DNA of 64,000 nucleotides, taken from Vicinamibacteria bacterium (GTDB taxonomy: Bacteria > Acidobacteriota > Vicinamibacteria > Marinacidobacterales > Marinacidobacteraceae). Positions within the stretch are counted from its first letter, which is position 1. Each line of letters opens with the position of its first letter. Shown here one piece after another: positions 1 through 64,000 of this stretch. A program made the position numbers and the translations under genes. The stretch spans positions 692,680 through 756,679 of the forward strand of contig OY729431.1 of assembly GCA_963422395.1 (NCBI GenBank), given 5' to 3'. The notes under the pieces were generated by a model. It did no database searches, was not told the origin of the DNA, and was given only the letters and a program-made list of their open reading frames with translations.

Positions 1-903
1 CTTCCACAGAAAATTCGCGTAGGCTTCAAGAGTGCCTGTATTCTGGAGTGTCACAGATTCCACGGGAAGGCGGAAATGAGCATGGAAGAACTTTTCCAGA
101 TATTTTTTAGAATTCTGGACTCCGTACTGCATCGTTACTATCTGTTCCAATTGTTTTCTATTCGTGACCAGAACGAAGCAGATATTTTCGACATCGAAGA
201 CATGCTTCAGATTTTCCAACAGCGAGAGCGCATAGGTCGGGCGGCACCGGTCCAGCTCATCGATGATGACGACGAGTGGTCTCGGCGAATCCTTGGGGAT
301 TCCTTCCGATGCACTTTCTTTCGCTTCGGCACTCATGGCATCGGCTAGTGCGGTCAACGCCTGCCGGAATTCATCCAGCGTCTTCCTCTGCTCTTGAGCG
401 TTTTCGAGGCGCTTTTGAAATTCCGAATCCAGGTCGACAGATGGATCTCTCTTGACCTTCGACAGGCCATCGACCAGCTTTTGGCCGGTCTCCTCGGACA
501 GGATTCCTCCGGTCACAATTCGAAGTCCGAGACCTGCGAGAGATGGCAGGAGGTGTTTTCCCAGGCTCGTGACCTTCCTGAGGAAGACTTTCCTTTCTTC
601 GCCGTTAGGAGCCCGATCGAAGATCTGGCTCGCAATATCGAAGAGCGGGTCTTCCCCGTTGTCCGCGGAAAACGCATCGAAATAGACGACCGCCGAGCCT
701 CGCTTCCGAAGCAGGCCGGCCCATTGTCTGGCGAATACAGTTTTCCCCGACCCCCACTCGCCATCCAGAGCGATCACTGACGGCCCTTCAAGGGATTCGA
801 CGACGCGCGCGACGGATTCCCCGAACCTCTGGTAACCGAAGATGTCGGTTCCCTCGAACCCATCACGATCCCCGATCTCTGGGGGTTTCGGTGTCAATCG
901 CAT
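1..903 (-). CDS. KAP-family P-loop NTPase, 5' portion only (gene continues beyond window start)
   Basis: Manual minus-strand translation from ATG at 903 gives MRLTPKPPEIGDRDGF...GPSVIALDGEWGSGKTVFARQWAGLL. The G-x-WGSGKT Walker A is typical of KAP NTPases, and VVIIDELDRCRP is Walker-B-like. The ORF track omits it because there is no stop inside the window. It starts 14 bp after the stop of the HEPN-like gene on the same strand. Bases 1-400 are much AT-richer than the rest of the window. Confidence 0.6.
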   Translation of the reverse strand, partial: MRLTPKPPEIGDRDGFEGTDIFGYQRFGESVARVVESLEGPSVIALDGEWGSGKTVFARQWAGLLRKRGSAVVYFDAFSADNGEDPLFDIASQIFDRAPNGEERKVFLRKVTSLGKHLLPSLAGLGLRIVTGGILSEETGQKLVDGLSKVKRDPSVDLDSEFQKRLENAQEQRKTLDEFRQALTALADAMSAEAKESASEGIPKDSPRPLVVIIDELDRCRPTYALSLLENLKHVFDVENICFVLVTNRKQLEQIVTMQYGVQNSKKYLEKFFHAHFRLPVESVTLQNTGTLEAYANFLWK

Positions 904-916
904 GGCTTTTTCTCCT

Positions 917-1444
917 TCAGTTCGTTCTCGAAGTGGGCCTGTGCGGGTTGATTTTTGCGGTCACGCCCATGAGAGCGTGCATTTTCCGGGTGAAACGGCG
1001 TGCATCTTCGAAGTAGCTGCGAACACTGTGGACGGTGACGCGCGCCGGGCGGCCGTGCGCCAGCGCGTGCCGGTCGGTCACGATGCTGTCGATGCTGGCC
1101 GCGATCTGCCCTTCGGACAGCGTCTCGAGTTCGTCGGCGGCTCGTTGATCGAACCAGCCTACGAGACGGATCATCTCTTTCGTGCGCGGGCTGCGGAAAT
1201 ACTGTAACTGGTGGTCCACATATTTCAGGACACCGGGGGCGGACCGTGTCTTCGCGTACGCCAGCATCGTTTCTCTGCAGGATGTCTCGAGATAGGCGGA
1301 TGTCCAGATCGTCATGAGCTGCGCCAGCCAGGAAAGCTGTTCGATGGAAAGAGGAGGGCTTTTCGATGTCTCCTTCGCCGAATCCAGGGCGCCCTCGATC
1401 ATCTGCTCGAGCCGCTGACTGTCTTCCATCATGACACTTTTCAT
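917..1444 (-). CDS. HEPN-like putative RNase, partner of the adjacent DUF262 gene (MAE_28990/MAE_18760-family-like)
   Basis: 175 aa, MKSVMMEDSQRLEQMIEG.... Contains an R-x4-H motif (IVTDRHALAHGR) typical of HEPN nucleases. Its ATG at 1442-1444 overlaps the DUF262 stop at 1441-1443, forming ATGA. The 216-aa track ORF has an implausible Arg/Pro-rich N-extension. Confidence 0.45.
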   Translation of the reverse strand: MKSVMMEDSQRLEQMIEGALDSAKETSKSPPLSIEQLSWLAQLMTIWTSAYLETSCRETMLAYAKTRSAPGVLKYVDHQLQYFRSPRTKEMIRLVGWFDQRAADELETLSEGQIAASIDSIVTDRHALAHGRPARVTVHSVRSYFEDARRFTRKMHALMGVTAKINPHRPTSRTN

Positions 1445-2529
1445 AGCACGGATCGGTAAGCATCTACCGCGTGCTGGATTCGAGCTCGGACGCGGCTCTC
1501 GTCCGTCGTTCCCTCGGTATGCAGACGCTCGGTTCGCAGGATTTCGAGAAGATGGAGATGTGCACACTCTAGACCGGCACCGTCCGTGATCGGCCCGTTG
1601 TCGAGACGCTTTGCGATGCCCACGAATACTGCATCCAGCACCGCGACATTCAGTGCCTTGTCGGGCCGCAGCGCTTTCGGTCCGAGCATCTCGTCAACGG
1701 CCCGCGCGGCTCCAGAAAACCTCTCCAAGAATTCTCTGATTTTCGTCTCTTCCGGTTTTCGGTGCTTCTCCATGAATCTGTCGAGAAATCTCTTCATCGG
1801 CCGTCGATAGGACTCGAGCGAGTAGTAGAGTGCTAGGAACCGAAGGATGATCTCCTCTTCCTTTCTTCTCTTGTTCCTGGGTCCGTAGAGGTTCCGCCAA
1901 TGGCCGTCGCCGGCGAGCTCCGAGAGAAGACGACGGAGCGGCCCCTGGTACACACAGTCCCGGATTTCCTGAGGCGTGAGAGGGGTTCCCGCGGTATTCA
2001 GGCGCTCGAAGACGATGCGCATGGAACTCCGGTCTCCGCTCGGTTCGTCCTGCTGGAATATCGTCGCGTGTACAACGGCGTCGTCGAGATGGCGGCGATC
2101 CGGCCCTTCGAGCGTCTCATATGTCTTGTCCTGTAAATCCGAGGATACTCCGACGAGCGAGAACTCTCGATCCTCGAGGAGTCCCAAGTGGAACGCCTGC
2201 AGGGTACGGAGTCGCTGCTGGCCATCGACGACGATGAGTTTGTTGTTCTCCGGATCCCTGAAGAGAAAGATTTCCGGAACCGGAATGCCGAGGATCAGGG
2301 ATTCGATGAAGCGCGACGACTGTGCTCTCGACCAGACGAATCCTCGCTGGAATTCCGGGATGACGATGTCCTCACGATTCAACCGGCTCACGATCCCGTC
2401 CACCGGCATGTCTGCACCGTAGCTGGTCACTGCGTAGCGAATCGGTTCTCCCACGGGATCGTCTTCGATGGACGAACTGTCGATCACCCCGAGTTCCTTT
2501 TCGTTTTCCTGCATTTCGATTCTCCTCAT
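1441..2529 (-). CDS. DUF262 (ParB-like/GmrSD N-terminal nuclease domain) protein
   Basis: 362 aa with the DUF262 signature block IPEFQRGFVW...FLFRDPENNKLIVVDGQQRLRTL. Start may be the internal Met (MQENEKEL, 2514) instead of 2529. Confidence 0.7.
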   Translation of the reverse strand: MRRIEMQENEKELGVIDSSSIEDDPVGEPIRYAVTSYGADMPVDGIVSRLNREDIVIPEFQRGFVWSRAQSSRFIESLILGIPVPEIFLFRDPENNKLIVVDGQQRLRTLQAFHLGLLEDREFSLVGVSSDLQDKTYETLEGPDRRHLDDAVVHATIFQQDEPSGDRSSMRIVFERLNTAGTPLTPQEIRDCVYQGPLRRLLSELAGDGHWRNLYGPRNKRRKEEEIILRFLALYYSLESYRRPMKRFLDRFMEKHRKPEETKIREFLERFSGAARAVDEMLGPKALRPDKALNVAVLDAVFVGIAKRLDNGPITDGAGLECAHLHLLEILRTERLHTEGTTDESRVRARIQHAVDAYRSVL

Positions 2530-2619
2530 GTTCTCGATGTGGGCTCTGTGGACCAGGGTCTCGAATTCTGAAGCCTTTTCGGGATCTTCGATCGATTTTT
2601 CCGCATTCCGGGAGCGCGG

Positions 2620-4530
2620 CTAATCGCTGTGTTTCTCTGGTCGGAGACCCATATCGGCGAGGAATCGAGACGGCTTTTTCGGCCGCCCGTAATAGGACCG
2701 GGCTCGGGTGAGGGTGAGCGTCTCGCTGGCGCGGGTCATCCCCACGAAACAGACGCGGCGCTCTTCTTCGATCCGAGGATCGGCTTCGCCGTTCGCTTTC
2801 GCGAAGTATGAGGGCAGCTGGTCCTCGGCGAGCCCCAGCAGATAGACATGCTCGAAGGTCTTCCCCTTCGCCTGGTGGATGGTGAGACACTGCACCTCCT
2901 CCCGCTTCGGCTCCGGCACGATGGGGCGCAGGTCGAGTTCGTGGAGGAACTGTTCGAGCCTCATCGAGTCTCCGCCCTGCCGGTGGATCTTCGCCGCGAT
3001 CTGACGCCAGACATCGCTTTCCTCATTCGCTTCGGTTCGTTCCGCCGGGTCCGTCGCGCGCGCTATATCGGAAGCCATGATTTCAAGCGCCTGACGGCTG
3101 AATCTCCGGTGATCCGGGCACAGCACGAGATGTTCCCGTGCGGCGGCGATCAGCGCCTTCGCGGGAGCAGCGTTGGACTCTTCCGCGGCTTTCGCCACGA
3201 ATGCGGCGAGCAGTGCACCGTTTTCGACATCCGCCCGCGATTCGGCGGATGCCGGCGAAACCTCCACTCCCCCGAGTTCGGAGAACGCCTTGACGAGGAG
3301 CCGCAGCTGCGCCCCGTCGCCCGGCGTGTTCGCCAGTCGAAGTGCGGCGAGCAGGAATCGGATGCCCGGAGACACGAACTCGTCTCTGGGTCTCCGGCGC
3401 CAGGCGGGGACGCCGGCCGTCCGCAACGCTTCGTACGCGGCTTCCACGAGCCTGCCGTTGCGCGCCAGAACGGCGATCTCGCCCGACGCGATCTGTCGAT
3501 CACGAAGATCCCGGCTCACCCACGACACTTCCTCGGCTTCGGTGGGAAAGCATCGAAGCCGGACGGATTCGGTCTCTGAGCGGTGACCGGCGGCGACGAT
3601 CGGAGGTTTCTCGGCCGTCTCGTTCGGACCCGCCTCCATGAGCCGATTCGCCCGCTCGACGACGGCCGGCGGGCAGCGAAAGCTCTCCGGCAGGTGGAGC
3701 ACGGCCATCCGGTAGTCGGTCTGGAGATCAGCGATCCGCTCCGGGCTCGCGCCGTTCCACTGGAAGATCATCTGGTCGTCGTCCGCGACGATGAACAGTT
3801 CGCTGCTGCCGGGCGGCCAGAGCGTTCGGAGCAGCCGATCCTGAATCGCGTTCGTATCCTGATACTCGTCCACGAGGACATGCGGATAGGCAATCGGAAA
3901 GTCCGCAGCGATCCGCGGCTCGCTATCGATCAGGCGAAAGCAGCACCAGAGCAGCGATCCATAGTCCATGCAGTTCTTCTGTATGAGCCGGGCGACATAC
4001 TCGTCGAGCAGTTCTCGCTTCCATCCGCTCGCTGCGCCCGGACCCGGAGCGAACGCGGACCGGGCGGCTGGGTCTGCGCGGAACAGGGCGTCCAGGTTGC
4101 GTGCGATTCGTTCGGCGGGCGGCGGCTGGCTTCCCCACGGGGCGCTGGGCCCGAGGGCGTCGGCCAGCACCACCGCGCGATCCGCATTCAGCGTCAGGAT
4201 GCGAAAGTCTGGGCGCAACCCGAGGTGGCTCCCGTGCTGCCGTAGTACACCGGCACAAAGCGAATGAAAAGTAGCAATCCGAACCCGATCCGAATCCCGA
4301 CCCAGCCGAATCGCCACCCGCTGTTTCATCTCGCTAGCGGCGAAGTTCGTGAAAGTCATCCCGAGCACGCGAAACCGTCTCTTCGGGGTGGCCTGGATGA
4401 TGCGAACGGCCCGTTCGGCGAGGACTTCCGTCTTGCCGGCTCCGGGCCCGGCGAGAACCAGGAGCGGCCCTCCCTCCCACGCGACGGCCCGACTTTGTGC
4501 CTCGCTGAGGACGACTTCGGAAGTGCTCAT
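2620..4530 (-). CDS. gajB: UvrD/Rep-family SF1 helicase, Gabija GajB-like
   Basis: Real start is MSTSEVVLSEAQSRAVAWEGGPLLVLAGPGAGKTEVLAERA. This carries Walker A of UvrD helicases, and TFHSLC is a motif-III-like element. The upstream 112 aa of the 748-aa track ORF are low-complexity. ATG at 4528-4530 overlaps the stop of the upstream OLD-family gene (ATGA). Confidence 0.7.
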   Translation of the reverse strand: MSTSEVVLSEAQSRAVAWEGGPLLVLAGPGAGKTEVLAERAVRIIQATPKRRFRVLGMTFTNFAASEMKQRVAIRLGRDSDRVRIATFHSLCAGVLRQHGSHLGLRPDFRILTLNADRAVVLADALGPSAPWGSQPPPAERIARNLDALFRADPAARSAFAPGPGAASGWKRELLDEYVARLIQKNCMDYGSLLWCCFRLIDSEPRIAADFPIAYPHVLVDEYQDTNAIQDRLLRTLWPPGSSELFIVADDDQMIFQWNGASPERIADLQTDYRMAVLHLPESFRCPPAVVERANRLMEAGPNETAEKPPIVAAGHRSETESVRLRCFPTEAEEVSWVSRDLRDRQIASGEIAVLARNGRLVEAAYEALRTAGVPAWRRRPRDEFVSPGIRFLLAALRLANTPGDGAQLRLLVKAFSELGGVEVSPASAESRADVENGALLAAFVAKAAEESNAAPAKALIAAAREHLVLCPDHRRFSRQALEIMASDIARATDPAERTEANEESDVWRQIAAKIHRQGGDSMRLEQFLHELDLRPIVPEPKREEVQCLTIHQAKGKTFEHVYLLGLAEDQLPSYFAKANGEADPRIEEERRVCFVGMTRASETLTLTRARSYYGRPKKPSRFLADMGLRPEKHSD

Positions 4531-6248
4531 GCCGCTGCCAGGGAGACCGTCTTCTCGAGGATGCGTTTCAATGCTTCGGGAACGGTTGCGGGTTCCTCGA
4601 GCATTCTTTTCGTAGCTCGCGTCGCAGTGGTGACCTTGTTGAAGTCTTTCTTGTTGTAGAGATCGTCGAAACCGTTCTCCTTGAGGAATTCCTCGATGTT
4701 CGGATATGGGCAGAGGTATCTGTCCTCTTCCGCCGCGCCTTCCAGATTCTCCATGGCGGCCCTTTCGTATTTGTTCCGCCCCTTGTCGCCATCGTAAACG
4801 AGATACCAGGGGATGCCGAACTGGTTGGCGATGCGGATCAGCGAAGCCAGATTGATATCGCTGCATTGCATATGGGCGATGCCGTGCCGGTCGAGGTCGA
4901 TCCCGAGTGCTTCGGCGACTCCGGAGAACAGTACTGCCTCGGTTTCCCCCTCGTACACCAGCCAGCAGCGGGCGAAGAGAAGGTCTCCGCGGCCGCGGCG
5001 GATCTTGCGCTGGAAGGTCTGACGATTCTTCTCGTCCAGGGATCCCAGCTCGGCGCGGTAGGTGCGTACGGCGCTGTCCCGATAGACGAGTCGCCGTACC
5101 GATTCGGGGTCGAGTCCGCAGAGCAAATCGCCGCTGTGCGTCGAAAGGATCTTCTGTCCGGGGAAGCGCTGCACGGCGTCCAGAAGCAGCCGAACCGCCG
5201 CCGGATGGAGGTGGGCCTCCGGTTCTTCCAGGATCGTGATCGGGACGACTGCATCGCCTCCCTCGCCGAGTCGACGCCGCAGGTACGCGTCGAAGAGGAG
5301 CAGTACCGCAAGGCTCTGCGCGCCCTCTCCCTGTCGGTCGAGAGGGATCTTCGCTCCCTGCCGGGAGGCCATGTTCACCCGCGCCTGCGACAGCAGCATC
5401 GACGCCCGCGCCGGAAGGGCATCCACCGTGACCGGGTCGCCGGCCCCGAACACGATCACTTCCTGGGCGCGTTTCAGGTGGTCCCGCACCTCGCTCAGCG
5501 GCGGGTGCGCTTCGATCAGTCTCTGATTCAGCTCTCCGAGCTCCTTCTCGAAGTCCTCGCGGTCCGCCTGGGAAAGATCTTTGGCAGCCAGGAATTCGCG
5601 CCAGAACGGGCCGCGCGACGCAAAGTGTTTCCCGGCGTCTCGAAGCGCCGATAGAAAGTGCACCGGCGCGGTCCGGCGAAGGGCGGCCATGTGCACTGCC
5701 GCGGCTGGCTTCATGGGGTTTTCCGCATCATCGAGGAACACGCCTTCCGTGATGAACTCCGTTCGATCTGCGTCGTAGGCCGAAGTCACCTGCAGAGTCG
5801 TTTCCCGCCTGCCGTCCTCCCGTAGCACGAGGACATCGGCGAGCTCCTCCCGAAGCTCGACGGGCAGGGTGTCCGGTGCGGTCTCGCCGAGCCGCAACTC
5901 GATCTCGATGGGATTCGCCTTCTCCGCCGACGCTGCCTCATCCACCAGGTGGTAGTCGTATTCCTCGAACACGCGGCTGCTCGGACCTCGCAACCGGTCG
6001 AGACATAGTTCGATCGCTTTCAGGACGGCCGTCTTGCCGGAGTTGTTCTCGCCGATCAGGACGGTCGTCTCCCCCAGGTCCAGTGTCAACTCTTTGATAC
6101 ACCGAAAGTTCCGGATTCGCACGCTCGTGAGTCGAAAGCCCGGTCCGGCGGTTTCTGGAGTGCGGCCCTCTCTTCGAGAAGCGTTCTGCTCCGTTGCCGA
6201 GTACGCAGCGGAGCCCCCGCGGTCGGCGGGTTCGTCCAGGGTTTCCAT
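4527..6248 (-). CDS. gajA: OLD-family ATP-dependent endonuclease (ABC ATPase plus C-terminal Toprim), Gabija GajA-like / class 2 OLD
   Basis: From METLDEP...RLTSVRIRNFRCIKELTLDLGETTVLIGENNSGKTAVLKAIELCL (Walker A). ILEEPEAHLHPAAVRLL is Walker B/D-loop. C-terminal Toprim: LVYEGETEAVLF ... WYLVYDGDKGRN. The 967-aa track ORF has a spurious ~390-aa Arg/Pro/Gly N-extension. Start 20 bp downstream of the helicase stop at 6269. Confidence 0.7.
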   Translation of the reverse strand: METLDEPADRGGSAAYSATEQNASRREGRTPETAGPGFRLTSVRIRNFRCIKELTLDLGETTVLIGENNSGKTAVLKAIELCLDRLRGPSSRVFEEYDYHLVDEAASAEKANPIEIELRLGETAPDTLPVELREELADVLVLREDGRRETTLQVTSAYDADRTEFITEGVFLDDAENPMKPAAAVHMAALRRTAPVHFLSALRDAGKHFASRGPFWREFLAAKDLSQADREDFEKELGELNQRLIEAHPPLSEVRDHLKRAQEVIVFGAGDPVTVDALPARASMLLSQARVNMASRQGAKIPLDRQGEGAQSLAVLLLFDAYLRRRLGEGGDAVVPITILEEPEAHLHPAAVRLLLDAVQRFPGQKILSTHSGDLLCGLDPESVRRLVYRDSAVRTYRAELGSLDEKNRQTFQRKIRRGRGDLLFARCWLVYEGETEAVLFSGVAEALGIDLDRHGIAHMQCSDINLASLIRIANQFGIPWYLVYDGDKGRNKYERAAMENLEGAAEEDRYLCPYPNIEEFLKENGFDDLYNKKDFNKVTTATRATKRMLEEPATVPEALKRILEKTVSLAAA

Positions 6249-6268
6249 GGTGTGATGCTCCTCGGGTC

Positions 6269-9200
6269 TCACGGGTCGGGTTCCGCGGCTTCCCGGAGGG
6301 CGCCGGCGGAGAGGGAGAACGCCTCGGAGGAATGGTGCGAGGTGAGCAGGCGAAAGGGGTTCTGGATCCGCTTCAGCTCGGGTCTCGGACGGCCGCAGTC
6401 GAACACCACATACAGCCAGTAGGCCTCGCCGAAGTGGCACGCCTGCTTCCACTCGTTCGGCTCGATCGAGACGCCGCCGCGCCCCGCCCGGCCCTTGACC
6501 TCGATGCGCCGCTGCTCTCCGTCGGGGCGGATCGAGAGGAGATCGAACCCGGGCCAGTCGGCGAGCCCGGCAGCCCGCGCCTTCTCGGGCTTCGAAACGT
6601 CTTGCAAGCGGCCGTGGTGTGCCCGCTCCCACTCCGAGGCGATGCGAACTGCCATCGCCTCCACGGTCTCGTCGTAGCCTTCGAGTTCGTCGGAATCGGG
6701 GGCGGGGATGACGAGTGCGTGGGCCAGCAGCAGGACCTCGCCGGGATGGATCCGGTCCGGCGCCTCCCGAAGATTTTGGAGTTCGCTCGTCCGCCGGGAA
6801 GCGAGCGCCGCCTGCTCTTCGCGCACCTCCCGCATCGCCTCCTCGTCGGGCGCTGCCCGATCGGAAGACTGGTTGGAAAGCCGATCGGGAAGCCGATCGC
6901 GCAGGCGTTTGCGCTGTTCGGCGAGCTCCGCAGCGCGCAGATCGAATCCGGCGGTCAGCTGCCGGCGCCGCTCCTCGCTGCTCCGGCGGGCTCTTGCGCG
7001 ATGTTCCCCGACCAGCCGTTCGGCGATCTCCTGTGCCTGGGCGGCGGCTTCGGCGCGCCTTCCGAGAGAGCGGCTCGCCAGCGGGATCGCCCCCGGCACC
7101 GCATTCGGCGCACCGTGGAGCAACAGCATCCGTTCGACCGGTTCTTCGATGAGCATTCCGTCTTCTTCCTGGCGGAGTCCGATCAGCCGGCGTTCGATGA
7201 TCCGGCGCGCCGGAGAGGGCACACGAAGACTGCCGTGGGGGAGGAGTGCCGGTGGAGCCGCTGCCGGCGGCGGAACCTCCGCTTCGACGCCAACGAGGCC
7301 CAGGTGGAAGAAGTACGGCCCGTCGGCGCGGGGGTCGGCGAAGATCGCGCCGCGCTGGGCATCCCGGGAGAAGAGGTTTCGGACGGCTTCGGAAAGCGCG
7401 TCGAAGACCGGCTCTCCGGGATGGAGCCATACCCCGGGTTTTCCCGGTGCGATCCGTCTCGCCGAGAGCAGCTCCCGATCTTCCGGGGCGAGGGTGTCGA
7501 GTGCCGGGAGGAGGGGGTCGAGCGCCCCCGCTCGCCCGGGCAGCAGCGTGAAGAACCCGTCGAGGTCCCCGCTGATGGTCAAACCCAGGAGCGGTGCGCT
7601 CCTTTCGACGAACCGGAGCACATACGCAGGGAGAAGGCGCAGGGATTCCTCGCGATCCCGTTCGCGGTTCAGCCGGGTGAGACGGGCGGCGACTTCTCCT
7701 GGCTTTTCGGGTCCATCGCCGTAGCGCCGGGTCTCCTCGTCTCGGATTTTGCGCACCCGTTCGCTGCGGAGCGCATCCTTCAGTTCTGCCAGATCGGCCC
7801 GCTCGGCGTCGGTCTTCTCTTCACCGCCTTCCCAAAGTGTCGAGCGCAGGTATTTCTTCAGCGAGCGGCCCTCGAACAGCCGGCCGATGACATCGAAGAC
7901 CTTGTCCGATTCGAGCTCTTCCCGGATGGCGTCGAGTTTTTCCAGCAGCACGGCCAGCACCCGCCCCTCGCGGGTGTCTTTCGAGATGAGGTTGACGATG
8001 CGGACCTCGTGCTTTTGTCCGTAGCGGTGGATGCGTCCCATTCGCTGCTCGAGTCGGGCCGGGTTCCAGGGGATGTCGTAGTTCACCATCAGCCGACAGA
8101 ACTGGAGGTTGATCCCTTCGCCGGCGGCGTCGGTCGCGATCAGGAACCGGGCTCCGGCGGGATCGCGGAACCGCTCGACCTGTTCCTCGCGTTCGGGCCA
8201 GTCCATGCCGCCGTGGATCTCGGCCACCTGCCCCGAGTAACCGAGCCCTTCGAGCCGCCGGATCAGGGAATCCACGGTGTCTCGGTGCTCGCTGAAGATC
8301 AGCCACTTCTCCCGGGGCTCGACTTCGGCGCCGCCCTCGAGAACTTCGCGTAGCCGTTGGAACTTGGACTCCTGCCCGGACTCGTGGAGACGCCGCGCCC
8401 GGTCGCGCAGGCCTTCGAGCACGCCGATTTCGCGCTGGACTTCCTCTTCGGTCACCACTGCGAGCGCGCCGAGCATCTCGTCTTCCCAGGTTTCGATCTC
8501 CTCCCGATCTCGATTCGTGGGGCTTCCCGCGTCGTCATCGGCAGCCCGGATCTCGAAGAGATCGCCCTTGGCTGCCTTTCGGTCCAGTAGCAGTGTCTCG
8601 GGCTCGATCCCATCGCTCCGGATGTCCTGGACGACCTGCCGGAGTTTTTCGATGCGGCGTTCGAACGACCGCAACAGCGCCCAGGTGGAGCTGGCGAGTC
8701 GGCGCTGGAAGACGGTCAGGGCCAGCTCGACCGCCGGCCGGTTCTTCAGTCGGTTCGTCAGCGCCCGGCCGTAGAACTCGTGGAGATATTCGGTCGTCCT
8801 CTCGTAGAGGTCGCGCTCGCCGTCCGGGCCTTCGCTCAGCTGGTAGCTGAAGGTGTTGCAGCGGCGCGGCAGGAAGAGGGGTGCGCCGTCGAAGCCCACC
8901 AGCTCTTCCTTCGTCCGGCGGAGAAAGTGGCGGCGGCGCACGGCCGGCGACAGCCTCGTCACTGCCGCACCCGTCGAGAACGATTGCGGATCGAGCAGCC
9001 GCCAGAGAAAGTGGTAGGGCCGCTCCCGACCCATGTGCGGGGTGGCGGTGAGCAGCAGGAGGTGCCGGGCCGACCAGCCGAGCCCCGAGAACGGGCCGCT
9101 CGGCGCGGCGCCCCCGGAAAGCGCCTCGGCGAGCTGGTAGCGCTTCGTCTTGTCCACCCGGTCCCCTTCTCCGCCGACGCTCAGCTTGTGCGCCTCGTCG

Positions 9201-9919
9201 AAGACCACCAGGTCGTAGGGAGCGACCTCGGGGTCGCCGAGCTCCTGAAAAGTTCGCTCCTGCCGCAGGGTGTCCAGCGACACGATCTGCTGGTCTTCGA
9301 GAAACGGATTCCCGGATTCCGTCCGCCTGCGCCCAAGGATTCCGAACTGCAAGTGGAAGAGGGTCCGCAGCTCGCGCTCCCAGTTCCCGACGAGCCCGGC
9401 CGGGGGCACGATGAGCACCCTTCGGATGCGACGGCGCGAGAGAAGCTCACGCACCAGGAGGCCGGTCATGATCGTTTTGCCGGCTCCGGCGTCGTCAGCG
9501 AGCAGGAACCGCAGCGGGTCCTGCGCCAGCATCCTTTCGTATACCGCGATCCGCTGGTGCGGCAATGGATCGATCCGTGCCGTCTCGATGGCGAAGGCGG
9601 GGTTGAACTCGTGGCCGTGAGCGAGGCAAAGCGCTTCGGTGAATGCGGAAACGCCGCGCGGATCCCCGGCGAAGTCCAGCGGGGGAGGGCCGGGTTCCAC
9701 CGGAGGCGCGGGGCTGGAGGCGGCGACCGCGGCTTCGAGCTCGGCGAGCCGGCGAAGCGAGCCCGGTTGCGGTGCTGCTTTTCCTGCCTCCCAGCGGTGG
9801 ATGGTGATCAGGGTTACCCCGAGTTCCTCGGCGAGCCGGCCCTGGCTGAAACCGAGAGCTCGCCGGACCTCGTGCACCCTCCCGCCGAAGTCGTCACCGT
9901 CGGAGCTCGCGGAAGGCAT
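6269..9919 (-). CDS. Multidomain SNF2/SF2 helicase with N-terminal XRE-type HTH and C-terminal DUF3883-like (restriction-endonuclease-fold) domain
   Basis: 1216 aa. N-terminal HTH: [29 protein letters not shown]. SNF2 helicase motifs: [21 protein letters not shown], a HELICc block ([13 protein letters not shown]...[23 protein letters not shown]). C-terminal ...[47 protein letters not shown] matches DUF3883. Preceded by an AT-rich promoter region. Confidence 0.7.
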   Translation of the reverse strand: [1216 protein letters not shown]

Positions 9920-10209
9920 GGCAGCGGTCAGTATAGCACAGGTAACATGAGGCTTATAAAGATATTTATCATTTGATAAAAATCATGAAAAAGAAGCAAC
10001 GGATGCCGTGTCGCGGCGGCGGTGGAAGGGGCTAGAGCGTCTGCCGTCCCGCCGCGTCCACAGGCTGGTCCGGAGCGGCTCGCCGTGATCCACCTCCTGT
10101 TGGGTCGACATCGAACCGCACGGCTCGCCGTGACGCACCGCCCCCGCCGAGAATACGCCTTCCACTGCGGTGCGGCGCTTCCTCGCGGATGTGCTACGTT
10201 GTGCGTCGT
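9920..10209. promoter_or_regulatory. Divergent intergenic region with sharply AT-rich core (approx 9940-10010); likely promoters for the minus-strand defence operon and plus-strand toxin-antitoxin genes
   Basis: Sequence ggtaacatgaggcttataaagatatttatcatttgataaaaatcatgaaaaagaagc is less than 30% GC in a ~70% GC context. It is flanked by the start of the 6-gene minus-strand cluster and the start of the Phd/YefM gene. Confidence 0.35.
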
Positions 10210-10503
10210 ATGTCGCGAAGTGCTGCCCGGACCCGGCGGGTCGGCGTCCGGGAGTTGCGGCAGAACCTGAGCGTCTATCTGCGCCGGATCCATGACGGCG
10301 AACGGTTCGAAGTGACGGACCGGGGTGTCCCGGTGGCCCTGCTGACCCCACTGGGCGAGAACCTCTCTCCCCTCGAACGACTGATCGCCGAGGGAAGGGT
10401 GAAGCGGCCGGTCGGGAAGCTGTCAGATCTCCCGCCGCCCGCCGGAGAGCCGACCACTACGGGGAGCGGCGCCCTCCTGACCGGCCGCGAAGACCGCTTC
10501 TGA
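10210..10503 (+). CDS. Type II antitoxin, Phd/YefM family
   Basis: MSRSAARTRRVGVRELRQNLSVYLRRIHDGERFEVTDRGVPVALLTP is the classic Phd/YefM N-terminal fold. Immediately upstream of a PIN-domain gene. Confidence 0.7.
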   Translation: MSRSAARTRRVGVRELRQNLSVYLRRIHDGERFEVTDRGVPVALLTPLGENLSPLERLIAEGRVKRPVGKLSDLPPPAGEPTTTGSGALLTGREDRF

Positions 10504-10537
10504 ACCGGCTGCCGACCGCTTCTTCGCGCGTTCTCTC

Positions 10538-10927
10538 ATGGTTTATGTGGATTCGTCGGCGCTCGTGAAGCTCCTGGTCTCCGAGCCGGAGTCGCGGGCG
10601 CTTCGGGAGTACTTGATCGGCCGCGAGGAACTCGTGTCGAGCGCCCTGGCGGAAGTCGAGCTGCTTCGCGCCCTGAGCCGGATCGACGGTTCGGAGGAGA
10701 TCCGCCGCCGCGCTCGCCTCCTGCTGGACGGTCTGGCGCTCCTTCCGCTCGACTCGACCGTTCTGAAGGAAGCGGCGAGCTTCCCGGTGCCCGGCCTGCG
10801 TACGCTCGACGCGCTCCACCTCGCGGCGGCGCTTTCGCTAGCCGATCTCGATGCCTTCGTCACCTACGACCGGCGGCTCGCCGAGGCTGCCGCCGCCGCG
10901 GGCCTGCCCGTGGCGTCCCCGGGGTGA
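10538..10927 (+). CDS. vapC: PIN-domain toxin VapC
   Basis: MVYVDSSALVKLLVSEPES...ALAEVELLRAL...TLDALHLAAAL...FVTYDRRL shows the PIN acidic residues. 35 bp after the antitoxin. Confidence 0.75.
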   Translation: MVYVDSSALVKLLVSEPESRALREYLIGREELVSSALAEVELLRALSRIDGSEEIRRRARLLLDGLALLPLDSTVLKEAASFPVPGLRTLDALHLAAALSLADLDAFVTYDRRLAEAAAAAGLPVASPG

Positions 10928-11042
10928 CCGACCTCCCGGTGCTTCTGGTGCGGATCCCCGAGAGCGGCTCCGACTCCGAGGATGACGGTGGGTTCGTTCT
11001 TCCAAATGGACCATGGTCTCAGACCATATTAAGGTGGAGGTC

Positions 11043-11390
11043 ATGCAGGAAATTCGTATCTCGAAGTTCAAGGCGACCTGTCTCGAGGTCCTCGACCGGG
11101 TAGCGACGAGCGGCCGCCCGGTGTTGGTGACCCGGTTCGGCAGGCCGATCGCCCGGATCGTTCCGCCGCCGCCTGTTCCGCGGGCCGGATGGTTCGGCGC
11201 CATGAAGGGCACGGGCAGGATGAACGACGACCTGATCGCCCCGGCTGCCGACCCGGCGGAATGGGAAGGGCGGCAGACTCGCTCGACTTTCTGCGAACCG
11301 CGGCGGCGGGCATCGAGAGAGGCCGAAGCCGAAGCGGACGGAACCCGGGAGAGAGGCGAGAGACGCTCCCGCCGGCGGGTGCCGGAATAG
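11043..11390 (+). CDS. Second Phd/YefM-family antitoxin, apparently orphan (no toxin gene follows)
   Basis: MQEIRISKFKATCLEVLDRVATSGRPVLVTRFGRPIARIVPPPP...DDLIAPAADPAEWEGRQ. The C-terminal Arg/Glu-rich tail to 11390 may be read-through. True stop uncertain. Confidence 0.5.
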   Translation: MQEIRISKFKATCLEVLDRVATSGRPVLVTRFGRPIARIVPPPPVPRAGWFGAMKGTGRMNDDLIAPAADPAEWEGRQTRSTFCEPRRRASREAEAEADGTRERGERRSRRRVPE

Positions 11391-11445
11391 ACTCACCGAG
11401 AACCTCGCCCCTGAGAACCTCGCTCCTGACGGTCGGAGGGCTTGC

Positions 11446-13971
11446 GTGTCCCGGTTCTCGAAAGCCCTGCTCGAAAAATCCGATCCCCGAAGCTCTGGTC
11501 TCGGAGGCTCTCTTCGGGTCTCCGGCTGGCTGTTCGGTCGGTGCCTCGGTCGGTTGTCCGGCCGGTCGGCTGGCTGGTCGGCTGCCGCGGCGGTCGCGGG
11601 CACCGCGGCGAGCTTCGGGGCGGGTGCCGCCTTCGCGCAGGCCGCCGAGGCAGAACCAACTATAGAAAGGGTGGAGGACTCCTCGGTTTCCGCTTCGAGG
11701 CGGCGAAATTCCGAGGGGGATGCAGTTTCCGCCGACCGGGGTTCGGGGCGGCTCGCCGAGGGACAGCCGGCGCCCCTGAGCCCGGCCCTGACCGGGCGGA
11801 TCCTCGGCCCCCCCGCTCCGGCGGCGAACGAGGCGATCCGCCGGGCGGGCGACGGGGGCGTCACCCTGCGCGCCTTCCGGCTCGCCGAGCCGCTCACCGT
11901 GGATGGAGCCCTCGACGACCCGGTGTACGAGCAGGTTCCCGGGGCGGAAGGCTTCTTGCAGCAGGAGCCCGACGAAGGGGCGCCCGTTTCGGAGTCCACC
12001 CGCGTCTGGGTGTTCTACGACACGGGCAGCCTCTACATCGCCGCCCATCTGGAAGAGAACCATCCGGCCGAGTTCATGACCAACGAGATGCGCCGCGACC
12101 AGCGGAACATCGGCTGGGGCGACAGCTTCTCCGTAGTCCTCGACCCGTTCTACGACCGCCGGAACGGTTTCCTGTTCCACACGAACGCGCTGGGCGCCCT
12201 CTACGACGCCCAGATAACCGACGAGCGGAACACCAACAGCGACTGGAACACCGTGTGGTGGGTGAAGACCGAGCGCCTACAGGACGCCTGGACCGTAGAG
12301 ATGCGGATCCCCTTCCGTTCGCTGCGCTACGCCGCGGGCGGACCCCAGCTCTGGGGGATCAACTTCCGCCGGCTCATCAAGCACGCGAACGAACGGGCGT
12401 TCCTCACTCCCACTCCCCAGGCGTATAGCCGGGACGGACTGATCCGGCTCTCCAACGCGGCGACCCTCGTCGGCCTCGAAGCGCCGGCAGGATCGAGGCG
12501 GATGGAGCTGAAGCCGTATCTGATCGGGTCTCAGAGCCACGTTCCCCTGAACGACGTTTGGAACGAATGGTCCGGCGATCTCGGCGCCGACTTCAAGTTC
12601 GGAGTCACCGACGGACTGACAGCCGATGTCACCTGGAACACCGACTTCGCGCAGGTGGAGGACGACGAGACCCAGATCAACCTGAGCCGTTTCAGCCTGT
12701 TCTACCCGGAAAAGCGCGAGTTCTTCCTCGAAGGGCAGGGAGTCTTCGACTTCGGCGGCCGCGAAACCCGATTCTTCGGAGGGGCGACGGACGTCCCCAT
12801 CCCGTTCTTCAGCCGCTCCATCGGAATCGAGGACGGCGACGCGGTGCCGATTCTCGGCGGCGCGCGGCTCCACGGCCGCGCCGGCGCCTACCAACTGGGA
12901 CTCCTGAACATCCAGACCGGCGGCGTGTCCGCACTCGATGCGGCGAGCACGAACTTCAGCGCCTTCCGGGTGAAGCGGGATCTCTTCTCCCGGTCCAACA
13001 TCGGGGTCATCGTCACCCACCGGAACCTGAGCGCCGGCGGCGCCGGAGCGAACTCGCTCTACGGAGTGGACGGGAACTTCAACCCGACCGAGAACATCCG
13101 GATCAACACCTTCTACATGGGGACCCGCGAGCCCGGCGTCGAAAGCGGGCACCGGGCCGCCAGCTACTTCGGCCAATTCCGCTACGACACCGACCTGATC
13201 GATCTCACCGCCGAGCGTCTCTATCTGGGCGAGGACTTCGACCCGGGCATGGGCTTCGTGCGCCGCCGGGACTTCACGAAGAACGGGGGCAGCCTCCAGT
13301 TCTCCCCGCGCCCCCGGAGCATCAAAGCGGTCCGGCAGTTCGAGTTCGAGGCAGAGGCCAGCAACTACGACCGCCCCGACGGCGAGCTGGAGACGCGCGA
13401 GTACCAGTTCGGCGCCCGAGCCGTCTTCGAGAGCAGCGACCGCCTCATGTTCGACCACACCGTGACCGAAGAGCGGCTCCTCGATGGTTTCGACCTCTCG
13501 GACACGGTCGGGGTTCCCGCCGGGAACTATCGGTTCTCCCGCACCGGGGTACGGGTGCGGATGGGATCCCACCGCGCGCTCTCGGGAATGTTTCGCTACG
13601 AGTTCGGAGACTTCTTCGGCGGCTCCCGCCGGGAAGTGAGTTACTGGGGGCGGGCCGAGGTGAACCAGCGCTTCTCGCTCGAGCCCAACATCAGTTTCAA
13701 CTGGATCGAGGTGCCGGAGGGCGAAGTGGAGGCGCAGGTGAGCCGCCTGCGCGCGACCTGGACCGTCTCGCCCCGCAGCTTCGCGGGCGTGCTCGTCCAG
13801 TACAATTCGGCGGCTCGATCGATTTCGGCGAACGTCCGCTTTCGCTGGGAGTACTCCCCGGGCAGCGATCTGTTCGTGGTCTTCAGCACGAACCGCAATG
13901 GGGACGACGGACTCTCCGGGCTCAGCGACCGGACGCTCGTGGTGAAGTTCACTCGGTTGTTCCGGTTCTGA
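11446..13971 (+). CDS. DUF5916 / CBM9-like domain outer-membrane protein, paralog 1 of 3
   Basis: N-terminal CBM9-like block LRAFRLAEPLTVDGALDDPVYEQVPG...VWVFYDTGSLYIAAHLEE...DSFSVVLDPFYDRRNGFLFHTNALGALYDAQ. Middle DVTWNTDFAQVEDDETQINLSRFSLFYPEKREFFLEG. C-terminal VVKFTRLFRF is the beta-barrel OMP C-terminal Phe. GTG start at 11446 is doubtful. A TTG near 11551 gives a cleaner signal peptide (SGRSAGWSAAAAVAGTAASFGAGAAFAQA). Confidence 0.65.
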   Translation: MSRFSKALLEKSDPRSSGLGGSLRVSGWLFGRCLGRLSGRSAGWSAAAAVAGTAASFGAGAAFAQAAEAEPTIERVEDSSVSASRRRNSEGDAVSADRGSGRLAEGQPAPLSPALTGRILGPPAPAANEAIRRAGDGGVTLRAFRLAEPLTVDGALDDPVYEQVPGAEGFLQQEPDEGAPVSESTRVWVFYDTGSLYIAAHLEENHPAEFMTNEMRRDQRNIGWGDSFSVVLDPFYDRRNGFLFHTNALGALYDAQITDERNTNSDWNTVWWVKTERLQDAWTVEMRIPFRSLRYAAGGPQLWGINFRRLIKHANERAFLTPTPQAYSRDGLIRLSNAATLVGLEAPAGSRRMELKPYLIGSQSHVPLNDVWNEWSGDLGADFKFGVTDGLTADVTWNTDFAQVEDDETQINLSRFSLFYPEKREFFLEGQGVFDFGGRETRFFGGATDVPIPFFSRSIGIEDGDAVPILGGARLHGRAGAYQLGLLNIQTGGVSALDAASTNFSAFRVKRDLFSRSNIGVIVTHRNLSAGGAGANSLYGVDGNFNPTENIRINTFYMGTREPGVESGHRAASYFGQFRYDTDLIDLTAERLYLGEDFDPGMGFVRRRDFTKNGGSLQFSPRPRSIKAVRQFEFEAEASNYDRPDGELETREYQFGARAVFESSDRLMFDHTVTEERLLDGFDLSDTVGVPAGNYRFSRTGVRVRMGSHRALSGMFRYEFGDFFGGSRREVSYWGRAEVNQRFSLEPNISFNWIEVPEGEVEAQVSRLRATWTVSPRSFAGVLVQYNSAARSISANVRFRWEYSPGSDLFVVFSTNRNGDDGLSGLSDRTLVVKFTRLFRF

Positions 13972-14069
13972 CACGAACGCGGGAGCCCGGCGCCAACTGA
14001 CGCCAAAGCTAGACTGAGCGAGCGTCTTCGACCGCCCAATCCGGGAACCGGGTTCCCAGGTGCCGCCTC

Positions 14070-16511
14070 TTGCCGACTCCCCGTTTCGTGTGGCGGGGCG
14101 TTGCCGCAGTTTGGTTTTCGGGCCTGTTGGCCGGTGCCGCGCCCGCTCCGTCAGGACCCGCTCCGCCGCCCGATGACCGCCGGGACCGACGAATCCAGGG
14201 ACGAATCCAGGACGGACAACAGGACGGACGAGACGAGCAGGGCGGCCACGACCGCCGGGGCGGCTCTTCGTTCGGCCTGCGCGGGGCGGGCAGGCTCGCG
14301 GACCGTCAGCAGGATCCCGGTGCGGCGATGGCCGGCCGTATCCTCGGTCCACCGGCGCCCGTGGCCGGCGAGTCGGTCCGCCGCGGCGCCGGCGGGCGGG
14401 TGACGCTCCGCGCCTTCCGCTTGGCTGAGCCCCTCACCGTGGACGGGGTGCTCGACGATCCGGTGTACGACCAGGCGCCGGCGGCGGACGGATTCGTGCA
14501 GCAGGAGCCCGACGAGGGCGCGCCGGCCTCGGAGTCCACCCGCGTCTGGGTGTTCTACGACGCGGACAGCCTCTACATCGCCGCCGAGCTGGAAGAATTG
14601 CATCCGGGGCGGCTAATGGCCAGAGAGATGCGCCGCGACCACCGGAGCATCGGCTGGAACGACAGCTTCCAGGTCATCCTCGACACCTTCTACGACCGCC
14701 GGAACGGTTTCCTGTTCCATACGAACGCGCTGGGGGCGCTCTACGACGCGCAGGTGACCGACGAACGGAACACCAACAGCGACTGGAACACGGTCTGGTG
14801 GGTCGAGACCGCAACCGGGGAACGGGGCTGGACGGCGGAGATCCGCATCCCCTTCCGCTCACTGCGCTACGCCGCCGGCGGACCCCAGCTCTGGGGGATC
14901 AACTTCCAGCGGAACATCAAGCACCGGAACGAAAAGGTGTTCTTCACCCCCACGCCGCAGGCCTACAACCGGGAGGCGCTGATCCGCCTGTCCAATGCCG
15001 CGACGCTCGTGGGTCTCGAAGCGCCCTCCGGGTCCCGGCGGATGGAGCTGAAGCCGTACCTGATCGGTTCGCAGCAGCACGCTCCCCTGAACGGCGTCGC
15101 GAACGAATGGTCCGGCGACCTCGGCGCCGACTTCAAGTTCGGGGTCACCGACGGGCTGACCGCCGATGTCACCTGGAACACCGACTTCGCGCAGGTGGAA
15201 GACGACGAGACCCAGATCAACCTGAGCCGTTTCAGCCTGTTCTTCCCGGAAAAGCGCGAGTTCTTCCTCGAAGGGCAGGGGGTCTTCGACTTCGGCGGCC
15301 GCCAGACCCGCGCCTTCGGCGGTCCGACGGACGTTCCCATCCCCTTCTTCAGCCGCTCGATCGGCATCTCGGACAGCTCTGTAGTGCCGATTCTCGGCGG
15401 CGCGCGGCTCCACGGCCGCGCCGGCGCCTACCAACTGGGGCTCCTGAACATCCAGGCCGGCGACGTCCCCGGACTCGATGCGGCGAGCACGAACTTCAGC
15501 GCCTTTCGGGTGAAACGCGACCTCTTCGCCCGGTCCAGCATCGGAGTGATCGCCACGCACCGCAACGTCGGCGCCGACGGATCGGGCTCCAACTCCCTCT
15601 ATGGCGCCGACGGGAACTTCAACCCGACCGAGAACATCCGGATCAACACCTTCTACATGGGGACCCGCGAGTCCGGCGTCGAAACCGGACACCGGGCCGC
15701 CAGCTATCTGGGCCAGTTCCGCTACGACACCGACCTGATCGACCTCACCGCCGAGCGTCTCTATCTGGGCGAGGACTTCGACCCGGGCATGGGCTTCGTG
15801 CGCCGCCGGGATTTCACGAAGAACGGAGGCAGCCTCCAGTTCTCCCCGCGTCCCCGGGGGATCGAACGGATCCGGCAGTTCGAGTTCAAGGCGGAGGCGA
15901 ACGACTACCGGCGCCCCGACGGCGGACTCGAAACGCGGGAGTACTCGTTCGAGGGACGCGCCATCTTCGAGAGCAGCGACCGTTTCGTGGTGGACCACAG
16001 CGTGACCGAAGAGCGGCTGCTGGACGGTTTCGACCTCTCGGACACGGTCGGAGTGCCCGCCGGGAACTACCGTTTCGCCCGCACCGGCGTCCGTTTCTGG
16101 ATGGGAACGCACCGCGCGGTCTCCGGATACTTCCGCTACGAGTTCGGGGACTTCTTCGGCGGCTCTCGCCGGGAGGTGAGCTACTGGGGGCGCGCCGAGG
16201 TGAACCGCCGCTTCTCCATGGAGCCGAATATCAGCCTCAACTGGATCGAGGTGCCGGAGGGAGAACTCCGGGCGCAGGTCAGCCGGCTGCGCGCGACCTG
16301 GACGGTCTCTCCGCGCAGCTTCGTGGGAGCACTCCTCCAATACAACTCGGCGGCGCAGCTCTTCTCTGCCAACGTCCGTTTCCGCTGGGAGTACTCGCCG
16401 GGCAGCGATGTGTTCATGGTCTTCAGCACGAACCGCGACGGCGGCGACGGGCTCTCCGGACTCACCGACCGGGCGCTGGTCGTCAAGTTCACCCGGCTGT
16501 TCCGGTTCTGA
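14070..16511 (+). CDS. DUF5916 / CBM9-like domain outer-membrane protein, paralog 2 of 3
   Basis: About 85% identical to paralog 1 over the conserved domains. Same motifs and the LFRF C-terminus. TTG start with signal-like VAAVWFSGLLAGAAPAP. This is followed by a low-complexity linker DRRDRRIQGRIQDGQQDGRDEQ encoded by short tandem repeats. Confidence 0.65.
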   Translation: MPTPRFVWRGVAAVWFSGLLAGAAPAPSGPAPPPDDRRDRRIQGRIQDGQQDGRDEQGGHDRRGGSSFGLRGAGRLADRQQDPGAAMAGRILGPPAPVAGESVRRGAGGRVTLRAFRLAEPLTVDGVLDDPVYDQAPAADGFVQQEPDEGAPASESTRVWVFYDADSLYIAAELEELHPGRLMAREMRRDHRSIGWNDSFQVILDTFYDRRNGFLFHTNALGALYDAQVTDERNTNSDWNTVWWVETATGERGWTAEIRIPFRSLRYAAGGPQLWGINFQRNIKHRNEKVFFTPTPQAYNREALIRLSNAATLVGLEAPSGSRRMELKPYLIGSQQHAPLNGVANEWSGDLGADFKFGVTDGLTADVTWNTDFAQVEDDETQINLSRFSLFFPEKREFFLEGQGVFDFGGRQTRAFGGPTDVPIPFFSRSIGISDSSVVPILGGARLHGRAGAYQLGLLNIQAGDVPGLDAASTNFSAFRVKRDLFARSSIGVIATHRNVGADGSGSNSLYGADGNFNPTENIRINTFYMGTRESGVETGHRAASYLGQFRYDTDLIDLTAERLYLGEDFDPGMGFVRRRDFTKNGGSLQFSPRPRGIERIRQFEFKAEANDYRRPDGGLETREYSFEGRAIFESSDRFVVDHSVTEERLLDGFDLSDTVGVPAGNYRFARTGVRFWMGTHRAVSGYFRYEFGDFFGGSRREVSYWGRAEVNRRFSMEPNISLNWIEVPEGELRAQVSRLRATWTVSPRSFVGALLQYNSAAQLFSANVRFRWEYSPGSDVFMVFSTNRDGGDGLSGLTDRALVVKFTRLFRF
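14160..14260 (+). repeat. Short tandem/low-complexity repeats (gacgaatccagg x2, acggac/acgagc units) in the N-terminal linker of DUF5916 paralog 2
   Basis: gaccgacgaatccagggacgaatccaggacggacaacaggacggacgagacgagcagg, read directly. Encodes DRRIQGRIQDGQQDGRDEQ. Confidence 0.6.
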
Positions 16512-16542
16512 CGCGCGGGCCGTCAGGCCACCACTCCCCTTC

Positions 16543-19032
16543 GTGCTCTCATCCCGCCCGCGATTCGACCGCCCGCGATTCGACCGGCCGCGATTCGACC
16601 GGCCCCGATCCGGCCCGTCATCCTTCGGCCCATCGCGATCCGGGTGCTTCTCCCCGTTCGCGCTGGCCCTGGGCAGCCTGCTCTGCCCCTCCGCCCTCTT
16701 CGCGCAGGGGGATCCCGAGCAGCGCGGATCGAACGGACGAAAAGCCGCCGAACAGGAGACCGCTGGGCAGGAGGTCGTCGGGCAGGGGACCGATTCCCCG
16801 GAGGAACTAGGCTTCGTGGTACGGGGTCCGGCAGCACCCGAGCTCCCCGAGATGGTGCGCCGCGACGACCTCGGCGGCGCCACCATGCGCGCCGCCCGGC
16901 TCGAAGAGCCGCTCGATTTCGACGGCCGCCTCGACGATGCGGTCTACGACCGAGTGCCGGGGGTTTCGGGGTTCCTACAGGCGCTGCCGCTCGAAGGGGA
17001 GCCGGCGACCGAGGATACCGAGGTCTGGGTCTTCTTCGACGACGATGCGGTGTATGTCGCCGGCCGCGCCTGGGATTCTCAGCCCGAGCGGATGGTGGCC
17101 ACCGAGATGCGGCGCGACAACTTCGGCATCTTCAACAACGAGAATCTGGCCGTCATCTTCGACACCTTCTACGACCGCCGGAACGCTTTCTTCTTCTACA
17201 TGAATCCCATCGGCGGGTTCTTCGACGGGCTCATCGTGGACGAACGGAATGTCAACCGCGACTGGACCGCAGTCTGGGATTCCCGCGCCGCCCGTTTCGA
17301 GGGCGGCTGGACGATGGAGATGCGGATTCCGTTCAAGACGCTGCGCTACGCCAGCGGCGGCCCGCAGGTCTGGGGCATCAACTTCCGCCGGGTGGTCCGC
17401 TGGAAGAACGAGATCTCCTACCTGACCCGCGTGCCCGCCGCGCTCGGCCCGCGGGCGATCACCAAGGTCAGTTCCGCCGGCACCCTCGTCGGTCTCGTCG
17501 CGCCGGCCAGCTCGCGGACGGTCGAGGTGAAGCCGTACGGAATCGGGAGCGCCGCTGGAGCGCGGGGAGACAGCGCCGGTGCCCTCGACCGGGAATTCAG
17601 CGGCGATGTCGGCGTGGACGCGAAGGTCGGGATCACCAGCGGGCTCACCGCCGATCTCACCTGGAACACCGACTTCGCCCAGGTGGAGGCCGACGCGCAG
17701 CAGATCAACCTCACTCGGTTCAGCCTCTTCTTCCCCGAAAAGCGCGAGTTCTTCCTCGAGGGGCAGGGAATCTTCGGCTTCGGAACCTCGACCAGAGCCC
17801 CGCCGGCGGGCTCGACCCGCAGCTTCGGGCCGCCGAGCAGTACCCCGGTGCTCTTCTTCAGCCGGAAGATCGGCATCGCCGACGGCCAGGCGGTGCCGAT
17901 CCTCGGCGGCGGGCGGGTGACCGGGAAGCTGGGCGGTTACCACCTCGGGGCGCTCGCCATCCGCAGCGGGGGAAGCGCCGCCGCCGGCGCTCCGGCGACC
18001 GATTTCTCCGTCCTCCGGCTGAAACGGGATGTGCTGAGCCGCAGCACCGTGGGGGTCATCGGGACCTACCGCTCGCACACCGAGAGCACTTCCAACGCGA
18101 GCGGCTGGGGCCGGAACTTCGCCTACGGGATGGATGCCCGCTTCGGGTTCTTCGAGCACCTCGACATCCGCAGCTACGCCGCCTGGACGCAGAACGAGCG
18201 CGAAGACCGGACCGGGATGAGTTATCTCGGCCAACTCGAGTACGGCGGCGACCGCTACGGGCTGCAGCTGGAGCGGCTCGTCGTCGGCGAGGGCTTCGAC
18301 CCCGGAATCGGGTTTCTGCGCCGCCGCGATTTCCAGCGCAACTACGCCGAGGCCCGCTTCAGCCCCCGGCCGTACTCGATTCCCTGGCTGCGCAAGATCG
18401 GCTGGACCGGCAGCATCGACTACACCACCGACAACGAGGGTGTCCTGGAGACCCGGATCTTTTCGCTGCGCCAGGAAATGGAGTTCGAGAACGGCGACAG
18501 CTTCCGCGTGAACGCGGCGCGCAATCGGGAAGTGCTCGGCGAGGACTTCCAGCTCGGCGACGACCTCGGAGTGGCGGCGGGGGCGTACGACTTCGGCTTC
18601 GCCCGCCTCAGCTACCAGGCAGGCCCCCAGCGTGCGGTCTCGGGCAACTTCGCCTACCAGCAGGGCGGTTTCTTTTCGGGAACCCGGCGGGAACTCGCCT
18701 GGCGCGGCCGGGTCGAGGTCATGCCGCGGCTCACCCTCGAGCCCTCGTTCTCGCTGAACTGGATCGCGCTCCCCGAGGGGGACTACGACACCCGGCTGGT
18801 CGCCTCTCGGGTCAACTACACCCTTTCGCCGCGGAGCTTCCTCGCCGCCTTCCTCCAGTACAACAGCGCCGCGAACAGCCTCTCCACGAATGTCCGCTTT
18901 CGCTGGGAGTACCAGCCGGGCAGCGACTTCTATGTCGTGTACAACTCGGTCCGCGACTCCCTGGTCCCCGGCTATCCCGAGCTCGAAACCCAGACCCTCA
19001 TCGTGAAGTTCACCCGCCTCTTCCGCTTCTGA
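16543..19032 (+). CDS. DUF5916 / CBM9-like domain outer-membrane protein, paralog 3 of 3 (more divergent)
   Basis: Same architecture: CBM9-like N-domain, DLTWNTDFAQVEADAQQINLTRFSLFFPEKREFFLEG, C-terminal IVKFTRLFRF. Signal peptide CFSPFALALGSLLCPSALFAQG. No ATG sits between the previous stop (16511) and the signal peptide. Start assigned to GTG near 16543, uncertain. Confidence 0.6.
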   Translation: MLSSRPRFDRPRFDRPRFDRPRSGPSSFGPSRSGCFSPFALALGSLLCPSALFAQGDPEQRGSNGRKAAEQETAGQEVVGQGTDSPEELGFVVRGPAAPELPEMVRRDDLGGATMRAARLEEPLDFDGRLDDAVYDRVPGVSGFLQALPLEGEPATEDTEVWVFFDDDAVYVAGRAWDSQPERMVATEMRRDNFGIFNNENLAVIFDTFYDRRNAFFFYMNPIGGFFDGLIVDERNVNRDWTAVWDSRAARFEGGWTMEMRIPFKTLRYASGGPQVWGINFRRVVRWKNEISYLTRVPAALGPRAITKVSSAGTLVGLVAPASSRTVEVKPYGIGSAAGARGDSAGALDREFSGDVGVDAKVGITSGLTADLTWNTDFAQVEADAQQINLTRFSLFFPEKREFFLEGQGIFGFGTSTRAPPAGSTRSFGPPSSTPVLFFSRKIGIADGQAVPILGGGRVTGKLGGYHLGALAIRSGGSAAAGAPATDFSVLRLKRDVLSRSTVGVIGTYRSHTESTSNASGWGRNFAYGMDARFGFFEHLDIRSYAAWTQNEREDRTGMSYLGQLEYGGDRYGLQLERLVVGEGFDPGIGFLRRRDFQRNYAEARFSPRPYSIPWLRKIGWTGSIDYTTDNEGVLETRIFSLRQEMEFENGDSFRVNAARNREVLGEDFQLGDDLGVAAGAYDFGFARLSYQAGPQRAVSGNFAYQQGGFFSGTRRELAWRGRVEVMPRLTLEPSFSLNWIALPEGDYDTRLVASRVNYTLSPRSFLAAFLQYNSAANSLSTNVRFRWEYQPGSDFYVVYNSVRDSLVPGYPELETQTLIVKFTRLFRF
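16553..16600. repeat. Three tandem copies of a 13-bp unit (cgcgattcgaccg + 1-2 variable bases)
   Basis: ccgcccgcgattcgaccgcccgcgattcgaccggccgcgattcgaccggcc, read directly. Lies in the 5' leader/N-terminus of paralog 3, where it encodes PRFDRPRFDRPRFDRP. Confidence 0.8.
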
Positions 19033-19158
19033 CCGCGGGGGCGGGGGGTCGGTTCGCTCGTTCCGCCGGCAGGGGAGGGAACGACGAGGCGGTAGTCAGG
19101 CGGCCCGCCCGCAGGCGCCGGGGCGGCCGCGCGCGCGGCACCCGGACCGCAGGCCGCG

Positions 19159-19740
19159 CTACCAGACGGAGAGGGAGACCCGCGTCTCGGCGTCCTGCAC
19201 CTCGACTTCCGCGCCGCGGGCGAGGGCGATCAGCGAAAGCGCCAGCTCCCGGGCATCGCAACGGATCCGGGAGGAGCCTTCGACTTCCTCACAGGCGCCG
19301 GCGGCTTCGTCGAGCGCCCGAAGCGGGGTCCGGACGAAAACCCGGCTGCCGGCTTCCCCGCCTTCGCGCACTCGGATCACCAGGTCTTCGTCCGCTTTGG
19401 CGACCCGCAAGAGGAGGTCCTCGCCATCGGTGATCTCGACGAGTACCGCATCGGGGGCGGCCTTCAGCGCTTCGAGGGTCGCATTGAGAGCCGCGAGCGC
19501 CGGCGCCCCGAACTCGTCCAGCTCTTCCTCCCCGAGGTAGTGCGGAAGGAGATGGTCGGGAGCGAAACGGAGGGCGGCCAGGGGAAGCAGCAGCGGGACC
19601 GGCGCGGTGAAGCGCGTCGCCTCGGGCGAGCCTTCGGCCACGACCGAGACGAGCGCGACGCCGCAGGCCGAGACGCAGGCGCCGAAGAGCAGCGCGGCGA
19701 TCAGCGCCGCCGCCAGCAGGATTCCGAGAACGCGAAGCAT
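19159..19740 (-). CDS. Hypothetical membrane-anchored protein
   Basis: 193 aa. N-terminal TM helix MLRVLGILLAAALIAALLFGACVSACGV. No recognisable domain. Confidence 0.4.
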   Translation of the reverse strand: MLRVLGILLAAALIAALLFGACVSACGVALVSVVAEGSPEATRFTAPVPLLLPLAALRFAPDHLLPHYLGEEELDEFGAPALAALNATLEALKAAPDAVLVEITDGEDLLLRVAKADEDLVIRVREGGEAGSRVFVRTPLRALDEAAGACEEVEGSSRIRCDARELALSLIALARGAEVEVQDAETRVSLSVW

Positions 19741-19752
19741 GACGAGGAGCGG

Positions 19753-20343
19753 CTACTGCGGTCCGATCCAGACGCGAACCTGGCCGTCCTCGCCTCGCAT
19801 CGAGACGAGGTCCCCCTCGTGGCTGCCGAGGCTGCGGATGGCCCGGCGGAAGTCCGGTTCCTCTCCGGCCCCGCTGAAGAGCGCGTCGAGCACTGCCACC
19901 GGGAAGCGGATTTCGAGCGAACCGTCGTCACCGGAGCCTTCGATCCGGACTTCATCGCCGGTGATCCACCCGTCGAGGCCGCCGCCGTCCTCTGCCGCGA
20001 GCTGCACCCGGGCGCCCGGCTCAGCGCGAAGCGCCTCCCAGAAGGCGCGGAGATCTTCCATCTTCAGCTCCACGCCGTCTTCCGAGCGGCGGGTCGCTTC
20101 CTCGAGCATCCGCTCCCCCATGGAGTCGCCGAGCGCTTCCACGGCGGCGAGCGGCAGGTTGACCTCGACTTTCGTCTCGTCGGAGTCGTCCTGGACCTGC
20201 ACATGGAGCCAGGGTTTCGCGGGCTGGCCGAGCGCCGGCGCGGCGGCGAGCGCAAAGACTCCGACCGCGGCGGCGAAGCCGGCGAACCGACTTCGAAGCG
20301 CGGTGCGGGGCAGTTGGGATGGAATACGCGGGAGAGTGAGCAT
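19753..20343 (-). CDS. Hypothetical secreted protein
   Basis: 196 aa. Signal-like FAGFAAAVGVFALAAAPALGQ after a long n-region. Acidic two-domain body loosely resembling the downstream neighbour. Start codon CAT at 20341-20343 overlaps ATG of the divergent CitE-like gene (CATG). Confidence 0.4.
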   Translation of the reverse strand: MLTLPRIPSQLPRTALRSRFAGFAAAVGVFALAAAPALGQPAKPWLHVQVQDDSDETKVEVNLPLAAVEALGDSMGERMLEEATRRSEDGVELKMEDLRAFWEALRAEPGARVQLAAEDGGGLDGWITGDEVRIEGSGDDGSLEIRFPVAVLDALFSGAGEEPDFRRAIRSLGSHEGDLVSMRGEDGQVRVWIGPQ

Positions 20344-21205
20344 GTCCGTTCCTAACGAGAGCGCCTCGGCGGAAGTTCCAGCGCCCCCGCAGCGCCGCCG
20401 CTCGCTGCTCTATGTCCCCGCTTCCAGCGAGCGGATGCTGGCGAAGGCGGCCTCGCGCGGCGCGGGAGTGCTGGTTCTCGACCTCGAAGACGGCGTCCAC
20501 CCGGAGCACAAGGAGGCGGCCCGCCGCCGCCTGCCGCGTTCGCGGGCGGAACTGGCCGCGGGAGGTGCATCGGTCGTGGTGCGGGTCAACCCTCCGCTCG
20601 GCCCCGGAGGGGGCGCCGATATCGAGGCCGCCGCCGCGGCCGGGTTCGATGCGGTGCTGTTGCCGAAGGCGGAGACCGCCGCTGCGGTTCGGGCGGCGCG
20701 GCGTCTCCTGGGAGCGCAGGCTCCGCTGTGGCTCATGATCGAAACCGCCCGGGGAGCCGCTGCGGTGTTTCCGCTCGCCGCGGAGGCGGGGGTGGAAGGG
20801 TTGGTGTTCGGCTCCGCTGACTTCCGGCTGAGCATGGGGTCCTGCGCGACCCCCGGCGAATCGGAACTCGACCATGTCCGCCAGCGCATCCTGCTCGCGG
20901 CACGGGCCGCGGGCGTCTGCTGCTTCGATGCTCCGTGGTTCGCCTTCCGCGACCTCGACGGGCTTCGCCGCAGCGCCCGGCGCGCCTTCGAGCTCGGTTT
21001 CGACGGCAAGTCGGCGATCCATCCGGGGCAGCTGCCGGTGATCCACGAGGCGTTCGCTCCTTCACCCGCCCAGCGCTCCTGGGCGGAACGGGTCGTCCGG
21101 GTGATGGAAGCCGCCGCGGCCCAGGGACGGGCGGTCGCCGAGCTCGAGGGAGAGCTCCTCGAGGAGCTCCACCTGCGGCAGGCGAAACGGCTGCTCGGGC
21201 GGTAG
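20342..21205 (+). CDS. citE: HpcH/HpaI aldolase / citrate lyase beta-subunit (CitE)-like lyase
   Basis: MSVPNESASAEVPAPPQRRRSLLYVPASSERMLAKAASRGAGVLVLDLEDGV...VRVNP...LLPKAET...LWLMIETARG...FGSADF. The 5' part of the 532-aa track ORF is an antisense artefact. Confidence 0.7.
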   Translation: MSVPNESASAEVPAPPQRRRSLLYVPASSERMLAKAASRGAGVLVLDLEDGVHPEHKEAARRRLPRSRAELAAGGASVVVRVNPPLGPGGGADIEAAAAAGFDAVLLPKAETAAAVRAARRLLGAQAPLWLMIETARGAAAVFPLAAEAGVEGLVFGSADFRLSMGSCATPGESELDHVRQRILLAARAAGVCCFDAPWFAFRDLDGLRRSARRAFELGFDGKSAIHPGQLPVIHEAFAPSPAQRSWAERVVRVMEAAAAQGRAVAELEGELLEELHLRQAKRLLGR

Positions 21206-21233
21206 TGCGGTCTGTTGCGCGGATGGAACCGGC

Positions 21234-22439
21234 TCAGCGCGCCGCGGCGACCACCCGGCCGAGCGCGATGCCGGCCAATTCCGAAAGATCCAGTCTGTCC
21301 CCGCTTACATTCCGGAGGAGGATCACCGCGGCGTCGGTCTCCGGCTCGATCCAGGCGGCGGCTCGGTATCCGGCGACGCTGCCTCCATGCCCGTAAGCAG
21401 TGAACCCGCTTCCCGTCGGATCTTCGAGCCGCCGCGCCATGAATCCGAAGCCGTAGCCGCTCGACAGGTCTCCGGCAGCGAACACCTTCGTCAGGTTCTC
21501 TCTGCGGACCGCGGCCGGGATCACGGCCTCGAAGGGCTCTCCGCCGACTCCGGCGAGAAACCGCAGGAACACCGAGAGATCGGCCAGCGTCGAATAGAGC
21601 GCCCCGTTCGGCACCTTGTAGCCGCGTCCGGCGTGTTCGCGTGCCGGGGTGTCCCCATCGAGCGCGCCGTCGTCCCCGACCGAGACTCCCGCAGCGATCC
21701 GCGCGGAGAGTTCCTCCGTCGGATAGAAGACCGTCGAGTCCATTCCCAGCGGTGCGAGCAGCTTTGCCGCCGCCTCGGCCATGAAGGGTTCGCCGGCGGC
21801 GCGCGCAACCGCCGCGCCGAGCATCGCGTAGCCGATGTTGGAGTACTGGTATCGGGTTCCCGGCTCGTACTCGAAGGAGGTCGCTTCGAGCGCGCGGAAC
21901 GCCGTCTCGAGCCACTGGTCGGGCGCGCCGACCAGGTACTCCGGCAGATTCTCCGGCTCGCGGGCGAGCCCGCCGGTCATCGTCCCGAGCTGGTAGAGGC
22001 TGGGCCCGGGGGTCCAGGAAAAGGGATTCCGCACTCGTTCGAGTTCGGGCACGAAGGCCCGCACCGGGTCCCCGAGCCGCGCTTTCCCCTCGTGGACGAG
22101 GCGCAGCATGGACATCGCGGTGACCGGCTTCGTGATCGAGCCGATGCGGAACAGATGGTCGGCGCGGACCGGGACCCGGTGTTCGAGGTCGGCGAAACCG
22201 AATCCGCCCGCATACGCGGGCTCCCCGCCGACGAAGACGCCGAACGCCGCTCCGCCGCGGCCGTCTGCTTCGAAGACCCGGCGGAGGTCTTCGGCAGCGA
22301 GGGCCGCCGCTTCGGGAACCGACGGAGCGGAGGCCGGTACCGGCTGCGGGCCGCAGGCGGCGGACGCCGCCCCGAGCAGGCACCAAGCGAGCGCCGCCCG
22401 TCCGGCCGCAGCGAAGAACGAGGGAACCGCAGGAGACAT
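21234..22439 (-). CDS. Beta-lactamase-family serine hydrolase (class C / PBP4-like), lipoprotein-type signal
   Basis: S-x-x-K motif FRIGSITKPVTAMSM; Y-S-N motif RYQYSNIGYAMLG; C-terminal YGHGGSVAGY. Signal peptide ends LGAASAACG. Confidence 0.7.
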   Translation of the reverse strand: MSPAVPSFFAAAGRAALAWCLLGAASAACGPQPVPASAPSVPEAAALAAEDLRRVFEADGRGGAAFGVFVGGEPAYAGGFGFADLEHRVPVRADHLFRIGSITKPVTAMSMLRLVHEGKARLGDPVRAFVPELERVRNPFSWTPGPSLYQLGTMTGGLAREPENLPEYLVGAPDQWLETAFRALEATSFEYEPGTRYQYSNIGYAMLGAAVARAAGEPFMAEAAAKLLAPLGMDSTVFYPTEELSARIAAGVSVGDDGALDGDTPAREHAGRGYKVPNGALYSTLADLSVFLRFLAGVGGEPFEAVIPAAVRRENLTKVFAAGDLSSGYGFGFMARRLEDPTGSGFTAYGHGGSVAGYRAAAWIEPETDAAVILLRNVSGDRLDLSELAGIALGRVVAAAR

Positions 22440-22546
22440 GGCGGCCCCGAACGATACCCGGACGCTGCCCGAGATGTGTCGCCGCTCGGACGCCGAGCGG
22501 CTTCGTCCACCGGCTGCCGAGACGCCGAAGCGGTAGCATCGGGGCG

Positions 22547-25500
22547 ATGCGGCGGCTGACGGCCTTCCTCGGGCTTTTACTCGGTGCAGCGGCGGCAGTC
22601 TCGGCGGCAGCAGTCTTGGCTGCAGGGCCCGAGGAAGGGACGGCCGCCCGCGCGCAGGAGGAAGGCGCCTCGCTCCCGGTCCGGGTCAGCGAGGGGACCA
22701 ACTTCGCGGCCGCCGTCTCTCCGGAGGGCGCGGCGATCGTCCTGGACCTGCAGGGAACGCTCTGGCGGCTCGCCGCGGCCGGCGGCGAAGCGACGGCGCT
22801 CACCGACGGCCTCGGCGACGATCGGCTTCCCGATTTCCACCCCGACGGCCGCAGCGTCGCCTACCAGTCGTTTCGCGCCGGAACCTGGGACATCTGGCAG
22901 CTCGCCCTACCCGAAGAGCTGCCCTCCGGGGAGCTGCCGTTCGGGGAGCCGGAGCCGCTCACCGCGACGAACTTCGACGACCGGGAGCCCGCCTGGTCCC
23001 CCGACGGCTCGCGGCTCGCGTTTTCCTCGGACCGCTCCGGCACCTACGACATCTGGGTGCTGGAACTCGCCAGCGGCGAGGCGTCTCCGGTGACCAGCGC
23101 TCTCGGAAACGAATCGCAGCCCGCCTGGACCCCCGACGGCGCCGGCCTCGTCTTCGTCGCCGCACCCGAGGGCGAAGCCGAGAGCGTCCTGATGCTGCTC
23201 TCCCTCGAAGGCGGCGATCCGACCCCCGTTCCCGGAACCTCCGGCAGGGTCGCGGCTCCCTCGGTCAGCCCCGACGGTGGCCGCGTCGTCTTCCACCGCC
23301 TCCACTATGAGGGGCTGACCCTGATGGGAAGCCGTTTCGACATCGGAGTCTCGAGCGAATGGGTGCTCGCGCCGCTTTCTCCGGCCGCCGCGCCGGCCGC
23401 GAGCGGGGCCCGGACGCTCCCGGCGGTCCTCACCGCCGCCGGAGAAGACCTCTTCCCGTTCCGCCCGCAGTGGCTCGACGCCGACACCCTGCTCTATACC
23501 GCGGACGGAGGAATCCGCCGCCTCGGGATCGGATCCGCGGGCGTTTCCGGCGGGGAACCCGAAGCGCCCGAGCGGGTCCCGATGTCCCTCACCCTCGCCG
23601 TCCGCCGGGCCCCGGAGCGCCGGGGGAAGATCCGCACCGGGTCCACCGAAGCGATGCCGGTCCGGGGAATCCTCCGGCCGAGCGTCAGCCCCGACGGGAC
23701 CCGGCTCCTCTACGCCGCGCTCGGCGACCTCTGGACCGCTCCGCTGGATGGGTCTGCGGCGCCGCAGCCGCTCACCCGCGACAGCTGGCTGGACACCGAT
23801 CCGGTGTGGCTGCCCGATGGGCAGAGCGTCCTGTTCGCGAGCGATCGGGGCGGAACGATGGACCTCTGGGAAAAGCGGCTCGACTCGGGGCCGGGTGCGG
23901 GGTTGACCCGGCATACCGGCCGGCTCGGCGCCGAGGTGAGCCCAGCGGTGAGCGCCGACGGTTCGAGGATCGCCTGGCTCGACGAGGCCGGGAACCTGCG
24001 GATCACGCCGCGCGGGCCGGACGCCGGCCCGGCCTCCGGCGAGGGAGAGACCCTCTACCGGGCGCGGCGGGGCGCGGGAATGCCGAGCTGGTCTCCCGAC
24101 GGCGACACGATCGCGCTTTCGAGCCTGAGCCCCTTCTCTTCCCGTTTCCGCGAGGGTCGGAACCGGGTGGTTCTGGTGTCGGCGGCGACCGGCGAGGCGC
24201 GCGTCCTCGACGAGCCGGCGGCGAGCTTCGGAACCCGCGATTCCGACGGTCCGGTCTTCTCTCCCGATGGAAGCCGGCTCGCCTTCGCCCTCGACGGCGG
24301 GCTCGCGCTGCTCGCGTTGGCCGACGACGGTTCGCCCGCCGGGCCGCCGCAGCGGATCTTCGAGGGACCGGTGGACTTCCCCGCCTGGACCCCCGACGGG
24401 CAGAGCCTGACTGCGGTTTCCGGCGCCGGGCTGGTGCGCATCGCGGCGGACGGCAGCGGCTCGGAGCCGATCCGCCTGCGCCACGAATTCGTGGTTCCCG
24501 AACCCTCGGGGAAATTGTTGTTCCACGATGTCGCGGTCCTCGATGTCGAGCGGGGGGAGACTCTGCCCGGCCGGGATGTCCTGGTGGATGGGGGCCGCAT
24601 CGTCTCCATCGCGCCCACCGGCGAGCCTTCCGACGACGGCACGCGGGTGGTTCGCGGGGAGGGTTCCACGCTGGTTCCCGGCCTCATCGAGATGCATACC
24701 CACCCGCTGGGGCCCGCCTTCGGGAATCGCTTCGGACGGACGCACCTCGCCTACGGGGTGACCTCGGTGCGGATCCCCGCCGCCGCCACCTACCGCGTTC
24801 TCGAAGAGCGGGAGTCCATCCTTTCCGGGCGGCGGGTGGGCCCGCGCCTGTTCCTGACCGGGACCACGCTCGATGGGAGCCGTATCTACTACCCGGGGGC
24901 GGCGGCTCTCACGAGCGAGCGGGCGGTCGCGGCGGTGCTCGGCCTGGCCCGCGACCTCGATTACGACCTGGTCAAGACCTATGTGCGGCTCGACGACGCC
25001 TCCCAGCGGGACGCCATTCGGCGTGCCCACCGCTTTCGCGCCTTCGTGACCTCGCACGAGCTGTACCCCGCGGTGCGTCATGGAGTGGACGGGATCGAAC
25101 ATCTCAAGGGGACTTCGCGCCGCGGCTTTTCCCCCAAGGTGACCGACCTCGGACGCTCCTATCAGGATGTCCGCGCGCTCATCGCCGAGTCCGGCGTCTT
25201 CTTCACTCCGACGCTGCTGATCTACGGCGGCTGGGATCTCGCCCTCGCGCGGGAGCCCGGGCTGCTCGCCGCCGACCGCCGCATCCGCGCCTTCCCCGCC
25301 TGGCTGGCTGCCCGCCTGACCGCTCCGCCGGACGAAGCCGCAGACCCGGCTGCCCGGCTGGCTCTGATGCAGCCCATGTGGGAGACCATCGCCTCGATCG
25401 CTGCCGCCGGAGGGCGGATCATCGCCGGCACCGACACTCCGATCGTGCCCTACGGGCTGGGACTCCTCCTCGAGATCGAACAGCTGGCGGAAGCGGGGCT

Positions 25501-25711
25501 CGGCCCCGCGGGGGCGATCCGCGCTGCGACCGTGACCGCCGCGGAAGCGCTCGGACTCTCGGGAGAGCTCGGGGTGATCGCACCCGGCGCCCTCGCCGAT
25601 CTGGTGCTCCTCGAAGGGGATCCGCTCGAGGACATCCGCAACCTCCGTCGGGTCCGGGCGGTCGTGTCCGATGGACGGCTCGCGACGCTCGACCAGCTGC
25701 TCGCCTTTTGA
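22547..25711 (+). CDS. Secreted TolB-like beta-propeller (WD40-like/PD40 repeats) fused to C-terminal metal-dependent amidohydrolase domain
   Basis: Signal peptide MRRLTAFLGLLLGAAAAVSAAAVLAAG. Repeated PD40-like units (FHPDGRSVAYQS, PAWSPDGSRLAFSSDRSGTYDIWV, PAWTPDGAGLVF, etc). C-terminal amidohydrolase signature LVPGLIEMHTHP ... GTDTPIVPYG. Confidence 0.65.
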   Translation: MRRLTAFLGLLLGAAAAVSAAAVLAAGPEEGTAARAQEEGASLPVRVSEGTNFAAAVSPEGAAIVLDLQGTLWRLAAAGGEATALTDGLGDDRLPDFHPDGRSVAYQSFRAGTWDIWQLALPEELPSGELPFGEPEPLTATNFDDREPAWSPDGSRLAFSSDRSGTYDIWVLELASGEASPVTSALGNESQPAWTPDGAGLVFVAAPEGEAESVLMLLSLEGGDPTPVPGTSGRVAAPSVSPDGGRVVFHRLHYEGLTLMGSRFDIGVSSEWVLAPLSPAAAPAASGARTLPAVLTAAGEDLFPFRPQWLDADTLLYTADGGIRRLGIGSAGVSGGEPEAPERVPMSLTLAVRRAPERRGKIRTGSTEAMPVRGILRPSVSPDGTRLLYAALGDLWTAPLDGSAAPQPLTRDSWLDTDPVWLPDGQSVLFASDRGGTMDLWEKRLDSGPGAGLTRHTGRLGAEVSPAVSADGSRIAWLDEAGNLRITPRGPDAGPASGEGETLYRARRGAGMPSWSPDGDTIALSSLSPFSSRFREGRNRVVLVSAATGEARVLDEPAASFGTRDSDGPVFSPDGSRLAFALDGGLALLALADDGSPAGPPQRIFEGPVDFPAWTPDGQSLTAVSGAGLVRIAADGSGSEPIRLRHEFVVPEPSGKLLFHDVAVLDVERGETLPGRDVLVDGGRIVSIAPTGEPSDDGTRVVRGEGSTLVPGLIEMHTHPLGPAFGNRFGRTHLAYGVTSVRIPAAATYRVLEERESILSGRRVGPRLFLTGTTLDGSRIYYPGAAALTSERAVAAVLGLARDLDYDLVKTYVRLDDASQRDAIRRAHRFRAFVTSHELYPAVRHGVDGIEHLKGTSRRGFSPKVTDLGRSYQDVRALIAESGVFFTPTLLIYGGWDLALAREPGLLAADRRIRAFPAWLAARLTAPPDEAADPAARLALMQPMWETIASIAAAGGRIIAGTDTPIVPYGLGLLLEIEQLAEAGLGPAGAIRAATVTAAEALGLSGELGVIAPGALADLVLLEGDPLEDIRNLRRVRAVVSDGRLATLDQLLAF

Positions 25712-25862
25712 CCAGGCTGCTGGCAGACGGGTTGCGCCGATCGAAAAGCGATTTCGGGGCATACTTCGAGATTCGGCGCCTGCGCGTTGTTTCTTCAGGG
25801 GAACGCACGGCGTTTACGGGTCTGGCACGGCTCGCTCTAGCGAGCCTCGATAAGGAAATGAC

Positions 25863-26138
25863 ATGACCAAAGTCGAACTCATTCGAACCCTGGCCGACGC
25901 GGCCGGGATCAGTCGCCGGGAAGGCGCAGCGGTCCTCGACGGGCTCCGCGATCTCGCCGTGGAGGAACTTCGTAGCGGGAACGACTTTCTGTTGCCCGGG
26001 ATGGTGAAGCTCTCCGTGGTGCACCGCGAGGCCCGCATGGGCCGCAATGTGCGGACCGGCGAGGCGATCGAAGTCCCGGCCCGGGATGTGGTCCGGTGCA
26101 AGGTCTCTCGCCCGTTCCAGGCCGACTGCTGCGACTGA
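25863..26138 (+). CDS. hup: Nucleoid-associated DNA-binding protein HU
   Basis: 91 aa. MTKVELIRTLADAAGISRREGAAVLDGLRDLAVEELRSGNDFLLPGMVKLSVVHREARMGRNVRTGEAIEVPARDVVRCKVS. AAGGA RBS 7 bp upstream. Confidence 0.8.
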   Translation: MTKVELIRTLADAAGISRREGAAVLDGLRDLAVEELRSGNDFLLPGMVKLSVVHREARMGRNVRTGEAIEVPARDVVRCKVSRPFQADCCD

Positions 26139-26205
26139 CCGCCCGCGTCAGAGGCGGCCGGCACTGCCGGACGGGCCCTCGCTGCCGCTGGCTGGGCCGC
26201 GTTCG

Positions 26206-27852
26206 GTGAGCCCTTCGGGGGAGGCGGCCGGGCGTTCCGGCGCCCACCCGGCGGCCGCCGCTTCGAGGCGCCCGGCTTCGGCCGGCGGCCTCTATCCGGC
26301 CGTCGATCTGTCCTCCTACCGGGACGATGCGGCGCTTTGGCGCCGCGTTCCGATGGAGCTGGTGCGGCGCTACCGGTTCGTTCCGCTGCGAGAAGACGGC
26401 GAGCGCCTCTGGATCGCCGTCGCCGCTCCGGTGCCCGAAGCCGACATGGATCGGCTCGAGCTCTTGCTCCGGCGTCCGCTCGTCGTCCAGGCGGCGGATG
26501 AGGACCGGATCCGGGAGATCATCGAGCGAAACACGAATTCCAGCTTCCTGCTCGACCGGGCGTCCGAGGACCTTCGCATCGAACGGCTCGGAAGAGATGA
26601 GGAAGGGGTGGGGCCGCCGCTGATCTCGCTCGACGCCCTCGAGAACGATCCGGGCGGCAGCCCGGTGGTCCGCCTGGTGGACTCGCTGCTCGTGAACGCG
26701 ATCGAGAGGCGCGCGACGGACATCCATATCGAAACGAAGGCCAGCGAGGTCGTCCTCAAGTACCGGGTGGACGGGGTTCTCTACCCGGCGATGGATCCCG
26801 TGGACGCAGCCCATCATCAGACCATCGCGGCCCGGCTGAAAGTGATGGCGGACCTCGATGTCGCGGAGCGGCGGGTGCCGCAGGACGGCCGGTTCCGGGC
26901 GGCGCTCCCCGCTGGCCCCGAAAGCGGATTGCGCACCGTGGATTTCCGCGTCTCGGTCATGCCGAGCGTCCACGGCGAAGATGTGGTCATCCGGGTGCTC
27001 GACAAACAGAGCCTCGGGTCCCGGTTCGAGGCCCTTTCGCTTCCGGCGCTCGGTTTCGCCGGCCGTGAACTCGAGCTGCTGCGCGCCCACATCCGCCGGC
27101 CCTTCGGGATGTTCCTGGCGACCGGCCCCACCGGCAGCGGCAAGACGACGACCCTCTACGCGGCGCTCTCGGAAGTCGCCTCTGCGGAGGAGAAGATCGT
27201 GACCGTCGAGGATCCGGTGGAGTACGAAATCGCCGGGGTGACCCAGGTCCCGGTGAACGAAAAGAAGGGGCTCACCTTCGCGCGCGGCTTGCGCTCGATC
27301 CTCCGGCACGACCCCGACACCATCATGGTGGGTGAGGTGCGGGACCCGGAGACCGCCTCGATCGCCGTCCAGGCGGCGCTGACCGGCCACCTCGTGCTCA
27401 CCACGGTGCACGCCAACCACGCCCTCGATGTCATCGGACGGTTCCTCCACATGGGTTCCGATCCGTACAACTTCGTCTCGGCGCTCCACTGCATCGTGGC
27501 CCAGCGCCTCGTCCGCCTGCTCTGCGCCGCCTGCCGGCGGACCGCGGCGCCGGACGCTGCCGAGCGGGAGGCGCTCGAAGCGGTCTCCGAACTCCCGGAG
27601 CAGGTCTATCGTCCGGAGGGCTGCCGGAAGTGCCAGGGAGCCGGATTTCGCGGACGGACCGCCATCGCCGAGGTTCTGCCGCTCAGTCCGACCCTGCGGG
27701 AGATGATCCTCGAACGGCGCGGCGCCCAGGAGGTGCGGCAGCAGGCGGACCGCGAGGGAATGGTCTCGCTGCGGCGGAATGCGCTCGCTGCGGTGGCGCG
27801 CGGTCTGACCACCCTCTCCGAGGTGAATCGGGTGACCTCCGATGACCTCTGA
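26206..27852 (+). CDS. GspE/PilB-family secretion ATPase (type II secretion / type IV pilus)
   Basis: N1 domain LVRRYRFVPLREDGERLWIAVAAP. N2: PVVRLVDSLLVNAIERRATDIHIE. Walker A: GPTGSGKTTTLYAAL. Also VEDPVEYEI, GEVRD. C-terminal Cys cluster CAACRR...CRKCQG. The 26047 track start overlaps hup. GTG 26206 is chosen as a plausible start but is uncertain. Confidence 0.6.
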   Translation: MSPSGEAAGRSGAHPAAAASRRPASAGGLYPAVDLSSYRDDAALWRRVPMELVRRYRFVPLREDGERLWIAVAAPVPEADMDRLELLLRRPLVVQAADEDRIREIIERNTNSSFLLDRASEDLRIERLGRDEEGVGPPLISLDALENDPGGSPVVRLVDSLLVNAIERRATDIHIETKASEVVLKYRVDGVLYPAMDPVDAAHHQTIAARLKVMADLDVAERRVPQDGRFRAALPAGPESGLRTVDFRVSVMPSVHGEDVVIRVLDKQSLGSRFEALSLPALGFAGRELELLRAHIRRPFGMFLATGPTGSGKTTTLYAALSEVASAEEKIVTVEDPVEYEIAGVTQVPVNEKKGLTFARGLRSILRHDPDTIMVGEVRDPETASIAVQAALTGHLVLTTVHANHALDVIGRFLHMGSDPYNFVSALHCIVAQRLVRLLCAACRRTAAPDAAEREALEAVSELPEQVYRPEGCRKCQGAGFRGRTAIAEVLPLSPTLREMILERRGAQEVRQQADREGMVSLRRNALAAVARGLTTLSEVNRVTSDDL

Positions 27853-27933
27853 CCGCCCGGACGCCGGATCGGGCTCGGCGCGGACTACCGCAGGCCGCCC
27901 CGGCTCGTTTCCGCGGGGGCCGGCGGCGGGCTG

Positions 27934-28809
27934 GTGACGGCGAGCCTCGAACCTCCGGCCGGCGGCTCCGGCTCCGGAGTGGGGCCGGGGGGGGCCGGCA
28001 GCGCGTGGCGGCCGCAAGACCTCGAAGCGCGGCTCGCCCAGCGGGATCGACTCTCCCGGGACGCCCAGCTGCTCCACTTCGACAGCGGCGTGCCTGCCGG
28101 GGTCCGGCCCGGCCAGTTCACCATGGTGCGCCTCGCCGGCGGCGGGCTGCTGCGCCGGCCGTACTCGTTTTGCGATCTCGCCGGAGACCGCGGCTTCAGC
28201 CTGCTGGTCAAGGAAGCGGGCGTCGGCACCCGGGCGCTCCTGAACCTGCCCGTCGGCGAGGTCCTGTTCGGTCTCGGCCCCCTCGGGACTGCATTCGACC
28301 CGCCGCCGCCGGACCGCACCCCGGTCGTGGTCGCGGGCGGAGTGGGCATCGCCCCGTTCGTGCTGTTCTGCCGCCGTCTCGCCGAGACCGGTCGGCGGGG
28401 CATCGTGCTTCTCGGGGGGAGGAGCGAACCGGACCTCTACCTTCGGGAGAACTTCGCGGAGCTGGGGATGGAGGTGCGCACCGCGACCGAGGACGGAACC
28501 CTGGGCCGGCGGGGCTTCGTGACCGAATTACTCGAAGCGGCTCTCGCCGACGCCGGCGCGCCCCAGCTCTATTCGTGCGGCCCCACCGGAATGCTCCGGC
28601 GGCTGGCCGAGGTTTCGGAGACGGCGGGTGTTCCGCACCAGGTGTCCATCGAGCGGCGGATGGGTTGCGGGATGGGCTGCTGTCTCGGTTGCGTGGTCTG
28701 GGCGGCGCCTTCGCCCGGGCGCCCGCCGGAGTACCTGCGAAGCTGTACCGAGGGTCCGGTGTTCGACGCCGGGCGGATCGTCTGGGACCGGGATCCGCAT
28801 CCGCTTTGA
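27934..28809 (+). CDS. pyrK: Dihydroorotate dehydrogenase electron-transfer subunit PyrK
   Basis: FAD/NAD-binding fold (PGQFTMVRL, RPYSF, VAGGVGIAP). C-terminal 2Fe-2S ligands RRMGCGMGCCLGCV. Immediately upstream of pyrD. Confidence 0.7.
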   Translation: MTASLEPPAGGSGSGVGPGGAGSAWRPQDLEARLAQRDRLSRDAQLLHFDSGVPAGVRPGQFTMVRLAGGGLLRRPYSFCDLAGDRGFSLLVKEAGVGTRALLNLPVGEVLFGLGPLGTAFDPPPPDRTPVVVAGGVGIAPFVLFCRRLAETGRRGIVLLGGRSEPDLYLRENFAELGMEVRTATEDGTLGRRGFVTELLEAALADAGAPQLYSCGPTGMLRRLAEVSETAGVPHQVSIERRMGCGMGCCLGCVVWAAPSPGRPPEYLRSCTEGPVFDAGRIVWDRDPHPL

Positions 28810-29771
28810 TGGCTTCCGACGCGGCCGCGCCCGTCGCCATGGGCGTCGAGGTAGCGGGTCTTTCGCTGCCCACGCCGCTGATCGCCGCGAGCGGCACCTT
28901 CGGCTACGGCGACGAGTATCAGGGGGTCGCCGACTACGACTGCATCGGCGCGGTGTCGGTGAAGGGGCTCTACCTCGAACCCCGCGGGGGGTGCCCGCCG
29001 CCGCGCATCTGGGAGACGCCTTCCGGGATGCTGAACGCCATCGGCCTCCAGGAGGTCGGCATCCGGCGCTTCCTCGCCGACAAGCTGCCGGCGGTCCGCG
29101 CCCTCGGCAAGATCGTGCTGGCCAACATCTGCGGCAGTTCGCTCGCCGAGTACGGCGAACTTGCACGGATTCTCGACCAGGCCGAGGGCGTTTGCGGGAT
29201 CGAGGTGAACATCTCCTGCCCCAATGTCGCGGCGGGCGGGATCGAATTCGGATGCGATCCGGACCTGGCGGCGCGGGCCACCGAAGTCGTCCGCCAGGGG
29301 ACCGGGCTGCCGGTGATCCCCAAGCTGAGCCCGAGCGCCAGCGATCTGGCGGCGGTGGCGCGGCGGGTCGAGGAGGCGGGAGCGGACGCGGTGTCGCTCA
29401 TCAACACCATCCCCGCGATGGCGGTGGATGTGGAAACCCGCCGCCCGCGGCTCGCCAACATCGTGGGAGGGCTCTCGGGGCCGGCGATTCGCCCCATCGC
29501 CGTCCGCATGGTGTGGGAAGTCGCCCGCGGCTGCCGGCTGCCGGTGATCGGGATCGGCGGCATCGCCTCCGCCGAGGACGCGGTGGAATTCCTGCTCGCC
29601 GGAGCGGCCGCGGTGCAGATCGGCACGATGAACTTCGTGGAGCCCGGAGTCTGGCGGCGCACTTTCGACGGTCTCGAGGCCTATTGCCGGCGCCATCGCG
29701 TCGCCGCGGTGAACGAGCTCACCGGGGCGCTGCTGCCGTTTCCAGATCCGGGGTCGGAGGCCGGCCGGTGA
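28809..29771 (+). CDS. pyrD: Dihydroorotate dehydrogenase catalytic subunit PyrD (class 1B)
   Basis: MASDAAAPVAMGVEVAGLSLPTPLIAASGTFGYG...GAVSVKG...NISCPN...GIGGIASAEDAVEFLLAGAAAVQIGT. ATG overlaps pyrK stop (TGATG). The 588-aa track ORF has a spurious N-terminal part. Confidence 0.75.
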   Translation: MASDAAAPVAMGVEVAGLSLPTPLIAASGTFGYGDEYQGVADYDCIGAVSVKGLYLEPRGGCPPPRIWETPSGMLNAIGLQEVGIRRFLADKLPAVRALGKIVLANICGSSLAEYGELARILDQAEGVCGIEVNISCPNVAAGGIEFGCDPDLAARATEVVRQGTGLPVIPKLSPSASDLAAVARRVEEAGADAVSLINTIPAMAVDVETRRPRLANIVGGLSGPAIRPIAVRMVWEVARGCRLPVIGIGGIASAEDAVEFLLAGAAAVQIGTMNFVEPGVWRRTFDGLEAYCRRHRVAAVNELTGALLPFPDPGSEAGR

Positions 29772-30868
29772 TGTCCCCCGGCGCCGGAGCTATTGGCGGT
29801 GCGGCGCCGCTTCTTCCGCCTTGGGCCGCTCCGGCAGGCCGCGGAGAACTCGTGGCTGCCGTGGACACCGGATCCCTCGACAGCGCCCTGCGTCTGCGCG
29901 ACCGTCTCGCCGGGGCGGTGTCCTTCTTCAAGATCGGCAAGGAACTCTTCACCGCCGCCGGACCGCCGGTCGTGCGCGAATTCGCCGCGGTGGGCCGGGT
30001 CTTCCTCGATCTGAAGTACCACGACATTCCCGCTACCGTCCGGGGAGCCGTCCGCTCGGCGGCGGCGCTCGGCGCCAGCATCGTGGATGTGCACGCCTCG
30101 GGAGGGCTCCCCATGCTGGAAGCGGCCGTCGGCGCGGTCCGGGGGGCCCCGCGCCCGCCGCTGCTCCTCGCTGTGACCGTGCTGACCCACCTCGATCCGC
30201 GGGCGGCCGCCGAGGTCTTCGGAACCGGGGACATTCCCGGCCAGGCGCTCCGCCTCGCCCGCCTCGCCCGCGGCGCCGGCCTCGGCGGAGTCGTCGCTTC
30301 GGCGGCGGAGGTCGAACCCCTCCGGGAGGCGTTCGGGGAGGGCTTCGTCCTGTTGGTTCCGGGGGTCCGCCCGAGGTGGGCGCCGGAGGCGCACGATCAG
30401 CGCCGGGTGGCCTCGCCCGGCGAGGCGGCGCGCCGGGGCGCGAACTATCTGGTGGTGGGGCGGGCGATCACGACGAGCCGCGACCCCCGTTCGGCGGCGC
30501 TCCGGATCCGGGACGAAGTCGCCGCTCGACCCCGGTCGAGCCGCCGGGAGGAAGCGGTGCGGGCAGCGCTCCTGCATCGCCCCCGCGACGGCTCTTGGGG
30601 CGCTTCGAGCCGAGCAGCGACCGAGCGGCCTTCTCGAAGAACAGCGCGTCGCTGCGTTGGGGCATCCATACCGACCGCCATCCCATCCGGGTCGTGCGGC
30701 GGAAGGAGACGGCGAGGAGCAGGAGGCGGAAGGTCATGCCGACGGTCATCGCCCAGGCCGCTCCCCGAACCCCGAGCAGTGGGTACAGCACCAGCAGAAC
30801 GCCGAGATTGCCGAGCAGGCCCACTCCCACTGCCCAGGAGCAGATCTCCGGGCGGTCGATGCCCCTGA
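29771..30868 (+). CDS. pyrF: Orotidine-5'-phosphate decarboxylase PyrF (long form), 3' end uncertain
   Basis: MSPGAGAIGGAAPLLP...AVDTGSLDSALRLRDRLAGAVSFFKIGKELF...LDLKYHDIPATV...ANYLVVGRAIT. ATG overlaps pyrD stop (TGATG). The frame stays open about 300 nt past the expected domain end, into the convergent flippase gene. Confidence 0.55.
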   Translation: MSPGAGAIGGAAPLLPPWAAPAGRGELVAAVDTGSLDSALRLRDRLAGAVSFFKIGKELFTAAGPPVVREFAAVGRVFLDLKYHDIPATVRGAVRSAAALGASIVDVHASGGLPMLEAAVGAVRGAPRPPLLLAVTVLTHLDPRAAAEVFGTGDIPGQALRLARLARGAGLGGVVASAAEVEPLREAFGEGFVLLVPGVRPRWAPEAHDQRRVASPGEAARRGANYLVVGRAITTSRDPRSAALRIRDEVAARPRSSRREEAVRAALLHRPRDGSWGASSRAATERPSRRTARRCVGASIPTAIPSGSCGGRRRRGAGGGRSCRRSSPRPLPEPRAVGTAPAERRDCRAGPLPLPRSRSPGGRCP

Positions 30869-31940
30869 AGTGGGTCATGAAAATGCCCATGCAGGCGGCG
30901 GCGAGGATGCCGGGTCCCAGGATCCATAGGAGCGGAACCGCCGGCAGGAAAGCGTCCGAGAACACGAGCCGCACGACCGGAGTGCTGAGTGCCAGCAGCG
31001 CGGCGAGGGCGACCGCGGTGACGGCACCCACCACGCGCACGCAGCGCGCAACCAGCAGGGGCTGCTCGTTGTCGGCGATGCGCGGGAGCAGCGCGTTGCC
31101 GACGGCCGAGGAGAAATGGGTGAGTCCCGCCATGAGTGCGCTGGCAGCGGCGAACAACCCGATATCGGCCGGGCGCCCGATCAGTCCGAGAACCAGGATG
31201 CCGAGGTGCAGTTCGATTCCCTGGCCGACCCGCGCGACATGGAACTTCAGGCCGTAGCCGAGGATTCGGGCGAGAGCAGCCCGCGTCGGGATGCCCAGCG
31301 ACAATCCGCAATGCCGCCGCAGATCCCGGACGCAGAGAGCTGCCATGACGAGCTGGGCGGCGGCGAAGGAAAGCAGGGCGCCGAAAATTCCGAGTCCCAG
31401 GACCCAGACCAGCAGCACGATGGCGAGCCCCTGCCCCGCGGCGCGAAGCAGGACGAAGATCCCGACGCGGGCGAAGCGCCGGACTGCGAGGAGGAGGTGC
31501 TCGATCGCAGCCGAAAACGCGATGAGCGGAACCAGCATCGCCGCCAGTCGAAACTCAGCAGCAGCCGCCTTCTGGAAGAAAGGGATGCCGCTTCCGATCA
31601 GGGGGATCGCGAGCGCGATGGCCGCTCCGCCTCCGGCGAGGGCGATCGCGAGCGCAGAGGACACCGCCTGCGAAACACTCAGCTGTCTCGCGGCGAGGAA
31701 GTACTGCGCGCCCTGTTCGGCGCCGGGGGTGAAGAGGAGCACGAACAGCGAGGCGAACACCAGACAGACGGCGTAGCTCCCCCTGCCTTCGGGAAGGAGC
31801 ATCCAGGCGAGCATCCCCTGGACCAGGAGTCCGAACACCATGAGGCCGATCTGGGTTGCGAGCGCGACTGCGGCGTCTTGCCCGCCGGTGGTGTTCGGGA
31901 GGCGCACCGCATCGCCGGCGGCCGGTTTCGAAGCGGGCAT
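30468..31940 (-). CDS. Polysaccharide/oligosaccharide flippase (MOP superfamily, Wzx-like)
   Basis: 490 aa. About 12 predicted TM helices with the MOP N-terminal pattern LLPEGRGSYAVCLVFASLF...GAEQGAQYFLAARQ. A long C-terminal tail overlaps the pyrF tail on the other strand. Confidence 0.6.
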   Translation of the reverse strand: MPASKPAAGDAVRLPNTTGGQDAAVALATQIGLMVFGLLVQGMLAWMLLPEGRGSYAVCLVFASLFVLLFTPGAEQGAQYFLAARQLSVSQAVSSALAIALAGGGAAIALAIPLIGSGIPFFQKAAAAEFRLAAMLVPLIAFSAAIEHLLLAVRRFARVGIFVLLRAAGQGLAIVLLVWVLGLGIFGALLSFAAAQLVMAALCVRDLRRHCGLSLGIPTRAALARILGYGLKFHVARVGQGIELHLGILVLGLIGRPADIGLFAAASALMAGLTHFSSAVGNALLPRIADNEQPLLVARCVRVVGAVTAVALAALLALSTPVVRLVFSDAFLPAVPLLWILGPGILAAACMGIFMTHFRGIDRPEICSWAVGVGLLGNLGVLLVLYPLLGVRGAAWAMTVGMTFRLLLLAVSFRRTTRMGWRSVWMPQRSDALFFEKAARSLLGSKRPKSRRGGDAGALPAPLPPGGSTGVERRLRPGSGAPPNGGRGSS

Positions 31941-32121
31941 GGTCGGCGCGTCGTTCTGCGGCGCAGGCTGCTCGGGGCGCCGCGGGAGACGAAACGCCCA
32001 AGGAAAACGTCCGGGGAACGAGCGGCGCGGGCGGCGGTGCGACCGAGAGTCGCAGACGAACGCGGGACTCTACCCGCCGCCGTTCGCTCCGGCCGATCGG
32101 CCCCGAGGCTTCTATCCGTCA

Positions 32122-32151
32122 TTGACTTCGGCGAGAGGGTTCCGCTACTCT
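32122..32151 (+). promoter_or_regulatory. Possible sigma70-like promoter upstream of pal (TTGACT-18nt-TACTCT)
   Basis: ttgact at 32122-32127 and tactct at 32146-32151, about 40 bp upstream of the pal start. Pattern match only. Confidence 0.3.
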
Positions 32152-32192
32152 GCCCCCCGGGCTTGTCATCGCTCCGCATCTGGAGGTTCCTC

Positions 32193-32759
32193 GTGAGAAA
32201 AGCCATCGCCACTCTTCTTCTGCTGACTTTCGCGACGGTCGGCGTTGGGTTTGCGGTGTCGGCGTGCTCGAAGCCGCCTCCCCCGCCCCCACCGCCGCCC
32301 GAAGAGCCGCCGCCGCCGCCTCCTCCGCCGCCGCCGCCGCCTCCTCCGCCGCCAGCGCCGCCGCTGCCGCCGCCCACCGAGCGCGACCTGTATCTCGATG
32401 CGGAGATGATGGAACTGCAGAACAATCTGTCCGACATCTATTTCGCGTACGATGAGTCCGAGCTGACGGACGCCTCCATGAGCACGCTGCGATCGAATTC
32501 CGACTGGCTCCAGCGTCCCTATGTGTCGGCCATGATCCAGATCGAGGGCCACTGCGACGAGCGCGGCACCGTGGAGTACAACCAGGCGCTCGGCGAGCGG
32601 CGTGCGCGCGCCGCCCATGACTATCTGGTGTCGCTCGGAGTTCCGGAGAGTCGGCTCGAAATGGTGAGCTACGGCAAGGAACGCCCGCAGTGCACCGAGA
32701 GCAATGAGGACTGCTGGCAGCAGAACCGCCGCGCGTACTTCCGGATCACCACGAAGTAG
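32193..32759 (+). CDS. pal: Peptidoglycan-associated lipoprotein Pal (OmpA-like C-domain) with long polyproline linker
   Basis: GTG start 6 bp after GGAGGT. Lipoprotein signal MRKAIATLLLLTFATVGVGFAVSAC. Then more than 40 consecutive Pro/Glu residues (SKPPPPPPPPPEEPPPPPPPPPPPPPPPPAPPLPPP). OmpA-like domain: YFAYDESELTD...IEGHCDERGTVEYNQALGERRARAAHDYLVSLGV...VSYGKERP. Confidence 0.75.
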   Translation: MRKAIATLLLLTFATVGVGFAVSACSKPPPPPPPPPEEPPPPPPPPPPPPPPPPAPPLPPPTERDLYLDAEMMELQNNLSDIYFAYDESELTDASMSTLRSNSDWLQRPYVSAMIQIEGHCDERGTVEYNQALGERRARAAHDYLVSLGVPESRLEMVSYGKERPQCTESNEDCWQQNRRAYFRITTK

Positions 32760-32787
32760 CGCGAAGCAGCAAGTCGTTCACCGCGCC

Positions 32788-32826
32788 GCGCCGGCGCCCC
32801 TCCGGGAGGGAGCCGCCGGCGCCGGC
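32788..32826 (+). terminator. GC-rich inverted repeat downstream of pal, possible intrinsic terminator (no U-tract)
   Basis: gccggcgcc cctccgggagg gagccgcc ggcgccggc has outer arms gccggcgcc/ggcgccggc and an inner cctcc-g-ggagg hairpin. Lies 30 bp after the pal stop. Confidence 0.3.
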
Positions 32827-32947
32827 CCTGCTTATCGCAGTGGGGTGCGTATCTCGACGGGGTTTTCCGGGGTTGTGTTCCCGCCCGGGCGGAGTGCCGG
32901 ATTTCGGACTCGATCTTGGCGGGCGAATCGGGTTTTTCGGGTCTTCT

Positions 32948-34012
32948 CTACGGATCTCCGGCTCTTCCCCGCAAGGCGGGGGAGGGAAGGCGGGTGAGTT
33001 CGTCGGTCTCGAAGCGCGGGAGGTCGCGGCGTACCGATCCCCGGAGCAGCCGGAGTCCCTCGGAAGCGCGAACGAATCGTCCGATCGGATAGGCGGGGAT
33101 TCCGGCCTCGCGCAGTCGGTCCAGCAGGTCCCCGGTCCCCGATTCGCTGCAGGCGATCAGCAGCGCTCCCGATCCGATGGCGCCGAGGATGTCGAGTCCG
33201 TAGTGCGCGAGCAGGCGCTTCGATTCGAAAAACCGCGGAATCTCCGCCTCTGCGACGATCACGCCGAGCCCGGCAGCTTCGGCCATCTCCCGGATCGCTG
33301 TCGCCACTCCGCCTTCGGTGACATCGTGCATCGCGTGAACTTCCACCGAGCCGGCGGCGATGCGGGCCTCGGGAAGCACGCTGATGCCGGGTTCTTCGAG
33401 GAACCCGAGGCAGCGATCCCGCAATTCCGCTCCGAATTCCCGGGCGATCTCGTCGCTGCGTTCCGCGCCGATCACCGCGGTGGCCTCGATTGCGATTCCC
33501 TTCGTGATGAGGAGCATGTCGCCTTCCTCGGCGCCGCCGCTCGGTTTGATCCGCTCGGCGGTCGCGTCGCCGACCATGGCGCCCGCAACGATCTCACGCC
33601 GTACCGCCGAGGAGATTTCAGTATGCCCGCCGACGGGAACGGCCCCCACTTCGCAGCAGCCCCGGGCGATGCCGGCGGCGATTTCGGCGAGGCGCGTCTC
33701 CCCGGTTCCCCGAGGCACGACGACCGAGGAAAGGAACCAGCGCGGCTCCCCGCCGGTGGCCGCGACATCGTTTGCGTTCACGATCACCGAGTGCCAACCG
33801 GGATCAGCGCTCGGAAAGGTGATCGGGTCGGCCGCCAGCACCAGTCGGGGCGCCCCTCCGGCTCTTGCTACCGCGGCGTCCTCGCCGGGCGCCGGTCCCA
33901 AATCGAGGCCGGCTCCCCCGCCTGGATCCGGGACCAGTGAATCCAGAAAACGCCGGAGGACCCGCGGGGGAAGCTTGCCCTCGCGGAGTTCTTCGAGTTC
34001 TTCGTTCGACAT
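32948..34012 (-). CDS. AIR-synthase-related (PurM-like superfamily; HypE/ThiL-like) protein
   Basis: From MSNEELEELREGKLPPRVLRRF...EDAAVA...LVLAADPITFP...SVIVNANDVAATGGEPRWFLSSVVVP...GIARGCCEVGAVPVGGHTEI matches the PurM-like N-domain pattern. The upstream 159 aa of the 513-aa track ORF are low-complexity. Confidence 0.55.
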   Translation of the reverse strand: MSNEELEELREGKLPPRVLRRFLDSLVPDPGGGAGLDLGPAPGEDAAVARAGGAPRLVLAADPITFPSADPGWHSVIVNANDVAATGGEPRWFLSSVVVPRGTGETRLAEIAAGIARGCCEVGAVPVGGHTEISSAVRREIVAGAMVGDATAERIKPSGGAEEGDMLLITKGIAIEATAVIGAERSDEIAREFGAELRDRCLGFLEEPGISVLPEARIAAGSVEVHAMHDVTEGGVATAIREMAEAAGLGVIVAEAEIPRFFESKRLLAHYGLDILGAIGSGALLIACSESGTGDLLDRLREAGIPAYPIGRFVRASEGLRLLRGSVRRDLPRFETDELTRLPSPALRGRAGDP

Positions 34013-34076
34013 CCGGTTAGGGTACGGCGCCGCCCGGCGTAGCCCGCCGCGGCCCCGAAACTCTCCCCGGTTCCCC

Positions 34077-35453
34077 ATGCGTCTCGTCGTCCTCGGCGCC
34101 GGCCAGATGGGGGCGCATCTGCTGCGGCAGTTGAGCCGTCTCCCCGACGACCACGACATAACTCTGGTGGAGAAGGATTCGGTAGTCGGCTCCCACTTGC
34201 TCCGCAAGTTCGACATCGGGATCATCGAGGGAGACGCCCGGGTTCCCGCAGTGCTGCACCAGCACTGCGCCGGCGCCGATGTGCTCTTCGCCCTCACGAA
34301 CGACGATGCCACGAACCTGCTCGCGGCGCTCACCGCCACCGACCCCTCGATCGGCGTACAGCGGGCGGTCGTCCGCCTGAGCGATCCCCGCCATGAACAG
34401 AGCCCGCTGCTCGGCGAAGACAGCCGCCGCTGGAAGATCGAGACGATCCTGCCGGAGGCGCTGGTGGCGCAGGAGATCCTGGGGCTCATCCGCTATCCGG
34501 GTGCCCGCTCGGTCCGCTCCTTCGGCGACGGGGTCCTCGTGCTGCTGCGCGCGGTTCCGCAAGAGCCGTCGGTCTTCGATCGGCCGCTCGAAGAAATAGA
34601 GACCGCACCGCGGGGCTGGATCCTCACCGGGATCCTGCGCCGGCGCGGCGGGCACCTGGTGATTCCGCGGGGGGCGACCGAGGTACACGATGGGGATGAG
34701 GTCTTCGCGGTCGGACCCGCCGCCGAGGCTTCGAACTTCCTGCGGGCCGTGGGGCTCGACTGGCGGCCCACCAAGCGGGTGGTGATCGCCGGGCTCGGAC
34801 AGGTCGGCCGGCGCCTGGGGGAGCTGCTGCTGGATTCGGGAGTGGACATCACGATCATCCGCCACCGGCAAAGCGGCGAGCCCTCGCTTCCCGCCCACAC
34901 CATCGTCGGCGATGCGACGGAAGAGGACATCCTGCGGGAGGCCGAAGTGGGCGGTGCCGACTTCTTCGTCGCGGCCACCGCTGCCGACGAAGTCAACTTC
35001 ATGTCCGCGCACCTCGCCAAGAAAGCGGGCGCCCGGCGGACGATCGCCCTCCACAACCGCGACGACCTGCGCGAGGTGATGCAGGATCTCGGCGTGGACC
35101 ATCCGATATCTCCGGGAGTGATCACTGCCGGAGCGCTCCTGAAACTCCTGCATTCCCGGGCGATGCTGCGGCTCGACTGGATCGAGGGCGGCGGCGAACT
35201 CGTGGAGATCGAAGTGGCGAAGAACAGCCCCGCCACCAAAGCGCCCCTGCGCGAGCTCGGAGTCCCCCATAGCTGCATCGTGGGCGAGGTGGTGAGAGCG
35301 AAGTCGGCCCCCTTCGTCCCCGACGGCAACACCGAGTTCATCCCCGGTGACCGGGTGGCGCTCTTCATGAGTCAGGGCGCTCGAGGAGAGTCGGGAGAGC
35401 CGGAGTCGCTGCTTTGCGAGCTCGAGCGCCTCTTCGGCAGTTCGGGCCGATGA
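34077..35453 (+). CDS. trkA: Trk potassium-uptake system NAD-binding subunit TrkA (two RCK domains)
   Basis: MRLVVLGAGQMGAHLLRQL (Rossmann GxGxxG). Second RCK: RVVIAGLGQVGRRLGELL. RCK_C segments present. Confidence 0.75.
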   Translation: MRLVVLGAGQMGAHLLRQLSRLPDDHDITLVEKDSVVGSHLLRKFDIGIIEGDARVPAVLHQHCAGADVLFALTNDDATNLLAALTATDPSIGVQRAVVRLSDPRHEQSPLLGEDSRRWKIETILPEALVAQEILGLIRYPGARSVRSFGDGVLVLLRAVPQEPSVFDRPLEEIETAPRGWILTGILRRRGGHLVIPRGATEVHDGDEVFAVGPAAEASNFLRAVGLDWRPTKRVVIAGLGQVGRRLGELLLDSGVDITIIRHRQSGEPSLPAHTIVGDATEEDILREAEVGGADFFVAATAADEVNFMSAHLAKKAGARRTIALHNRDDLREVMQDLGVDHPISPGVITAGALLKLLHSRAMLRLDWIEGGGELVEIEVAKNSPATKAPLRELGVPHSCIVGEVVRAKSAPFVPDGNTEFIPGDRVALFMSQGARGESGEPESLLCELERLFGSSGR

Positions 35454-35484
35454 ATCGGAGCCGGTCCCGGTCTCTCCGCCGCCG

Positions 35485-37026
35485 GTGAACCGCGTCGAAA
35501 TCGCCGCCCTTCTCGGTCGCCTGGCCGGAGTGCTGGGAGCGGCGATGCTCGCTCCCCTCGGACTCGCGGTCGCTCTCGGCGAGCCGGCCTGGCCGGCTTT
35601 CGCCGTTCCGGCCCTGCTCGGGCTCGGGCTGAGCCGGCTCAGCCGGCGGCTGCCCCTCGACCCTGACGGCCCCGCTTCCGGCAGCGGCGGCTCGCGGGTC
35701 TATCTCTTCGTGGTGCTGGCCTGGGGTCTCGCCGCCGGATTCGGCGCCGTGCCCTACCTCGGCCTCTTCGGTCCCGGTTTTTTCGCCGACGCTCTCTTCG
35801 AGTCGGCTTCGGGGTTTTCGACCACCGGCGCCACCATCTTCTCCGAGGTGGAGTCGCTGCCCCGTTCGCTGCTCCTGTGGCGGTCGCTCACCCAGTGGCT
35901 CGGCGGGCTCGGCATCGTGATCGTCTTCGTCTGGCTGCTCGGCCGGCGGCAGTGGGGCGTGGAAGTGCTGTCGGCGGAGGCGCCGGGCCCGACCCCGGAA
36001 AAGACCGAGCCGAAGATGAGCGAGACCGCTCGGGACACGGTGATCGTCGGGATCGTGCTGACCGCGGTGCTCGCCGCGATCCTGCTCGCCCTGGATGTGC
36101 CGGCGTTCGATGCGGTCTGCCATGCCCTGACCACTCTGGCGACCGGCGGGTTTTCGACCCGCAACGACAGCCTCGCCGCCTTCGATCCCGTCGTCCAGTG
36201 GGTGGTCTGCTTCTTCATGTTCCTCGGCGGCGTCCGATTCGCGATCCACACCTACGAAGGGAAGCGCGTCTGGGCGCGGATCATCGGGGCGGTTCGGCGC
36301 CTCGGGAACCGCCGCTGGCGCCGGCGGGTGTCGGCGCCGCCGACCGCGAGCTACCTGGACGATCCCGAGCTGCGGCTCTACGGGAGCGTGGTCGCGGCCG
36401 CCGCGGCACTGCTGTTCCTCGGCCGGATCTCGGCGGGGGAGGGTTGGGCCGAGGGTCTCCGCCACGCCATGTTCCAGGCGGTGGCGGTGATCACCACCAC
36501 GGGCTATTCGACCGCAGACTACGACCAGTGGTCCCACTTCAGCCGCCTCCTCATCCTCCTCCTGATGTTCTCCGGGGGGTGCGTGGGTTCGACGGCCGGT
36601 TCGGTCAAGGTGCTCCGCTGGCTGATCCTGTTCAAGAAGATGCCGCTCGCCGTCCGGGTGGTGACCCAGCCCCACACCGAACTCCGCGTCCATGTCGGCC
36701 GCAGCGTCGTGCGCTCTTCGGTGAGCTCCACCATCGGCGAGTCCATCCTGCTGTTCTTCGGGGTCGCGGCGGCCGGCGGCCTGGCGGTCTGTGCGATGGG
36801 GGTGGATCCGGTCACTGCGTTCAGCGCCTCGGCGGCCAGCGTGACGAATGTGGGTCCCGGCCTCGCCGCAGTCGGTCCCGCCGCCGACTACTCCTCCCTC
36901 CCGGCTGCGGCGAAGCTGCTGCTCGCGGCGCTGATGATCGCCGGCCGCCTCGAGATCGTGACCGTCGCCGTCTTGCTGTTCAGCCCGCTGAGAGCCCTGC
37001 GCGCCCGCCTTCGCTCGGCGCTTTGA
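35485..37026 (+). CDS. trkH: Trk/Ktr potassium-uptake membrane subunit TrkH
   Basis: 513 aa polytopic membrane protein with repeated pore-loop-like GFSTTGAT / TGGFSTRN / TTTGYST segments. Directly follows trkA. Confidence 0.7.
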   Translation: MNRVEIAALLGRLAGVLGAAMLAPLGLAVALGEPAWPAFAVPALLGLGLSRLSRRLPLDPDGPASGSGGSRVYLFVVLAWGLAAGFGAVPYLGLFGPGFFADALFESASGFSTTGATIFSEVESLPRSLLLWRSLTQWLGGLGIVIVFVWLLGRRQWGVEVLSAEAPGPTPEKTEPKMSETARDTVIVGIVLTAVLAAILLALDVPAFDAVCHALTTLATGGFSTRNDSLAAFDPVVQWVVCFFMFLGGVRFAIHTYEGKRVWARIIGAVRRLGNRRWRRRVSAPPTASYLDDPELRLYGSVVAAAAALLFLGRISAGEGWAEGLRHAMFQAVAVITTTGYSTADYDQWSHFSRLLILLLMFSGGCVGSTAGSVKVLRWLILFKKMPLAVRVVTQPHTELRVHVGRSVVRSSVSSTIGESILLFFGVAAAGGLAVCAMGVDPVTAFSASAASVTNVGPGLAAVGPAADYSSLPAAAKLLLAALMIAGRLEIVTVAVLLFSPLRALRARLRSAL

Positions 37027-37126
37027 GGACGCAGCGTGCCGCTCGCCGCGCCGCCTCCCCGCTCTCGGGGCTCACGCCACTTCATCCACAGCCTGCTAGA
37101 GGATCGGAGCCTCCTACAATCGGTGG

Positions 37127-39106
37127 ATGCCTGAGCGACCGAACCCGGAAACCCCGAACCCGGAGATCCCGGAACAGGAAATCGAGGTCCTGCTCGAGGA
37201 ACAGCGTTCCTACCCGCCGCCGGAGGGATTCCGCCGGACGGCCCGGTTCCGCGACGAATCCATCTACCGCGAGGCGGAGCGGGACCCGGAGGCGTTTTGG
37301 GCCGCGGCGGCGGCGAAGCTGGAGTGGAGTCGGAGCTGGGACCGGGTGCTCGACTGGAAGCCGCCCTTCGCCCGCTGGTTCGTCGGGGGAAAGCTGAACG
37401 CCAGCGTCAACTGCCTCGACCGGCATCTGGCGCGGGGTCTCGCCGACCGACCGGCATTCCTCTGGGAAGGCGAGCCGGGCGACTGCCGAACGCTCCGTTA
37501 CGGCGAACTCCACCGGGAGGTCTGCCGCTTCGCGGGCGTTCTGCGGGGCCTCGGGGTGAGAAAGGGTGACCGGGTGGCGATCTATCTGCCGATGATCCCG
37601 GAGCTGCCCATCGCGATGCTCGCCTGCGCCCGGATCGGGGCGCCGCACAGCGTGGTGTTCGCCGGCTTTTCGGCGCAGTCGCTGCGCGACCGGATCAACG
37701 ATGCCGAGGCGAAAGTACTCGTCACTGCCGACGGCGGCTACCGGCGCGGCGGGATCGTTCCGTTGAAATCCATCGCCGACGAGGCGCTCACCGACACGCC
37801 TTCGATCACTTCCGTCGTCGTGGTGCGCCGTACCGGCGAAGAGGTTCCGATGCGGCCGGGCCGGGACCGGGATTGGTCCGAGCTGATGGACGGCGCGCCG
37901 GACTTCGCCGAACCCGAGGAGATGGACGCCGAAGACATCCTCTACATCCTCTACACCTCCGGCACGACCGGAAAACCGAAGGGGATCGTGCACACCACCG
38001 GCGGCTATCTCACCGGAGTCACGGCGACGGCGAGGGCGGTGTTCGATCTTCGGGATTCGGACATCTGGTGGGCCGCTGCCGACATCGGCTGGGTGACCGG
38101 GCATTCCTACATCGTCTATGGTCCGCTCGCGCTGGGGATCACCCAGGTCCTCTACGAGGGGGCGCCGGACTGGCCGGACCGCTCCCGGATCTGGTCCATC
38201 ATCGAGCGATACCGGGTCAGTTGTTTCTACACCGCCCCGACCGCCATCCGCGCGTTCATGAAGTGGGGCGCTTCGCACCCGGCCGGCCGCGACCTCGCTT
38301 CGCTCCGCCTGCTCGGGACGGTGGGAGAGCCGATCAATCCGGAAGCATGGGTCTGGTACCACCGGGAGATCGGCGGCGGCCGCTGTCCGGTGGTGGATAC
38401 CTGGTGGCAGACCGAGACCGGGATGATCCTCGCCGCTCCGCTCCCGGGAATCACCACCCTGAAACCGGGATCGGCGACCCGCGCGTTTCCGGGGATCGTT
38501 CTCGACATCCTCGACCGCGGGGGCAACCGGGTCGAGGTCGGCGGAGGCTTGCTCGCGGTCACCCGCCCCTGGCCGGCGATGCTGCGCGGCATCTGGGGGG
38601 ACGAGGAGCGGTTCCGCAAGACCTACTGGAGCCAGTGGAAGGACATCTATTTCCCCGCCGACGGTGCGCGGCGCGACGAGGACGGCGACTTCTGGATCAT
38701 GGGGCGGGTGGACGATGTGCTGAATGTCTCGGGCCACCGGCTGGGAGCGGCGGAGATCGAGAGCGCCCTCGTCGAGCACGAAGCGGTCGCGGAAGCGGCG
38801 GTGGTCGGGCGTCCGCACGACATCAAGGGCGAGGGGATCGCTGCGTTCGTGGTTCTCCGGGAGGCGGCACCGGGCCGCGAGGATCTCGCCGCCGAGTTGA
38901 AGGCCCATGTCGCGGCGGCGATCGGGGCCATCGCCCGTCCCGACGACATCGTGTTCGCCGCCGATGTGCCGAAGACCCGCTCGGGCAAGATCATGCGCCG
39001 CCTGCTGCGCGACATCGCGGCGGGCAAGGCCATCGGCGACACGACTACCCTCGCCGACCCCGCGGTCGTCGAGAAGCTGCGAGAGGAGTACGGTGATGAA
39101 GACTGA
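37127..39106 (+). CDS. acs: Acetyl-CoA synthetase (AMP-forming)
   Basis: 659 aa. [23 protein letters not shown] (AMP-binding P-loop), [31 protein letters not shown] are all hallmark Acs motifs. Confidence 0.8.
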
Positions 39107-40571
39107 AACCCCGACGGTTCGGGTGATGGAGGATGCTTCGGCCCGGGAGGGCGTCCTGGTGGCGTACCTCCTCGACGATGCGATGCACTTCGCGGCGCCG
39201 GCCTCCCTGGAAGATGGCGAGTTCCTGGCAAGGGCGCATCGGATCTTCGGGGATCCGAGCGTGAAGCGGGAGATCGCCGACCACGGAGGCCCGCAGAGCG
39301 CCTCGACCCTGGCTCTCCACACCCGCTCCCGCGAGCACGAAGCGGCGCCCGATGCGGTCCGCGTCCTCGCCGCCCGCGCGGTCGGGCACGCCCGTGACTT
39401 CGGCCTTTCCGAAGTGGTCTTCCCGCTGCTCGGGGTCGACGGTCCTCGATTCGCGGGCACGGTCGCCGAAGGCGCCGTCCTCGGCGCCTACCGCTTCGCC
39501 CGTTACCTGAAAACCCCCGGCGACCCCGCGTCCCCCAGCGTGCGGATCGCGGTCTCCGCAGAAGCGCTCCCCGAAGTTCGCCGGAGCGTGGGCCGGGCGG
39601 TCCGGCTCGCCGCCGAAGTGAATCGAGCCCGCGATCTGGTGAACGAACCGGGAGAGGCGGTCACTCCGGAATCCCTGGCCGGGGAAGCGCGCGCGGTGGC
39701 CGCCGAGACCGGCCTCGAGGTGCAGGTCTGGACAGAAGCAGCCCTCCGCACGGAGGGCTATCCGGGACTGCTCTCGGTGGGGCAGGGCAGCAATCGGCCG
39801 CCGCGGCTCATCGTCCTTCGCCACCGGCCGCCGGCGCCGGGCGCCGCCCACCTCGCGCTCGTCGGGAAGGGGATCACCTTCGACACCGGCGGGATTTCGC
39901 TCAAGCCCCCTTCGGGGATGTGGACCATGAAGGGCGACATGTCGGGCGCCGCCGCCGTGCTCCGGGCGATGTCGGCGGTGGCGCGGGAGGAGGTTCCGGC
40001 AACGGTCACCGGCATCGTCGCGGCGGCCGAGAACTACCCCGGCCCGGCGGCGACTCGGCCTGGAGACATCTTCCGCGCCCGGAACGGCAAGTCGGTGATG
40101 GTGGACAACACCGATGCCGAAGGGCGGCTGGTGCTCACCGACGCGCTGGCGCGGGCCGGGGAGGAAGGCGCCACCCACATCGTCGACATCGCCACCCTCA
40201 CCGGCGCCGCGGTCCGCGCGCTCGGAACCGGAGTGGCGGGAATCCTCGGGAACGACCCCGACTGGGTGCGTGCGGTCATCGCTGCGGGCGAGCCGCACGG
40301 CGAGGTCTTCTGGGAGTTGCCCCTGGTGAAGGAGTACCGCGACGAGCTGCGCTGCGACTCCGCCGACCTCAAGAACATCGGCGGAGTGAACGCAGGGGCG
40401 ATCACGGCGGGGCTCTTCCTCGAGGAGTTCGTTCCGGAGGGGGCCGCCTGGGCGCACCTCGACATCGCCGGGCCCTTCCTCGTGGAAAAGCCCTGGAAGT
40501 ACTACCCGAAGGGCGCGACCGGCTTCGGGGTCCGCACGCTGTTCGAGACCGCCGCCCGGTTCGCCGGGTAG
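39096..40571 (+). CDS. pepA: Leucyl aminopeptidase (M17 family, PepA)
   Basis: [12 protein letters not shown].... M17 signatures [32 protein letters not shown]. Overlaps acs by 11 bp. The 5' part of the 554-aa track ORF is spurious. Confidence 0.75.
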
Positions 40572-40600
40572 CCCAGGCGGGCGAACGCCGGCCGATCCCG

Positions 40601-41923
40601 ATGGAACTCCGAAGCCTCACCCTCGAGCGGTACAAGGGCTACGCCGAGCGTGTCACCCTCGACCTCGCGCCCCTGACCATCCTGGTGGGTCCGAACGACT
40701 CCGGCAAGAGCGCCCTGGCCCAGGCGATCCAGTTACTCGCCGGGGGGCTCGCGCCGGCGGATGACGAGGCGCGCGAGCCGCTTCCCCTCGCATCCGGCGG
40801 CATCCGGCACGGAAAGACCTTCGAGGATCTGGTGACCGGCCGCTCTGCGCACGGGTGGATCGGCGTGGGGAGTGTCTTTGCCCCCGCCGCCGGCCGCGAG
40901 ATCTCTCTCGACGCCACGGTGCAGAACGTGGTCGCTCCGGGCCAGCCTGCCGAGCGTCAGATCTCGAAGTGGCGGTTGAGCAGCGCGGAAGGCGAAGTGG
41001 CGGTGGAACGGCTCTCGCTGGCCGAAGGTGCCGAATACGGAGTGTCTCTGTCCAGGATGCCGCTGTCGGGCGAGACCTCCGATATCCAGCCGATCGTCTG
41101 GCGCGGGCTGCTCCCTGCTGAACCCAATGCGGTCGCGGCGTCGCTGGCCGAACCCGTGGAGTTGCTCTGGAAGTGGGCGCGCGGCGTCCGGCACCTGCGG
41201 TGCCCGCGCACTCTCGTTCCGTCACCATTTCGGACCGAACAGGCGCCCGCATACTTCGGCTTCCACGGAAGCGGCGGGGTCGGGTTCAACCAGGGGCCGT
41301 TCAACACAGTGCATCGGAGCGCACCCGCACTCGGCCCGTACGGACGGGATGCGCCGCTCGCCCTGGCTTCCGACGACCACCTCCTCGATTCCGTTCGCGG
41401 TTGGTACCGCAGCGCCTTCGGCGTGAGCCTCGACCTGCGCGTCCATGGGCCGCATCGGGACCTCGTGGTTCGACAGTCGAACGGCGCCGCCGACGTCCTT
41501 CTCGAACAGTCCGGGGCGGGTTTGTCCCAGGTGCTCCCCGTGGCGGTTGCCGTGCTGACCGCGCCGAACGCGGGTCCCGGCGTGGAGATCATCGAGCACC
41601 CGGAGGCGGAACTCCATCCAGCGGCGCACGCTCACGTCGCGGAGCTGCTGCTCGCGAACCTCCCCGGGCCGGCGCGGCCGGTGATCGTGGAGACGCACTC
41701 CGAGATGCTGCTGCTCCGGGCTAGACGCTGGATCGCGGAGAGGCGGCTCACCCCGGATCAGGTGCTCGTCTATTGGGTTTCGCGCGAACCGGACCGGGGT
41801 TCCACCCTGCAAAAGATCCGCATCACCGAGCACGGGGATATGGACAGCTGGCCCCAGGATGTCTTCATCGAGGACTACGAGGAGATCCTGGCGATCCGCC
41901 GCGCGGCGCGGGCGAAAGCGTAG
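40601..41923 (+). CDS. ariA: AAA15/AAA21-type ABC ATPase, PARIS AriA-like
   Basis: 441 aa. MELRSLTLERYKGYAERVTLDLAPLTILVGPNDSGKSALAQAIQLL is the N-terminal SMC-like Walker A of AAA15 ATPases. GVEIIEHPEAELHPAAHAHVAELL is Walker B/D-loop. C-terminal tail (VLVYWVSREPD...WPQDVFIEDYEEI) resembles the DUF3696-type end of these ATPases. Starts 30 bp after pepA. Confidence 0.6.
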   Translation: MELRSLTLERYKGYAERVTLDLAPLTILVGPNDSGKSALAQAIQLLAGGLAPADDEAREPLPLASGGIRHGKTFEDLVTGRSAHGWIGVGSVFAPAAGREISLDATVQNVVAPGQPAERQISKWRLSSAEGEVAVERLSLAEGAEYGVSLSRMPLSGETSDIQPIVWRGLLPAEPNAVAASLAEPVELLWKWARGVRHLRCPRTLVPSPFRTEQAPAYFGFHGSGGVGFNQGPFNTVHRSAPALGPYGRDAPLALASDDHLLDSVRGWYRSAFGVSLDLRVHGPHRDLVVRQSNGAADVLLEQSGAGLSQVLPVAVAVLTAPNAGPGVEIIEHPEAELHPAAHAHVAELLLANLPGPARPVIVETHSEMLLLRARRWIAERRLTPDQVLVYWVSREPDRGSTLQKIRITEHGDMDSWPQDVFIEDYEEILAIRRAARAKA

Positions 41924-41931
41924 AGCTGCGG

Positions 41932-42915
41932 ATGCGCATCACGATCACGGTGGAGGCCGCGAACGATGCTGCAGCGCACTCCTGGCTGGACCGGATCGTG
42001 CATCGGATCGAGGACGGCTGGCATGTCTGGGACCTGACCGACCTGGCCGAGCCGGCCTCCATGGAGGCCACCTCGTGGTTTCGGGATCCTGGCCGTCAGG
42101 GCCAGCGGCTGCGGGAGCTGCTGCGGGAGCTGCTGCGCACCTCCATACGGCGCGAGGCATGGTCTCCGTCTCTGGCGACGCACGGGAGGCGCTTGCGAGT
42201 GACGCCGCATCCGGCTGCAGAAGGGGAGTCGAAACCGGAGGACGCCTTCCGGCTCGCCGACAAGCCCCTGGTCCTCCTGGTGGAGAACCGGCAGAGCGAC
42301 GGCTCGTTCCTCAGGCGAGTCGTCGGGGAGCTGGACCGGACCCTCGGTAAGCTGTGGAAGAAGGACGGCGAACCGATCCGGGTGGACAGTGTGGGCGGCA
42401 GCGGCCAGATGCAGCAGGAGGTGCAGCGCCGAGCCGAGAAATCGGCCCGACCTTGCCGGCTCGTGGTGGTCGTGGACAGCGACCGCGAGGGTCCGGAGGC
42501 CCCCCCGAGTTCTGTTGCGCGAAAACTCGGCGGAGTGTGTGAGGAACACGGCGTTCCGTGCTGGATCCTCGCCAAGCGGGAGGCGGAGAACTACCTGCCT
42601 CGAGCTCTTCTCGAGGCACGGCCCGACACCGGTCCTGCGGATGCCGAGCGGGTGGAGGCGTGGGACCGCCTCGATGAGGACCAGAAGGACTTCTTCGACA
42701 TGAAGGACGGTTTGTCGAATCAGCCGTCAGCGACAGAGGAATCCGCGTTCCGCGGGATTTCGCCTGCCGACCGCCAGATCCTCAGCGAGGGGTTCGGGGA
42801 GCAGTTGCATACCTGCTGGTGCCTGGGTGGTACCGCCGAGGTTCGGAGAGAACTCATCGCCCGGAGCCGCGGCGATCTGGAACGCGGTTTGGAGATGATC
42901 CGAAGTCAGGTGTAG
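41932..42915 (+). CDS. ariB: Toprim-like protein, DUF4435/PARIS AriB-like (tentative)
   Basis: 328 aa from MRITITVEAANDAAAHSWLDR. Toprim-like acidic motifs KPLVLLVENRQSDGSFL and CRLVVVVDSDREG, plus ILAKREAENYLP. 8-bp gap after the ATPase gene. The 41773 track start overlaps the ATPase 3' end and is low-complexity. Family call is by motif pattern only. Confidence 0.4.
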   Translation: MRITITVEAANDAAAHSWLDRIVHRIEDGWHVWDLTDLAEPASMEATSWFRDPGRQGQRLRELLRELLRTSIRREAWSPSLATHGRRLRVTPHPAAEGESKPEDAFRLADKPLVLLVENRQSDGSFLRRVVGELDRTLGKLWKKDGEPIRVDSVGGSGQMQQEVQRRAEKSARPCRLVVVVDSDREGPEAPPSSVARKLGGVCEEHGVPCWILAKREAENYLPRALLEARPDTGPADAERVEAWDRLDEDQKDFFDMKDGLSNQPSATEESAFRGISPADRQILSEGFGEQLHTCWCLGGTAEVRRELIARSRGDLERGLEMIRSQV

Positions 42916-42919
42916 CGAA

Positions 42920-44581
42920 GTGGCGTCCCCCTTCTCCCGGCGAACCGAGGTCGTCTCCGAAGTCGTGTTCCTCGGGAAACTCGTCGAGCGGATCGTCTCC
43001 GGGAAGATTCGGGTCCCGAGGTTCCAGCGCGCCTTCGTCTGGAGACAGCAAGACATTCACAGACTTCTCGGCAGCGTCTTTCGCGGGTTCCCGATCGGGT
43101 CCATCCTGGTCTGGGACACGGACCTGAAGATCGCATCCAGCGACCGGATCGGGCCGGTCGATACGGCGCCTCGTCCCGACGGGACCGTGGGGTACCTGCT
43201 CGATGGCCAGCAGCGCGTCTCGACCCTGGTGGGGACGCTGCGCCTCGGTACCGGCCCAGCCATCGAGGATGAACTCGACTGGCGGGTTTACTGCGATCTC
43301 GAAACCGGCGAGTTCGTGCGAGCGCCGAAGGCCGGACCCGGGCCGCAGCATTTCCCGGTGCGGAGCCTGCTCGACACCGCCGGCTTCTTCGGCGCCTGCC
43401 GCCGAATTCAGGAGGAAGTGCAGGATACACGGAGGGCGAGGGAATGGCTCGGCGAGGCCGATCGCCTGGCGAACGCGTTCCGCGACTACCAGCTTCCCCT
43501 GATCCACATCAAGGAGGCGGATCTCGGTAGCGCGGTCACCGTGTTCGCCCGTCTGAACCGGACCGGGCGGAAGATGACGGCGGATGCGATGGTGTCGGCG
43601 CTGACCTACGACGAGGGCGGCTTCGACCTCGCCGCAAAGATCACGGAGTTCAAGGCCGAACTGAACCAACGGGGGTTCGGAAATCTCGACCGCGTGCTGC
43701 TCCTCCGGGCGGTGCTCGCCGCCCTGAAGCTCGACATCTACGCGCAGGACTGGGCGAATCTGATCCGGAAGCAGGAAGTTCACCCCAAGCTTCCGGGCGC
43801 TTTCGAATCGGCCGCCGACGGCTTGCGACGGGCGCTGGATTTCCTCCGGGAACTCGGGGTGACCTCGGACCGATTGCTGCCGTACGGCCTGCAGCTCGTC
43901 CTCCTCACCGAGTTCTTCCGGCGGTGCCCGGATCCGGCACCGGAGGCGAAGCGAACACTGAGTCGTTGGTTCTGGGTGACCTCCTTCAGCGTTTGGTTCG
44001 GCAGCGGCGGCAGTGCGAGAGTGAGACTCGCACTCCAGGAATTGCGGAATCTGGCGATGGACGCAGGGGCGGACCTCGAGGTCGTGGATCTCGATTCTCC
44101 GGCGGCGCCGTTTCCGGAACGGTTCGACGGACGCAGTTCGCGCGTCCGGGCCTTCCTGCTCTACCTCGGATCGCTCGAGCCGCGATCGCTGCGGGGCACT
44201 GGCGCCCTCGATCCGGGTGATTTGCTGGCTTCGCGAGGTACCGGAGCGTTGGGGTATGTGGTGGCGAATCCCGCGCGGGGCGACCAGTGGCTCTCGAGCC
44301 CGGCGAACCGGATGTTCGTGGACGCGGACCATATCGGGCAAGCCTTCGGATCGCTCGGGGCGCGAACGGACGAAGAGCTGGCCGTGCTGCTGCCCACACA
44401 TGGGTTTGGACCCGAAGCCATCGGGTCGATTCGAAGCAACGACCGGGAGGAATTGATCCGCGAGCGGCGCGAGACCCTCATCGAGGGTGAGCGCAAATTC
44501 ATGGAACAAAAGGAAGTTGCGCTGCCGATGGCGCGCACGGCGGCGACCGTGGCAGACAGCGAAGCGTCGGACGACGAGTAG
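42920..44581 (+). CDS. DUF262 (ParB-like/GmrSD N-domain) protein, second copy in window
   Basis: 553 aa. VPRFQRAFVWRQQDIHRLLGSVFRGFPIGSILVWDT...GYLLDGQQRVSTLVGTL is the DUF262 signature including DGQQR. 4-bp gap after the Toprim-like gene. Confidence 0.65.
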   Translation: MASPFSRRTEVVSEVVFLGKLVERIVSGKIRVPRFQRAFVWRQQDIHRLLGSVFRGFPIGSILVWDTDLKIASSDRIGPVDTAPRPDGTVGYLLDGQQRVSTLVGTLRLGTGPAIEDELDWRVYCDLETGEFVRAPKAGPGPQHFPVRSLLDTAGFFGACRRIQEEVQDTRRAREWLGEADRLANAFRDYQLPLIHIKEADLGSAVTVFARLNRTGRKMTADAMVSALTYDEGGFDLAAKITEFKAELNQRGFGNLDRVLLLRAVLAALKLDIYAQDWANLIRKQEVHPKLPGAFESAADGLRRALDFLRELGVTSDRLLPYGLQLVLLTEFFRRCPDPAPEAKRTLSRWFWVTSFSVWFGSGGSARVRLALQELRNLAMDAGADLEVVDLDSPAAPFPERFDGRSSRVRAFLLYLGSLEPRSLRGTGALDPGDLLASRGTGALGYVVANPARGDQWLSSPANRMFVDADHIGQAFGSLGARTDEELAVLLPTHGFGPEAIGSIRSNDREELIRERRETLIEGERKFMEQKEVALPMARTAATVADSEASDDE

Positions 44582-44752
44582 GTCGGGGGAATGACCGACA
44601 TTCGAGGGTAGTAGCGGGCGTTTGCGCAAAGCCCCGGCGCGGCCTCTCGCTCTCGCCGAGCGCTATCCACGGGAGGCTCGCCTTCGTTCCGGCGGCGCCC
44701 TCGGGTCGGGAGCGCTGGCAGGCGGGATCGAGTCTTCTCGACCCCTGCTGAT

Positions 44753-45970
44753 TCAGTCGTCCTCGCTGCTGTCGTCGGTGTCTCGCAGCCCGGGCGGGGG
44801 AGCGGGGCGCCGCCGCAGATCGGCGATCAGCAGACGGACGACGGCGCCGTAGCTCTGGGCGCCGTCGGGGATGCGCATGGTGCGGAGGTAGGAGTCGTTC
44901 ACCCGCCGTGCGGCGCCGCGCGCCAGGCCGCGATGCCGGGCCCAGAAGGTATCGAGCGCGTCGAGATCGCGCCGCGGGCCGGGTCCGAGGGCCGCCCAAA
45001 CTCGCTCCCGGTCGCGGGGGGCCGCATGTCGGGCGGCAGCGAGCAGGTGCCGTGCGGCGAAGAAGGATGCGGCGTAGCGGAGATACGGGTGGCGGCGTTG
45101 CTGCGAGAGAGCCAGATAGGCCGCGAAGCTGGCTTCGCCCTCGTGGGTCACGGCGCGCTGGTGCGCCTTCTCGTGAGCCGCGGTGAAGACGACCGCGACA
45201 TCGGGCGGACCGGTGTTCACCGTCGGCTCTCCGGTGAACGGGACGAAGATGCCGCTGATCCCCAACTTCGACATGAGTCCGGAAAACACCGCCGCCTTCA
45301 CGGGCGCCGCCCCGCTCGAACCCGGGTCGCCGGGGAGATCGAGCGCGTCGAAGGCGTCATCGATCGCGGCACTCAGATCGCCGAAATCCAGGGGGCTGCG
45401 AGAAGCGGTCTCCACCGGAAGACCGGCGAGTCCATGGGCCCGGGTGGTCTCGGCGGAGATTCGGGCGGCGAGCTGGAGGAGTTCGCGCTCTCCGATCTCC
45501 CCCGTCGGGAGGCCCAGGCGGTGTTCGAGCCGGGGCCTCGCGTAGTTGAGGCCCCATACCCCCAGGAAGACAGCGTAGAGCGCTCCGGCTCCGGCGAGAG
45601 CGAAGAGCCCGAGCTGGGCCGCTCGGCGCCAGCTGCCGCGGCTCCGGAGAACGGCCGTCCCGGCGGCCTCCTCCGCTCGCTGCGGGCTGGCGGCGCGGCG
45701 GCGCAGCGCCTCCCGGGGGATCCTCCAGAGAAGCCGGCCCAGTACCAAGAGGGCTGCAATCCCGGTGAACAGCTCGGCCAGTGAAAAGGGCAGGAAGCCG
45801 CTGATCCAGGAGAAGGCGCGCACCACCAGCGGATAGAAGCCGGTGGTGTAGATCGCTTCGACCCGCTCCGGCTCGAGGAGCGCGAGCCGGAAGATCGCGA
45901 CCGCCAGCACTCCTGCGGAAAGCCCGGCGGCGACGAACCCCCTTCTCCGGCTGCGTCCCGCCCACCGCAT
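44753..45970 (-). CDS. DUF3810-like membrane protein (putative zinc-dependent)
   Basis: 405 aa. N-terminal TM helices. Motif VVFTAAHEKAHQRAVTHEGEASFAAYL matches the AHExAHQ...EGEA signature of DUF3810 proteins. Confidence 0.5.
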   Translation of the reverse strand: MRWAGRSRRRGFVAAGLSAGVLAVAIFRLALLEPERVEAIYTTGFYPLVVRAFSWISGFLPFSLAELFTGIAALLVLGRLLWRIPREALRRRAASPQRAEEAAGTAVLRSRGSWRRAAQLGLFALAGAGALYAVFLGVWGLNYARPRLEHRLGLPTGEIGERELLQLAARISAETTRAHGLAGLPVETASRSPLDFGDLSAAIDDAFDALDLPGDPGSSGAAPVKAAVFSGLMSKLGISGIFVPFTGEPTVNTGPPDVAVVFTAAHEKAHQRAVTHEGEASFAAYLALSQQRRHPYLRYAASFFAARHLLAAARHAAPRDRERVWAALGPGPRRDLDALDTFWARHRGLARGAARRVNDSYLRTMRIPDGAQSYGAVVRLLIADLRRRPAPPPGLRDTDDSSEDD

Positions 45971-45979
45971 CGGCGAATT

Positions 45980-46756
45980 CTAACGGGCTCCCCGCGGCTC
46001 TCCGTTCGGCGGCCGGGCAGACGCCTGCCCCGGGTGAGGTTCGCCCGAGTTCGTTCCTGCCAGCAGGCCTCTCGCCGCCGAAACCGAAGGCGTGCGCGCG
46101 AAAGCGGTCCCGCGCAGATGCCGGGCGGCGAGTTCGTCGAAGGCGGCTTCGGGCGCGGTGAGCGTTCTTCGAGAGAGCCGGGCTGCCATCAGCCCGGTGC
46201 GGGTGTGGGGACAGTCCGGCGCGATCGAGTGGGTGAGTTCGTGGGCGAGCACCCGTCCCAGGGCGATGCCGAGCTGCCGGACGCCCGCGGCGGTCTTCGC
46301 TCGGCTCGGGGCGCTGCGAGAGTCCCCGGACCGCCGCCAGCCGATCGCCCGTTCCGCTGCCCCGCGGGAGAGGAACACCGAACGGCGCTTCCCTTCGGCG
46401 CCGATCGCCACCCCGATCGTTGCCGCGGGCGTCCCCCAGTGCTCGGGAAGCTCCGGATAGATCGTTGCCGGGATCACTTCGGGCCCTCCGGCCCGGACGA
46501 AGCGGATCCCCACTCCGCTCCGTGCGAAGGCGGCCGTCGTCTCTCCCTGGATCCACTTCCGCATCTCCCCTTCCAGGAGCCGGTACGGGTCGTAGAGGCA
46601 CACCCGGAGCGGGCGGGTGCGGAGTGGGGCCGGCTCCCGAGCCTGCCGCGAGAGCGAGGCGTCCGCGGCGGAGAGCGAGGCGTCTGCGGCAGAGCCGGCG
46701 CCGGCGAAGAGGGACAAAATCCCGGCGAGGGGGAGGAGCAGGAATCGAACACGCAT
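45980..46756 (-). CDS. Secreted putative zinc metalloprotease (HExxH)
   Basis: Signal peptide MRVRFLLLPLAGILSLFAGAGSA. HELTH motif in VLAHELTHSIAPDCPHT. Tandem-repeat-encoded ASLSAADASLS near the N-terminus. Confidence 0.4.
   Translation of the reverse strand: MRVRFLLLPLAGILSLFAGAGSAADASLSAADASLSRQAREPAPLRTRPLRVCLYDPYRLLEGEMRKWIQGETTAAFARSGVGIRFVRAGGPEVIPATIYPELPEHWGTPAATIGVAIGAEGKRRSVFLSRGAAERAIGWRRSGDSRSAPSRAKTAAGVRQLGIALGRVLAHELTHSIAPDCPHTRTGLMAARLSRRTLTAPEAAFDELAARHLRGTAFARTPSVSAARGLLAGTNSGEPHPGQASARPPNGEPRGAR
46640..46700. repeat. Two tandem copies of a ~21-bp unit (gagagcgaggcgtcYgcggcR)
   Basis: gagagcgaggcgtccgcggcggagagcgaggcgtctgcggcagag. Encodes ASLSAADASLSAAD in the minus-strand HExxH protein. 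Confidence 0.6.
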
Positions 46757-48098
46757 GACTCCGCTGACGCAGTACTCCGCGACGGGTTCGGAATCCGCCC
46801 CGAGTTCAACGAATTCGCGGGATCCGTTGAATCCGGGTCCAAATCCTCGATCGGAGCGGCGCCGTGAGCCGCGCCCGGAACCGCCGGATCTGGCGGTCCG
46901 CAGCCCGCTTCGTTTCGACTGCGCCGTCGTCGGCGGCGGAATCGTCGGCCTCGCCGTCGCTCGGCGGCTCCAAGGTCCCCGCGGCGCCGGTTCGGTGGTG
47001 GTGATCGAGAAGGAGTCGGAGATCGCTCGTCACCAGACGGGACGGAACAGCGGCGTCATCCATTCCGGCATCTACTACCGGCCGGGCTCGCTCCGAGCCC
47101 GGAACTGCCGTAGGGGAGTGGAGCTCCTGCTGCGGTTCTGCCGCGATCACGGCGTGCCCTTCGCGCTCTCGGGGAAGGTCATCGTGGCCGCGAATCCGGC
47201 GGAGCGGGAACGGCTCGGAGAACTCCTGCGGCGCGGCGAACGAAACGGCGTTCCCGGCCTCCGCCTGCTCGACCGGCGGGGGCTCCGGGAGATCGAGCCG
47301 CATGCGGAGGGAACGGCGGCGATCCATTCGCCCGGCACCGGCGTCGTCCGTTTCCGCGAAGTCGCGAGGGCGCTCCGGCGCCGGTTCGAGTCCGCGGGAG
47401 GGGTCGTCATGACCGGCGCCCGGGTGCTCGGCGTGGTCGTTTCCGCCGACGGGACCCGGGTCCTCACGAGCGCGGGCGAGGTCGAATGCGCACGGCTGGT
47501 GAACTGCGCCGGCCTCCACGCCGATCGGGTCGCGCGGCTCGCCGGGGACGAGCCGGGCGTTTCCATCGTGCCCTTCCGCGGCGAGTACTACCGGGTGCGC
47601 CCCGAGCGGTCGGGGCTCGTCCGGAGCCTCGTCTATCCAACCCCGGACCCGCGCTTTCCGTTCCTGGGGGTCCACCTGCACCGGAACCTCGACGGGCGAG
47701 TGGGCGCGGGGCCGAACGCGGTGCTCGCCGCAGCGCGCGAGGGATACCGGCGGCGCGATCTGAACTTCCGGGATCTGGGCGAGATGGTGAGGGATCCCGG
47801 GTTCCGGCGGCTCGCGCGGCGCGAATGGCGGACCGCCCTCGCCGAGATCCGGCGGTCGCTTTCCAAACCGGCGTTCGCCGCGGAGCTGCAGCGGCTGGTT
47901 CCCGAACTCGAAGAGGACGATCTCGAGCCCGGCCCGTCCGGGGTCCGGGCGATCGCCGTGTCCGCCGACGGCAGGATCGTCGACGACTTTCGCATCGTCC
48001 GCCGCGAGAATCGGACCCATGTGCTGAACGCGCCTTCTCCGGCGGCCACCGCCTGTCTCGCGATCGCCGAACAGGTCGCATCGCTCGTCCTGCAGTGA
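46755..48098 (+). CDS. FAD-dependent oxidoreductase, L-2-hydroxyglutarate oxidase (LhgO)-like
   Basis: FDCAVVGGGIVGLAVARRL (FAD Rossmann), SGVIHSGIYY, and a C-terminal LhgO-like region. ATG at 46755 overlaps the divergent neighbour start (CATG). A downstream alternative start is possible. Confidence 0.6.
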   Translation: MTPLTQYSATGSESAPSSTNSRDPLNPGPNPRSERRREPRPEPPDLAVRSPLRFDCAVVGGGIVGLAVARRLQGPRGAGSVVVIEKESEIARHQTGRNSGVIHSGIYYRPGSLRARNCRRGVELLLRFCRDHGVPFALSGKVIVAANPAERERLGELLRRGERNGVPGLRLLDRRGLREIEPHAEGTAAIHSPGTGVVRFREVARALRRRFESAGGVVMTGARVLGVVVSADGTRVLTSAGEVECARLVNCAGLHADRVARLAGDEPGVSIVPFRGEYYRVRPERSGLVRSLVYPTPDPRFPFLGVHLHRNLDGRVGAGPNAVLAAAREGYRRRDLNFRDLGEMVRDPGFRRLARREWRTALAEIRRSLSKPAFAAELQRLVPELEEDDLEPGPSGVRAIAVSADGRIVDDFRIVRRENRTHVLNAPSPAATACLAIAEQVASLVLQ

Positions 48099-48207
48099 GC
48101 CGCTGCCGTCCCACACACTGCCTTGCAGGAACCGCGCCGTGGCTGGAGAGCTGGTTCCGGGTAGGATCGAACCCCGTTCCCTGCCCGTTCCCTGGAGGAG
48201 TTTCTCG

Positions 48208-49533
48208 ATGCGCCTGCTGTATCCCCGACTGCCGATCCGGGTCACCGGCGGAATTCTCGCCGCCGGCGGAATCCTCGCCGCCTCCACCGCAGCGGCCCTG
48301 CCGGCGGAGAGATCGCTGGTGATCCGCGCCGACCGGCTCATCGTCGGCACCGACGCTCCGGTGATCCTCGCTCCGGTGGTGGTCATCGAGGGTGAGCGGA
48401 TCGTGGCGGTGGGCCCGGACGGCGCCGTTTCGGTGCCTGCGGATGCCGAGCTGCTCGATCTCTCCGGGCACACGATCCTCCCCGGGCTGTTCGATTGCCA
48501 TGTCCACCTGGGCGGGATTCCGGGTGACGGCGGCGACACCCAGAAGATGCGGGAGACCGTGGCGCACGAGGCGATCTATGGAGTGGCGCACGCGAAGATC
48601 ACCCTGGAGCAGGGTTTCACCAGCGTTCGCAACATCGGGGCGGGGAACTACCACGACGCCGCGCTCCGCGACATGATCGAGCGCGGGATCGTTCCCGGGC
48701 CCCGGATCCAGGCGGCCACCTGGGGCGTGGGCGCGACCGGCGGCCATGCGGACATCAACGGCTGGAATCCCGATGTCCCGACCCCCGGGTACGCGATGAT
48801 CGCGGACGGCGCGGATGCGCTCCGCCGCGCGGTGCGCTACCAGGTCAAGTACGGCGCCGATGTCATCAAGGTCACCGCGTCGGGCGGGGTCCTCTCCCAC
48901 GGCGATTCGATCTACGACCAGGCGTACAGTCTCGAAGAGCTCCGGGCCATCGTCGAGACTGCGGACATGCTCGACACGCCGGTCGGAGCGCACGCTCACT
49001 CGCCCGCGGCCATGAACGACGCCATCCGCGCCGGGGTGGCCAGCATCGAACACGGAACCCTGATAGACGACGAAGGCATCCGCCTCGCCAGGGAGCACGG
49101 CACGTTCGTGGTCCCGACGCTCTACACCCTCGACTACCTCATCGAGGAAGGCGCCGAAAACGGCGTCCCCGAATACGCGATCGCCAAGGCCCGGGAGATC
49201 GCAGTGCTGCAGCGCGAGCGGCTGGCCGCCGCTTTCCACGCCGGAGTCAGGTTCGCCTACGGCACCGACGCCGCCGTGTTTCCCCACGGCAGGAACGCGA
49301 GAGACTTCGCGATCATGGTGGAGGCGATGGACATCTCGCCGATGGCGGCGATTCGCACCGCCACCCTGAACGCCGCCGAGCTGCTTCGCTGGGAGAAGGA
49401 TCTCGGCTCTCTCGAGGAGGGAAAGCTCGCCGACATCATCGCGGTCGAGGGAGATCCGCTCGAGAACATCCGGCTGCTCGAGGATGTCCGCTTCGTGATG
49501 AAAGGCGGCGAGGTCGTCGTGAGCCCTCGCTGA
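48208..49533 (+). CDS. Metal-dependent amidohydrolase (imidazolonepropionase/Xaa-Pro dipeptidase-like), secreted
   Basis: GGAGGA RBS then MRLLYPRLPIRVTGGILAAGGILAASTAAAL. LPGLFDCHVHLGG is the HxH metal site. AHAHSPAA and AYGTDA match the amidohydrolase pattern. Confidence 0.7.
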   Translation: MRLLYPRLPIRVTGGILAAGGILAASTAAALPAERSLVIRADRLIVGTDAPVILAPVVVIEGERIVAVGPDGAVSVPADAELLDLSGHTILPGLFDCHVHLGGIPGDGGDTQKMRETVAHEAIYGVAHAKITLEQGFTSVRNIGAGNYHDAALRDMIERGIVPGPRIQAATWGVGATGGHADINGWNPDVPTPGYAMIADGADALRRAVRYQVKYGADVIKVTASGGVLSHGDSIYDQAYSLEELRAIVETADMLDTPVGAHAHSPAAMNDAIRAGVASIEHGTLIDDEGIRLAREHGTFVVPTLYTLDYLIEEGAENGVPEYAIAKAREIAVLQRERLAAAFHAGVRFAYGTDAAVFPHGRNARDFAIMVEAMDISPMAAIRTATLNAAELLRWEKDLGSLEEGKLADIIAVEGDPLENIRLLEDVRFVMKGGEVVVSPR

Positions 49534-49577
49534 CCGGATCGGGTCCGGCCGGGTCGGACCCCGAGCCTGGAATCCGG

Positions 49578-51017
49578 CTAACCGTCTCCGATGAGGGCCC
49601 TCAGGATCTCGAGGAATTCGTCGAGATGTTCCGCGTGGGTGCGGAAGATGCCGATCGAGGGGCGGAGCCAGAAGCGGCCGTGGAGCCAGGTCGCGGTGAT
49701 GAAGATCCGCCCGTCGGCGTGTATCTCGTCGAGCAGCTTCCGGTTCAGAGCGTCCGTCTCTTCCGGAGACTTCCGGGCCGGCCGCCAGCGAAAGCACATC
49801 GTGGACAGTTCCGGGGGCGGTCCGACCTCGATCTCCGGCCAGCCGCTGAGCTCTTCCTGGAGATAGCACGCGAGCCGCCATTTCTCCTCCAGCGCGGCGG
49901 CGAAGGCATCGGTGCCGTGGAGGAGAAGGGGGAGGAACATCCGCAGCCCGCGGAAGTGCCGGGTGAGTTCCACGGAGCGCTCCGAGGGGGACGGCTCCGC
50001 CTGGGGGGCGTCCACCAGGTAGGGAGCGTCGAAGCGAAAGGTGTCGAGGTGCTTCGCTTCCCGGACCACGACGGCCCCGCTGCCGTAGGGGAGAAAAAGG
50101 CTCTTGTGGGGGTCGAGGACGATGGAGTCCGATTCCTCGATGCCGCGGAACAGCTGCCGGCGCGCGGGCACCAGCAGGAAGAACCCGCCGTAGGCCGCGT
50201 CCACATGGTGCCAGAGACCCTCGGCGCGGGCGATCCGGGAGATCGCTTGCAGCGGATCCACGGCGCCGGTGTTCGTCGTGCCGGCGGCGGAGACCACGAG
50301 CCAGGGGAGCAGCCCGCCGCTGCGGTCTTCCAGGACCTGCCGGGCCAGTTCTTCGGGAACCATCCGATAGTGCCGGTCCACCGGGATCCTCCGGCAGGGG
50401 GCTTCCCCGAGCCCGGCCAGATGTACCGCCTTGTGCACCGAATAGTGCTCCTGGTCCGTCACATACACGACCGCCCGCGAGAAATCCCGGGAGCGCAGCC
50501 CGCGGGCGTCCCGAGCGGCGATGATTCCGGTCAGTCCGGCGACGCTTCCCCCCGAAGTCAGGGTTCCCCCGGAGCCTTCGGGGTATCCCGCCAGCTCGGC
50601 GATCCAGCGCACCAGCCGGTTCTCGAGGTGCACGGCGCCGGGTGAGGCGGGGAAATACCCGGCGAACGCGTTGCCCACCGCCGCCAGGTAATCGCCGAGA
50701 GCGCTCGCGAACACGCCGCCGCCAGGAACCCACCCCAGATCCCGCGGCGAGGCGGGGTTCAGGCCCTGCTGCTCGATTTCCCGGCGGATCAGGTCGAGGA
50801 GTTCCGCGAGCGGCCGACCTTCGGCACCGATCGGCAATCCGGTGATTTCGGGAGATCCGGTCGGTGGACGCCAGGCGGGTCCGTCGGGAAGGGAGTCGAG
50901 GAATTCCTCGGCATGGCGAACGGCCGCATCGGTCAGGGCGCGCCGCGCCGTCGATCCCGGTTCGAGTCCTGCCGCCCGTCGGCGAAGCGCCTGGGCCTGT
51001 CGGCGAAGTTCGTTCAT
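49578..51017 (-). CDS. PLP-dependent amino-acid decarboxylase (group II, aromatic-L-amino-acid/glutamate decarboxylase-like)
   Basis: 479 aa. PLP-lysine motif SIVLDPHKSLFLPYGSGAVVV. Group II decarboxylase N-terminal and small-domain patterns present. Confidence 0.7.
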   Translation of the reverse strand: MNELRRQAQALRRRAAGLEPGSTARRALTDAAVRHAEEFLDSLPDGPAWRPPTGSPEITGLPIGAEGRPLAELLDLIRREIEQQGLNPASPRDLGWVPGGGVFASALGDYLAAVGNAFAGYFPASPGAVHLENRLVRWIAELAGYPEGSGGTLTSGGSVAGLTGIIAARDARGLRSRDFSRAVVYVTDQEHYSVHKAVHLAGLGEAPCRRIPVDRHYRMVPEELARQVLEDRSGGLLPWLVVSAAGTTNTGAVDPLQAISRIARAEGLWHHVDAAYGGFFLLVPARRQLFRGIEESDSIVLDPHKSLFLPYGSGAVVVREAKHLDTFRFDAPYLVDAPQAEPSPSERSVELTRHFRGLRMFLPLLLHGTDAFAAALEEKWRLACYLQEELSGWPEIEVGPPPELSTMCFRWRPARKSPEETDALNRKLLDEIHADGRIFITATWLHGRFWLRPSIGIFRTHAEHLDEFLEILRALIGDG

Positions 51018-52450
51018 GAGCTCCTCGTCAGTCTAGGACGCTGCCTTCCGGCGCCGCCGAGGAGGTATCCCAGCGCGCTGGCCGCGGTGAGGCCGAAAGC
51101 GTTCGGAATCAGCACTCCCCGCGGCAACAGCGCCGGGGCGAGAAACCAGTTCCAGTCGAGCGCGGTGTGGAGGAGCCAGAGCCCGGCGCCGGCAGCCATC
51201 GCCGCGAGCGCGGCCCGCGGCCCGCCCCGCTTTCCGAAGAGCCCTGCGGTCAACGGAACGAAGAGTCCCACCAGGGTGAGTTCGTAGGCGTCCTCGAGCA
51301 GCGAGTAGGCGTCGAGACCGCCGAAGGCGTAGAGGAGGCTGGCGGCGCCGACCAGGACGACCGAGATTCTGCTCAGGCGGAGTGTTCCCGCACGGGGCAG
51401 CGGGTGACGCAGGAGATTCTGCGCCAGCACCGACGCCGCCGAGATCAAGGCGCTGTCCACGGTGGAAAGCAGTGCGGAAACGACCACCAGCAGGAGCGCG
51501 AGCACGGCCAGCGGGCTGAAGAGGATCCGACTCAGCGCGGTCAGGAGGTCGCTGCCCGCAGCGGGGAGCAGCAGCCGCGCCGCGAGTCCGAGGACGACCG
51601 GGATCGCTCCCAGAGCGAGGTAGAGCCCGCCGGCGATCAGACAGGCGCGCCGCGCCACCCGTTCGGAGCGGGCGGCGAAGACCCGCTGCATCACATCCTG
51701 TCCGGGGATGTTGCCGAGCGCTCCGGCGAGCAGCAGCCCCGACCAGGCCATGAGAGCCATGGATCCGGAGGGCGCTGCCCGGAGCAGCGGGGGCGGAGTT
51801 TCCTGCCCGAGCCGGGCGATGCCGACGGCCAACGAGCCGCCGCCGAGTTCGGCGAACGCCGACACCGCGAGCGCCGCCAGCCCGACCGCCACGATGACTG
51901 CCTGCGCCGCGTCGGTGAGGGTCACCGACCACATCCCGCCGATCAGGGTGTATCCCACCGAGACCGCAGCGACTGCCAGCAGCGCAGCGCCCAGCGGTAT
52001 CCCGAAGAGCTCCCCCAGGAGCGCTCCGAGGACCGCGAACTGCGCCGCGATCCAGCCGAAGAAACTCGGAACCATGATCGCTGCCGAGACGATTTCGGCG
52101 CGGCGGCCGAAGCGGACGGCGAAGAAGTCGCCGAGGGTGAGGAGTCCGAGGCGCCGCAGCGGTCCGGCGTAGAACAACCCCACCAGCAGGAGGCAGATCC
52201 CCGGTCCGACGGGTTCGAGGGCGGCCGCCGGAAGCCCGGTTTCCCGGACCTCTTCCGCCGCTGCGAGCAGGGGGCCGGCGCCGAACCAGGTCGCCAGCAG
52301 GCTCAGCGCGGCGAGCCGGGTTCCCAGCTGCCGCCCGGCGACCAGATAGTCGGAGAGGGTGTGGATGCGCCGCCCGGCGAACCAGGCGACCCCGAAGAGA
52401 GCCGCGGTGTAGCACGCCAGCGCGGCGCCGAGAAGCGCAGTCGGCGCCAC
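51014..52450 (-). CDS. Sodium:solute symporter (SSS family) transporter
   Basis: 478 aa, about 13 TM helices, SSS N-terminal pattern DYLVAGRQLG. Stop overlaps the decarboxylase start (ATGA). Confidence 0.7.
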   Translation of the reverse strand: MAPTALLGAALACYTAALFGVAWFAGRRIHTLSDYLVAGRQLGTRLAALSLLATWFGAGPLLAAAEEVRETGLPAAALEPVGPGICLLLVGLFYAGPLRRLGLLTLGDFFAVRFGRRAEIVSAAIMVPSFFGWIAAQFAVLGALLGELFGIPLGAALLAVAAVSVGYTLIGGMWSVTLTDAAQAVIVAVGLAALAVSAFAELGGGSLAVGIARLGQETPPPLLRAAPSGSMALMAWSGLLLAGALGNIPGQDVMQRVFAARSERVARRACLIAGGLYLALGAIPVVLGLAARLLLPAAGSDLLTALSRILFSPLAVLALLLVVVSALLSTVDSALISAASVLAQNLLRHPLPRAGTLRLSRISVVLVGAASLLYAFGGLDAYSLLEDAYELTLVGLFVPLTAGLFGKRGGPRAALAAMAAGAGLWLLHTALDWNWFLAPALLPRGVLIPNAFGLTAASALGYLLGGAGRQRPRLTRSS

Positions 52451-52457
52451 CGCAGGG

Positions 52458-53888
52458 TCAATCCGGTCGGTGCAGGCGGAGAACGGCCTGCGTCCGTTCC
52501 GCTGGATCGGAACGGCCGAAGGTCCCGCCGAACACCATGGCGGCCAGGCTCAGCGGCAGCGCTACCAGGATGGGTCCGAGCCCGATCCCGAGCGCCGGAC
52601 CGGCGAACAGGACGAGGGTGTAGGCGAGGATCCCGACGACTAGCGCCGAGACTCCTCCGGCGAGGTTGGCGCGCCGCCACCAGATCCCGAAGACGACCGG
52701 CACGAAGAGGCCCGCCGAGAGCAGGCCGACGCCGGCGGTGTAGAAGCGGGTGAGCAGTTCGGGAGGCGAAAAGGCCCAGTAGAGCGCCGCCGCCCCGACG
52801 AGCCAGGTCGCCCCGAGACGCGCTGCCGCCTGCGTCCGCTTGCCTCTTCGGGACAGCGATCCGCCGAACAGGTCGTGGCAGATCGCCGAACTCACCGCGA
52901 GCAGGAAGGCGTCGGTGGTGGACATGACCGCCGCCAGCACCGCAGCGACCGCGATGCCCCGCAGGATGGGCCCGAAGCGGTCGGCGACGATGCGCAGGAA
53001 CACCTCGTCGGGATCGGTCAGACCGGGGAACTCCACGATTCCCACCGGGGCGACCACGAGGATCGCGGCGAGGATCATCACCCCGTACCCGACGGTGGCG
53101 AGGTTGAGCGAAATCCGCGCGCTCCGGGGGGTCCTCGCGGTGGCCACCCGCATCACGATGTGCGGGATGACCGGGATGGCGGTGGCCCAGATGATGAAGT
53201 AGCTCGGATAGCCGCCGCCGCCCGCGGGCAGCCGTCCGAAAGCCGGAGAAGCGGCGGTGGCTTCCGCGAGCGGGGAGAACGGCGAACCCGCGGCGGCGAT
53301 CACCGCCGTCGTGACCGCTCCCATGAGCAGGAACAACAGCGCCCCCTGCATCACATCGGTGACCGTGACCGCCACCATCCCGCCGAAGGACACATACAGG
53401 ACGAACACCAGTGTGGCGACCGTGATCGCGGTCCGGTAATCCACTCCCAGGAGCGCTTCGGCGGTGATCCCCGCTGCTTTCATCTGGGCCACCATGTACA
53501 CCGTCAGCGACACCACGATGATCGTGGGGACCAGGACCCGCACCACCCGGTGGGGGTAGCGGAAGACCAGGAAGTCGGTGATCGTGAACCGGGCCAGCCG
53601 CCGGAGCGGAGCGGCGACCAGGATGGCGGCGAGCGGAAACCCCACGACCGCCCCGGCGAAGAGCGCGAGCGTCGCCGGAATGCCGCCCGAGTAGGCGAGC
53701 CCGAGCACCCCCACCAGCGATCCGCCGCTCGCGAGGCTGGCCAGGATCGCGAGCGCGTTCACCCCGGCGCCCACCCGCCGCCCGGCCACCCAGTACTCGT
53801 CGGCCGAGCCGAGCACCCGGCGGGTCGCCAGTGCCCCGACGACCACGCAGACCAGCAGGTAGGCGAGGACGAGCCAGCGTTCGATCAT
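52458..53888 (-). CDS. Sodium:solute symporter (SSS family) transporter, second copy
   Basis: Real start MIERWLVLAYLLVCVVVGALATRRVLGSADEYWVAGRRVG. The upstream 55 aa of the track ORF are spurious. Its start lies 3 bp after the stop of the small membrane protein gene. Confidence 0.7.
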   Translation of the reverse strand: MIERWLVLAYLLVCVVVGALATRRVLGSADEYWVAGRRVGAGVNALAILASLASGGSLVGVLGLAYSGGIPATLALFAGAVVGFPLAAILVAAPLRRLARFTITDFLVFRYPHRVVRVLVPTIIVVSLTVYMVAQMKAAGITAEALLGVDYRTAITVATLVFVLYVSFGGMVAVTVTDVMQGALLFLLMGAVTTAVIAAAGSPFSPLAEATAASPAFGRLPAGGGGYPSYFIIWATAIPVIPHIVMRVATARTPRSARISLNLATVGYGVMILAAILVVAPVGIVEFPGLTDPDEVFLRIVADRFGPILRGIAVAAVLAAVMSTTDAFLLAVSSAICHDLFGGSLSRRGKRTQAAARLGATWLVGAAALYWAFSPPELLTRFYTAGVGLLSAGLFVPVVFGIWWRRANLAGGVSALVVGILAYTLVLFAGPALGIGLGPILVALPLSLAAMVFGGTFGRSDPAERTQAVLRLHRPD

Positions 53889-54118
53889 GGATTTTTTCCG
53901 GACCCGGCCCGATCGGCGGGCTCGTCCCGTTCCGCCGGCGGAGCGGCTTCCGACAGGAGAAGCAGCAGCAGGATCGCCGGCGACCCCAGCAACAGGGCCG
54001 CCATGAGCCAGCCGAATGCCGCCACCCCGAGCACCTGGATATCCCGGAACCACGGCAGGAAGGCCAGCGCCGAGAACCCGATCAGCCCGACGAGTGCGGC
54101 GCGCTCCCTCCGGGGCAT
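53885..54118 (-). CDS. Small two-TM membrane protein, DUF4212-like putative symporter accessory subunit
   Basis: 77 aa: MPRRERAALVGLIGFSALAFLPWFRDIQVLGVAAFGWLMAALLLGSPAILLLLLLSEAAPP.... Sits immediately upstream of an SSS transporter, as DUF4212 genes typically do. Derived from the tail of the 53885..55084 track ORF. Confidence 0.45.
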   Translation of the reverse strand: MPRRERAALVGLIGFSALAFLPWFRDIQVLGVAAFGWLMAALLLGSPAILLLLLLSEAAPPAERDEPADRAGSGKNP

Positions 54119-54313
54119 CGGAAAGAAGCGGCGACTCGTGGTTCGGGGGTCTGGCAGCGGCACGATTCGGGAGGGATACCGAGTGTATTCCGATCGAACC
54201 GCAAAGCCGGCCGCTCGCTGCGCGGCCAGCATGGCCCCGCGAACTCGCAGCGGGGCGACTTCGTCCACCCGCTGTCGAAGCTCCCCTATCATGGCCGCCG
54301 CTCCGATCGGAAC

Positions 54314-55114
54314 CGGCCCACCGTGCGCGTCATCACCTGGAACCTCAATTCGATCCGCACCCGCCGGAACCGGCTGTTCCGCCTGCTCGAGCGCCACCGG
54401 CCCGATGTCCTGTGCCTTCAGGAACTTCGCGCCGAGGCCGGAGTTTTTCCCACCGCCGAGGTGCGGGCCGCCGGATACCACGCACTCGTCCACGCGCAAG
54501 CAGCGCGGAACGGGGTGGCGATCCTTTCCCGGGAGCCCGCCCGAGAACGGCGCCGCGGCTTGCCGCCTTGCGCGGCGCGCGGCGAAGCGCGGCTGCTCGA
54601 CGCCTCGGTGGGGGGAGTGCGGGTGGTCTCTGCGTATGTCCCCAACGGCAAGGCGGTCACCCATCCCGACTGGGAGTACAAGCTGGGCTGGTTCACCGGG
54701 CTGCGGGAGCACCTCGATCGGGAAGGGGACGCCGGGGAGGCCCTGATCCTCTGCGGCGACTTCAATGTGGCGCCCAGCGATCGGGACGCGAGCTCGCCGA
54801 GCCGGGAGAGCGTGCTCTGCCATCCTGCGGCCCGGGCCGCGCTCGCCCGCATCCGGACCTGGGGGCTCCTCGACGCCTACCGGCTGGTCTTCGCCGAGGG
54901 CGAAGAACCGAAGAAGGGGATCTACACCTGGTGGGACTACACCCGGATGGCCTTCGCTCGGAACGAGGGGGCGCGGATAGACCACATCTATCTCACCCGG
55001 CCGCTCGCCGGGAAGGTCGAAGCCGTCTTCGTGGACCGCGACGAGCGCCGCCAGAAGAAGGGGCAGGACATCCCCTCGGACCACGCCCCGGTGGTCTGCG
55101 ATCTCGCCCTCTGA
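54314..55114 (+). CDS. xth: Exodeoxyribonuclease III (Xth) / AP endonuclease
   Basis: GTG start gives MRVITWNLNSIRTRRNRLF...DVLCLQELR...NGVAIL...CGDFNVAPSD...IDHIYL...PSDHAPV, the canonical ExoIII motifs. Confidence 0.7.
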   Translation, partial: RPTVRVITWNLNSIRTRRNRLFRLLERHRPDVLCLQELRAEAGVFPTAEVRAAGYHALVHAQAARNGVAILSREPARERRRGLPPCAARGEARLLDASVGGVRVVSAYVPNGKAVTHPDWEYKLGWFTGLREHLDREGDAGEALILCGDFNVAPSDRDASSPSRESVLCHPAARAALARIRTWGLLDAYRLVFAEGEEPKKGIYTWWDYTRMAFARNEGARIDHIYLTRPLAGKVEAVFVDRDERRQKKGQDIPSDHAPVVCDLAL

Positions 55115-55255
55115 CCCGTCAGCGCCGCCCGCTCCGGGAGCGCAGCGCGCGGCGAATGGCTCTTGCGTCGGAAGGGTCTCTTGTCCTACCCTTGTCTGCT
55201 ACTCGCTGCGTCTTCGGAACCGGTTTTCCCTAGCCGCTCTCCAGCGTTCAGAACC

Positions 55256-57802
55256 ATGCGCTTTTTCTTGGGCTTCGCTGCTCTAGTGCTCGCTGCAGGC
55301 AACCACGCCCAGATCTCTCACGCCCGGGCCTTCGAGGCCCGGATCTCCGAAGCCCGGAACCCCGAGGCCCGCTTTTCGCCAGAGAGCCCCGGGCTGTCGG
55401 CGGTGCGTGGGTGGTCGTCGGGGTCGGGGTCGGGGGTGGGGGTTTCAGGAGTTGGGGCTGGGTCGTCGGCGGAGCACAACCGGATGGTTCGGACGTATTG
55501 CGTGGTGTGTCACAACGACCGGATGCGGACGGGGAACATGTCGTTGTCGGGTTTCGATGCGGGGGATGCGTCGTCGAGTCCGGAGTTGTCGGAGAAGGTG
55601 GTATCGAAGCTGCGTTTGGGGATGATGCCGCCGCCAGGGGCGCGTCGTCCGGCGGAGGAGGTATTGGAGGAGGTTGCGGGGTCTTTGGAGGGTCAGTTGG
55701 ATCGGAATGCGGAGGAGCATCCGAATCCGGGGAGGCGTTCGTTTCAGCGTTTGAATCGTGCGGAGTACACGGCGGCGGTTCGGGATTTGCTGGCGTTGCC
55801 GGTGGATGCTGCGGAGTATTTGCCTCAGGACACGATCAGCGCGAACTTCGACAACATCGCGGATGTTCAGTTGTTGTCGGCGACATTGATGGATTCGTAT
55901 TTGCGTGCGGCGGGCGAGATCAGTCGGCTGGCGGTGGGCGATCCGAACGCTGTGCCCGCCGAGACGAGCTACTTCGTTTCCCGCTGGTCTTCGCAGCGCC
56001 TACAGGTCGAGGGCGCTCCGTACGGAACCCGCGGCGGGATCGCGGTGGAGCACACTTTTCCGGCCGACGGACACTATGTGTTCCGGGTTTCGCTGCATCA
56101 TGAGGTCTGCGGCCCGATCGTCGGCACCGCTGCCGGAGCGCTGAACTCGGAGCAGGATCCCGAGCAACTCGAAGTCTCGATCGACGGCGAGCGCGTGGCG
56201 CTGCTCGCGATCGATCCCTGGATGCACACTTCGGACCCGAACGGGGCGACGATGCGGACCGAGCCCATCTTCATCGAAGCCGGGCCGCGCCGGGTGGCCG
56301 CTGCCTTCCTGCGCCAGTTCGATGGCCCCGTTCAGGACTTGATCTCTCCGCACGACTGGTCGCTGGCGAGCACGAACATCGCGCTCACCTACGGCATCCA
56401 CAGCCTGCCGCATCTGCGGGATGTACTGATTCGCGGTCCGTTCGAGGCGACGGGGGTATCGGAGACGCCGAGTCGGAGTCGGATATTCGGTTGTCGTCCA
56501 CTGTCGTCGGAGGAGGCGGTTGGGTGCGCGGAGGAGATCTTGGGACGTTTGGGGCGTTTGGCGTATCGCCGGAGTTTGACGGGGGAGGAGTTGGGAGCGT
56601 TGATGGAGCTGTATGCGTCGGGTTCGGAGAGTGTGGGTTTCGAGGAGGGGATTCGGATGGGGATCGAGGGGATGCTGGCGAGTCCGAACTTCGTATTTCG
56701 GATCGAGGAGCCGGTGGATCCCCGTGAGGCGGCGTTCGGGTATCGGCTGAGCGACACGGACCTGGCGTCTCGTTTGTCGTTTTATCTTTGGGGGACGATA
56801 CCGGACGAGGAGTTGCTGGATTCGGCGGAGTCGGGGCGTTTGTCGGATGCGGAGGAGTATGAGGGTCAGGTGCGTCGGATGCTGTCGGATCCGCGTTCGC
56901 TGGCGTTGTCGAAGCGTTTTGCGAGCCAGTGGTTTCGGTTACAGGATTTGGAGAAGATCAACCCGAACGTGCGTTTGTTTCCGGATTTCCATCAGCAGCT
57001 GAAGGAGGCGATGGTGGAGGAGACGGAGCGTTTTTTCCATCATTTGGTATTGGAGGACCGGAGCGTATTGGAGTTGTTCACGGCGGACTACACATTCGTG
57101 AATGAGCGATTGGCGAAGCACTACGGGATGACGGGGGTAGCGGGGCCGGAGCACCGTTTGGTGCGGTATGGGGATGCGGGCCGGCGTGGGATATTCGGTC
57201 ACGGGAGCATTTTGACATTGACTTCGCATCCGTATCGGACATCGGCGGTGCTGCGGGGCAAGTGGGTGATGGAGGTATTGCTGGGGAGCCCGCCGCCGCC
57301 GCCGCCGCCGAATGTTCCGGACCTGGACGCGACGGCGGCGACGGCGGATGGGCGTGAGCTGACGGCGCGGGAGCGTTTGGAGATCCATCGGGACAACCCG
57401 GCGTGCCGTTCGTGCCACCGGATGATGGACCCGATCGGGTTGGCGCTGGAGCACTACGATGTGACGGGTCGGGAGCGGGTGAAGGACTCGGGGCAGCCGA
57501 TCGATGCGTCGGGAGAGTTCTACGACGGGACGGCGATTCGGGATGTGGGTGATCTGCGGGCGGCGCTGCTGCTGCGGCCGACGCCGCTGCTGCGGACGTT
57601 CACGGAGAACCTGATGGCGTATGCGTTGGGGAGGCGGGTGGAGTATTACGATCAGCCGCGGGTGCGAGAGATCGTGCGCGAGGCGGCGGAGTCGGACTAT
57701 CGGATGTCGGCGTTCTTGTTGGGCGTGGCGCGGAGTCCGGCGTTCCAGAGGAAGGGAGTTTCGGAGCCGTCGCCGGTGGCGACGGAGCTGGGCGAGCCCT
57801 GA
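55256..57802 (+). CDS. DUF1592/DUF1587/DUF1595-family di-heme cytochrome-like protein (Planctomycete-type PSCyt/PSD domains), copy 1
   Basis: Signal peptide MRFFLGFAALVLAAGNHAQ. Alternative TTG start at 55163. Two CxxCH haem motifs: YCVVCHND and ACRSCHRMMDPIG. Also a PPPPPPP tract. Followed by a DUF1552 gene, as is typical for this family. Confidence 0.65.
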   Translation: MRFFLGFAALVLAAGNHAQISHARAFEARISEARNPEARFSPESPGLSAVRGWSSGSGSGVGVSGVGAGSSAEHNRMVRTYCVVCHNDRMRTGNMSLSGFDAGDASSSPELSEKVVSKLRLGMMPPPGARRPAEEVLEEVAGSLEGQLDRNAEEHPNPGRRSFQRLNRAEYTAAVRDLLALPVDAAEYLPQDTISANFDNIADVQLLSATLMDSYLRAAGEISRLAVGDPNAVPAETSYFVSRWSSQRLQVEGAPYGTRGGIAVEHTFPADGHYVFRVSLHHEVCGPIVGTAAGALNSEQDPEQLEVSIDGERVALLAIDPWMHTSDPNGATMRTEPIFIEAGPRRVAAAFLRQFDGPVQDLISPHDWSLASTNIALTYGIHSLPHLRDVLIRGPFEATGVSETPSRSRIFGCRPLSSEEAVGCAEEILGRLGRLAYRRSLTGEELGALMELYASGSESVGFEEGIRMGIEGMLASPNFVFRIEEPVDPREAAFGYRLSDTDLASRLSFYLWGTIPDEELLDSAESGRLSDAEEYEGQVRRMLSDPRSLALSKRFASQWFRLQDLEKINPNVRLFPDFHQQLKEAMVEETERFFHHLVLEDRSVLELFTADYTFVNERLAKHYGMTGVAGPEHRLVRYGDAGRRGIFGHGSILTLTSHPYRTSAVLRGKWVMEVLLGSPPPPPPPNVPDLDATAATADGRELTARERLEIHRDNPACRSCHRMMDPIGLALEHYDVTGRERVKDSGQPIDASGEFYDGTAIRDVGDLRAALLLRPTPLLRTFTENLMAYALGRRVEYYDQPRVREIVREAAESDYRMSAFLLGVARSPAFQRKGVSEPSPVATELGEP

Positions 57803-57902
57803 GCTAGGAGAGAGCGATGCACTATCTGACAGGGAAGAGAGTTCCGCGGCGGAGTTTTCTGCGGGGAGCGGGTGCGGCGGTGGCGCTGCCGTTTCTGGAT
57901 GC
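55394..57902 (+). repeat. Copy A of a 6098-bp-spaced direct duplication (partner 61492-64000)
   Basis: Direct comparison: 55394-55920 versus 61492-62018 differ at only a few positions. 55920-56440 versus 62018-62538 are only about 80% identical. 56440-57902 versus 62538-64000 are identical at every position checked. The offset is constant at 6098. Confidence 0.85.
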
Positions 57903-59199
57903 GATGGTTCCGGCGAGCGTGATTGCGAAGCCGGGGGCGTCGGAGCGAACGCGGCTGGTGGCGATCGAGATCGTGCACGGCGCGGCGGGGAGCAACGAGT
58001 ATGGGCGGGAGCAGAACCTGTGGTCGCCGGCTGCGGAGGGTGCGGAGTTCGATCTGTCCGAGGGTGCGTTGAGCCCGCTTGCGCCGTATCGGGACCATGT
58101 GACGATCGTGAGCGATTGTGATGTGGAGCCGGCAGAGGCGGAGACGGCGCGTGAGATCGGAGGGGACCACTTCCGTTCGAGCGCGGCGTTCCTGACGCAG
58201 TCGCATCCGAAGCAGACGGAGGGTTCGGATGTGCACGCGGGGACTTCGCTGGACCAGCTGTATGCGGCGCGCTTCGGCCAGGAGACGCCGATTCCTTCGA
58301 TGCAGCTGTGCATCGAGACGGTGGACCAAGCGGGAGGGTGCGCGTACGGGTATGCGTGCGTGTACACGGACACGATCAGCTGGGCGTCGCCGACGCAGCC
58401 GCTGCCGATGACGCGGGACCCGCGGATCGTGTTCGATCAGCTGTTCGGCGCGGGGGGGACGCCGGAGGGCCGAGTGGCGCGTCAGCAGGCGCGCAAGAGC
58501 GTGCTGGACTTCATCGGAGAGGAAGTCCGGCGGCTCCAGGGGGCGCTGGACCCGGAGGATGTGCGGCGGATGGACCGGTATCTGACGGACATCCGTGAGA
58601 TGGAGCGTCGGATCGAGCGGATCGTGGAGCGGAACACGAGCGGAGAGCTGCGTGACCTGCCGGAGGCGCCGTCGGGAGTCCCGGACTCGTTCGACGAGCA
58701 TGTGAAGATCATGTTCGACCTGCAGGCGCTGGCGTTCCAGTCGGACATGACGCGGGTGTTCAGCTTCAAGCTGGGACGGGATGCGTCGAGCCGGGTGTAT
58801 CCGGAGAGCGGAGAAGCGACGGCGTTCCACCCGGCATCGCACCACGGGAACGACCCGGAGCGGGTGGAGGTTCTGGGACGGATCAATCGGTACCATGTGG
58901 GCTTGGTCCCGTATTTCATGGAGCGGCTCGCGGGGATCGAGGAGGGAGACCGCTCGCTGCTGGACAAGACGATGATCCTGTATGGGTCCCCGATGGGAGA
59001 CCCGAACATCCACAACCACAAGCGGGTTCCGTTCTTCGTCGCAGGCGGTGCGAACGGGGCGCTGGAGCATGGCCTGCATTTGCGGGCGGCGGCGGGTACG
59101 CCGCTGGCGAACGTGATGCTGACGCTGTTGCACGAGCTGGGTCTGGACGACCTCCCGCGCTTCGGAAACAGCACCGGAGAGTTCTCCCTTTCGGCGTGA
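57817..59199 (+). CDS. DUF1552-domain protein with twin-arginine (Tat) signal, copy 1
   Basis: AGGAGAG RBS. MHYLTGKRVPRRSFLRGAGAAVALPFL is the Tat motif RRSFLRG. 460 aa. Standard partner of DUF1592 proteins. Confidence 0.65.
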   Translation: MHYLTGKRVPRRSFLRGAGAAVALPFLDAMVPASVIAKPGASERTRLVAIEIVHGAAGSNEYGREQNLWSPAAEGAEFDLSEGALSPLAPYRDHVTIVSDCDVEPAEAETAREIGGDHFRSSAAFLTQSHPKQTEGSDVHAGTSLDQLYAARFGQETPIPSMQLCIETVDQAGGCAYGYACVYTDTISWASPTQPLPMTRDPRIVFDQLFGAGGTPEGRVARQQARKSVLDFIGEEVRRLQGALDPEDVRRMDRYLTDIREMERRIERIVERNTSGELRDLPEAPSGVPDSFDEHVKIMFDLQALAFQSDMTRVFSFKLGRDASSRVYPESGEATAFHPASHHGNDPERVEVLGRINRYHVGLVPYFMERLAGIEEGDRSLLDKTMILYGSPMGDPNIHNHKRVPFFVAGGANGALEHGLHLRAAAGTPLANVMLTLLHELGLDDLPRFGNSTGEFSLSA

Positions 59200-59231
59200 G
59201 CCGGGGGCGCGCCGGGGAGGAGATCTGGAAA

Positions 59232-61298
59232 ATGGAGATGGAGAGGAACGGAGAGAAGCGGAAGGCGGGGCTGTTGCTGTGCCTCGCGGCGGGGCTCGCG
59301 GCGGCGTGCCTATCGCTGGCGGGGGCCTCGTTCGCGGCGCGGGTGCCGCCGGTTCTGGAGGCGGCGAAGCGTGGAGATGTCGAGGCGCTGCGGTCGGAGC
59401 TGCGGTCGGGGGGAGATGTGAACACGGCGCAGGGGGACGGTTTCACCGCGCTGCACTGGGCGGCGAAGACGGGGAGCCGCGAGGTGGCGGAGGTGTTGAT
59501 CGCGGCGGGAGCGGACCTGCGGGCGACGACGCGGCTGGGAAGCCACATGCCGTTGCATGTGGCGGCGGCAGCGGGGCAGCCGGGGGTTGCGGAAGCGCTG
59601 CTCGAGGCCGGCGCTCCGGTCGCTGCAACCACCGGAACCGGCGCTCGGCCCATCCACTTCGCCGCCGCCTCCGGGAACCCCTCCCTGATCGAAGTGCTCG
59701 CGGGGAAGGGCGCTGACCTGAATGTGGTCGAACCGCAGTGGGGGCAGACCCCGCTCATGTTCGCCGCCGCCACCGGCCGCGCCGCGGCGGTCGAGGCGCT
59801 GCTGGTTCGAGGGGCGGATCCCTCCGCGACGGCCTCGGTCCTCGATGTGGCGGCGCGGGCAGAAGCCGACCTGCTGGCCCGCCGGGCCCGTCAGGCGCGG
59901 GTAGATCGCGAGCGGGGCGGGGCCGGCGTGATCTACGACCCTCGGGAACGGGACAAGCAGCGCAAGGAAGCGCAGCGGCGGGCGAAGGCGGCCGCTGCCG
60001 CCAAGGCGGAGCGCGAGAAAGGGCGCACCGAAGAAACGCCCGCAGCCTCCGGTTCCGGAAAGAGCGGCTCTGCGGATCTCGCCGACCTGAAGCTGGAGGG
60101 AAAGAAGCCAGCGGAGGACGGGGAGGGCGCAGCCGATGCGGAAGCGTCCGAAGCCGAAAAGGACGAACACGCGGAGGCTCACGGCCACCCCGAAGACGAA
60201 CTCGTCCGGGAAGAAGAGAAGACCCGGAAAGAAGACGAGCAGAAGGCCGCCGCCCGGAAGGGTGGTGACTCCGGGAAGGAAAACCGGCAGCCGCTGCGGT
60301 ATGCCGAACTCGTGGGCACCCACGGCGGTCTGACGGCGCTGCTGCTCGCTGCCCGCGACGGCCATCTCGAAGCGGCGGCGGCTCTGCTGGACGGAGGCGC
60401 CGCTGTCGATCAGCGAGCTGAAGGACACCGGACGACCCCGCTTCTGATGGCCGCCATCAACGGCCACTACGACCTCGGCATGGAGCTGCTCGCCCGCGGT
60501 GCCGACCCGAACCTCAGGAACATCTCCGGTGCCGCTCCGCTCTATGCAGCCATCAACGCCCGCTGGATTTCCCAACCCTTCCACCCGCAGCCGGCAGACC
60601 ACCTGCAGCAGCAGAACTCGCATGTCGAGTTCATGGAAGCGCTGATCGAGGCCGGCGCCGATATCGATGCTCGGCTCGAGCGGAAGCAGTGGTACAGCAC
60701 CTACAACACCGACCAGCTCGGAGTGAACCGGGCCGGGGCGACCGCCTTCTGGCGCGCTGCGTACGCGCTGGACATTCCGGCGATGGAACTGCTCGTTGCG
60801 CACGGTGCGGACCCTTCGATTCCCACCATGAAGGTCCCCGAACGGACGCTGCGCCGGCTGACGGACCTGGTCTCCGAAGATCCGGAGGAGGATCCTTCGG
60901 GGCTGCCCGAGGTGCCCTACGGAGGGCCTGGCGTCTATCCGATCCACGCTGCCGCCGGGGTGGGCTACGGGCTGGGTCTCGCGGCGAACTCGCATCGCCA
61001 CGCTCCCGACGCCTGGCTGCCGGCGGTGCAGTACCTGGTGGAGGAACACGGCGCCGATCCGGACGCCCGAGACCACAATGGATACAGCGTCATCCACCAC
61101 GCCGCTTCGCGCGGGGACAACGAGATGATCGAGTATCTGATCGGGAAGGGCGCCGATCCGTTGGCGGTCGCCCGGACCGGCCAGACGACGATCGATCTCG
61201 CGAACGGTCCGGTGCAGCGGATCAGCCCCTTCCCGGAAACCATCGCGCTACTCGAAGGTTACGGCGCCAAGAACAACAACCGCTGCGTCGGGTGCTGA
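59232..61298 (+). CDS. Secreted ankyrin-repeat protein with charged low-complexity central linker
   Basis: GGAGGAG RBS 9 nt upstream. Signal peptide MEMERNGEKRKAGLLLCLAAGLAAACLSLAGASFA. ANK repeats (GFTALHWAAKTGSREVAEVLIAAGADL, MPLHVAAAAGQPGVAEALLEAGA, TPLLMAAINGHYDLGMELLARGADPN, YSVIHHAASRGDNEMIEYLIGKGADP). A ~130-aa K/E/A-rich linker sits in the middle. Confidence 0.65.
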   Translation: MEMERNGEKRKAGLLLCLAAGLAAACLSLAGASFAARVPPVLEAAKRGDVEALRSELRSGGDVNTAQGDGFTALHWAAKTGSREVAEVLIAAGADLRATTRLGSHMPLHVAAAAGQPGVAEALLEAGAPVAATTGTGARPIHFAAASGNPSLIEVLAGKGADLNVVEPQWGQTPLMFAAATGRAAAVEALLVRGADPSATASVLDVAARAEADLLARRARQARVDRERGGAGVIYDPRERDKQRKEAQRRAKAAAAAKAEREKGRTEETPAASGSGKSGSADLADLKLEGKKPAEDGEGAADAEASEAEKDEHAEAHGHPEDELVREEEKTRKEDEQKAAARKGGDSGKENRQPLRYAELVGTHGGLTALLLAARDGHLEAAAALLDGGAAVDQRAEGHRTTPLLMAAINGHYDLGMELLARGADPNLRNISGAAPLYAAINARWISQPFHPQPADHLQQQNSHVEFMEALIEAGADIDARLERKQWYSTYNTDQLGVNRAGATAFWRAAYALDIPAMELLVAHGADPSIPTMKVPERTLRRLTDLVSEDPEEDPSGLPEVPYGGPGVYPIHAAAGVGYGLGLAANSHRHAPDAWLPAVQYLVEEHGADPDARDHNGYSVIHHAASRGDNEMIEYLIGKGADPLAVARTGQTTIDLANGPVQRISPFPETIALLEGYGAKNNNRCVGC

Positions 61299-61305
61299 CA
61301 AGAGG

Positions 61306-63900
61306 ATGCGGCGTTTGACTTTCGATGGCGAGGCGAGGGTCGGCCGCGTTCCCTTTGCGATTTCCGTTTTCCTGATTTCCCTGCTGCCGATTGCCGCCGG
61401 GGCCTCTTCGGCTGCGGCAGCACCGTCTCTCCCACCGTCCTCGCCGCAGGCGTCAGCGGTCGAAGGATCGCCGCCGCTTTCCGCTTCTGCGCTGTCGGCG
61501 GTGCGTGGGTGGTCGTCGGGGTCGGGGTCGGGGGTGGGGGTTTCAGGAGTTGGGGCTGGGTCGTCGGCGGAGCACAACCGGATGGTTCGGATGTATTGCG
61601 TGGTGTGTCACAACGACCGGATGCGGACGGGGAACATGTCGTTGTCGGGTTTCGATGCGGGGGATGCGTCGTCGAGTCCGGAGTTGTCGGAGAAGGTGGT
61701 GTCGAAGCTGCGTTTGGGGATGATGCCGCCGCCAGGGGCGCGTCGTCCGGCGGAGGAGGTATTGGAGGAGGTTGCGGGGTCTTTGGAGGGTCAGTTGGAT
61801 CGGAATGCGGAGGAGCATCCGAATCCGGGGAGGCGTTCGTTTCAGCGTTTGAATCGTGCGGAGTACACGGCGGCGGTTCGGGATTTGCTGGCGTTGCCGG
61901 TGGATGCTGCGGAGTATTTGCCTCAGGACACGATCAGCGCGAACTTCGACAACATCGCGGATGTTCAGTTGTTGTCGGCGACATTGATGGATTCGTATTT
62001 GCGTGCGGCGGGCGAGATCAGTCGGCTGGCCGTGGGCGATCCGAACGCTGCGCCCGCCGAGACCGGCTACCATGTGTCGCGTTGGGCGTCCCAGCTGGAC
62101 CAGGTCGAGGGCGCTCCGTACGGAACCCGCGGCGGGATCGCGGTGGAGCATGTCTTTCCCGCTGACGGTGCATACCGATTCCGAGTGGCGTTCCACCATG
62201 AGACGACCGGCGCGATCGTGGGTTCGGGATCGAGTTCGCTCCATACCCTGGACGCTCCGGAACGAGTGGAGATCTCGATCGACGGCGAGCGGGTGGCGCT
62301 GCTCACGGTCGACCGCTGGATGCATGTCTCCGATCCCGACGGGGTCAACTTGCGGACCGAGCCCATCTTCGTCCGCGGGGGGCCGCGCCGGGTTGCTGCT
62401 GCCTTCCTGAAACATTACGAGGGTCCGGTCCTCGACTTGATCTCTCCGCACGACTGGTCGCTGGCGAGCACCGCGACCTCGAGGACCTACGGCATCCACA
62501 ATGTCCCCCACCTGCGGGATTTCTTCATCACCGGTCCGTTCGAGGCGACGGGGGTATCGGAGACGCCGAGTCGGAGTCGGATATTCGGTTGTCGTCCACT
62601 GTCGTCGGAGGAGGCGGTTGGGTGCGCGGAGGAGATCTTGGGACGTTTGGGGCGTTTGGCGTATCGCCGGAGTTTGACGGGGGAGGAGTTGGGAGCGTTG
62701 ATGGAGCTGTATGCGTCGGGTTCGGAGAGTGTGGGTTTCGAGGAGGGGATTCGGATGGGGATCGAGGGGATGCTGGCGAGTCCGAACTTCGTATTTCGGA
62801 TCGAGGAGCCGGTGGATCCCCGTGAGGCGGCGTTCGGGTATCGGCTGAGCGACACGGACCTGGCGTCTCGTTTGTCGTTTTATCTTTGGGGGACGATACC
62901 GGACGAGGAGTTGCTGGATTCGGCGGAGTCGGGGCGTTTGTCGGATGCGGAGGAGTATGAGGGTCAGGTGCGTCGGATGCTGTCGGATCCGCGTTCGCTG
63001 GCGTTGTCGAAGCGTTTTGCGAGCCAGTGGTTTCGGTTACAGGATTTGGAGAAGATCAACCCGAACGTGCGTTTGTTTCCGGATTTCCATCAGCAGCTGA
63101 AGGAGGCGATGGTGGAGGAGACGGAGCGTTTTTTCCATCATTTGGTATTGGAGGACCGGAGCGTATTGGAGTTGTTCACGGCGGACTACACATTCGTGAA
63201 TGAGCGATTGGCGAAGCACTACGGGATGACGGGGGTAGCGGGGCCGGAGCACCGTTTGGTGCGGTATGGGGATGCGGGCCGGCGTGGGATATTCGGTCAC
63301 GGGAGCATTTTGACATTGACTTCGCATCCGTATCGGACATCGGCGGTGCTGCGGGGCAAGTGGGTGATGGAGGTATTGCTGGGGAGCCCGCCGCCGCCGC
63401 CGCCGCCGAATGTTCCGGACCTGGACGCGACGGCGGCGACGGCGGATGGGCGTGAGCTGACGGCGCGGGAGCGTTTGGAGATCCATCGGGACAACCCGGC
63501 GTGCCGTTCGTGCCACCGGATGATGGACCCGATCGGGTTGGCGCTGGAGCACTACGATGTGACGGGTCGGGAGCGGGTGAAGGACTCGGGGCAGCCGATC
63601 GATGCGTCGGGAGAGTTCTACGACGGGACGGCGATTCGGGATGTGGGTGATCTGCGGGCGGCGCTGCTGCTGCGGCCGACGCCGCTGCTGCGGACGTTCA
63701 CGGAGAACCTGATGGCGTATGCGTTGGGGAGGCGGGTGGAGTATTACGATCAGCCGCGGGTGCGAGAGATCGTGCGCGAGGCGGCGGAGTCGGACTATCG
63801 GATGTCGGCGTTCTTGTTGGGCGTGGCGCGGAGTCCGGCGTTCCAGAGGAAGGGAGTTTCGGAGCCGTCGCCGGTGGCGACGGAGCTGGGCGAGCCCTGA
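61306..63900 (+). CDS. DUF1592/DUF1587/DUF1595-family di-heme cytochrome-like protein, copy 2
   Basis: Different N-terminus from copy 1 (MRRLTFDGEARVGRVPFAISVFLISLLPIAAGASSAAAA). From 61492 onward it is near-identical to copy 1, apart from a ~520-bp diverged patch. Same CVVCH and CRSCH motifs. Confidence 0.65.
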   Translation: MRRLTFDGEARVGRVPFAISVFLISLLPIAAGASSAAAAPSLPPSSPQASAVEGSPPLSASALSAVRGWSSGSGSGVGVSGVGAGSSAEHNRMVRMYCVVCHNDRMRTGNMSLSGFDAGDASSSPELSEKVVSKLRLGMMPPPGARRPAEEVLEEVAGSLEGQLDRNAEEHPNPGRRSFQRLNRAEYTAAVRDLLALPVDAAEYLPQDTISANFDNIADVQLLSATLMDSYLRAAGEISRLAVGDPNAAPAETGYHVSRWASQLDQVEGAPYGTRGGIAVEHVFPADGAYRFRVAFHHETTGAIVGSGSSSLHTLDAPERVEISIDGERVALLTVDRWMHVSDPDGVNLRTEPIFVRGGPRRVAAAFLKHYEGPVLDLISPHDWSLASTATSRTYGIHNVPHLRDFFITGPFEATGVSETPSRSRIFGCRPLSSEEAVGCAEEILGRLGRLAYRRSLTGEELGALMELYASGSESVGFEEGIRMGIEGMLASPNFVFRIEEPVDPREAAFGYRLSDTDLASRLSFYLWGTIPDEELLDSAESGRLSDAEEYEGQVRRMLSDPRSLALSKRFASQWFRLQDLEKINPNVRLFPDFHQQLKEAMVEETERFFHHLVLEDRSVLELFTADYTFVNERLAKHYGMTGVAGPEHRLVRYGDAGRRGIFGHGSILTLTSHPYRTSAVLRGKWVMEVLLGSPPPPPPPNVPDLDATAATADGRELTARERLEIHRDNPACRSCHRMMDPIGLALEHYDVTGRERVKDSGQPIDASGEFYDGTAIRDVGDLRAALLLRPTPLLRTFTENLMAYALGRRVEYYDQPRVREIVREAAESDYRMSAFLLGVARSPAFQRKGVSEPSPVATELGEP

Positions 63901-64000
63901 GCTAGGAGAGAGCGATGCACTATCTGACAGGGAAGAGAGTTCCGCGGCGGAGTTTTCTGCGGGGAGCGGGTGCGGCGGTGGCGCTGCCGTTTCTGGATGC
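61492..64000 (+). repeat. Copy B of the duplication (partner 55394-57902); extends to window end
   Basis: See copy A. Identity continues to the last base of the window, so the repeat may be longer. Confidence 0.85.
63916..64000 (+). CDS. DUF1552-domain Tat-signal protein, copy 2 (5' end only, runs off window)
   Basis: Identical over 85 nt to the start of the 57817 gene (MHYLTGKRVPRRSFLRGAGAAVALPFLD). Confidence 0.5.

What the first reader, a model, noticed from the sequence alone, without database searches (positions are those of the whole stretch)
1..9919. Six-gene co-directional defence island: HTH-SNF2-DUF3883 helicase, Gabija-like OLD/UvrD pair, DUF262/HEPN pair, KAP NTPase
All six genes are on the minus strand with gaps of 20 bp or less, or 4-bp ATGA overlaps. 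An AT-rich promoter region sits at 9920-10010. Each product belongs to a family known from anti-phage systems: OLD ATPase-Toprim plus UvrD helicase (Gabija/class 2 OLD), DUF262 (GmrSD-like), HEPN (R-x4-H), KAP NTPase, and an SNF2 helicase with an endonuclease-fold tail. Two Phd/YefM antitoxin genes (one with VapC) lie just beyond. Packing three or four modules into one apparent transcription unit is unusual. It could indicate a cooperative or co-regulated composite system.
Basis: partly seen in the sequence, partly recalled or inferred. Interest (0 to 1): 0.75.

Follow-up and report, generated by a model that had tools for sequence, protein, structure and literature searches.

The report
Hma defence locus with embedded systems
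The six genes are the front part of a known restriction-like anti-phage system (Hma) with several other known defence systems nested between its own genes; this nesting is already published, so the locus is a heavily loaded but ordinary example.

Summary
The six minus-strand genes exist and every family assignment holds: HTH-SNF2-NOV_C helicase, GajA, GajB, DUF262, RiboL-PSP HEPN and a KAP NTPase. There are two corrections. One junction, GajB to DUF262, is 105 nt rather than 20 nt or less. The KAP gene is cut by the window start.

The helicase is HmaA, the first gene of the Hma system (also called Type-1 BREX-related). Its partners HmaB (DUF1156 methylase) and HmaC (DUF499 ATPase) lie past the left window edge. 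The evidence is indirect. The same 2,908,270-bp source contig encodes an HmaB, an NsnB and an NsnC. A sister contig, 94.5% identical over window 62-3660, continues KAP-NsnA-NsnB-NsnC-HmaB-HmaC.

The island is therefore the promoter-proximal 9.9 kb of a roughly 21-kb hma locus. About eight embedded genes sit between hmaA and hmaB: Gabija, a PD-T4-2-like pair, the KAP candidate PDC-S20, and Menshen.

Embedding in Hma, co-oriented with it, is published (Payne 2021 and 2024, Liu 2024, NAR 2026). Relatives show the cassettes vary and swap order, so they are modules rather than one obligate machine.

Three things are mildly new: the load is unusually high, the HTH-HmaA-Gabija block is specific to one clade, and a conserved box sits in the promoter.

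The parts
9920..10010 (-). AT-rich promoter region of hmaA. It holds the conserved box CAAATGATAA at 9975..9966, inside the imperfect palindrome TTATCAAATGATAA. An extended -10-like TGCTATACT lies at 9938..9930. There is no Shine-Dalgarno sequence before the ATG at 9919.
   Evidence: GC is 0.29-0.385. The 10-mer CAAAWGATAA sits 54-57 nt before the hmaA start in the window and in L005, L006, L087 and L088, and nowhere else in 1.23 Mb of fetched loci or in the window. The consensus promoter scan found nothing. Promoter and operator function is inferred.
6269..9919 (-). hmaA: XRE-type HTH (residues 10-61), Swi2/Snf2 helicase (Walker A GAGKT at 145, DEAH at 241, Helicase_C at 519-634) and a C-terminal NOV_C/DUF3883 PD-(D/E)xK nuclease (EVK at 1140).
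   Evidence: Pfam. PADLOC HmaA at 1e-163 over residues 82-1189. A 100% identical protein, P0001, is on a 2,908,270-bp contig. Motifs.
4527..6248 (-). gajA: OLD-family ABC ATPase plus Toprim nuclease of Gabija.
   Evidence: Pfam DUF2813, AAA_15, AAA_21 and OLD-like_TOPRIM. PADLOC GajA at 1e-154. Walker A GENNSGKT, Toprim YEGETE and YDGD are present.
2620..4530 (-). gajB: UvrD-like SF1 helicase of Gabija, overlapping gajA by ATGA.
   Evidence: Pfam UvrD-helicase at 187.6 bits plus UvrD_C. PADLOC GajB at 1e-186. GAGKT and DEYQD are present.
2515..2619 (-). 105-nt intergenic gap at the cassette junction between Gabija and the DUF262/HEPN pair.
   Evidence: No terminator-like or promoter-like consensus site was found in it. 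In relatives the variable cassettes sit at this position.
1441..2514 (-). ParB-like DUF262 NTPase, similar to PD-T4-2_A and NsnA, with the DGQQR motif at residue 97.
   Evidence: Pfam GmrSD_N at 96.5 bits. PADLOC NsnA at 2.5e-60 and PD-T4-2_A at 5.5e-50. Motif.
917..1444 (-). Small RiboL-PSP-type HEPN protein with RHALAH at residues 125-130, overlapping the DUF262 gene by ATGA. Putative RNase effector of the pair.
   Evidence: Pfam PF18735 at 28.0 bits against a 28.4 cut-off. 59 of 60 relatives hit PF18735, and R125, H130 and G131 are conserved. No PADLOC hit.
1..903 (-). KAP-family P-loop NTPase, N-terminal 301 codons only, cut by the window start. It belongs to the PADLOC candidate family PDC-S20.
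   Evidence: Pfam KAP_NTPase at 123 bits. PADLOC PDC-S20 at 1.8e-59. Walker A GEWGSGKT and Walker B VVIIDELDR are present. Full-length relatives are 454-464 aa and lie upstream of hmaB.

Best explanation
The six genes are the promoter-proximal part of one long hma locus (Hma, also called the Type-1 DUF499-centred BREX-related system). The locus runs hmaA, embedded cassettes, hmaB, hmaC.

The inferred full order is: hmaA, gajA, gajB, DUF262, HEPN, KAP, then outside the window nsnA, nsnB, nsnC, hmaB, hmaC. This is about 21 kb and 11 genes.

How the Hma core works, taken from the literature:
- HmaB, an N6-adenine methylase, marks host DNA.
- HmaC, a DUF499 AAA+ ATPase, senses or scans.
- HmaA translocates on DNA and nicks or cuts it with its C-terminal PD-(D/E)xK domain.

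The embedded cassettes are self-contained second-line modules:
- Gabija is a GajA-GajB complex with nucleotide-gated DNA nicking.
- The PD-T4-2-like pair is a DUF262 NTPase sensor with a HEPN RNase effector.
- The KAP NTPase is the untested candidate PDC-S20.
- Menshen is NsnA, NsnB and NsnC.

The cassettes probably ride on the hmaA promoter. They give layered cover when a phage evades or inhibits the restriction-like core.

Shown here: the gene identities, the hmaA-cassettes-hmaB-hmaC architecture in relatives, and the modular swapping. Inferred: the exact left-flank order in the source genome, co-transcription, and all biochemical activities.
For: 1. Identity of gene A. PADLOC HmaA hits at 1e-163 along nearly the full length.

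2. hmaB follows hmaA across the family. Among 80 metagenome loci with HmaA at 43-54% identity, all 60 with more than 2.7 kb downstream have HmaB (DUF1156) downstream on the same strand. HmaC usually follows. The hmaA-to-hmaB distance has a median of 1.1 kb and a maximum of 7.3 kb, and 41 of 60 are 300 bp or more.

3. The closest relatives share the layout. The four at 66-70% identity all read HTH-HmaA, GajA, GajB, variable cassette, KAP in some, DUF1156, DUF499.

4. The source contig carries the missing parts. The 2,908,270-bp contig that holds the window's proteins also encodes:
- a 1095-aa DUF1156 HmaB, P0241;
- NsnB and NsnC, which fall in the same 90%-identity clusters as those of L089.

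5. A sister contig shows the continuation. L089 is 94.5% identical in DNA to window 62-3660. It continues KAP, NsnA, NsnB, NsnC, HmaB, HmaC. Its HmaB is 92% identical to P0241.

6. The cassettes behave as modules.
- The slot after GajB holds different content in different relatives: nothing before KAP (L005), a PIN gene (L087), DUF5343 plus Ymh (L088), or a four-gene methylase cassette (L006).
- L090 has DUF262-HEPN before GajA-GajB.
- GajA and GajB fall into two lineages. Identity is 67-69% within a lineage and 47-50% between them, although HmaA is 67-77% throughout.
- GC falls from 0.68 in hmaA to 0.54-0.60 in DUF262, HEPN and KAP.

7. All catalytic motifs are intact.

8. Literature.
- Hma embedding: PMC8565338, bioRxiv 10.1101/2024.01.29.577857, PMC11232893, PMC12839542.
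- HmaA alone protects against T4 through its nickase domain: PMC11232893.
- PD-T4-2 combines DUF262 with a PF18735 HEPN: PMC10952713, PMC9519451.
- RiboL-PSP HEPN occurs in an operon with ParB: PMC3710099.
Against: - The left flank of the source contig could not be read. The positions of hmaB, nsnB and nsnC on the 2.9-Mb contig rest on the contig length recorded for each protein and on a sister contig.
- hmaC and nsnA of the source genome were not recovered.
- KAP is only 77% identical in protein between the window and L089, so the two loci are not identical.
- Gabija lies directly after hmaA in all five members of the closest clade. This could mean it is more than a passenger.
- There are no transcript data. 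The consensus promoter and terminator scan was uninformative.
Confidence: 0.82

Rival explanations
1. The locus is a cooperative composite system. HmaA, Gabija, DUF262/HEPN and KAP would be physically or functionally interdependent parts of one machine, expressed as one operon.
For: - The genes are co-oriented, with two ATGA overlaps and gaps of 13 and 20 nt.
- Gabija lies directly after hmaA in 5 of 5 loci of the 66-70% clade.
- KAP recurs just upstream of hmaB in L001, L005 and L087, and upstream of the Menshen-hmaB block in L089.
- A single conserved promoter box precedes hmaA.
Against: - Each module exists and works on its own elsewhere. Gabija, PD-T4-2 and Menshen have been validated in isolation, and HmaA alone defends (PMC11232893, PMC9519451, PMC10952713).
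- Cassettes differ among the closest relatives and change order in L090.
- HmaA relatives at 59-61% identity (2 of 2) and at 43-54% identity (0 of 60) lack Gabija.
- The two Gabija lineages are discordant with the HmaA relationships.
- GC content is heterogeneous.
- One junction is 105 nt long.
Confidence: 0.1
2. This is an ordinary defence island. Unrelated systems would have accumulated side by side at a hotspot, with no link to an Hma core. HmaA would be an orphan single-gene helicase-nuclease defence.
For: - HmaA alone is sufficient against T4 (PMC11232893).
- 15-20% of hmaA genes lack hmaB or hmaC nearby in that survey.
- hmaB and hmaC are not visible in the window, since tblastn found none in 64 kb.
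Against: - An HmaB 92% identical to that of the sister contig is on the same source contig.
- The sister contig runs collinearly from GajB through to HmaB and HmaC.
- Every relative with enough downstream sequence has hmaB after hmaA.
Confidence: 0.06
3. KAP is a dedicated accessory subunit of this Hma subtype, a fourth core gene placed before hmaB, rather than an independent embedded defence gene.
For: - KAP lies immediately upstream of hmaB in L001, which has no Gabija and whose HmaA is about 49% identical.
- The same is true in L005 and L087.
- It is always co-oriented with the hma genes.
Against: - KAP is absent from L006, L088, L092, L093 and from the hmaA-hmaB interval of all 60 metagenome loci.
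- In L089 a Menshen system separates KAP from hmaB.
- The PDC-S20 family was defined from genes embedded in BREX, DISARM or type I RM systems, according to the methods of bioRxiv 10.1101/2024.01.29.577857.
- It has the lowest GC of the locus, 0.54.
- L001 was found by searching with KAP itself, so it is a biased sample.
Confidence: 0.08

Closest known systems
Hma system (HmaA, HmaB, HmaC), also called the Type-1 DUF499-centred BREX-related system, with embedded defence genes
   Same: - The helicase has the same Swi2/Snf2 plus NOV_C/DUF3883 nuclease architecture, with a full-length PADLOC HmaA match.
- The DUF1156 methylase and DUF499 ATPase lie downstream in all relatives.
- Co-oriented defence cassettes sit between hmaA and hmaB, as described by Payne 2021 and 2024, Liu 2024 and the NAR 2026 BREX survey.
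   Different: - HmaA carries an extra N-terminal XRE-type HTH. This is common among its database relatives. It lies outside the region matched by the PADLOC HmaA profile, and the domain descriptions I read in the three papers do not list it.
- About eight genes in four modules lie between hmaA and hmaB. That exceeds the limit of three genes per interval used in the published Hma survey. It also exceeds the 7.3-kb maximum in my 60-locus sample.
- hmaB and hmaC are not inside the window.
Gabija (GajA and GajB; a class 2 OLD nuclease with a UvrD helicase)
   Same: - Two overlapping genes.
- GajA has the ABC ATPase and Toprim domains with intact Walker A, Toprim Glu and DxD motifs.
- GajB is a UvrD-type helicase with Walker A and DEYQD.
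- PADLOC E-values are 1e-154 and 1e-186.
   Different: - It is embedded inside another system rather than free-standing.
- In this HmaA clade it always occupies the first slot after hmaA, in two distinct lineages.
PD-T4-2 (a DUF262 protein with a PF18735 HEPN protein; Vassallo 2022)
   Same: - A two-gene pair of a ParB-like DUF262 NTPase with DGQQR, followed by a small RiboL-PSP-type HEPN with Rx4H.
- The two genes overlap.
- D hits PD-T4-2_A at 5.5e-50 over almost its whole length.
   Different: - E is not recognised by the PADLOC PD-T4-2_B model.
- D scores slightly better on the Menshen NsnA model than on PD-T4-2_A.
- The sequences are distant from the E. coli prototype.
Menshen (NsnA, NsnB, NsnC)
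   Same: - D resembles NsnA (ParB-DUF262 plus a C-terminal DNA-binding region) at 2.5e-60.
- A true NsnABC set sits further down the sister locus L089, and NsnB and NsnC are on the source contig.
   Different: The gene after D is a HEPN protein, not an NsnB ABC ATPase. So the D/E pair itself is not Menshen.
KAP NTPase defence genes (PADLOC candidate PDC-S20; QatA of Qat; PifA)
   Same: KAP P-loop domain with Walker A and Walker B. The best match is PDC-S20, at 1.8e-59.
   Different: - There are no QatBCD partners.
- It is far weaker on the QatA and PifA models.
- The family has not been tested experimentally.
- The gene is truncated in the window.

Membership tests
Hma / Type-1 BR system | A Swi2/Snf2 helicase with a C-terminal NOV_C/DUF3883 PD-(D/E)xK nuclease (HmaA) | tested here: met
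   Pfam SNF2-rel_dom, Helicase_C and NOV_C. PADLOC HmaA at 1e-163 over residues 82-1189. DEAH and EVK motifs are present.
Hma / Type-1 BR system | A DUF1156 N6-adenine methyltransferase (HmaB) in the same co-oriented locus | tested here: inconclusive
   It is not in the window. A 1095-aa DUF1156 protein, P0241, is recorded on a contig of the same length and sources as the window's proteins. It is 92% identical to the HmaB of sister contig L089, which is collinear with the window. Its position in the source genome could not be read.
Hma / Type-1 BR system | A DUF499 AAA+ ATPase (HmaC) in the same locus | not testable with these tools
   It was seen only in relatives: L005, L087, L088 and L089 (PADLOC HmaC at 1.5e-72). 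The source genome's left flank is unavailable.
Gabija | GajA: an OLD-family ABC ATPase fused to a Toprim nuclease | tested here: met
   Pfam AAA_15, AAA_21 and OLD-like_TOPRIM. PADLOC GajA at 1e-154. Motifs.
Gabija | GajB: a UvrD-like SF1 helicase encoded immediately downstream | tested here: met
   ATGA overlap at 4527-4530. Pfam UvrD-helicase and UvrD_C. PADLOC GajB at 1e-186.
PD-T4-2 | Component A: a DUF262 (ParB-like NTPase) protein without DUF1524 | tested here: met
   Pfam hits GmrSD_N only. PADLOC PD-T4-2_A at 5.5e-50, aligning residues 51-353 to profile positions 54-361 of 363. DGQQR is present.
PD-T4-2 | Component B: an adjacent PF18735-type HEPN protein | tested here: inconclusive
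   PF18735 scores 28.0 bits against a 28.4 cut-off. 59 of 60 relatives hit PF18735 and RNxIAHG is conserved. No PADLOC model, including PD-T4-2_B, matches even at E<=10.
Menshen (NsnABC), for genes D and E | NsnA followed by an NsnB ABC ATPase with DUF3696, then NsnC | tested here: not met
   D hits NsnA at 2.5e-60. The next genes are a HEPN protein and a KAP NTPase, with no NsnB or NsnC hits.
GmrSD / BrxU type IV restriction | DUF262 fused to a DUF1524 His-Me nuclease | tested here: not met
   D has no DUF1524 hit. It gives only weak N-terminal hits to the HEC-05, HEC-06 and SspE models.
Qat (QatABCD) | A KAP ATPase QatA together with QatB, QatC and QatD (TatD) | tested here: not met
   QatA models hit only weakly: 5.9e-11 in PADLOC, and 48 bits in NCBIfam against a 600-bit cut-off. 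No QatBCD partners are adjacent in the window or in L005, L087 or L089.
PDC-S20 (PADLOC single-gene candidate) | A match to the PDC-S20 KAP NTPase profile | tested here: met
   1.8e-59 on the 301-aa fragment. 7.5e-68 for the full-length L089 homologue.
DISARM or BREX helicase (DrmD, BrxHII) | A full-length match above the curated cut-off, plus the partner genes | tested here: not met
   NCBIfam DrmD scores 324 bits against a 610-bit cut-off, on the helicase core only. No Drm, PglZ or BrxC genes were found.

The most novel reading that the evidence does not exclude
In this HTH-HmaA clade, Gabija would be a selected, fixed partner of the Hma core rather than a random passenger. It is captured at the same first slot in two separate lineages. 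The whole locus of about 11 genes would form one regulon, controlled by HmaA's own N-terminal XRE-type HTH acting on the conserved CAAAWGATAA box. That would make it a self-regulated, multi-layer defence operon in which the restriction helicase doubles as the repressor of its back-up systems.
Probability: 0.15. Interest if true: 0.55.

Novelty: new member of a known kind. Interest (0 to 1): 0.3.

Why it matters
The case shows that a reader given a truncated window can mistake an Hma system with embedded cargo for a new composite system.

It gives a natural example in which four embedded modules, about eight genes, sit between hmaA and hmaB. This is more than the limit of three genes per interval used in the published Hma survey, so such loci may be reported as an 'orphan HmaA plus separate systems'.

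The clade-specific HTH-HmaA-Gabija block and its conserved promoter box offer a tractable place to test two ideas. One is whether embedded systems are co-regulated with their host system. The other is whether they act as back-ups when the host system is inhibited.

If none of that holds, this is simply one more well-annotated defence locus.

Tried and rejected
- **Direct retrieval of the left flank failed.** Exact look-ups of E, GajB and P0001 found no indexed contig. The genome-contig scan with the KAP fragment returned only relatives at 35-40% identity, not the source genome.
- **The first HmaB search missed the source contig.** The L087 query did not list it among the top 120 hits. A second search with the L088 query did.
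- **The consensus promoter and terminator scan was uninformative.** It found no promoter-like sites and fewer terminator-like sites than in shuffles.
- **PADLOC gave no hit for E**, even at E<=10.
- **NCBIfam added nothing above cut-off** for any of the six proteins.
- **Single-sequence AlphaFold2 of E was unusable**, with mean pLDDT 43. No fold search was run, and the HEPN call rests on sequence profiles.
- **No tRNA genes are in the window**, so there is no integration-site clue.
- **Three readings were considered and rejected:** D/E as Menshen or GmrSD (partner genes or domains are absent), KAP as QatA (no QatBCD), and gene A as DISARM DrmD or BREX BrxHII (helicase-core similarity only).
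Full report
**Observation**

Six minus-strand genes fill window 1-9919.

| Gene | Coordinates | Length |
|---|---|---|
| A | 9919..6269 | 1216 aa |
| B | 6248..4527 | 573 aa |
| C | 4530..2620 | 636 aa |
| D | 2514..1441 | 357 aa |
| E | 1444..917 | 175 aa |
| F | 903..<1 | first 301 codons only; cut by the window start |

The proteins from these starts for B, C, D and E, and A itself, are on record with exactly these sequences. All come from a single NCBI/ENA contig of 2,908,270 bp.

| Junction | Spacing |
|---|---|
| A/B | 20 nt |
| B/C | ATGA overlap |
| C/D | 105 nt |
| D/E | ATGA overlap |
| E/F | 13 nt |

The AT-rich stretch upstream of A is real. GC is 0.29 over 9935-10000, against 0.68 for the window.

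**Gene identities**

- **A** has an XRE-type HTH (residues 10-61), a Swi2/Snf2 helicase core and a C-terminal NOV_C (DUF3883) nuclease domain. It matches the PADLOC HmaA profile almost end to end, at 1e-163.
- **B** is GajA (1e-154). It has AAA_15/21 plus OLD-like Toprim domains.
- **C** is GajB (1e-186). It is a UvrD-type helicase.
- **D** is a DUF262/GmrSD_N protein. Its best matches are NsnA (2.5e-60) and PD-T4-2_A (5.5e-50).
- **E** scores 28.0 bits on HEPN_RiboL-PSP, against a cut-off of 28.4, and has no PADLOC hit.
- **F** is a KAP NTPase. Its best match is the PADLOC candidate PDC-S20 (1.8e-59).

The HEPN call for E holds at the family level.
- A full HMMER search found 547 representatives, mostly stand-alone proteins of about 155 aa.
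- 59 of 60 aligned members hit PF18735.
- R125, H130 and G131 are conserved in an RNxIAHG motif. The window protein reads RHALAHG.

All expected catalytic motifs are intact:
- Hma[10 protein letters not shown] and EVK.
- GajA: Walker A, the Toprim Glu and DxD.
- GajB: GAGKT and DEYQD.
- DUF262: DGQQR.
- KAP: Walker A and Walker B.

**What the helicase is part of**

HmaA is the first gene of the Hma system.
- Hma comprises the helicase HmaA, the DUF1156 methylase HmaB and the DUF499 ATPase HmaC (PMC8565338).
- It has been re-described as the Type-1 DUF499-centred BREX-related system (PMC12839542).
- HmaA alone protects E. coli against T4 and needs its nickase domain to do so (PMC11232893).

I tested whether the hma architecture applies here.

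In 80 metagenome loci encoding HmaA at 43-54% identity:
- All 60 with more than 2.7 kb of downstream sequence have HmaB downstream on the same strand, usually followed by HmaC.
- The hmaA-to-hmaB distance has a median of 1.1 kb and a maximum of 7.3 kb.
- 41 of 60 distances are 300 bp or more. This agrees with the published 62.7-66.5% of Hma loci that carry embedded genes.

The four closest relatives (66-70% identity) all begin HTH-HmaA, GajA, GajB. They then continue as follows:
- L005: KAP, HmaB, HmaC.
- L006: a four-gene cassette, then HmaB.
- L087: a PIN gene, KAP, HmaB, HmaC.
- L088: DUF5343, a Ymh gene, HmaB, HmaC.

**The missing left flank**

The source genome could not be fetched. Three indirect lines agree.

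1. A 1095-aa DUF1156 protein, P0241, is recorded on a contig of the same length and sources as the window's proteins.
2. The 14,363-bp contig L089 is 94.5% identical in DNA to window 62-3660.
   - It reads GajB (3' end), DUF262, HEPN, KAP (454 aa), NsnA, NsnB, NsnC, HmaB, HmaC. PADLOC E-values for these range from 1e-68 to 1e-117.
   - Its HmaB is 92% identical to P0241.
3. The 90%-identity clusters of L089's NsnB and NsnC each contain a member from the 2,908,270-bp contig.

The most likely full locus is hmaA-gajA-gajB-DUF262-HEPN-KAP-nsnA-nsnB-nsnC-hmaB-hmaC. That is about 21 kb, with roughly 10 kb and eight genes between hmaA and hmaB. This exceeds anything in my 60-locus sample and the limit of three genes per interval used in the published survey (bioRxiv 10.1101/2024.01.29.577857).

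**One machine or modules?**

The evidence favours modules.

- The slot after GajB differs in every close relative.
- In L090, the locus of E's closest representative (64% identity), the DUF262-HEPN pair precedes GajA-GajB, again upstream of a DUF1156 gene. Pairs stay together while their order changes.
- HmaA relatives at 59-61% identity carry small unrelated genes instead of Gabija. None of the 60 more distant loci has a GajA plus GajB pair in the interval.
- The Gabija genes fall into two lineages.
  - HmaA is 67-77% identical among the five close loci.
  - GajA and GajB are 67-69% identical within a lineage and 47-50% between lineages.
  - So the Gabija cassette has been exchanged or recaptured at the same slot.
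- GC falls from 0.68 in hmaA to 0.63-0.65 in gajAB and 0.54-0.60 in DUF262, HEPN and KAP.
- Each module is independently known.
  - Gabija.
  - PD-T4-2, which combines DUF262 with a PF18735 HEPN (PMC10952713, PMC9519451). The operon of ParB with RiboL-PSP HEPN was noted in PMC3710099.
  - Menshen (PMC12065111).
  - PDC-S20, a guilt-by-embedding candidate.

**Mechanism (inferred)**

The Hma core acts like a restriction-modification system. HmaB methylates host DNA, HmaC senses, and HmaA translocates and nicks or cuts.

The embedded cassettes are second-line modules:
- a nucleotide-gated DNA nuclease (Gabija);
- a DUF262 sensor with a HEPN RNase;
- a KAP NTPase of unknown output;
- Menshen.

They are probably transcribed from the hmaA promoter. 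Published proposals suggest they cover for the core when phages inhibit or evade it (bioRxiv 10.1101/2024.01.29.577857; PMC12839542). Co-transcription is plausible from the spacing and the absence of predicted terminators, but it is untested.

**Points that remain interesting**

1. Gabija sits directly after hmaA in 5 of 5 members of the closest clade, in two lineages.
2. The 10-mer CAAAWGATAA lies 54-57 nt before the hmaA start in the window and in all four close relatives.
   - Those relatives sit in at least three different chromosomal contexts.
   - The 10-mer occurs nowhere else in 1.23 Mb of fetched loci or in the window.
   - An extended -10-like TGCTATACT follows it, and there is no Shine-Dalgarno sequence.
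   - Because HmaA carries an N-terminal XRE-type HTH, autoregulation is a testable idea.

**Verdict**

The family calls are right. The claim of an 'unusual composite system' is not supported. This is a heavily loaded instance of the published phenomenon of defence systems embedded in Hma.

I rate it a new member of a known kind, with interest 0.3.

Noticed in passing
window 9966-9975 (minus strand); L005, L006, L087 and L088 at 54-57 nt before the hmaA start: The 10-mer CAAAWGATAA is conserved upstream of hmaA in the window and all four closest relatives, which sit in at least three different chromosomal contexts. It is absent from the rest of 1.23 Mb of fetched loci and from the window. In the window it lies inside TTATCAAATGATAA and is followed by an extended -10-like TGCTATACT (9938..9930). 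It is a candidate operator for HmaA's N-terminal XRE-type HTH.
   Followed up: partly
window 9919-9935: There is no Shine-Dalgarno sequence before the hmaA ATG, and the -10-like hexamer ends only about 10 nt upstream. The hmaA message may be leaderless or nearly so.
   Followed up: no
L005, L088, L006 and L087 compared with window 2620-6248: Gabija occurs in two lineages at the same slot after hmaA. GajA and GajB are 67-69% identical within a lineage and 47-50% between them, while HmaA is 67-77% identical throughout. This points to cassette replacement or repeated capture.
   Followed up: partly
L090:3442-12338: The closest representative of the HEPN protein lies in another hma-type locus. Its order is a NOV_C-only 467-aa fragment, DUF262, HEPN, GajA, GajB, a 61-aa ORF, then DUF1156. 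These are the same pairs as in the window, in swapped order, next to what looks like a truncated hmaA.
   Followed up: partly
L089:4420-7624, and P0273 and P0275 on the source contig: A complete Menshen system (NsnA, NsnB, NsnC) lies between KAP and hmaB in the sister contig. Near-identical NsnB and NsnC are on the source contig. The full locus therefore carries two different ParB/DUF262-based systems.
   Followed up: partly
window 10189-11390 (plus strand): A Phd/YefM-like antitoxin (10189-10503, 29.4 bits against a 29.8 cut-off) lies with a PIN/VapC toxin (10538-10927). A second Phd-like gene (11013-11390) has no toxin partner. They are divergent from hmaA and absent from the corresponding position in relatives.
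   Followed up: partly
window 11446-19032 (plus strand): Three large tandem ORFs (11446-13971, 14070-16511, 16408-19032) each carry DUF5916, and two also carry CBM9-like domains. They look like a paralogous array unrelated to defence.
   Followed up: no
L001:6906-9235: In Candidatus Multivorans thiocomprendens, hmaA matches only residues 79-146 and 479-1213 of the window protein, so it appears internally deleted. KAP, hmaB, a 452-aa gene and hmaC follow intact.
   Followed up: no
L006:18491-21692 and L002:16481-19655: The same three-gene cassette (374 aa, 331 aa and an N6_N4 methylase; 57-74% identical) is embedded before hmaB in L006. It also lies downstream of a KAP gene in L002. It may be a further mobile embedded module of unknown function.
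   Followed up: no

Follow-up and report, generated by a model that had tools for sequence, protein, structure and literature searches.

The 64,000-nucleotide stretch of Vicinamibacteria DNA analysed here (the window) carries a pair of overlapping genes on its minus strand. The larger gene, at 1441..2514, encodes a 357-aa protein with a DUF262 (ParB-like NTPase) domain and a C-terminal ParBDB-type domain, and the smaller one, at 917..1444, encodes a 175-aa HEPN protein of the RiboL-PSP type, a predicted RNase effector. The two share the tetranucleotide ATGA at 1441..1444 (minus strand), in which the stop codon of the first gene (TGA, 1443-1441) overlaps the start codon of the second (ATG, 1444-1442). 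Both reading frames and their overlap had been placed here in a preliminary description of the stretch, and they can be read directly from the sequence. The longest form of the DUF262 reading frame, 1441..2529 on the minus strand, begins at ATG 2529 and would encode 362 aa. The motif AGGAGA (2526-2521) follows this codon directly, and 6 nt beyond the motif lies another ATG (2514), which is the likelier start, since the 357-aa form is the one called on two related contigs. As for the HEPN gene, the mechanically called reading frame begins at GTG 1567, and alignment with homologues favours ATG 1444 (175 aa, stop codon at 917-919). The G+C content over the pair is 0.57, compared with about 0.70 in the remaining window, which is consistent with acquired island DNA. 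A promoter scan of positions 1-3000 reported no promoter-like sites, and terminator-like sites occurred there at chance level.

According to the Pfam search, the larger protein matches GmrSD_N (PF03235) with an E-value of 2.9e-27, as its initial assignment to DUF262/GmrSD_N had suggested; this was the only domain reported, with neither DUF1524 nor any other nuclease domain found. Among the PADLOC models, NsnA gives an E-value of 1.6e-60 (model positions 38-376 of 385) and PD-T4-2_A (PDLC04027) 5.5e-50 (54-361 of 363), and no NCBIfam model matched either protein of the pair. All three DUF262 motifs, for which the definitions QRxxxW, DGxQR, and FxxxN were taken from PMC12065111, are intact in the window protein. 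Motif I, QRGFVW (2332..2349, minus strand), has its R and W in all 22 partner proteins compared and its Q in 21; motif II, DGQQR (2212..2226, minus strand), the predicted NTP-binding centre, is unchanged in all 22 except for its first Q, which is kept in 21; and motif III, FERLN (1996..2010, minus strand), has F in 22 and N in 21. Calling DUF262 a nuclease domain, as was done at first, is doubtful, since current literature treats it as an NTPase and sensor, for example in GmrSD and SspE (PMC12065111).

The family of the smaller protein required closer attention. The window protein matches HEPN_RiboL-PSP (PF18735) with an E-value of 2.4e-6 and 28.0 bits, 0.4 below the gathering score of 28.4, and the same model is matched by 129 of 131 HEPN relatives, with E-values down to 2.8e-23. 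In contrast, PF18737 (MAE_28990/MAE_18760), the family originally proposed, gives no match to the window protein at E ≤ 0.1 and is a weaker second match in 73 of the 131 relatives (best 4.7e-9). Thus, of the two profile matches anticipated for the pair, the one to DUF262 was recovered and the one to MAE_28990/MAE_18760 was not, PF18735 being the best family instead. Judging by these profile scores, the protein is a member of the RiboL-PSP branch of the HEPN superfamily and not primarily of the MAE_28990 type. PADLOC's three PD-T4-2_B models also fail to match it at E ≤ 0.1; among the relatives they match only 10 of 131, and weakly (best 6.4e-5). A word-indexed homologue search yielded just 4 HEPN relatives, so that an exhaustive HMM search was needed, and this revealed 924 representative clusters of the family at E ≤ 0.001, nearly all of them 150-160 aa long. 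Genome loci were scanned for HEPN homologues with a 12-sequence alignment as query.

The R-x4-H motif expected of a HEPN RNase lies at 1055..1072 (minus strand) and reads R125-H-A-L-A-H130, within the string DRHALAHG formed by residues 124-131. By itself, such a motif is weak evidence, since it is present in 43% of residue shuffles of the window protein. Its conservation among the 131 relatives, however, whose alignment has a mean column identity of 31%, argues that it is real: H130 and G131 are invariant (131/131), position 125 is R in 120 sequences and K in the remaining 11, and 127 sequences have H or N at position 126. As far as alignment can tell, it is therefore a genuine family motif, and together with the PF18735 match this speaks against coincidence and bears out the first reading of the small gene as HEPN-like. 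The further conserved residues are S120 and the acidic E53 (1286..1288, minus strand), which is E in 129 of the 131 sequences and Q in 2, and which lies in a long early helix (residues 34-67) of an AF2 model. This model, built from the 131-sequence alignment, is all-alpha with a pLDDT of 92.2; an earlier prediction from 5 sequences reached 55.6 and was discarded. When the model was compared with the PDB, the matches of best probability were HEPN proteins (2hsb with a probability of 0.89, 4nqf, and 7ae9), all with E > 0.3 and none significant, and searches for solved structures by sequence, both with the single sequence and with a profile, returned nothing significant either.

The arrangement of the two genes is conserved across phyla. 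At 21 of 22 genome loci the HEPN homologue is directly preceded by a DUF262 homologue (E-values between 1e-108 and 1e-139), so that the 175-aa protein does have conserved relatives adjoining DUF262 genes. These loci come from Acidobacteriota, Alpha- and Gammaproteobacteria, Binatia, Gemmatimonadota, Spirochaetia, and others. The NTGA overlap is kept at 19 of 23 homologous junctions across many phyla, with a 1-bp overlap in 2 more, which upholds the coupled expression that had been proposed from the 4-bp overlap in the window. Downstream of the pair the genes are heterogeneous, with no conserved third gene. Pairs annotated as 'DUF262' and 'HEPN' are also found on E. coli and Salmonella plasmids. 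With hhalign, the HEPN family profile aligns to two of these enterobacterial plasmid HEPN proteins with 98.9% (E = 2e-17) and 94.1%; the former, from E. coli, is also the one with a PD-T4-2_B match (4.4e-4). For the E. coli plasmid DUF262 proteins with HEPN partners, the NsnA model likewise scores above PD-T4-2_A.

Neither the KAP NTPase gene nor Gabija appears to belong to the unit. A KAP-family P-loop NTPase gene (1..903, minus strand, cut by the window edge; Pfam KAP_NTPase 1.8e-35, PADLOC PDC-S20 1.8e-59) starts 13 nt past the HEPN stop codon and has an AGGAGA of its own. A KAP NTPase follows the pair, however, at just 2 of the 23 independent loci, and since the other downstream genes are heterogeneous, it was ruled out as a conserved third component and probably lies outside the unit. 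A functional link to Gabija was rejected as well: among the 23 independent loci, Gabija stands beside the pair only in the window together with its near-identical relative (locus L002, on a contig 94.5% identical to the window) and in one further locus (L001), where the two blocks occur in the opposite order. This rarity and the swapped order indicate that the pair is independent of Gabija, in line with the initial separation of the two.

Among characterized systems, the closest counterpart is PD-T4-2 from E. coli ECOR65, described as 'DUF262, HEPN' with a length of 1540 bp (Vassallo 2022, PMC9519451) and located at 338334-339873 of GenBank QOYX01000002, where its second reading frame carries no annotation. 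Its deletion in ECOR65 restores T4 plaquing, and the system protects when cloned alone; with HHpred, its B protein matches PF18735 (97.8%) and PF18737 (96.9%), and PD-T4-2B of ECOR65 is entered as 'No ID' in the table of that paper (PMC9519451). The window pair shares with it the two-gene composition (a DUF262 protein lacking DUF1524, then a HEPN protein of RiboL-PSP type, about 165 aa in PD-T4-2), a similar total size (1613 bp), adjacency of A and B on one strand, and a large protein covering nearly the whole PD-T4-2_A model. Unlike PD-T4-2, its HEPN partner matches no PD-T4-2_B model, its host is a high-G+C environmental bacterium, and it sits within a defence island flanked by Hma genes; moreover, protection against phage has been demonstrated for the ECOR65 system only. 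An older precedent is provided by the 2013 HEPN survey, where Table 1 lists 'Ribo L-PSP-HEPN ... operon with ParB' (Anantharaman, PMC3710099). The window pair resembles these operons in its HEPN family (PF18735), its conserved R-x4-H, and its operon with a gene of the ParB superfamily (DUF262). Compared with the namesakes of that family, however, its HEPN protein carries no fused endoribonuclease L-PSP domain and its PF18735 score stays just under the gathering threshold. As for HEPN proteins of the MAE_28990/MAE_18760 type, the resemblance lies in the secondary PF18737 matches of the relatives and in a DUF1156 methylase often found nearby; it is offset by the missing PF18737 match in the window protein and by the stronger PF18735 scores throughout the family.

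Other systems share one half of the pair. Since the best PADLOC match of the large protein is NsnA, which outscores PD-T4-2_A and has the same composition of DUF262 and ParBDB, the identity of the pair with Menshen was considered. Menshen (NsnABC) is defined by NsnA, the ABC-ATPase NsnB (AAA_15 + DUF3696), and then the effector NsnC, an inPIN-toxin protein (Millman 2022; Li et al. 2025, PMC12065111). In the window, the NsnA-like gene is followed by the 175-aa HEPN gene and the KAP NTPase gene instead of NsnB and NsnC, and Menshen was therefore ruled out. The type IV restriction enzymes GmrSD, BrxU, and SspE have the same DUF262 NTPase with QRxxxW, DGxQR, and FxxxN and, after it, a helical middle domain that binds DNA, but neither protein of the pair contains their DUF1524 HNH nuclease. 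Killing would here fall to a HEPN RNase encoded on its own, and RNA instead of DNA is therefore the predicted target, unlike in these enzymes. HEPN-MNT and other HEPN toxin-antitoxin systems also combine a small R-x4-H HEPN protein with a tightly coupled two-gene operon; the HEPN-MNT partner, however, is a minimal nucleotidyltransferase and not a ParB-like NTPase, and its HEPN family is a different one. Among the observations counted against a PD-T4-2-type reading are the absent PD-T4-2_B match, the sub-threshold PF18735 score, the lack of a significant fold match, and the higher score of NsnA relative to PD-T4-2_A.

Taken together, the pair is probably a two-gene anti-phage module of the PD-T4-2 type, present here as a divergent copy (probability of roughly 0.75). 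Its architecture is already described, as an operon with ParB in 2013 and as the validated PD-T4-2 in 2022. The direct support consists of the domains, the conserved and intact motifs, the adjacency and overlap maintained across phyla, and the low G+C of the island. By analogy with related systems, the DUF262 protein would act as the sensor and the HEPN protein as the killer. The former would bind DNA and use the NTP-binding site at DGQQR as a switch that senses some feature of invading phage DNA, and would then free or activate its HEPN partner. The latter would dimerise, build the R-x4-H active site as in other HEPN enzymes, and cut RNA, which would stop phage production. A literature search for mechanistic work on PD-T4-2 found none, and the sensor and effector roles consequently rest on analogy; we likewise infer that a complex forms and that RNA is cut, and the outcome may be abortive infection.

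A rival reading starts from the setting of the pair. Integrated into the Hma / DUF499-centred BREX-related system around it, the pair would be an accessory that provides a backup RNase effector together with a DNA sensor of its own. Its activity would require HmaA, the DUF1156 methylase, or the DUF499 ATPase, and it would not act autonomously. About half of the related loci lie inside Hma (helicase-methylase-ATPase) operons, which was counted against an autonomous module of the PD-T4-2 type. Specifically, of 23 independent loci, 11 have an HmaA homologue no more than 6 kb upstream, in 8 cases directly adjacent, and a DUF1156 methylase follows the pair in about 8; at one locus (L013) the HEPN stop codon even overlaps the DUF1156 start. 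The window itself has HmaA at 6269..9919, its near-identical relative L002 has a DUF1156 gene further downstream, and standalone HEPN 'backup effectors' have been reported inside such loci (PMC12839542). However, about half of the loci have neither HmaA nor DUF1156 within 6 kb, homologous pairs occur apart from Hma genes on E. coli/Salmonella IncX1 plasmids and on a 3.9-kb plasmid, and PD-T4-2 protects on its own, as noted above. Furthermore, Hma operons are hotspots for unrelated defence insertions such as Septu, PARIS, and GmrSD (PMC11232893), and the gap that holds the pair also holds Gabija, the KAP NTPase, and a Menshen-type trio, which is separate from the pair and lies further downstream on L002. 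Dependence on Hma is thus considered unlikely. A bolder version confined to this clade, also unlikely, is that the pair supplies dedicated fourth and fifth components of these systems, with the SNF2-nuclease helicase encoded on one side and the DUF1156 methylase on the other. The DUF262 NTPase would then read the methylation or engagement state of Hma and trigger the HEPN RNase as a suicide backup once primary restriction fails. The KAP NTPase, whose gene comes next after the pair at two distant loci, might join them as an optional further partner.

Two further readings assign the roles within the pair differently. The DUF262 protein could itself be a nuclease, a ParB-like DNase able to nick or cut DNA, while the HEPN protein cuts RNA, neither sensing for the other. 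The partner was indeed termed a 'ParB nuclease' in the 2013 survey (PMC3710099), members of the ParB/Srx superfamily are able to nick DNA (cited in PMC12839542), and the intact motifs of the window protein would suit such an activity. In GmrSD, BrxU, and SspE, however, cleavage is performed by the fused DUF1524 HNH domain, with DUF262 sensing DNA and hydrolysing NTPs (PMC12065111, PMC10952713), and the window protein contains neither DUF1524 nor another nuclease domain, which makes a two-nuclease system quite improbable. Alternatively, the HEPN protein could be a toxin with constitutive activity, which the DUF262 protein would neutralise as its antitoxin, by binding or by a nucleotide-dependent modification as in HEPN-MNT. 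The main task of such a module would be addiction or keeping the island stable, not the detection of phage. HEPN toxins are well known in toxin-antitoxin systems (PMC3710099), translation is tightly coupled with the putative neutraliser encoded first, and pairs occur on small and conjugative plasmids beside replication genes. Yet a 357-aa NTPase with three motifs and a DNA-binding domain is far larger than typical antitoxins and more conserved, with identities among genome loci of 51-59% compared with 35-48% for the HEPN partner. In addition, one locus (L007) has a HEPN homologue and no upstream DUF262 gene, and the E. coli system has been shown to act against phage (PMC9519451). A toxin-antitoxin role is accordingly regarded as very improbable.

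The finding is real but ordinary and leaves current understanding unchanged. The pair adds a divergent member from an environmental bacterium to the DUF262 and RiboL-PSP HEPN (PD-T4-2) type. Since the HEPN partner, from a family of more than 900 representative clusters, escapes the present PADLOC models, such pairs are probably under-counted in censuses of defence systems. The NTGA coupling and the conserved residues (E53, S120, R125, H130, and G131 in the HEPN protein, DGQQR in its partner) represent ready targets for mutagenesis. Finally, that such pairs recur between hmaA and hmaB adds a minor piece of evidence for the view that Hma/BREX-related operons collect auxiliary effectors.

The minus strand carries the DUF262 (GmrSD_N) gene and the HEPN gene head to tail. 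The longest form of the DUF262 ORF runs from ATG 2529 to TGA 1441 (362 aa). A start at the second ATG, 2514, is likelier, because gene calls from two related contigs give 357 aa; an AGGAGA stands directly after ATG 2529, 6 nt ahead of ATG 2514, and 105 nt separate ATG 2514 from the stop of the upstream GajB gene (2620-2622). As for the HEPN gene (1444..917, stop at 917-919, 175 aa), a mechanical ORF listing starts it at GTG 1567, and homologue alignment sets the start at ATG 1444. The preliminary description had a DUF262 gene overlapping a small HEPN-like gene through ATGA, and this is what is found: ATGA at positions 1441-1444, read from the sequence, holds the DUF262 stop and the HEPN start, and the large protein matches PF03235 (E 2.9e-27).

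The R-x4-H motif noted earlier is present as DRHALAHG (residues 124-131 of the small protein), with R125-x4-H130 at 1055-1072 on the minus strand. By itself the motif is not beyond chance, since shuffling the small protein yields an R-x4-H 43% of the time; it is family conservation that decides. A word-indexed homologue search returned only four relatives, whose alignment seeded an exhaustive HMM search; in the latter 924 representative clusters passed E <= 0.001, of which 371 passed E <= 1e-10, with nearly all family members 150-160 aa long. In an alignment of 131 of these relatives (mean column identity 31%), H130 and G131 are invariant, residue 125 is R in 120 and K in 11, residue 126 is H or N in 127, E53 is kept as E in 129, and F98, S120 and A129 are kept in at least 90%. 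The consensus R-[HN]-x-x-A-H-G is a HEPN catalytic motif of typical form.

According to Pfam, the small protein matches HEPN_RiboL-PSP (PF18735) with E 2.4e-6 and 28.0 bits, 0.4 under the gathering score. Since the same model is matched by 129 of the 131 relatives (best 2.8e-23), the assignment is robust at the family level. PF18737 (MAE_28990-like) is also matched by 73 relatives (best 4.7e-9), and ApeA- and Swt1-like HEPN models by smaller numbers; the window protein itself has no PF18737 match in the Pfam search. The expected HEPN profile was therefore found, and the proposed MAE_28990/MAE_18760 family was not. No solved structure for the small protein is detectable by sequence or profile search. 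Its AlphaFold2 model, built from the 131-sequence alignment, is all-alpha and of high confidence (pLDDT 92.2, pTM 0.87); none of its Foldseek matches in PDB or BFVD was significant, and the PDB matches of top probability are HEPN proteins (2hsb with 0.89, 4nqf and 7ae9), all with E > 0.3.

The large protein also matches the PADLOC models NsnA (1.6e-60, model positions 38-376 of 385) and PD-T4-2_A (5.5e-50, positions 54-361 of 363), so it also carries ParBDB, as Li et al. named the helical domain at the C-terminus of such DUF262 proteins (PMC12065111). The three DUF262 motifs QRGFVW, DGQQR and FERLN are intact and are kept in 21-22 of the 22 partner proteins from other loci.

The presence of the pair's parts and their conservation are direct observations. 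Scanning a single genome for each species gave 22 loci with HEPN relatives (35-48% identity) from Acidobacteriota, Alpha- and Gammaproteobacteria, Candidatus Binatia, Gemmatimonadota, Spirochaetia and others. The conserved adjacency suspected earlier holds in 21 of them, where the gene immediately upstream, in the same orientation, encodes a close DUF262 homologue (E 1e-108 to 1e-139), the sole exception being L007 (HEPN homologue at L007:1774-2262). The coupled stop/start overlap recurs likewise: with two metagenomic contigs included, 19 of 23 junctions show a 4-bp NTGA overlap and 2 more a 1-bp overlap. Across the 22 genome loci conservation is higher for the DUF262 partner (51-59% identity) than for the HEPN one (35-48%). 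Among side observations, locus L019 (4830-9485) holds two tandem pairs, the second DUF262 being just 37% identical to that of the window; pair copies are broken or duplicated in L024 (2071-6312), and L005 has an additional HEPN-like ORF about 2 kb downstream (8384-9007).

Downstream neighbours vary (DUF1156 methylases, an HATPase_c_4 protein, DUF1302, transposase fragments, an AAA_22 ATPase and proteins without a Pfam match), with no conserved third component across the related loci. Just three sequences have Gabija beside the pair: the window, the near-identical contig L002, where the end of GajB is still present, and L001. Relative to the window (978-6138), the Gabija and pair blocks of L001 (8916-14358) are swapped, each at 73-75% DNA identity, which agrees with the earlier view of a unit separate from Gabija. 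Between the two L001 blocks lies an ORF for a 96-aa HEPN-like fragment (L001:10539-10829, E 2e-15), possibly a recombination scar. Because adjacency is kept, downstream genes vary, and KAP and Gabija are rarely present, the DUF262-HEPN pair is a module of its own. The observation is thus confirmed, and the earlier reading, with its HEPN sub-family corrected, is supported.

The first 10 kb of the window form a minus-strand defence island with G+C of 0.57-0.64, or 0.57-0.67 as given for 2620-9919, versus about 0.70 in the remainder. It comprises an HmaA-like SNF2 helicase (9919..6269; HTH, SNF2 and NOV_C nuclease domains; PADLOC HmaA 1e-163), GajA (6248..4527, 7.7e-154), GajB (4530..2620, 2.6e-186, overlapping GajA by ATGA), the pair (2514..917) and a KAP-family P-loop NTPase (903 to below 1, off the window edge; PADLOC candidate PDC-S20 1.8e-59, phrog_8614 6e-76). 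GajA and GajB, upstream of the pair, make up a complete Gabija system. The KAP gene begins 13 nt past the HEPN stop and is preceded by its own AGGAGA. Outside the window lineage, the one locus with a KAP NTPase right after the pair is the distant L017. L002, 94.5% identical in DNA to window positions 62-3660, extends past the window edge; there the KAP NTPase has 454 aa (2759-4123), and L002:4420-12745 holds a Menshen-type trio of DUF262 (362 aa), AAA_15+DUF3696 (387 aa) and a 269-aa protein, followed by a DUF1156 methylase (1097 aa) and a 1096-aa protein. From this gene order, hmaA and hmaB appear to flank all of Gabija, the DUF262-HEPN pair, KAP and Menshen, which makes two paralogous DUF262 systems neighbours.

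As for known systems, Menshen was rejected because NsnB and NsnC are not in the positions adjoining the DUF262 gene, and GmrSD because the large protein lacks DUF1524. PD-T4-2 from E. coli ECOR65 was described by Vassallo et al. as 'DUF262, HEPN', two ORFs over 1540 bp, with HHpred probabilities for its B protein of 97.8% for PF18735 and 96.9% for PF18737; T4 formed plaques again once the system was deleted from its native strain (PMC9519451). The window pair shares this architecture, but, compared through the PADLOC models, its small protein has no PD-T4-2_B match. These models are narrow: they match 10 of the 131 relatives, weakly, and also miss or barely detect the HEPN proteins of annotated DUF262 + HEPN pairs on E. 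coli and Salmonella IncX1 plasmids and on a 3.9-kb E. coli plasmid (e.g., p94EC-4, IncX1, 2501-4141, and pLR-27_3, 52-1755). The plasmid DUF262 proteins are about 32% identical to that of the window, and the HEPN proteins match the family profile with hhalign probabilities of 94.1% and 98.9% (E 2e-17). The DUF262 gene of the IncX1 plasmids has an overlap with the last part of the gene for replication initiation, and the 3.9-kb plasmid holds little beyond the pair. On the ECOR65 description, the plasmid profile matches and the narrowness of the B models, the locus is filed as one that architecturally resembles, and would work like, PD-T4-2.

A literature search found no mechanistic study of PD-T4-2. 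DNA sensing driven by NTPase activity has been shown for DUF262 in GmrSD, BrxU and SspE (PMC12065111, PMC10952713), and by analogy with these and with dimeric R-x4-H HEPN RNases we infer the pair's protein roles, complex, RNA target and infection outcome. Most likely, the DUF262-ParBDB protein would recognise a phage DNA feature, its NTP binding or hydrolysis would license the co-translated HEPN protein, and the latter would cut RNA. A dual DNase and RNase has a lower probability, and the Pfam search found neither DUF1524 nor any other nuclease domain in the large protein. A toxin-antitoxin-like unit, which the overlapping genes would suit but the T4 result for PD-T4-2 speaks against, is likewise less probable.

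The same holds for an Hma-dependent backup effector. Standalone HEPN 'backup effectors' are carried by DUF499-centred BREX-related systems (PMC12839542), and an HmaA homologue lies at most 6 kb upstream of the pair in 11 of 23 independent loci (the window plus L001, L005, L009, L012, L013, L016, L017, L019, L020 and L023), directly adjacent in 8 of these, in a small sample chosen by peptide pattern. A DUF1156 methylase follows the pair in about 8 of the 23, its start overlapping the HEPN stop in L013. The hmaABC operon is, at the same time, a hotspot for inserted defence genes (PMC11232893). 

Overall, the module is a divergent new member of a type of defence system that earlier work has described and validated by experiment.

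Follow-up and report, generated by a model that had tools for sequence, protein, structure and literature searches.

A three-gene cassette between pepA and a DUF3810 gene

The window (the whole stretch of DNA analyzed, 64,000 nucleotides) contains three co-directional open reading frames on the + strand, designated genes A, B, and C, with gaps of 8 nt (A/B) and 4 nt (B/C). Their coordinates and spacing agree with an earlier note on this DNA. That note had also placed pepA 30 bp upstream; pepA does lie close upstream, but the spacer counts 29 nt, and the second protein, given as 328 aa, counts 327 aa. The cassette and its borders are arranged as follows.

40572-40600, no strand: 29-nt spacer from the pepA stop codon to gene A, marking the left border of the insertion (upstream junction)
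40601-41923, + strand: gene A, ATG start, 440 aa
41932-42915, + strand: gene B, ATG start, 327 aa
42920-44581, + strand: gene C, GTG start, 553 aa
44582-44752, no strand: 171-nt spacer separating gene C from the DUF3810 gene and marking the right border of the insertion (downstream junction)
44753-45970, - strand: DUF3810 gene, convergent to the cassette

The pepA stop codon ends at 40571. DNA homology to the closest relative (L076) stops at 40564 and is back at 44759, and an empty site, with acs, pepA, and the DUF3810 gene but no cassette, is present in nine related contigs. Because pepA adjoins the DUF3810 gene directly in these contigs, the cassette is a 4.2-kb insertion, as the earlier note had proposed in placing it after acs-pepA. 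No promoter-like site was found in the upstream spacer, and no terminator-like site on the + strand of the downstream spacer. The flanks within the window are housekeeping genes, with no defense island around the cassette, which is probably a horizontally acquired, stand-alone copy between pepA and the DUF3810 gene.

Gene A, a predicted ABC-type ATPase with a DUF3696 tail

The product of gene A matches the Pfam families AAA_15 (1.4e-14), AAA_21 (5.1e-14), and DUF3696 (8.7e-6, 26.3 bits with a cutoff of 22). The following features were located in it.

40688-40711, + strand: Walker A of A, G30-P-N-D-S-G-K36-S37, read from the sequence
41582-41620, + strand: non-canonical Walker B/D-loop of A, V328-E-I-I-E332-H333-P-E-A-E-L-H-P340
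41747-41866, + strand: DUF3696 C-terminal tail of A, residues 383-422, from the Pfam DUF3696 match

The Walker A core G-x-N-x-x-G-K is kept in most of 62 A homologues, the IEHPEAELHP stretch is at least 90% conserved among these 62, and the Q-x-G-x-G signature is likewise conserved in A homologues. Together with the AAA_15 match, the Walker A at G30-S37 and the Walker B-like segment at 328-340 support the previous description of the first gene as an AAA15-type ABC ATPase. The Walker B position holds E-H in A instead of the D-E usual for ABC ATPases; Menshen NsnB has E-N there (PMC12065111). PADLOC models score A at 224 bits for PDC-M55A (9.5e-67), 114 bits for NsnB (3e-33), 99 bits for HEC-03B (7e-29), and 58 bits for AriA (3.5e-16). 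The top-scoring stretch of the AriA model is residues 1-47, the N-terminal P-loop, and no AriA chain was found among the PDB sequence matches. Judged by these matches and motifs, A is an ABC-type ATPase of the DUF3696 clade and kin of Menshen NsnB and the HEC-03 ATPase. Its tail is a predicted effector-docking element, a role taken from AlphaFold3 models of Menshen NsnB-NsnC, in which the DUF3696 tail binds the effector (PMC12065111).

Gene B, a Toprim-like protein of a family without a Pfam model

No Pfam family, DUF4435 included, matches B at E <= 1. The similarity to DUF4435 suggested in the earlier note thus finds no match at the HMM level; the Toprim-like acidic motifs that it had described are present (E118, D182-S-D184, and E219-N-Y). 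These residues fall in the Toprim core.

42262-42606, + strand: Toprim core of B, approximately residues 111-225, from conserved residues and predicted strand order

The conserved positions (E118, D123, G155-G156, R176, D182-S-D184, K215-R216, and E219-N220-Y221) are invariant or near-invariant in 61 relatives, most of them 23 to 43% identical to B, and the order of its predicted strands is consistent with a four-stranded Toprim sheet. E118 and D182-x-D184 are the conserved Toprim metal-binding set, and B has a Toprim domain with the catalytic E and DxD, as do OLD-family nucleases. Its predicted fold resembles those of the OLD, AriB, and GajA nucleases. B is PDC-M55B; an N-terminal domain of approximately 100 aa is followed by a domain like the OLD-type Toprim nucleases, which has helical elements toward its C terminus. 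A PIN-like fold could not be established for the N-terminal domain. The NsnC, DUF4276, and RloB models do not match B, and the DUF4435 and AriB HMMs match neither B nor the relatives scanned. The family, for which Pfam has no model, comprises 1572 representatives at 50% identity.

Gene C, a GmrSD/BrxU-like DUF262 protein without a D-H dyad

The earlier description of a 553-aa DUF262 protein with DGQQR holds: residues 19-227 of C match GmrSD_N (DUF262) at 1.1e-20, and the DGQQR motif lies at 95-99. Two regions were delimited.

42974-43600, + strand: DUF262 (ParB-like NTPase) domain of C, from the GmrSD_N match and motifs
44057-44524, + strand: C-terminal region of C, approximately residues 380-535, predicted fold like the C-terminal half of BrxU/SspE

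The DUF262 motifs F-Q36-R37-A-F-V-W41, D95-G-Q-Q-R99, and F209-A-R-L-N213 are invariant in homologues and make up the intact NTPase motif set of GmrSD/BrxU proteins (QRxxxW, DGQQR, and FxxxN). C is PDC-M55C, a GmrSD/BrxU-like DUF262 protein, and its overall predicted fold is BrxU-like, although the model is poor over residues 1-122. It differs from BrxU and GmrSD in that its gene is always accompanied by those for an ATPase and a Toprim protein, and in its C-terminal half, where the DUF1524 HMM matches neither C, nor 120 homologues, nor five distant members, and where a conserved D-H dyad (DHIYP type) is absent among 71 homologues. From these two absences, C probably does no canonical DNA cutting. 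G445-Y446 is inferred to replace the DHIYP dyad, a placement by motif position rather than by superposition. The conserved C-terminal motifs are FDxRSARVR (402-410), PANR (461-464), and H494, of which the invariant N463, R464, and H494 could form a non-canonical active site.

The window has a second DUF262 gene with another partner, as recorded previously: it lies at 1441-2619 on the - strand, encodes an NsnA/PD-T4-2A-type protein, and adjoins a KAP NTPase and an Hma helicase. In an hhalign comparison, this protein and C aligned over the DUF262 domain only.

The trio is the catalogued candidate PDC-M55

All three PDC-M55 models of PADLOC matched the cassette (PDC-M55A, see above; PDC-M55B, 8.5e-36; PDC-M55C, 3.4e-122), in agreement with the proposal of a three-gene candidate defense module, and the genes follow the catalogue order A>>B>>C (FAM_00005>>FAM_02935>>FAM_00004). 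PDC-M55 is a candidate in PADLOC-DB v2 from the "guilt-by-embedding" study of Payne et al. 2024 (bioRxiv 10.1101/2024.01.29.577857), in which PDCs were derived from genes lying inside BREX, DISARM, and type I RM systems. The present copy lies in no BREX, DISARM, or RM system and stands alone. The earlier suggestion of a possible new variant does not stand, since the identical trio in the same order was already listed there; for the same reason, its presence in this window is no discovery in itself. The locus is almost certainly a PDC-M55 member, and by its model matches it is this known catalogued candidate and not a new PARIS variant.

A neighborhood survey, which the earlier note had called for, found the trio conserved as a unit: the A-B-C order is common to approximately 60 loci in at least 10 phyla. 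Across 67 loci, the only departures from this order are at contig ends, in decayed copies, and in copies split by insertions. The 51 intact loci have median gaps of 6 and 4 nt, and identities to the A, B, and C proteins of the window co-vary in them (r 0.55 to 0.79). Even B relatives that rank with the most divergent ones aligned (23 to 31% identical) are still found in an A-B-C trio, and in the core family B and C are conserved along their entire length. Both the HMM E-values and the recurrence of this order in approximately 60 other genomes are far beyond chance. The trio is distributed patchily, by horizontal transfer; its context varies by genome, some copies are carried by conjugative or mobilizable plasmids, and some have toxin-antitoxin genes and transposases nearby. 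B has matches in eight plasmid records of the Bacillus cereus group; the one examined has A and B with no DUF262 ORF within the following 1.2 kb, which suggests that C is not always required.

Comparison with known systems and alternative explanations

Several characterized systems share parts of this design. HEC-03, an ABC ATPase with a PIN protein, has been shown experimentally to defend, and both of its genes are required (Payne et al. 2024, bioRxiv 10.1101/2024.01.29.577857). It resembles the cassette in pairing an ATPase with a nuclease-fold partner; its HEC-03B model also matches a Bacillus relative (4.8e-52), and its representative is annotated as DUF3696 domain-containing. However, its partner is a VapC-like PIN protein and not a Toprim protein, and it has no DUF262 gene. 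OLD and Gabija GajA hold the ATPase and Toprim in one polypeptide, whereas here they are separate genes 8 nt apart and the ATPase bears a DUF3696 tail.

A further comparison is with Menshen (Millman 2022; Li et al. 2025, PMC12065111), in which NsnA is a DUF262 plus ParBDB protein without a nuclease domain and NsnC joins an N-terminal inactive-PIN domain to a C-terminal nuclease. Shared by both are a DUF262 protein, a DUF3696-tailed ABC ATPase whose Walker B is non-canonical, and an effector of two domains, in the cassette a putative nuclease. The cassette might be a true Menshen in circularly permuted order (NsnB-NsnC-NsnA), with a Toprim-type NsnC and a shared sensor-transducer-effector mechanism, but we consider this unlikely. 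In its favor, A shares with NsnB the DUF3696 tail, a non-D-E Walker B (IEHPE), and the GxG signature (Q-x-G-x-G in A), and a Bacillus relative matches NsnB at full length (3e-57); some NsnC proteins have Toprim-fold nucleases (DUF4276 and RloB), and B is likewise two-domain with a C-terminal Toprim; C of a Leclercia plasmid relative aligns to positions 47-333 of the 385 in the NsnA model. However, every locus seen has the order ATPase, effector, DUF262 rather than NsnA-NsnB-NsnC, and in the Menshen survey NsnB had to follow NsnA. C of the window matches the NsnA model at 4.6e-8 over residues 4-64 only; with BrxU-like length and fold (553 aa, including an extra DUF1524-like domain, against 385 model positions), it aligns with the NsnA-type protein of the window over the DUF262 domain alone. 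As described above, no NsnC, DUF4276, or RloB model matches B, and a PIN-like fold could not be established for its N-terminal domain. Menshen is polymorphic, whereas B and C here are conserved over their whole length in the core family.

It is improbable that the trio is a chance association of two independent systems, with C as a solitary type IV restriction enzyme like BrxU/GmrSD and A and B as an ATPase-Toprim pair of the HEC-01/PARIS type. BrxU and GmrSD do act as single proteins, and the Bacillus cereus-group plasmid with A and B alone would fit such a pair. Against it stand the gaps of 4 to 6 nt or overlaps kept in the 51 intact loci, the correlated divergence of the three proteins, and the persistence of the trio among B relatives only 23 to 31% identical, as well as a C that probably lacks canonical DNA cutting.

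The earlier note had recognized a PARIS architecture. On such a reading, A would be an AriA homologue sequestering an AriB-like Toprim nuclease until its release by a phage trigger such as Ocr, with the DUF262 protein as an accessory. This is very unlikely. A resembles AriA in the ATPase core only; its AriA match peaks on the P-loop and is far exceeded by those to PDC-M55A, NsnB, and HEC-03B; A carries a DUF3696 tail, whereas AriA binds AriB on the surface of the ATPase dimer (PMC12065111); and PARIS has two genes, while a third (DUF262, after B) is conserved here in nearly all loci. With neither an AriA-family ATPase, nor a DUF4435 AriB, nor a two-gene layout found, PARIS membership was rejected.

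The cassette is likely a defense system. A role outside defense, for example in maintaining a mobile element, in addiction, or in DNA repair, would accord with the housekeeping flanks, with the toxin-antitoxin genes and transposases near some copies, and with a literature in which we found no published test of PDC-M55 anti-phage activity. It is highly improbable, however: the component families are all known from defense (Toprim in OLD/Gabija/PARIS, DUF262 in GmrSD/BrxU/SspE, and the NsnB/HEC-03 ATPases), PDC-M55 was catalogued from copies lying inside BREX, DISARM, or type I RM loci, and the trio is spread patchily by horizontal transfer.

Proposed mechanism and significance

Overall, the best explanation, and in our view a reasonably probable one, is a horizontally acquired PDC-M55 cassette with C as sensor, A as regulator, and B as nuclease. 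The detailed division of labor is tentative, with the A-B and A-C contacts drawn by analogy; in it, sensing falls to C, the holding and regulation of B to A, and the cleavage of nucleic acid to B. C would be a type IV-restriction-like sensor with no canonical nuclease center of its own, which may bind modified or otherwise foreign DNA and bind or hydrolyze NTP at DGQQR. An oligomer of A would hold B through the DUF3696 tails and the N-terminal domain of B, as modeled for Menshen NsnB-NsnC and analogous to AriA-AriB. A signal from C would then cause an ATP-dependent rearrangement or release that activates B, whose Toprim nuclease would cut DNA, as do OLD and GajA, or tRNA, as does AriB, and so stop the phage or the infected cell. 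More speculatively, PDC-M55 may be a distinct defense system that joins two known strategies: a BrxU/GmrSD-type protein that has lost its own HNH dyad would sense foreign or modified DNA and license a split OLD-like machine (a DUF3696 ATPase and an unclassified Toprim nuclease family). It would then be a sister of Menshen that differs in the architecture of its sensor and has a fixed effector instead of a polymorphic one; this is a possibility, though less likely than not.

Compact at 4 kb, self-contained, and found in many phyla, the cassette is easy to test. B defines a large Toprim family without a Pfam model. If the cassette defends, it would add a working example to the systems that combine an ABC ATPase with a nuclease (OLD, Gabija, PARIS, Septu, Menshen, and HEC-01 to HEC-04), and it would present a type IV-restriction-like DUF262 protein as the sensor for a separate nuclease.

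Gene layout and family assignment

The cassette consists of three co-directional genes:

40601-41923, plus strand: gene A, DUF3696 ABC ATPase, 440 aa
41932-42915, plus strand: gene B, Toprim-like protein, 327 aa
42920-44581, plus strand: gene C, DUF262 protein, 553 aa, GTG start

Open reading frames (ORFs) around the cassette were chosen by GC3 and then annotated with Pfam. Genes A and B are 8 nt apart, B and C are 4 nt apart, and gene A starts 29 nt beyond the pepA stop at 40571. Their GC3 (0.80 to 0.83) is slightly lower than that of neighboring genes (0.84 to 0.88). An earlier note, made from the sequence alone, had placed the three genes and both gaps exactly; for gene B it gave a length of 328 rather than 327 aa.

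A PADLOC search was decisive for the family assignment, as A, B, and C each matched their own model of the phage defense candidate PDC-M55. The supplementary table of Payne et al. lists CAS_00179, FAM_00005>>FAM_02935>>FAM_00004, with the remark "Assign as candidate PDC-M55" (bioRxiv 10.1101/2024.01.29.577857). With three models matched and the gene order in agreement, the locus is assigned by sequence to PDC-M55. The cassette as an entity is already catalogued, and what remains candidate is its function and mechanism; no published test of PDC-M55 was found in the literature.

The DUF3696 ATPase

Protein A matches AAA_15 and AAA_21 in Pfam, with weaker SMC_N-type matches at its N terminus, and its C-terminal DUF3696 scores above the gathering score. 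Among the PADLOC models, PDC-M55A (9.5e-67) is followed by NsnB (3e-33), HEC-03B (7e-29), and AriA (3.5e-16), the best-scoring stretch of the last being the P-loop. The Walker A motif (G-x-N-x-x-G-K36), the Q-x-G-x-G signature, the Walker B motif (I-E332-H333-P-E, with E-H replacing D-E), and the H-loop (E-T-H366-S-E) are all conserved across 62 homologs. Protein A is a member of the DUF3696 clade of ABC ATPases.

In the Menshen system (NsnA-NsnB-NsnC), E-N replaces D-E and GxG replaces SGG in NsnB (Li et al., PMC12065111), and the Walker B and signature motifs of A deviate in the same way. In the published model of the NsnB dimer, the DUF3696 tails clamp the effector NsnC at its N-terminal domain (Li et al., PMC12065111); AriA of PARIS, by contrast, holds AriB on its ATPase surface (PMC12065111). 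HEC-03, which couples an ABC ATPase to a PIN-domain protein, was active in experiments (Payne et al., bioRxiv 10.1101/2024.01.29.577857); its representative protein carries the annotation "DUF3696 domain-containing", and A matches the HEC-03B model. The cassette is related to Menshen and HEC-03 through its ATPase.

The Toprim-like protein

Protein B has no Pfam match at E <= 1, and NCBIfam and PDB sequence searches likewise returned nothing useful. A profile search yielded 1572 representatives at 50% identity, and none of more than 500 close homologs carries a Pfam domain. Alignment with 61 relatives, most of them 23 to 43% identical to B, identified invariant or nearly invariant residues at E118, D123, G155-G156, R176, D182, D184, K215-R216, E219, and N220-Y221; isolated weak Pfam matches among these relatives are noise. 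This conserved set reads as a Toprim glutamate and DxD, with an E-N-Y element after them. In the AlphaFold2 model of B, which is good (pLDDT 83, pTM 0.81), the conserved residues lie on a four-stranded alpha/beta core (residues 113 to 213), and a domain of ~100 residues comes before this core. Foldseek ranked OLD first and a 306-residue chain of the PARIS complex 8ux9, which we take to be AriB, second, both weakly (E of ~0.03).

The conserved residues, the predicted fold, and the Foldseek ranking together indicate that the Toprim-like acidic motifs proposed in the earlier note are real, with E118 and D182/D184 conserved on a Toprim-type core. The DUF4435/AriB likeness proposed there holds as a resemblance of fold but not as family membership, since B and its scanned relatives gave no match to the DUF4435 model or to those of DUF4276 and RloB. 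In PADLOC, B matches PDC-M55B (8.5e-36), the sole other match being HEC-01B (0.012), a TOPRIM protein according to Payne et al. (bioRxiv 10.1101/2024.01.29.577857). Protein B resembles Toprim nucleases and belongs to an unclassified family.

The DUF262 protein

Protein C is matched in Pfam by GmrSD_N (DUF262) over residues 19 to 227 only. Its best PADLOC model is PDC-M55C (3.4e-122), followed by the BrxU-like HEC-05 (1.6e-20) and NsnA (4.6e-8, residues 4 to 64 only). The DUF262 motifs F-Q-R-x-x-x-W, DGQQR, and F-x-x-x-N are intact and invariant, and the family consensus also has LLDS, which is RLFDS-like. The AlphaFold2 model is good for residues ~230 to 535, and the C-terminal two-thirds alone were used; because the model is poor for residues 1 to 122, nothing is claimed from it on the N-terminal part.

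DUF1524 models matched neither C, nor its 120 listed homologs, nor five distant members. The nuclease motif of BrxU is DHIYP, with D474-H475 (PMC8565348). At the counterpart position in C, as judged from the motif, lie G445-Y446, and D-H is found there in 0 of 71 homologs; FDxRSARVR (402 to 410), P-A-N463-R464, and H494 are invariant around it. From motif position rather than superposition, we infer that the HNH center of C is inactive or non-canonical. Protein C is a BrxU-like DUF262 protein lacking the canonical nuclease motif.

Conservation and mobility of the trio

Scanning a single genome from each species, a neighborhood survey of the kind suggested in the earlier note, gave 66 loci and bears out the trio as a unit. 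Hosts include Acidobacteriota, Binatia, Gamma- and Alphaproteobacteria, Spirochaetia, Latescibacterota, Rhodothermales, Chloroflexota, Cyanobacteria, Myxococcota, Bacteroidota, and others. By tblastn, the order A-B-C is kept everywhere except at contig ends (L048 and L052), in decayed copies (L041 and L067), and in copies split by insertions (L054, L063, and L064). The last three are loci of Vicinamibacterales metagenome-assembled genomes, in which ~3.3 and 2.4 kb separate A from a truncated B (L063 and L064) and ~1.3 kb separates B from C (L054); this extra DNA probably represents mobile-element insertions disrupting the cassette. Across 51 intact loci, A and B are separated by a median of 6 nt and B and C by a median of 4 nt, and identities to the A, B, and C of the window co-vary (r of 0.55 to 0.79).

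The same layout, an AAA_15/AAA_21-type ATPase, B, and a GmrSD_N protein of 546 to 580 aa, surrounds four B relatives that rank among the alignment's most distant members (23 to 31% identical); DUF3696 is recorded for one of these ATPases, and on one of the four contigs the upstream gene is represented by its 3' end only. Flanking genes vary between genomes and are mostly housekeeping, with transposases, integrases, or toxin-antitoxin genes sometimes close.

Plasmids also carry the trio, namely a conjugative Leclercia plasmid of type IncFII (L156) and a mobilizable Paracoccus plasmid. Protein B has matches in eight Bacillus cereus-group plasmid records, and in the single record examined (Bacillus paranthracis NZ_CP101136.1, L157; 4190-7894) a DUF3696 ATPase (PDC-M55A, 8e-80; NsnB, 3e-57) and a B-like Toprim protein adjoin AbiGi/AbiGii. 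No DUF262 ORF lies within 1.2 kb 3' of this pair, a two-gene variant of the system, and therefore A and B can exist without C. On the Leclercia (L156) and Bacillus (L157) plasmids the PDC-M55B model covers the Toprim part of B only, leaving out the first 85 to 130 residues, and in Leclercia the match of C to the PDC-M55C model extends no further than residue 353. Sub-families therefore differ at the ends of B and C, a pattern reminiscent of the polymorphic domains reported in Menshen. A phage collection searched with B gave no match. Taken as a whole, the trio is conserved as a unit and is mobile.

Comparison with Menshen and PARIS

The locus is not filed as Menshen because its gene order is permuted, the architecture of C is BrxU-like and not NsnA-like, and B has no match to any NsnC model. 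Membership in PARIS (AriA-AriB), proposed in the earlier note, is rejected, as A fails as an AriA protein, B fails as a DUF4435 protein, and the third gene is conserved.

Insertion site

Nine metagenomic contigs share the synteny of acs, pepA, DUF3810 (opposite strand), a small ORF, an FAD oxidoreductase, and an amidohydrolase, with pepA followed directly by the DUF3810 gene in all nine. In comparison with the closest relative, L076 (78 to 86% protein identity), DNA similarity stops at 40564 and restarts at 44759. The cassette is therefore an insertion. No tRNA was found within the window; convincing direct or inverted repeats were lacking on either side of the cassette, and neither an integrase nor a promoter or terminator signal was found. 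In L076, the closest relative lacking the cassette, an unrelated 1.1-kb segment without a convincing ORF (3660-4782) separates pepA from DUF3810. Foreign DNA may thus land repeatedly between these two genes.

Other features of the window

Further annotated features are as follows:

1441-2619, minus strand: second DUF262 gene, full-length NsnA/PD-T4-2A-type (7.3e-61 and 6.5e-50)
6269-9982, minus strand: HmaA-type SNF2 helicase with HTH and NOV_C (PADLOC HmaA, 1.1e-163)
10481-10927: PIN-domain (VapC-like) gene (Pfam, 1.3e-17)
11236-19032: three tandem paralogous genes of ~830 to 940 aa, each with a DUF5916 match, two with sub-threshold CBM9
55115-57802 and 61141-63900: two paralogous multi-domain PSD/PSCyt genes (Pfam DUF1585, 1587, 1588, 1592, and 1595)
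57808-59199: DUF1552 gene

Positions 1-10000 form a separate defense region of lower GC (54 to 66%). Its DUF262 protein aligns with C over the DUF262 domain only, and is followed on the minus strand by an ORF of ~170 aa and a P-loop gene (GEWGSGKT) running off the window start, which we read as a KAP-family NTPase. Three plus-strand ORFs (2812-5654) have no Pfam or PADLOC match. Positions 55115-63900 combine lower GC with a strong positive GC skew and include a large ankyrin-repeat gene.

Proposed mechanism

The mechanism that we infer draws on analogies to Menshen (Li et al. 2025), PARIS, Gabija, and BrxU. In it, C would sense foreign, possibly modified, DNA via its DUF262 and helical domains and NTPase center, while A would oligomerize and grip B through its DUF3696 tails. 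An ATP-dependent rearrangement or release would then switch on the Toprim nuclease of B, which in its active form would cut DNA or tRNA.
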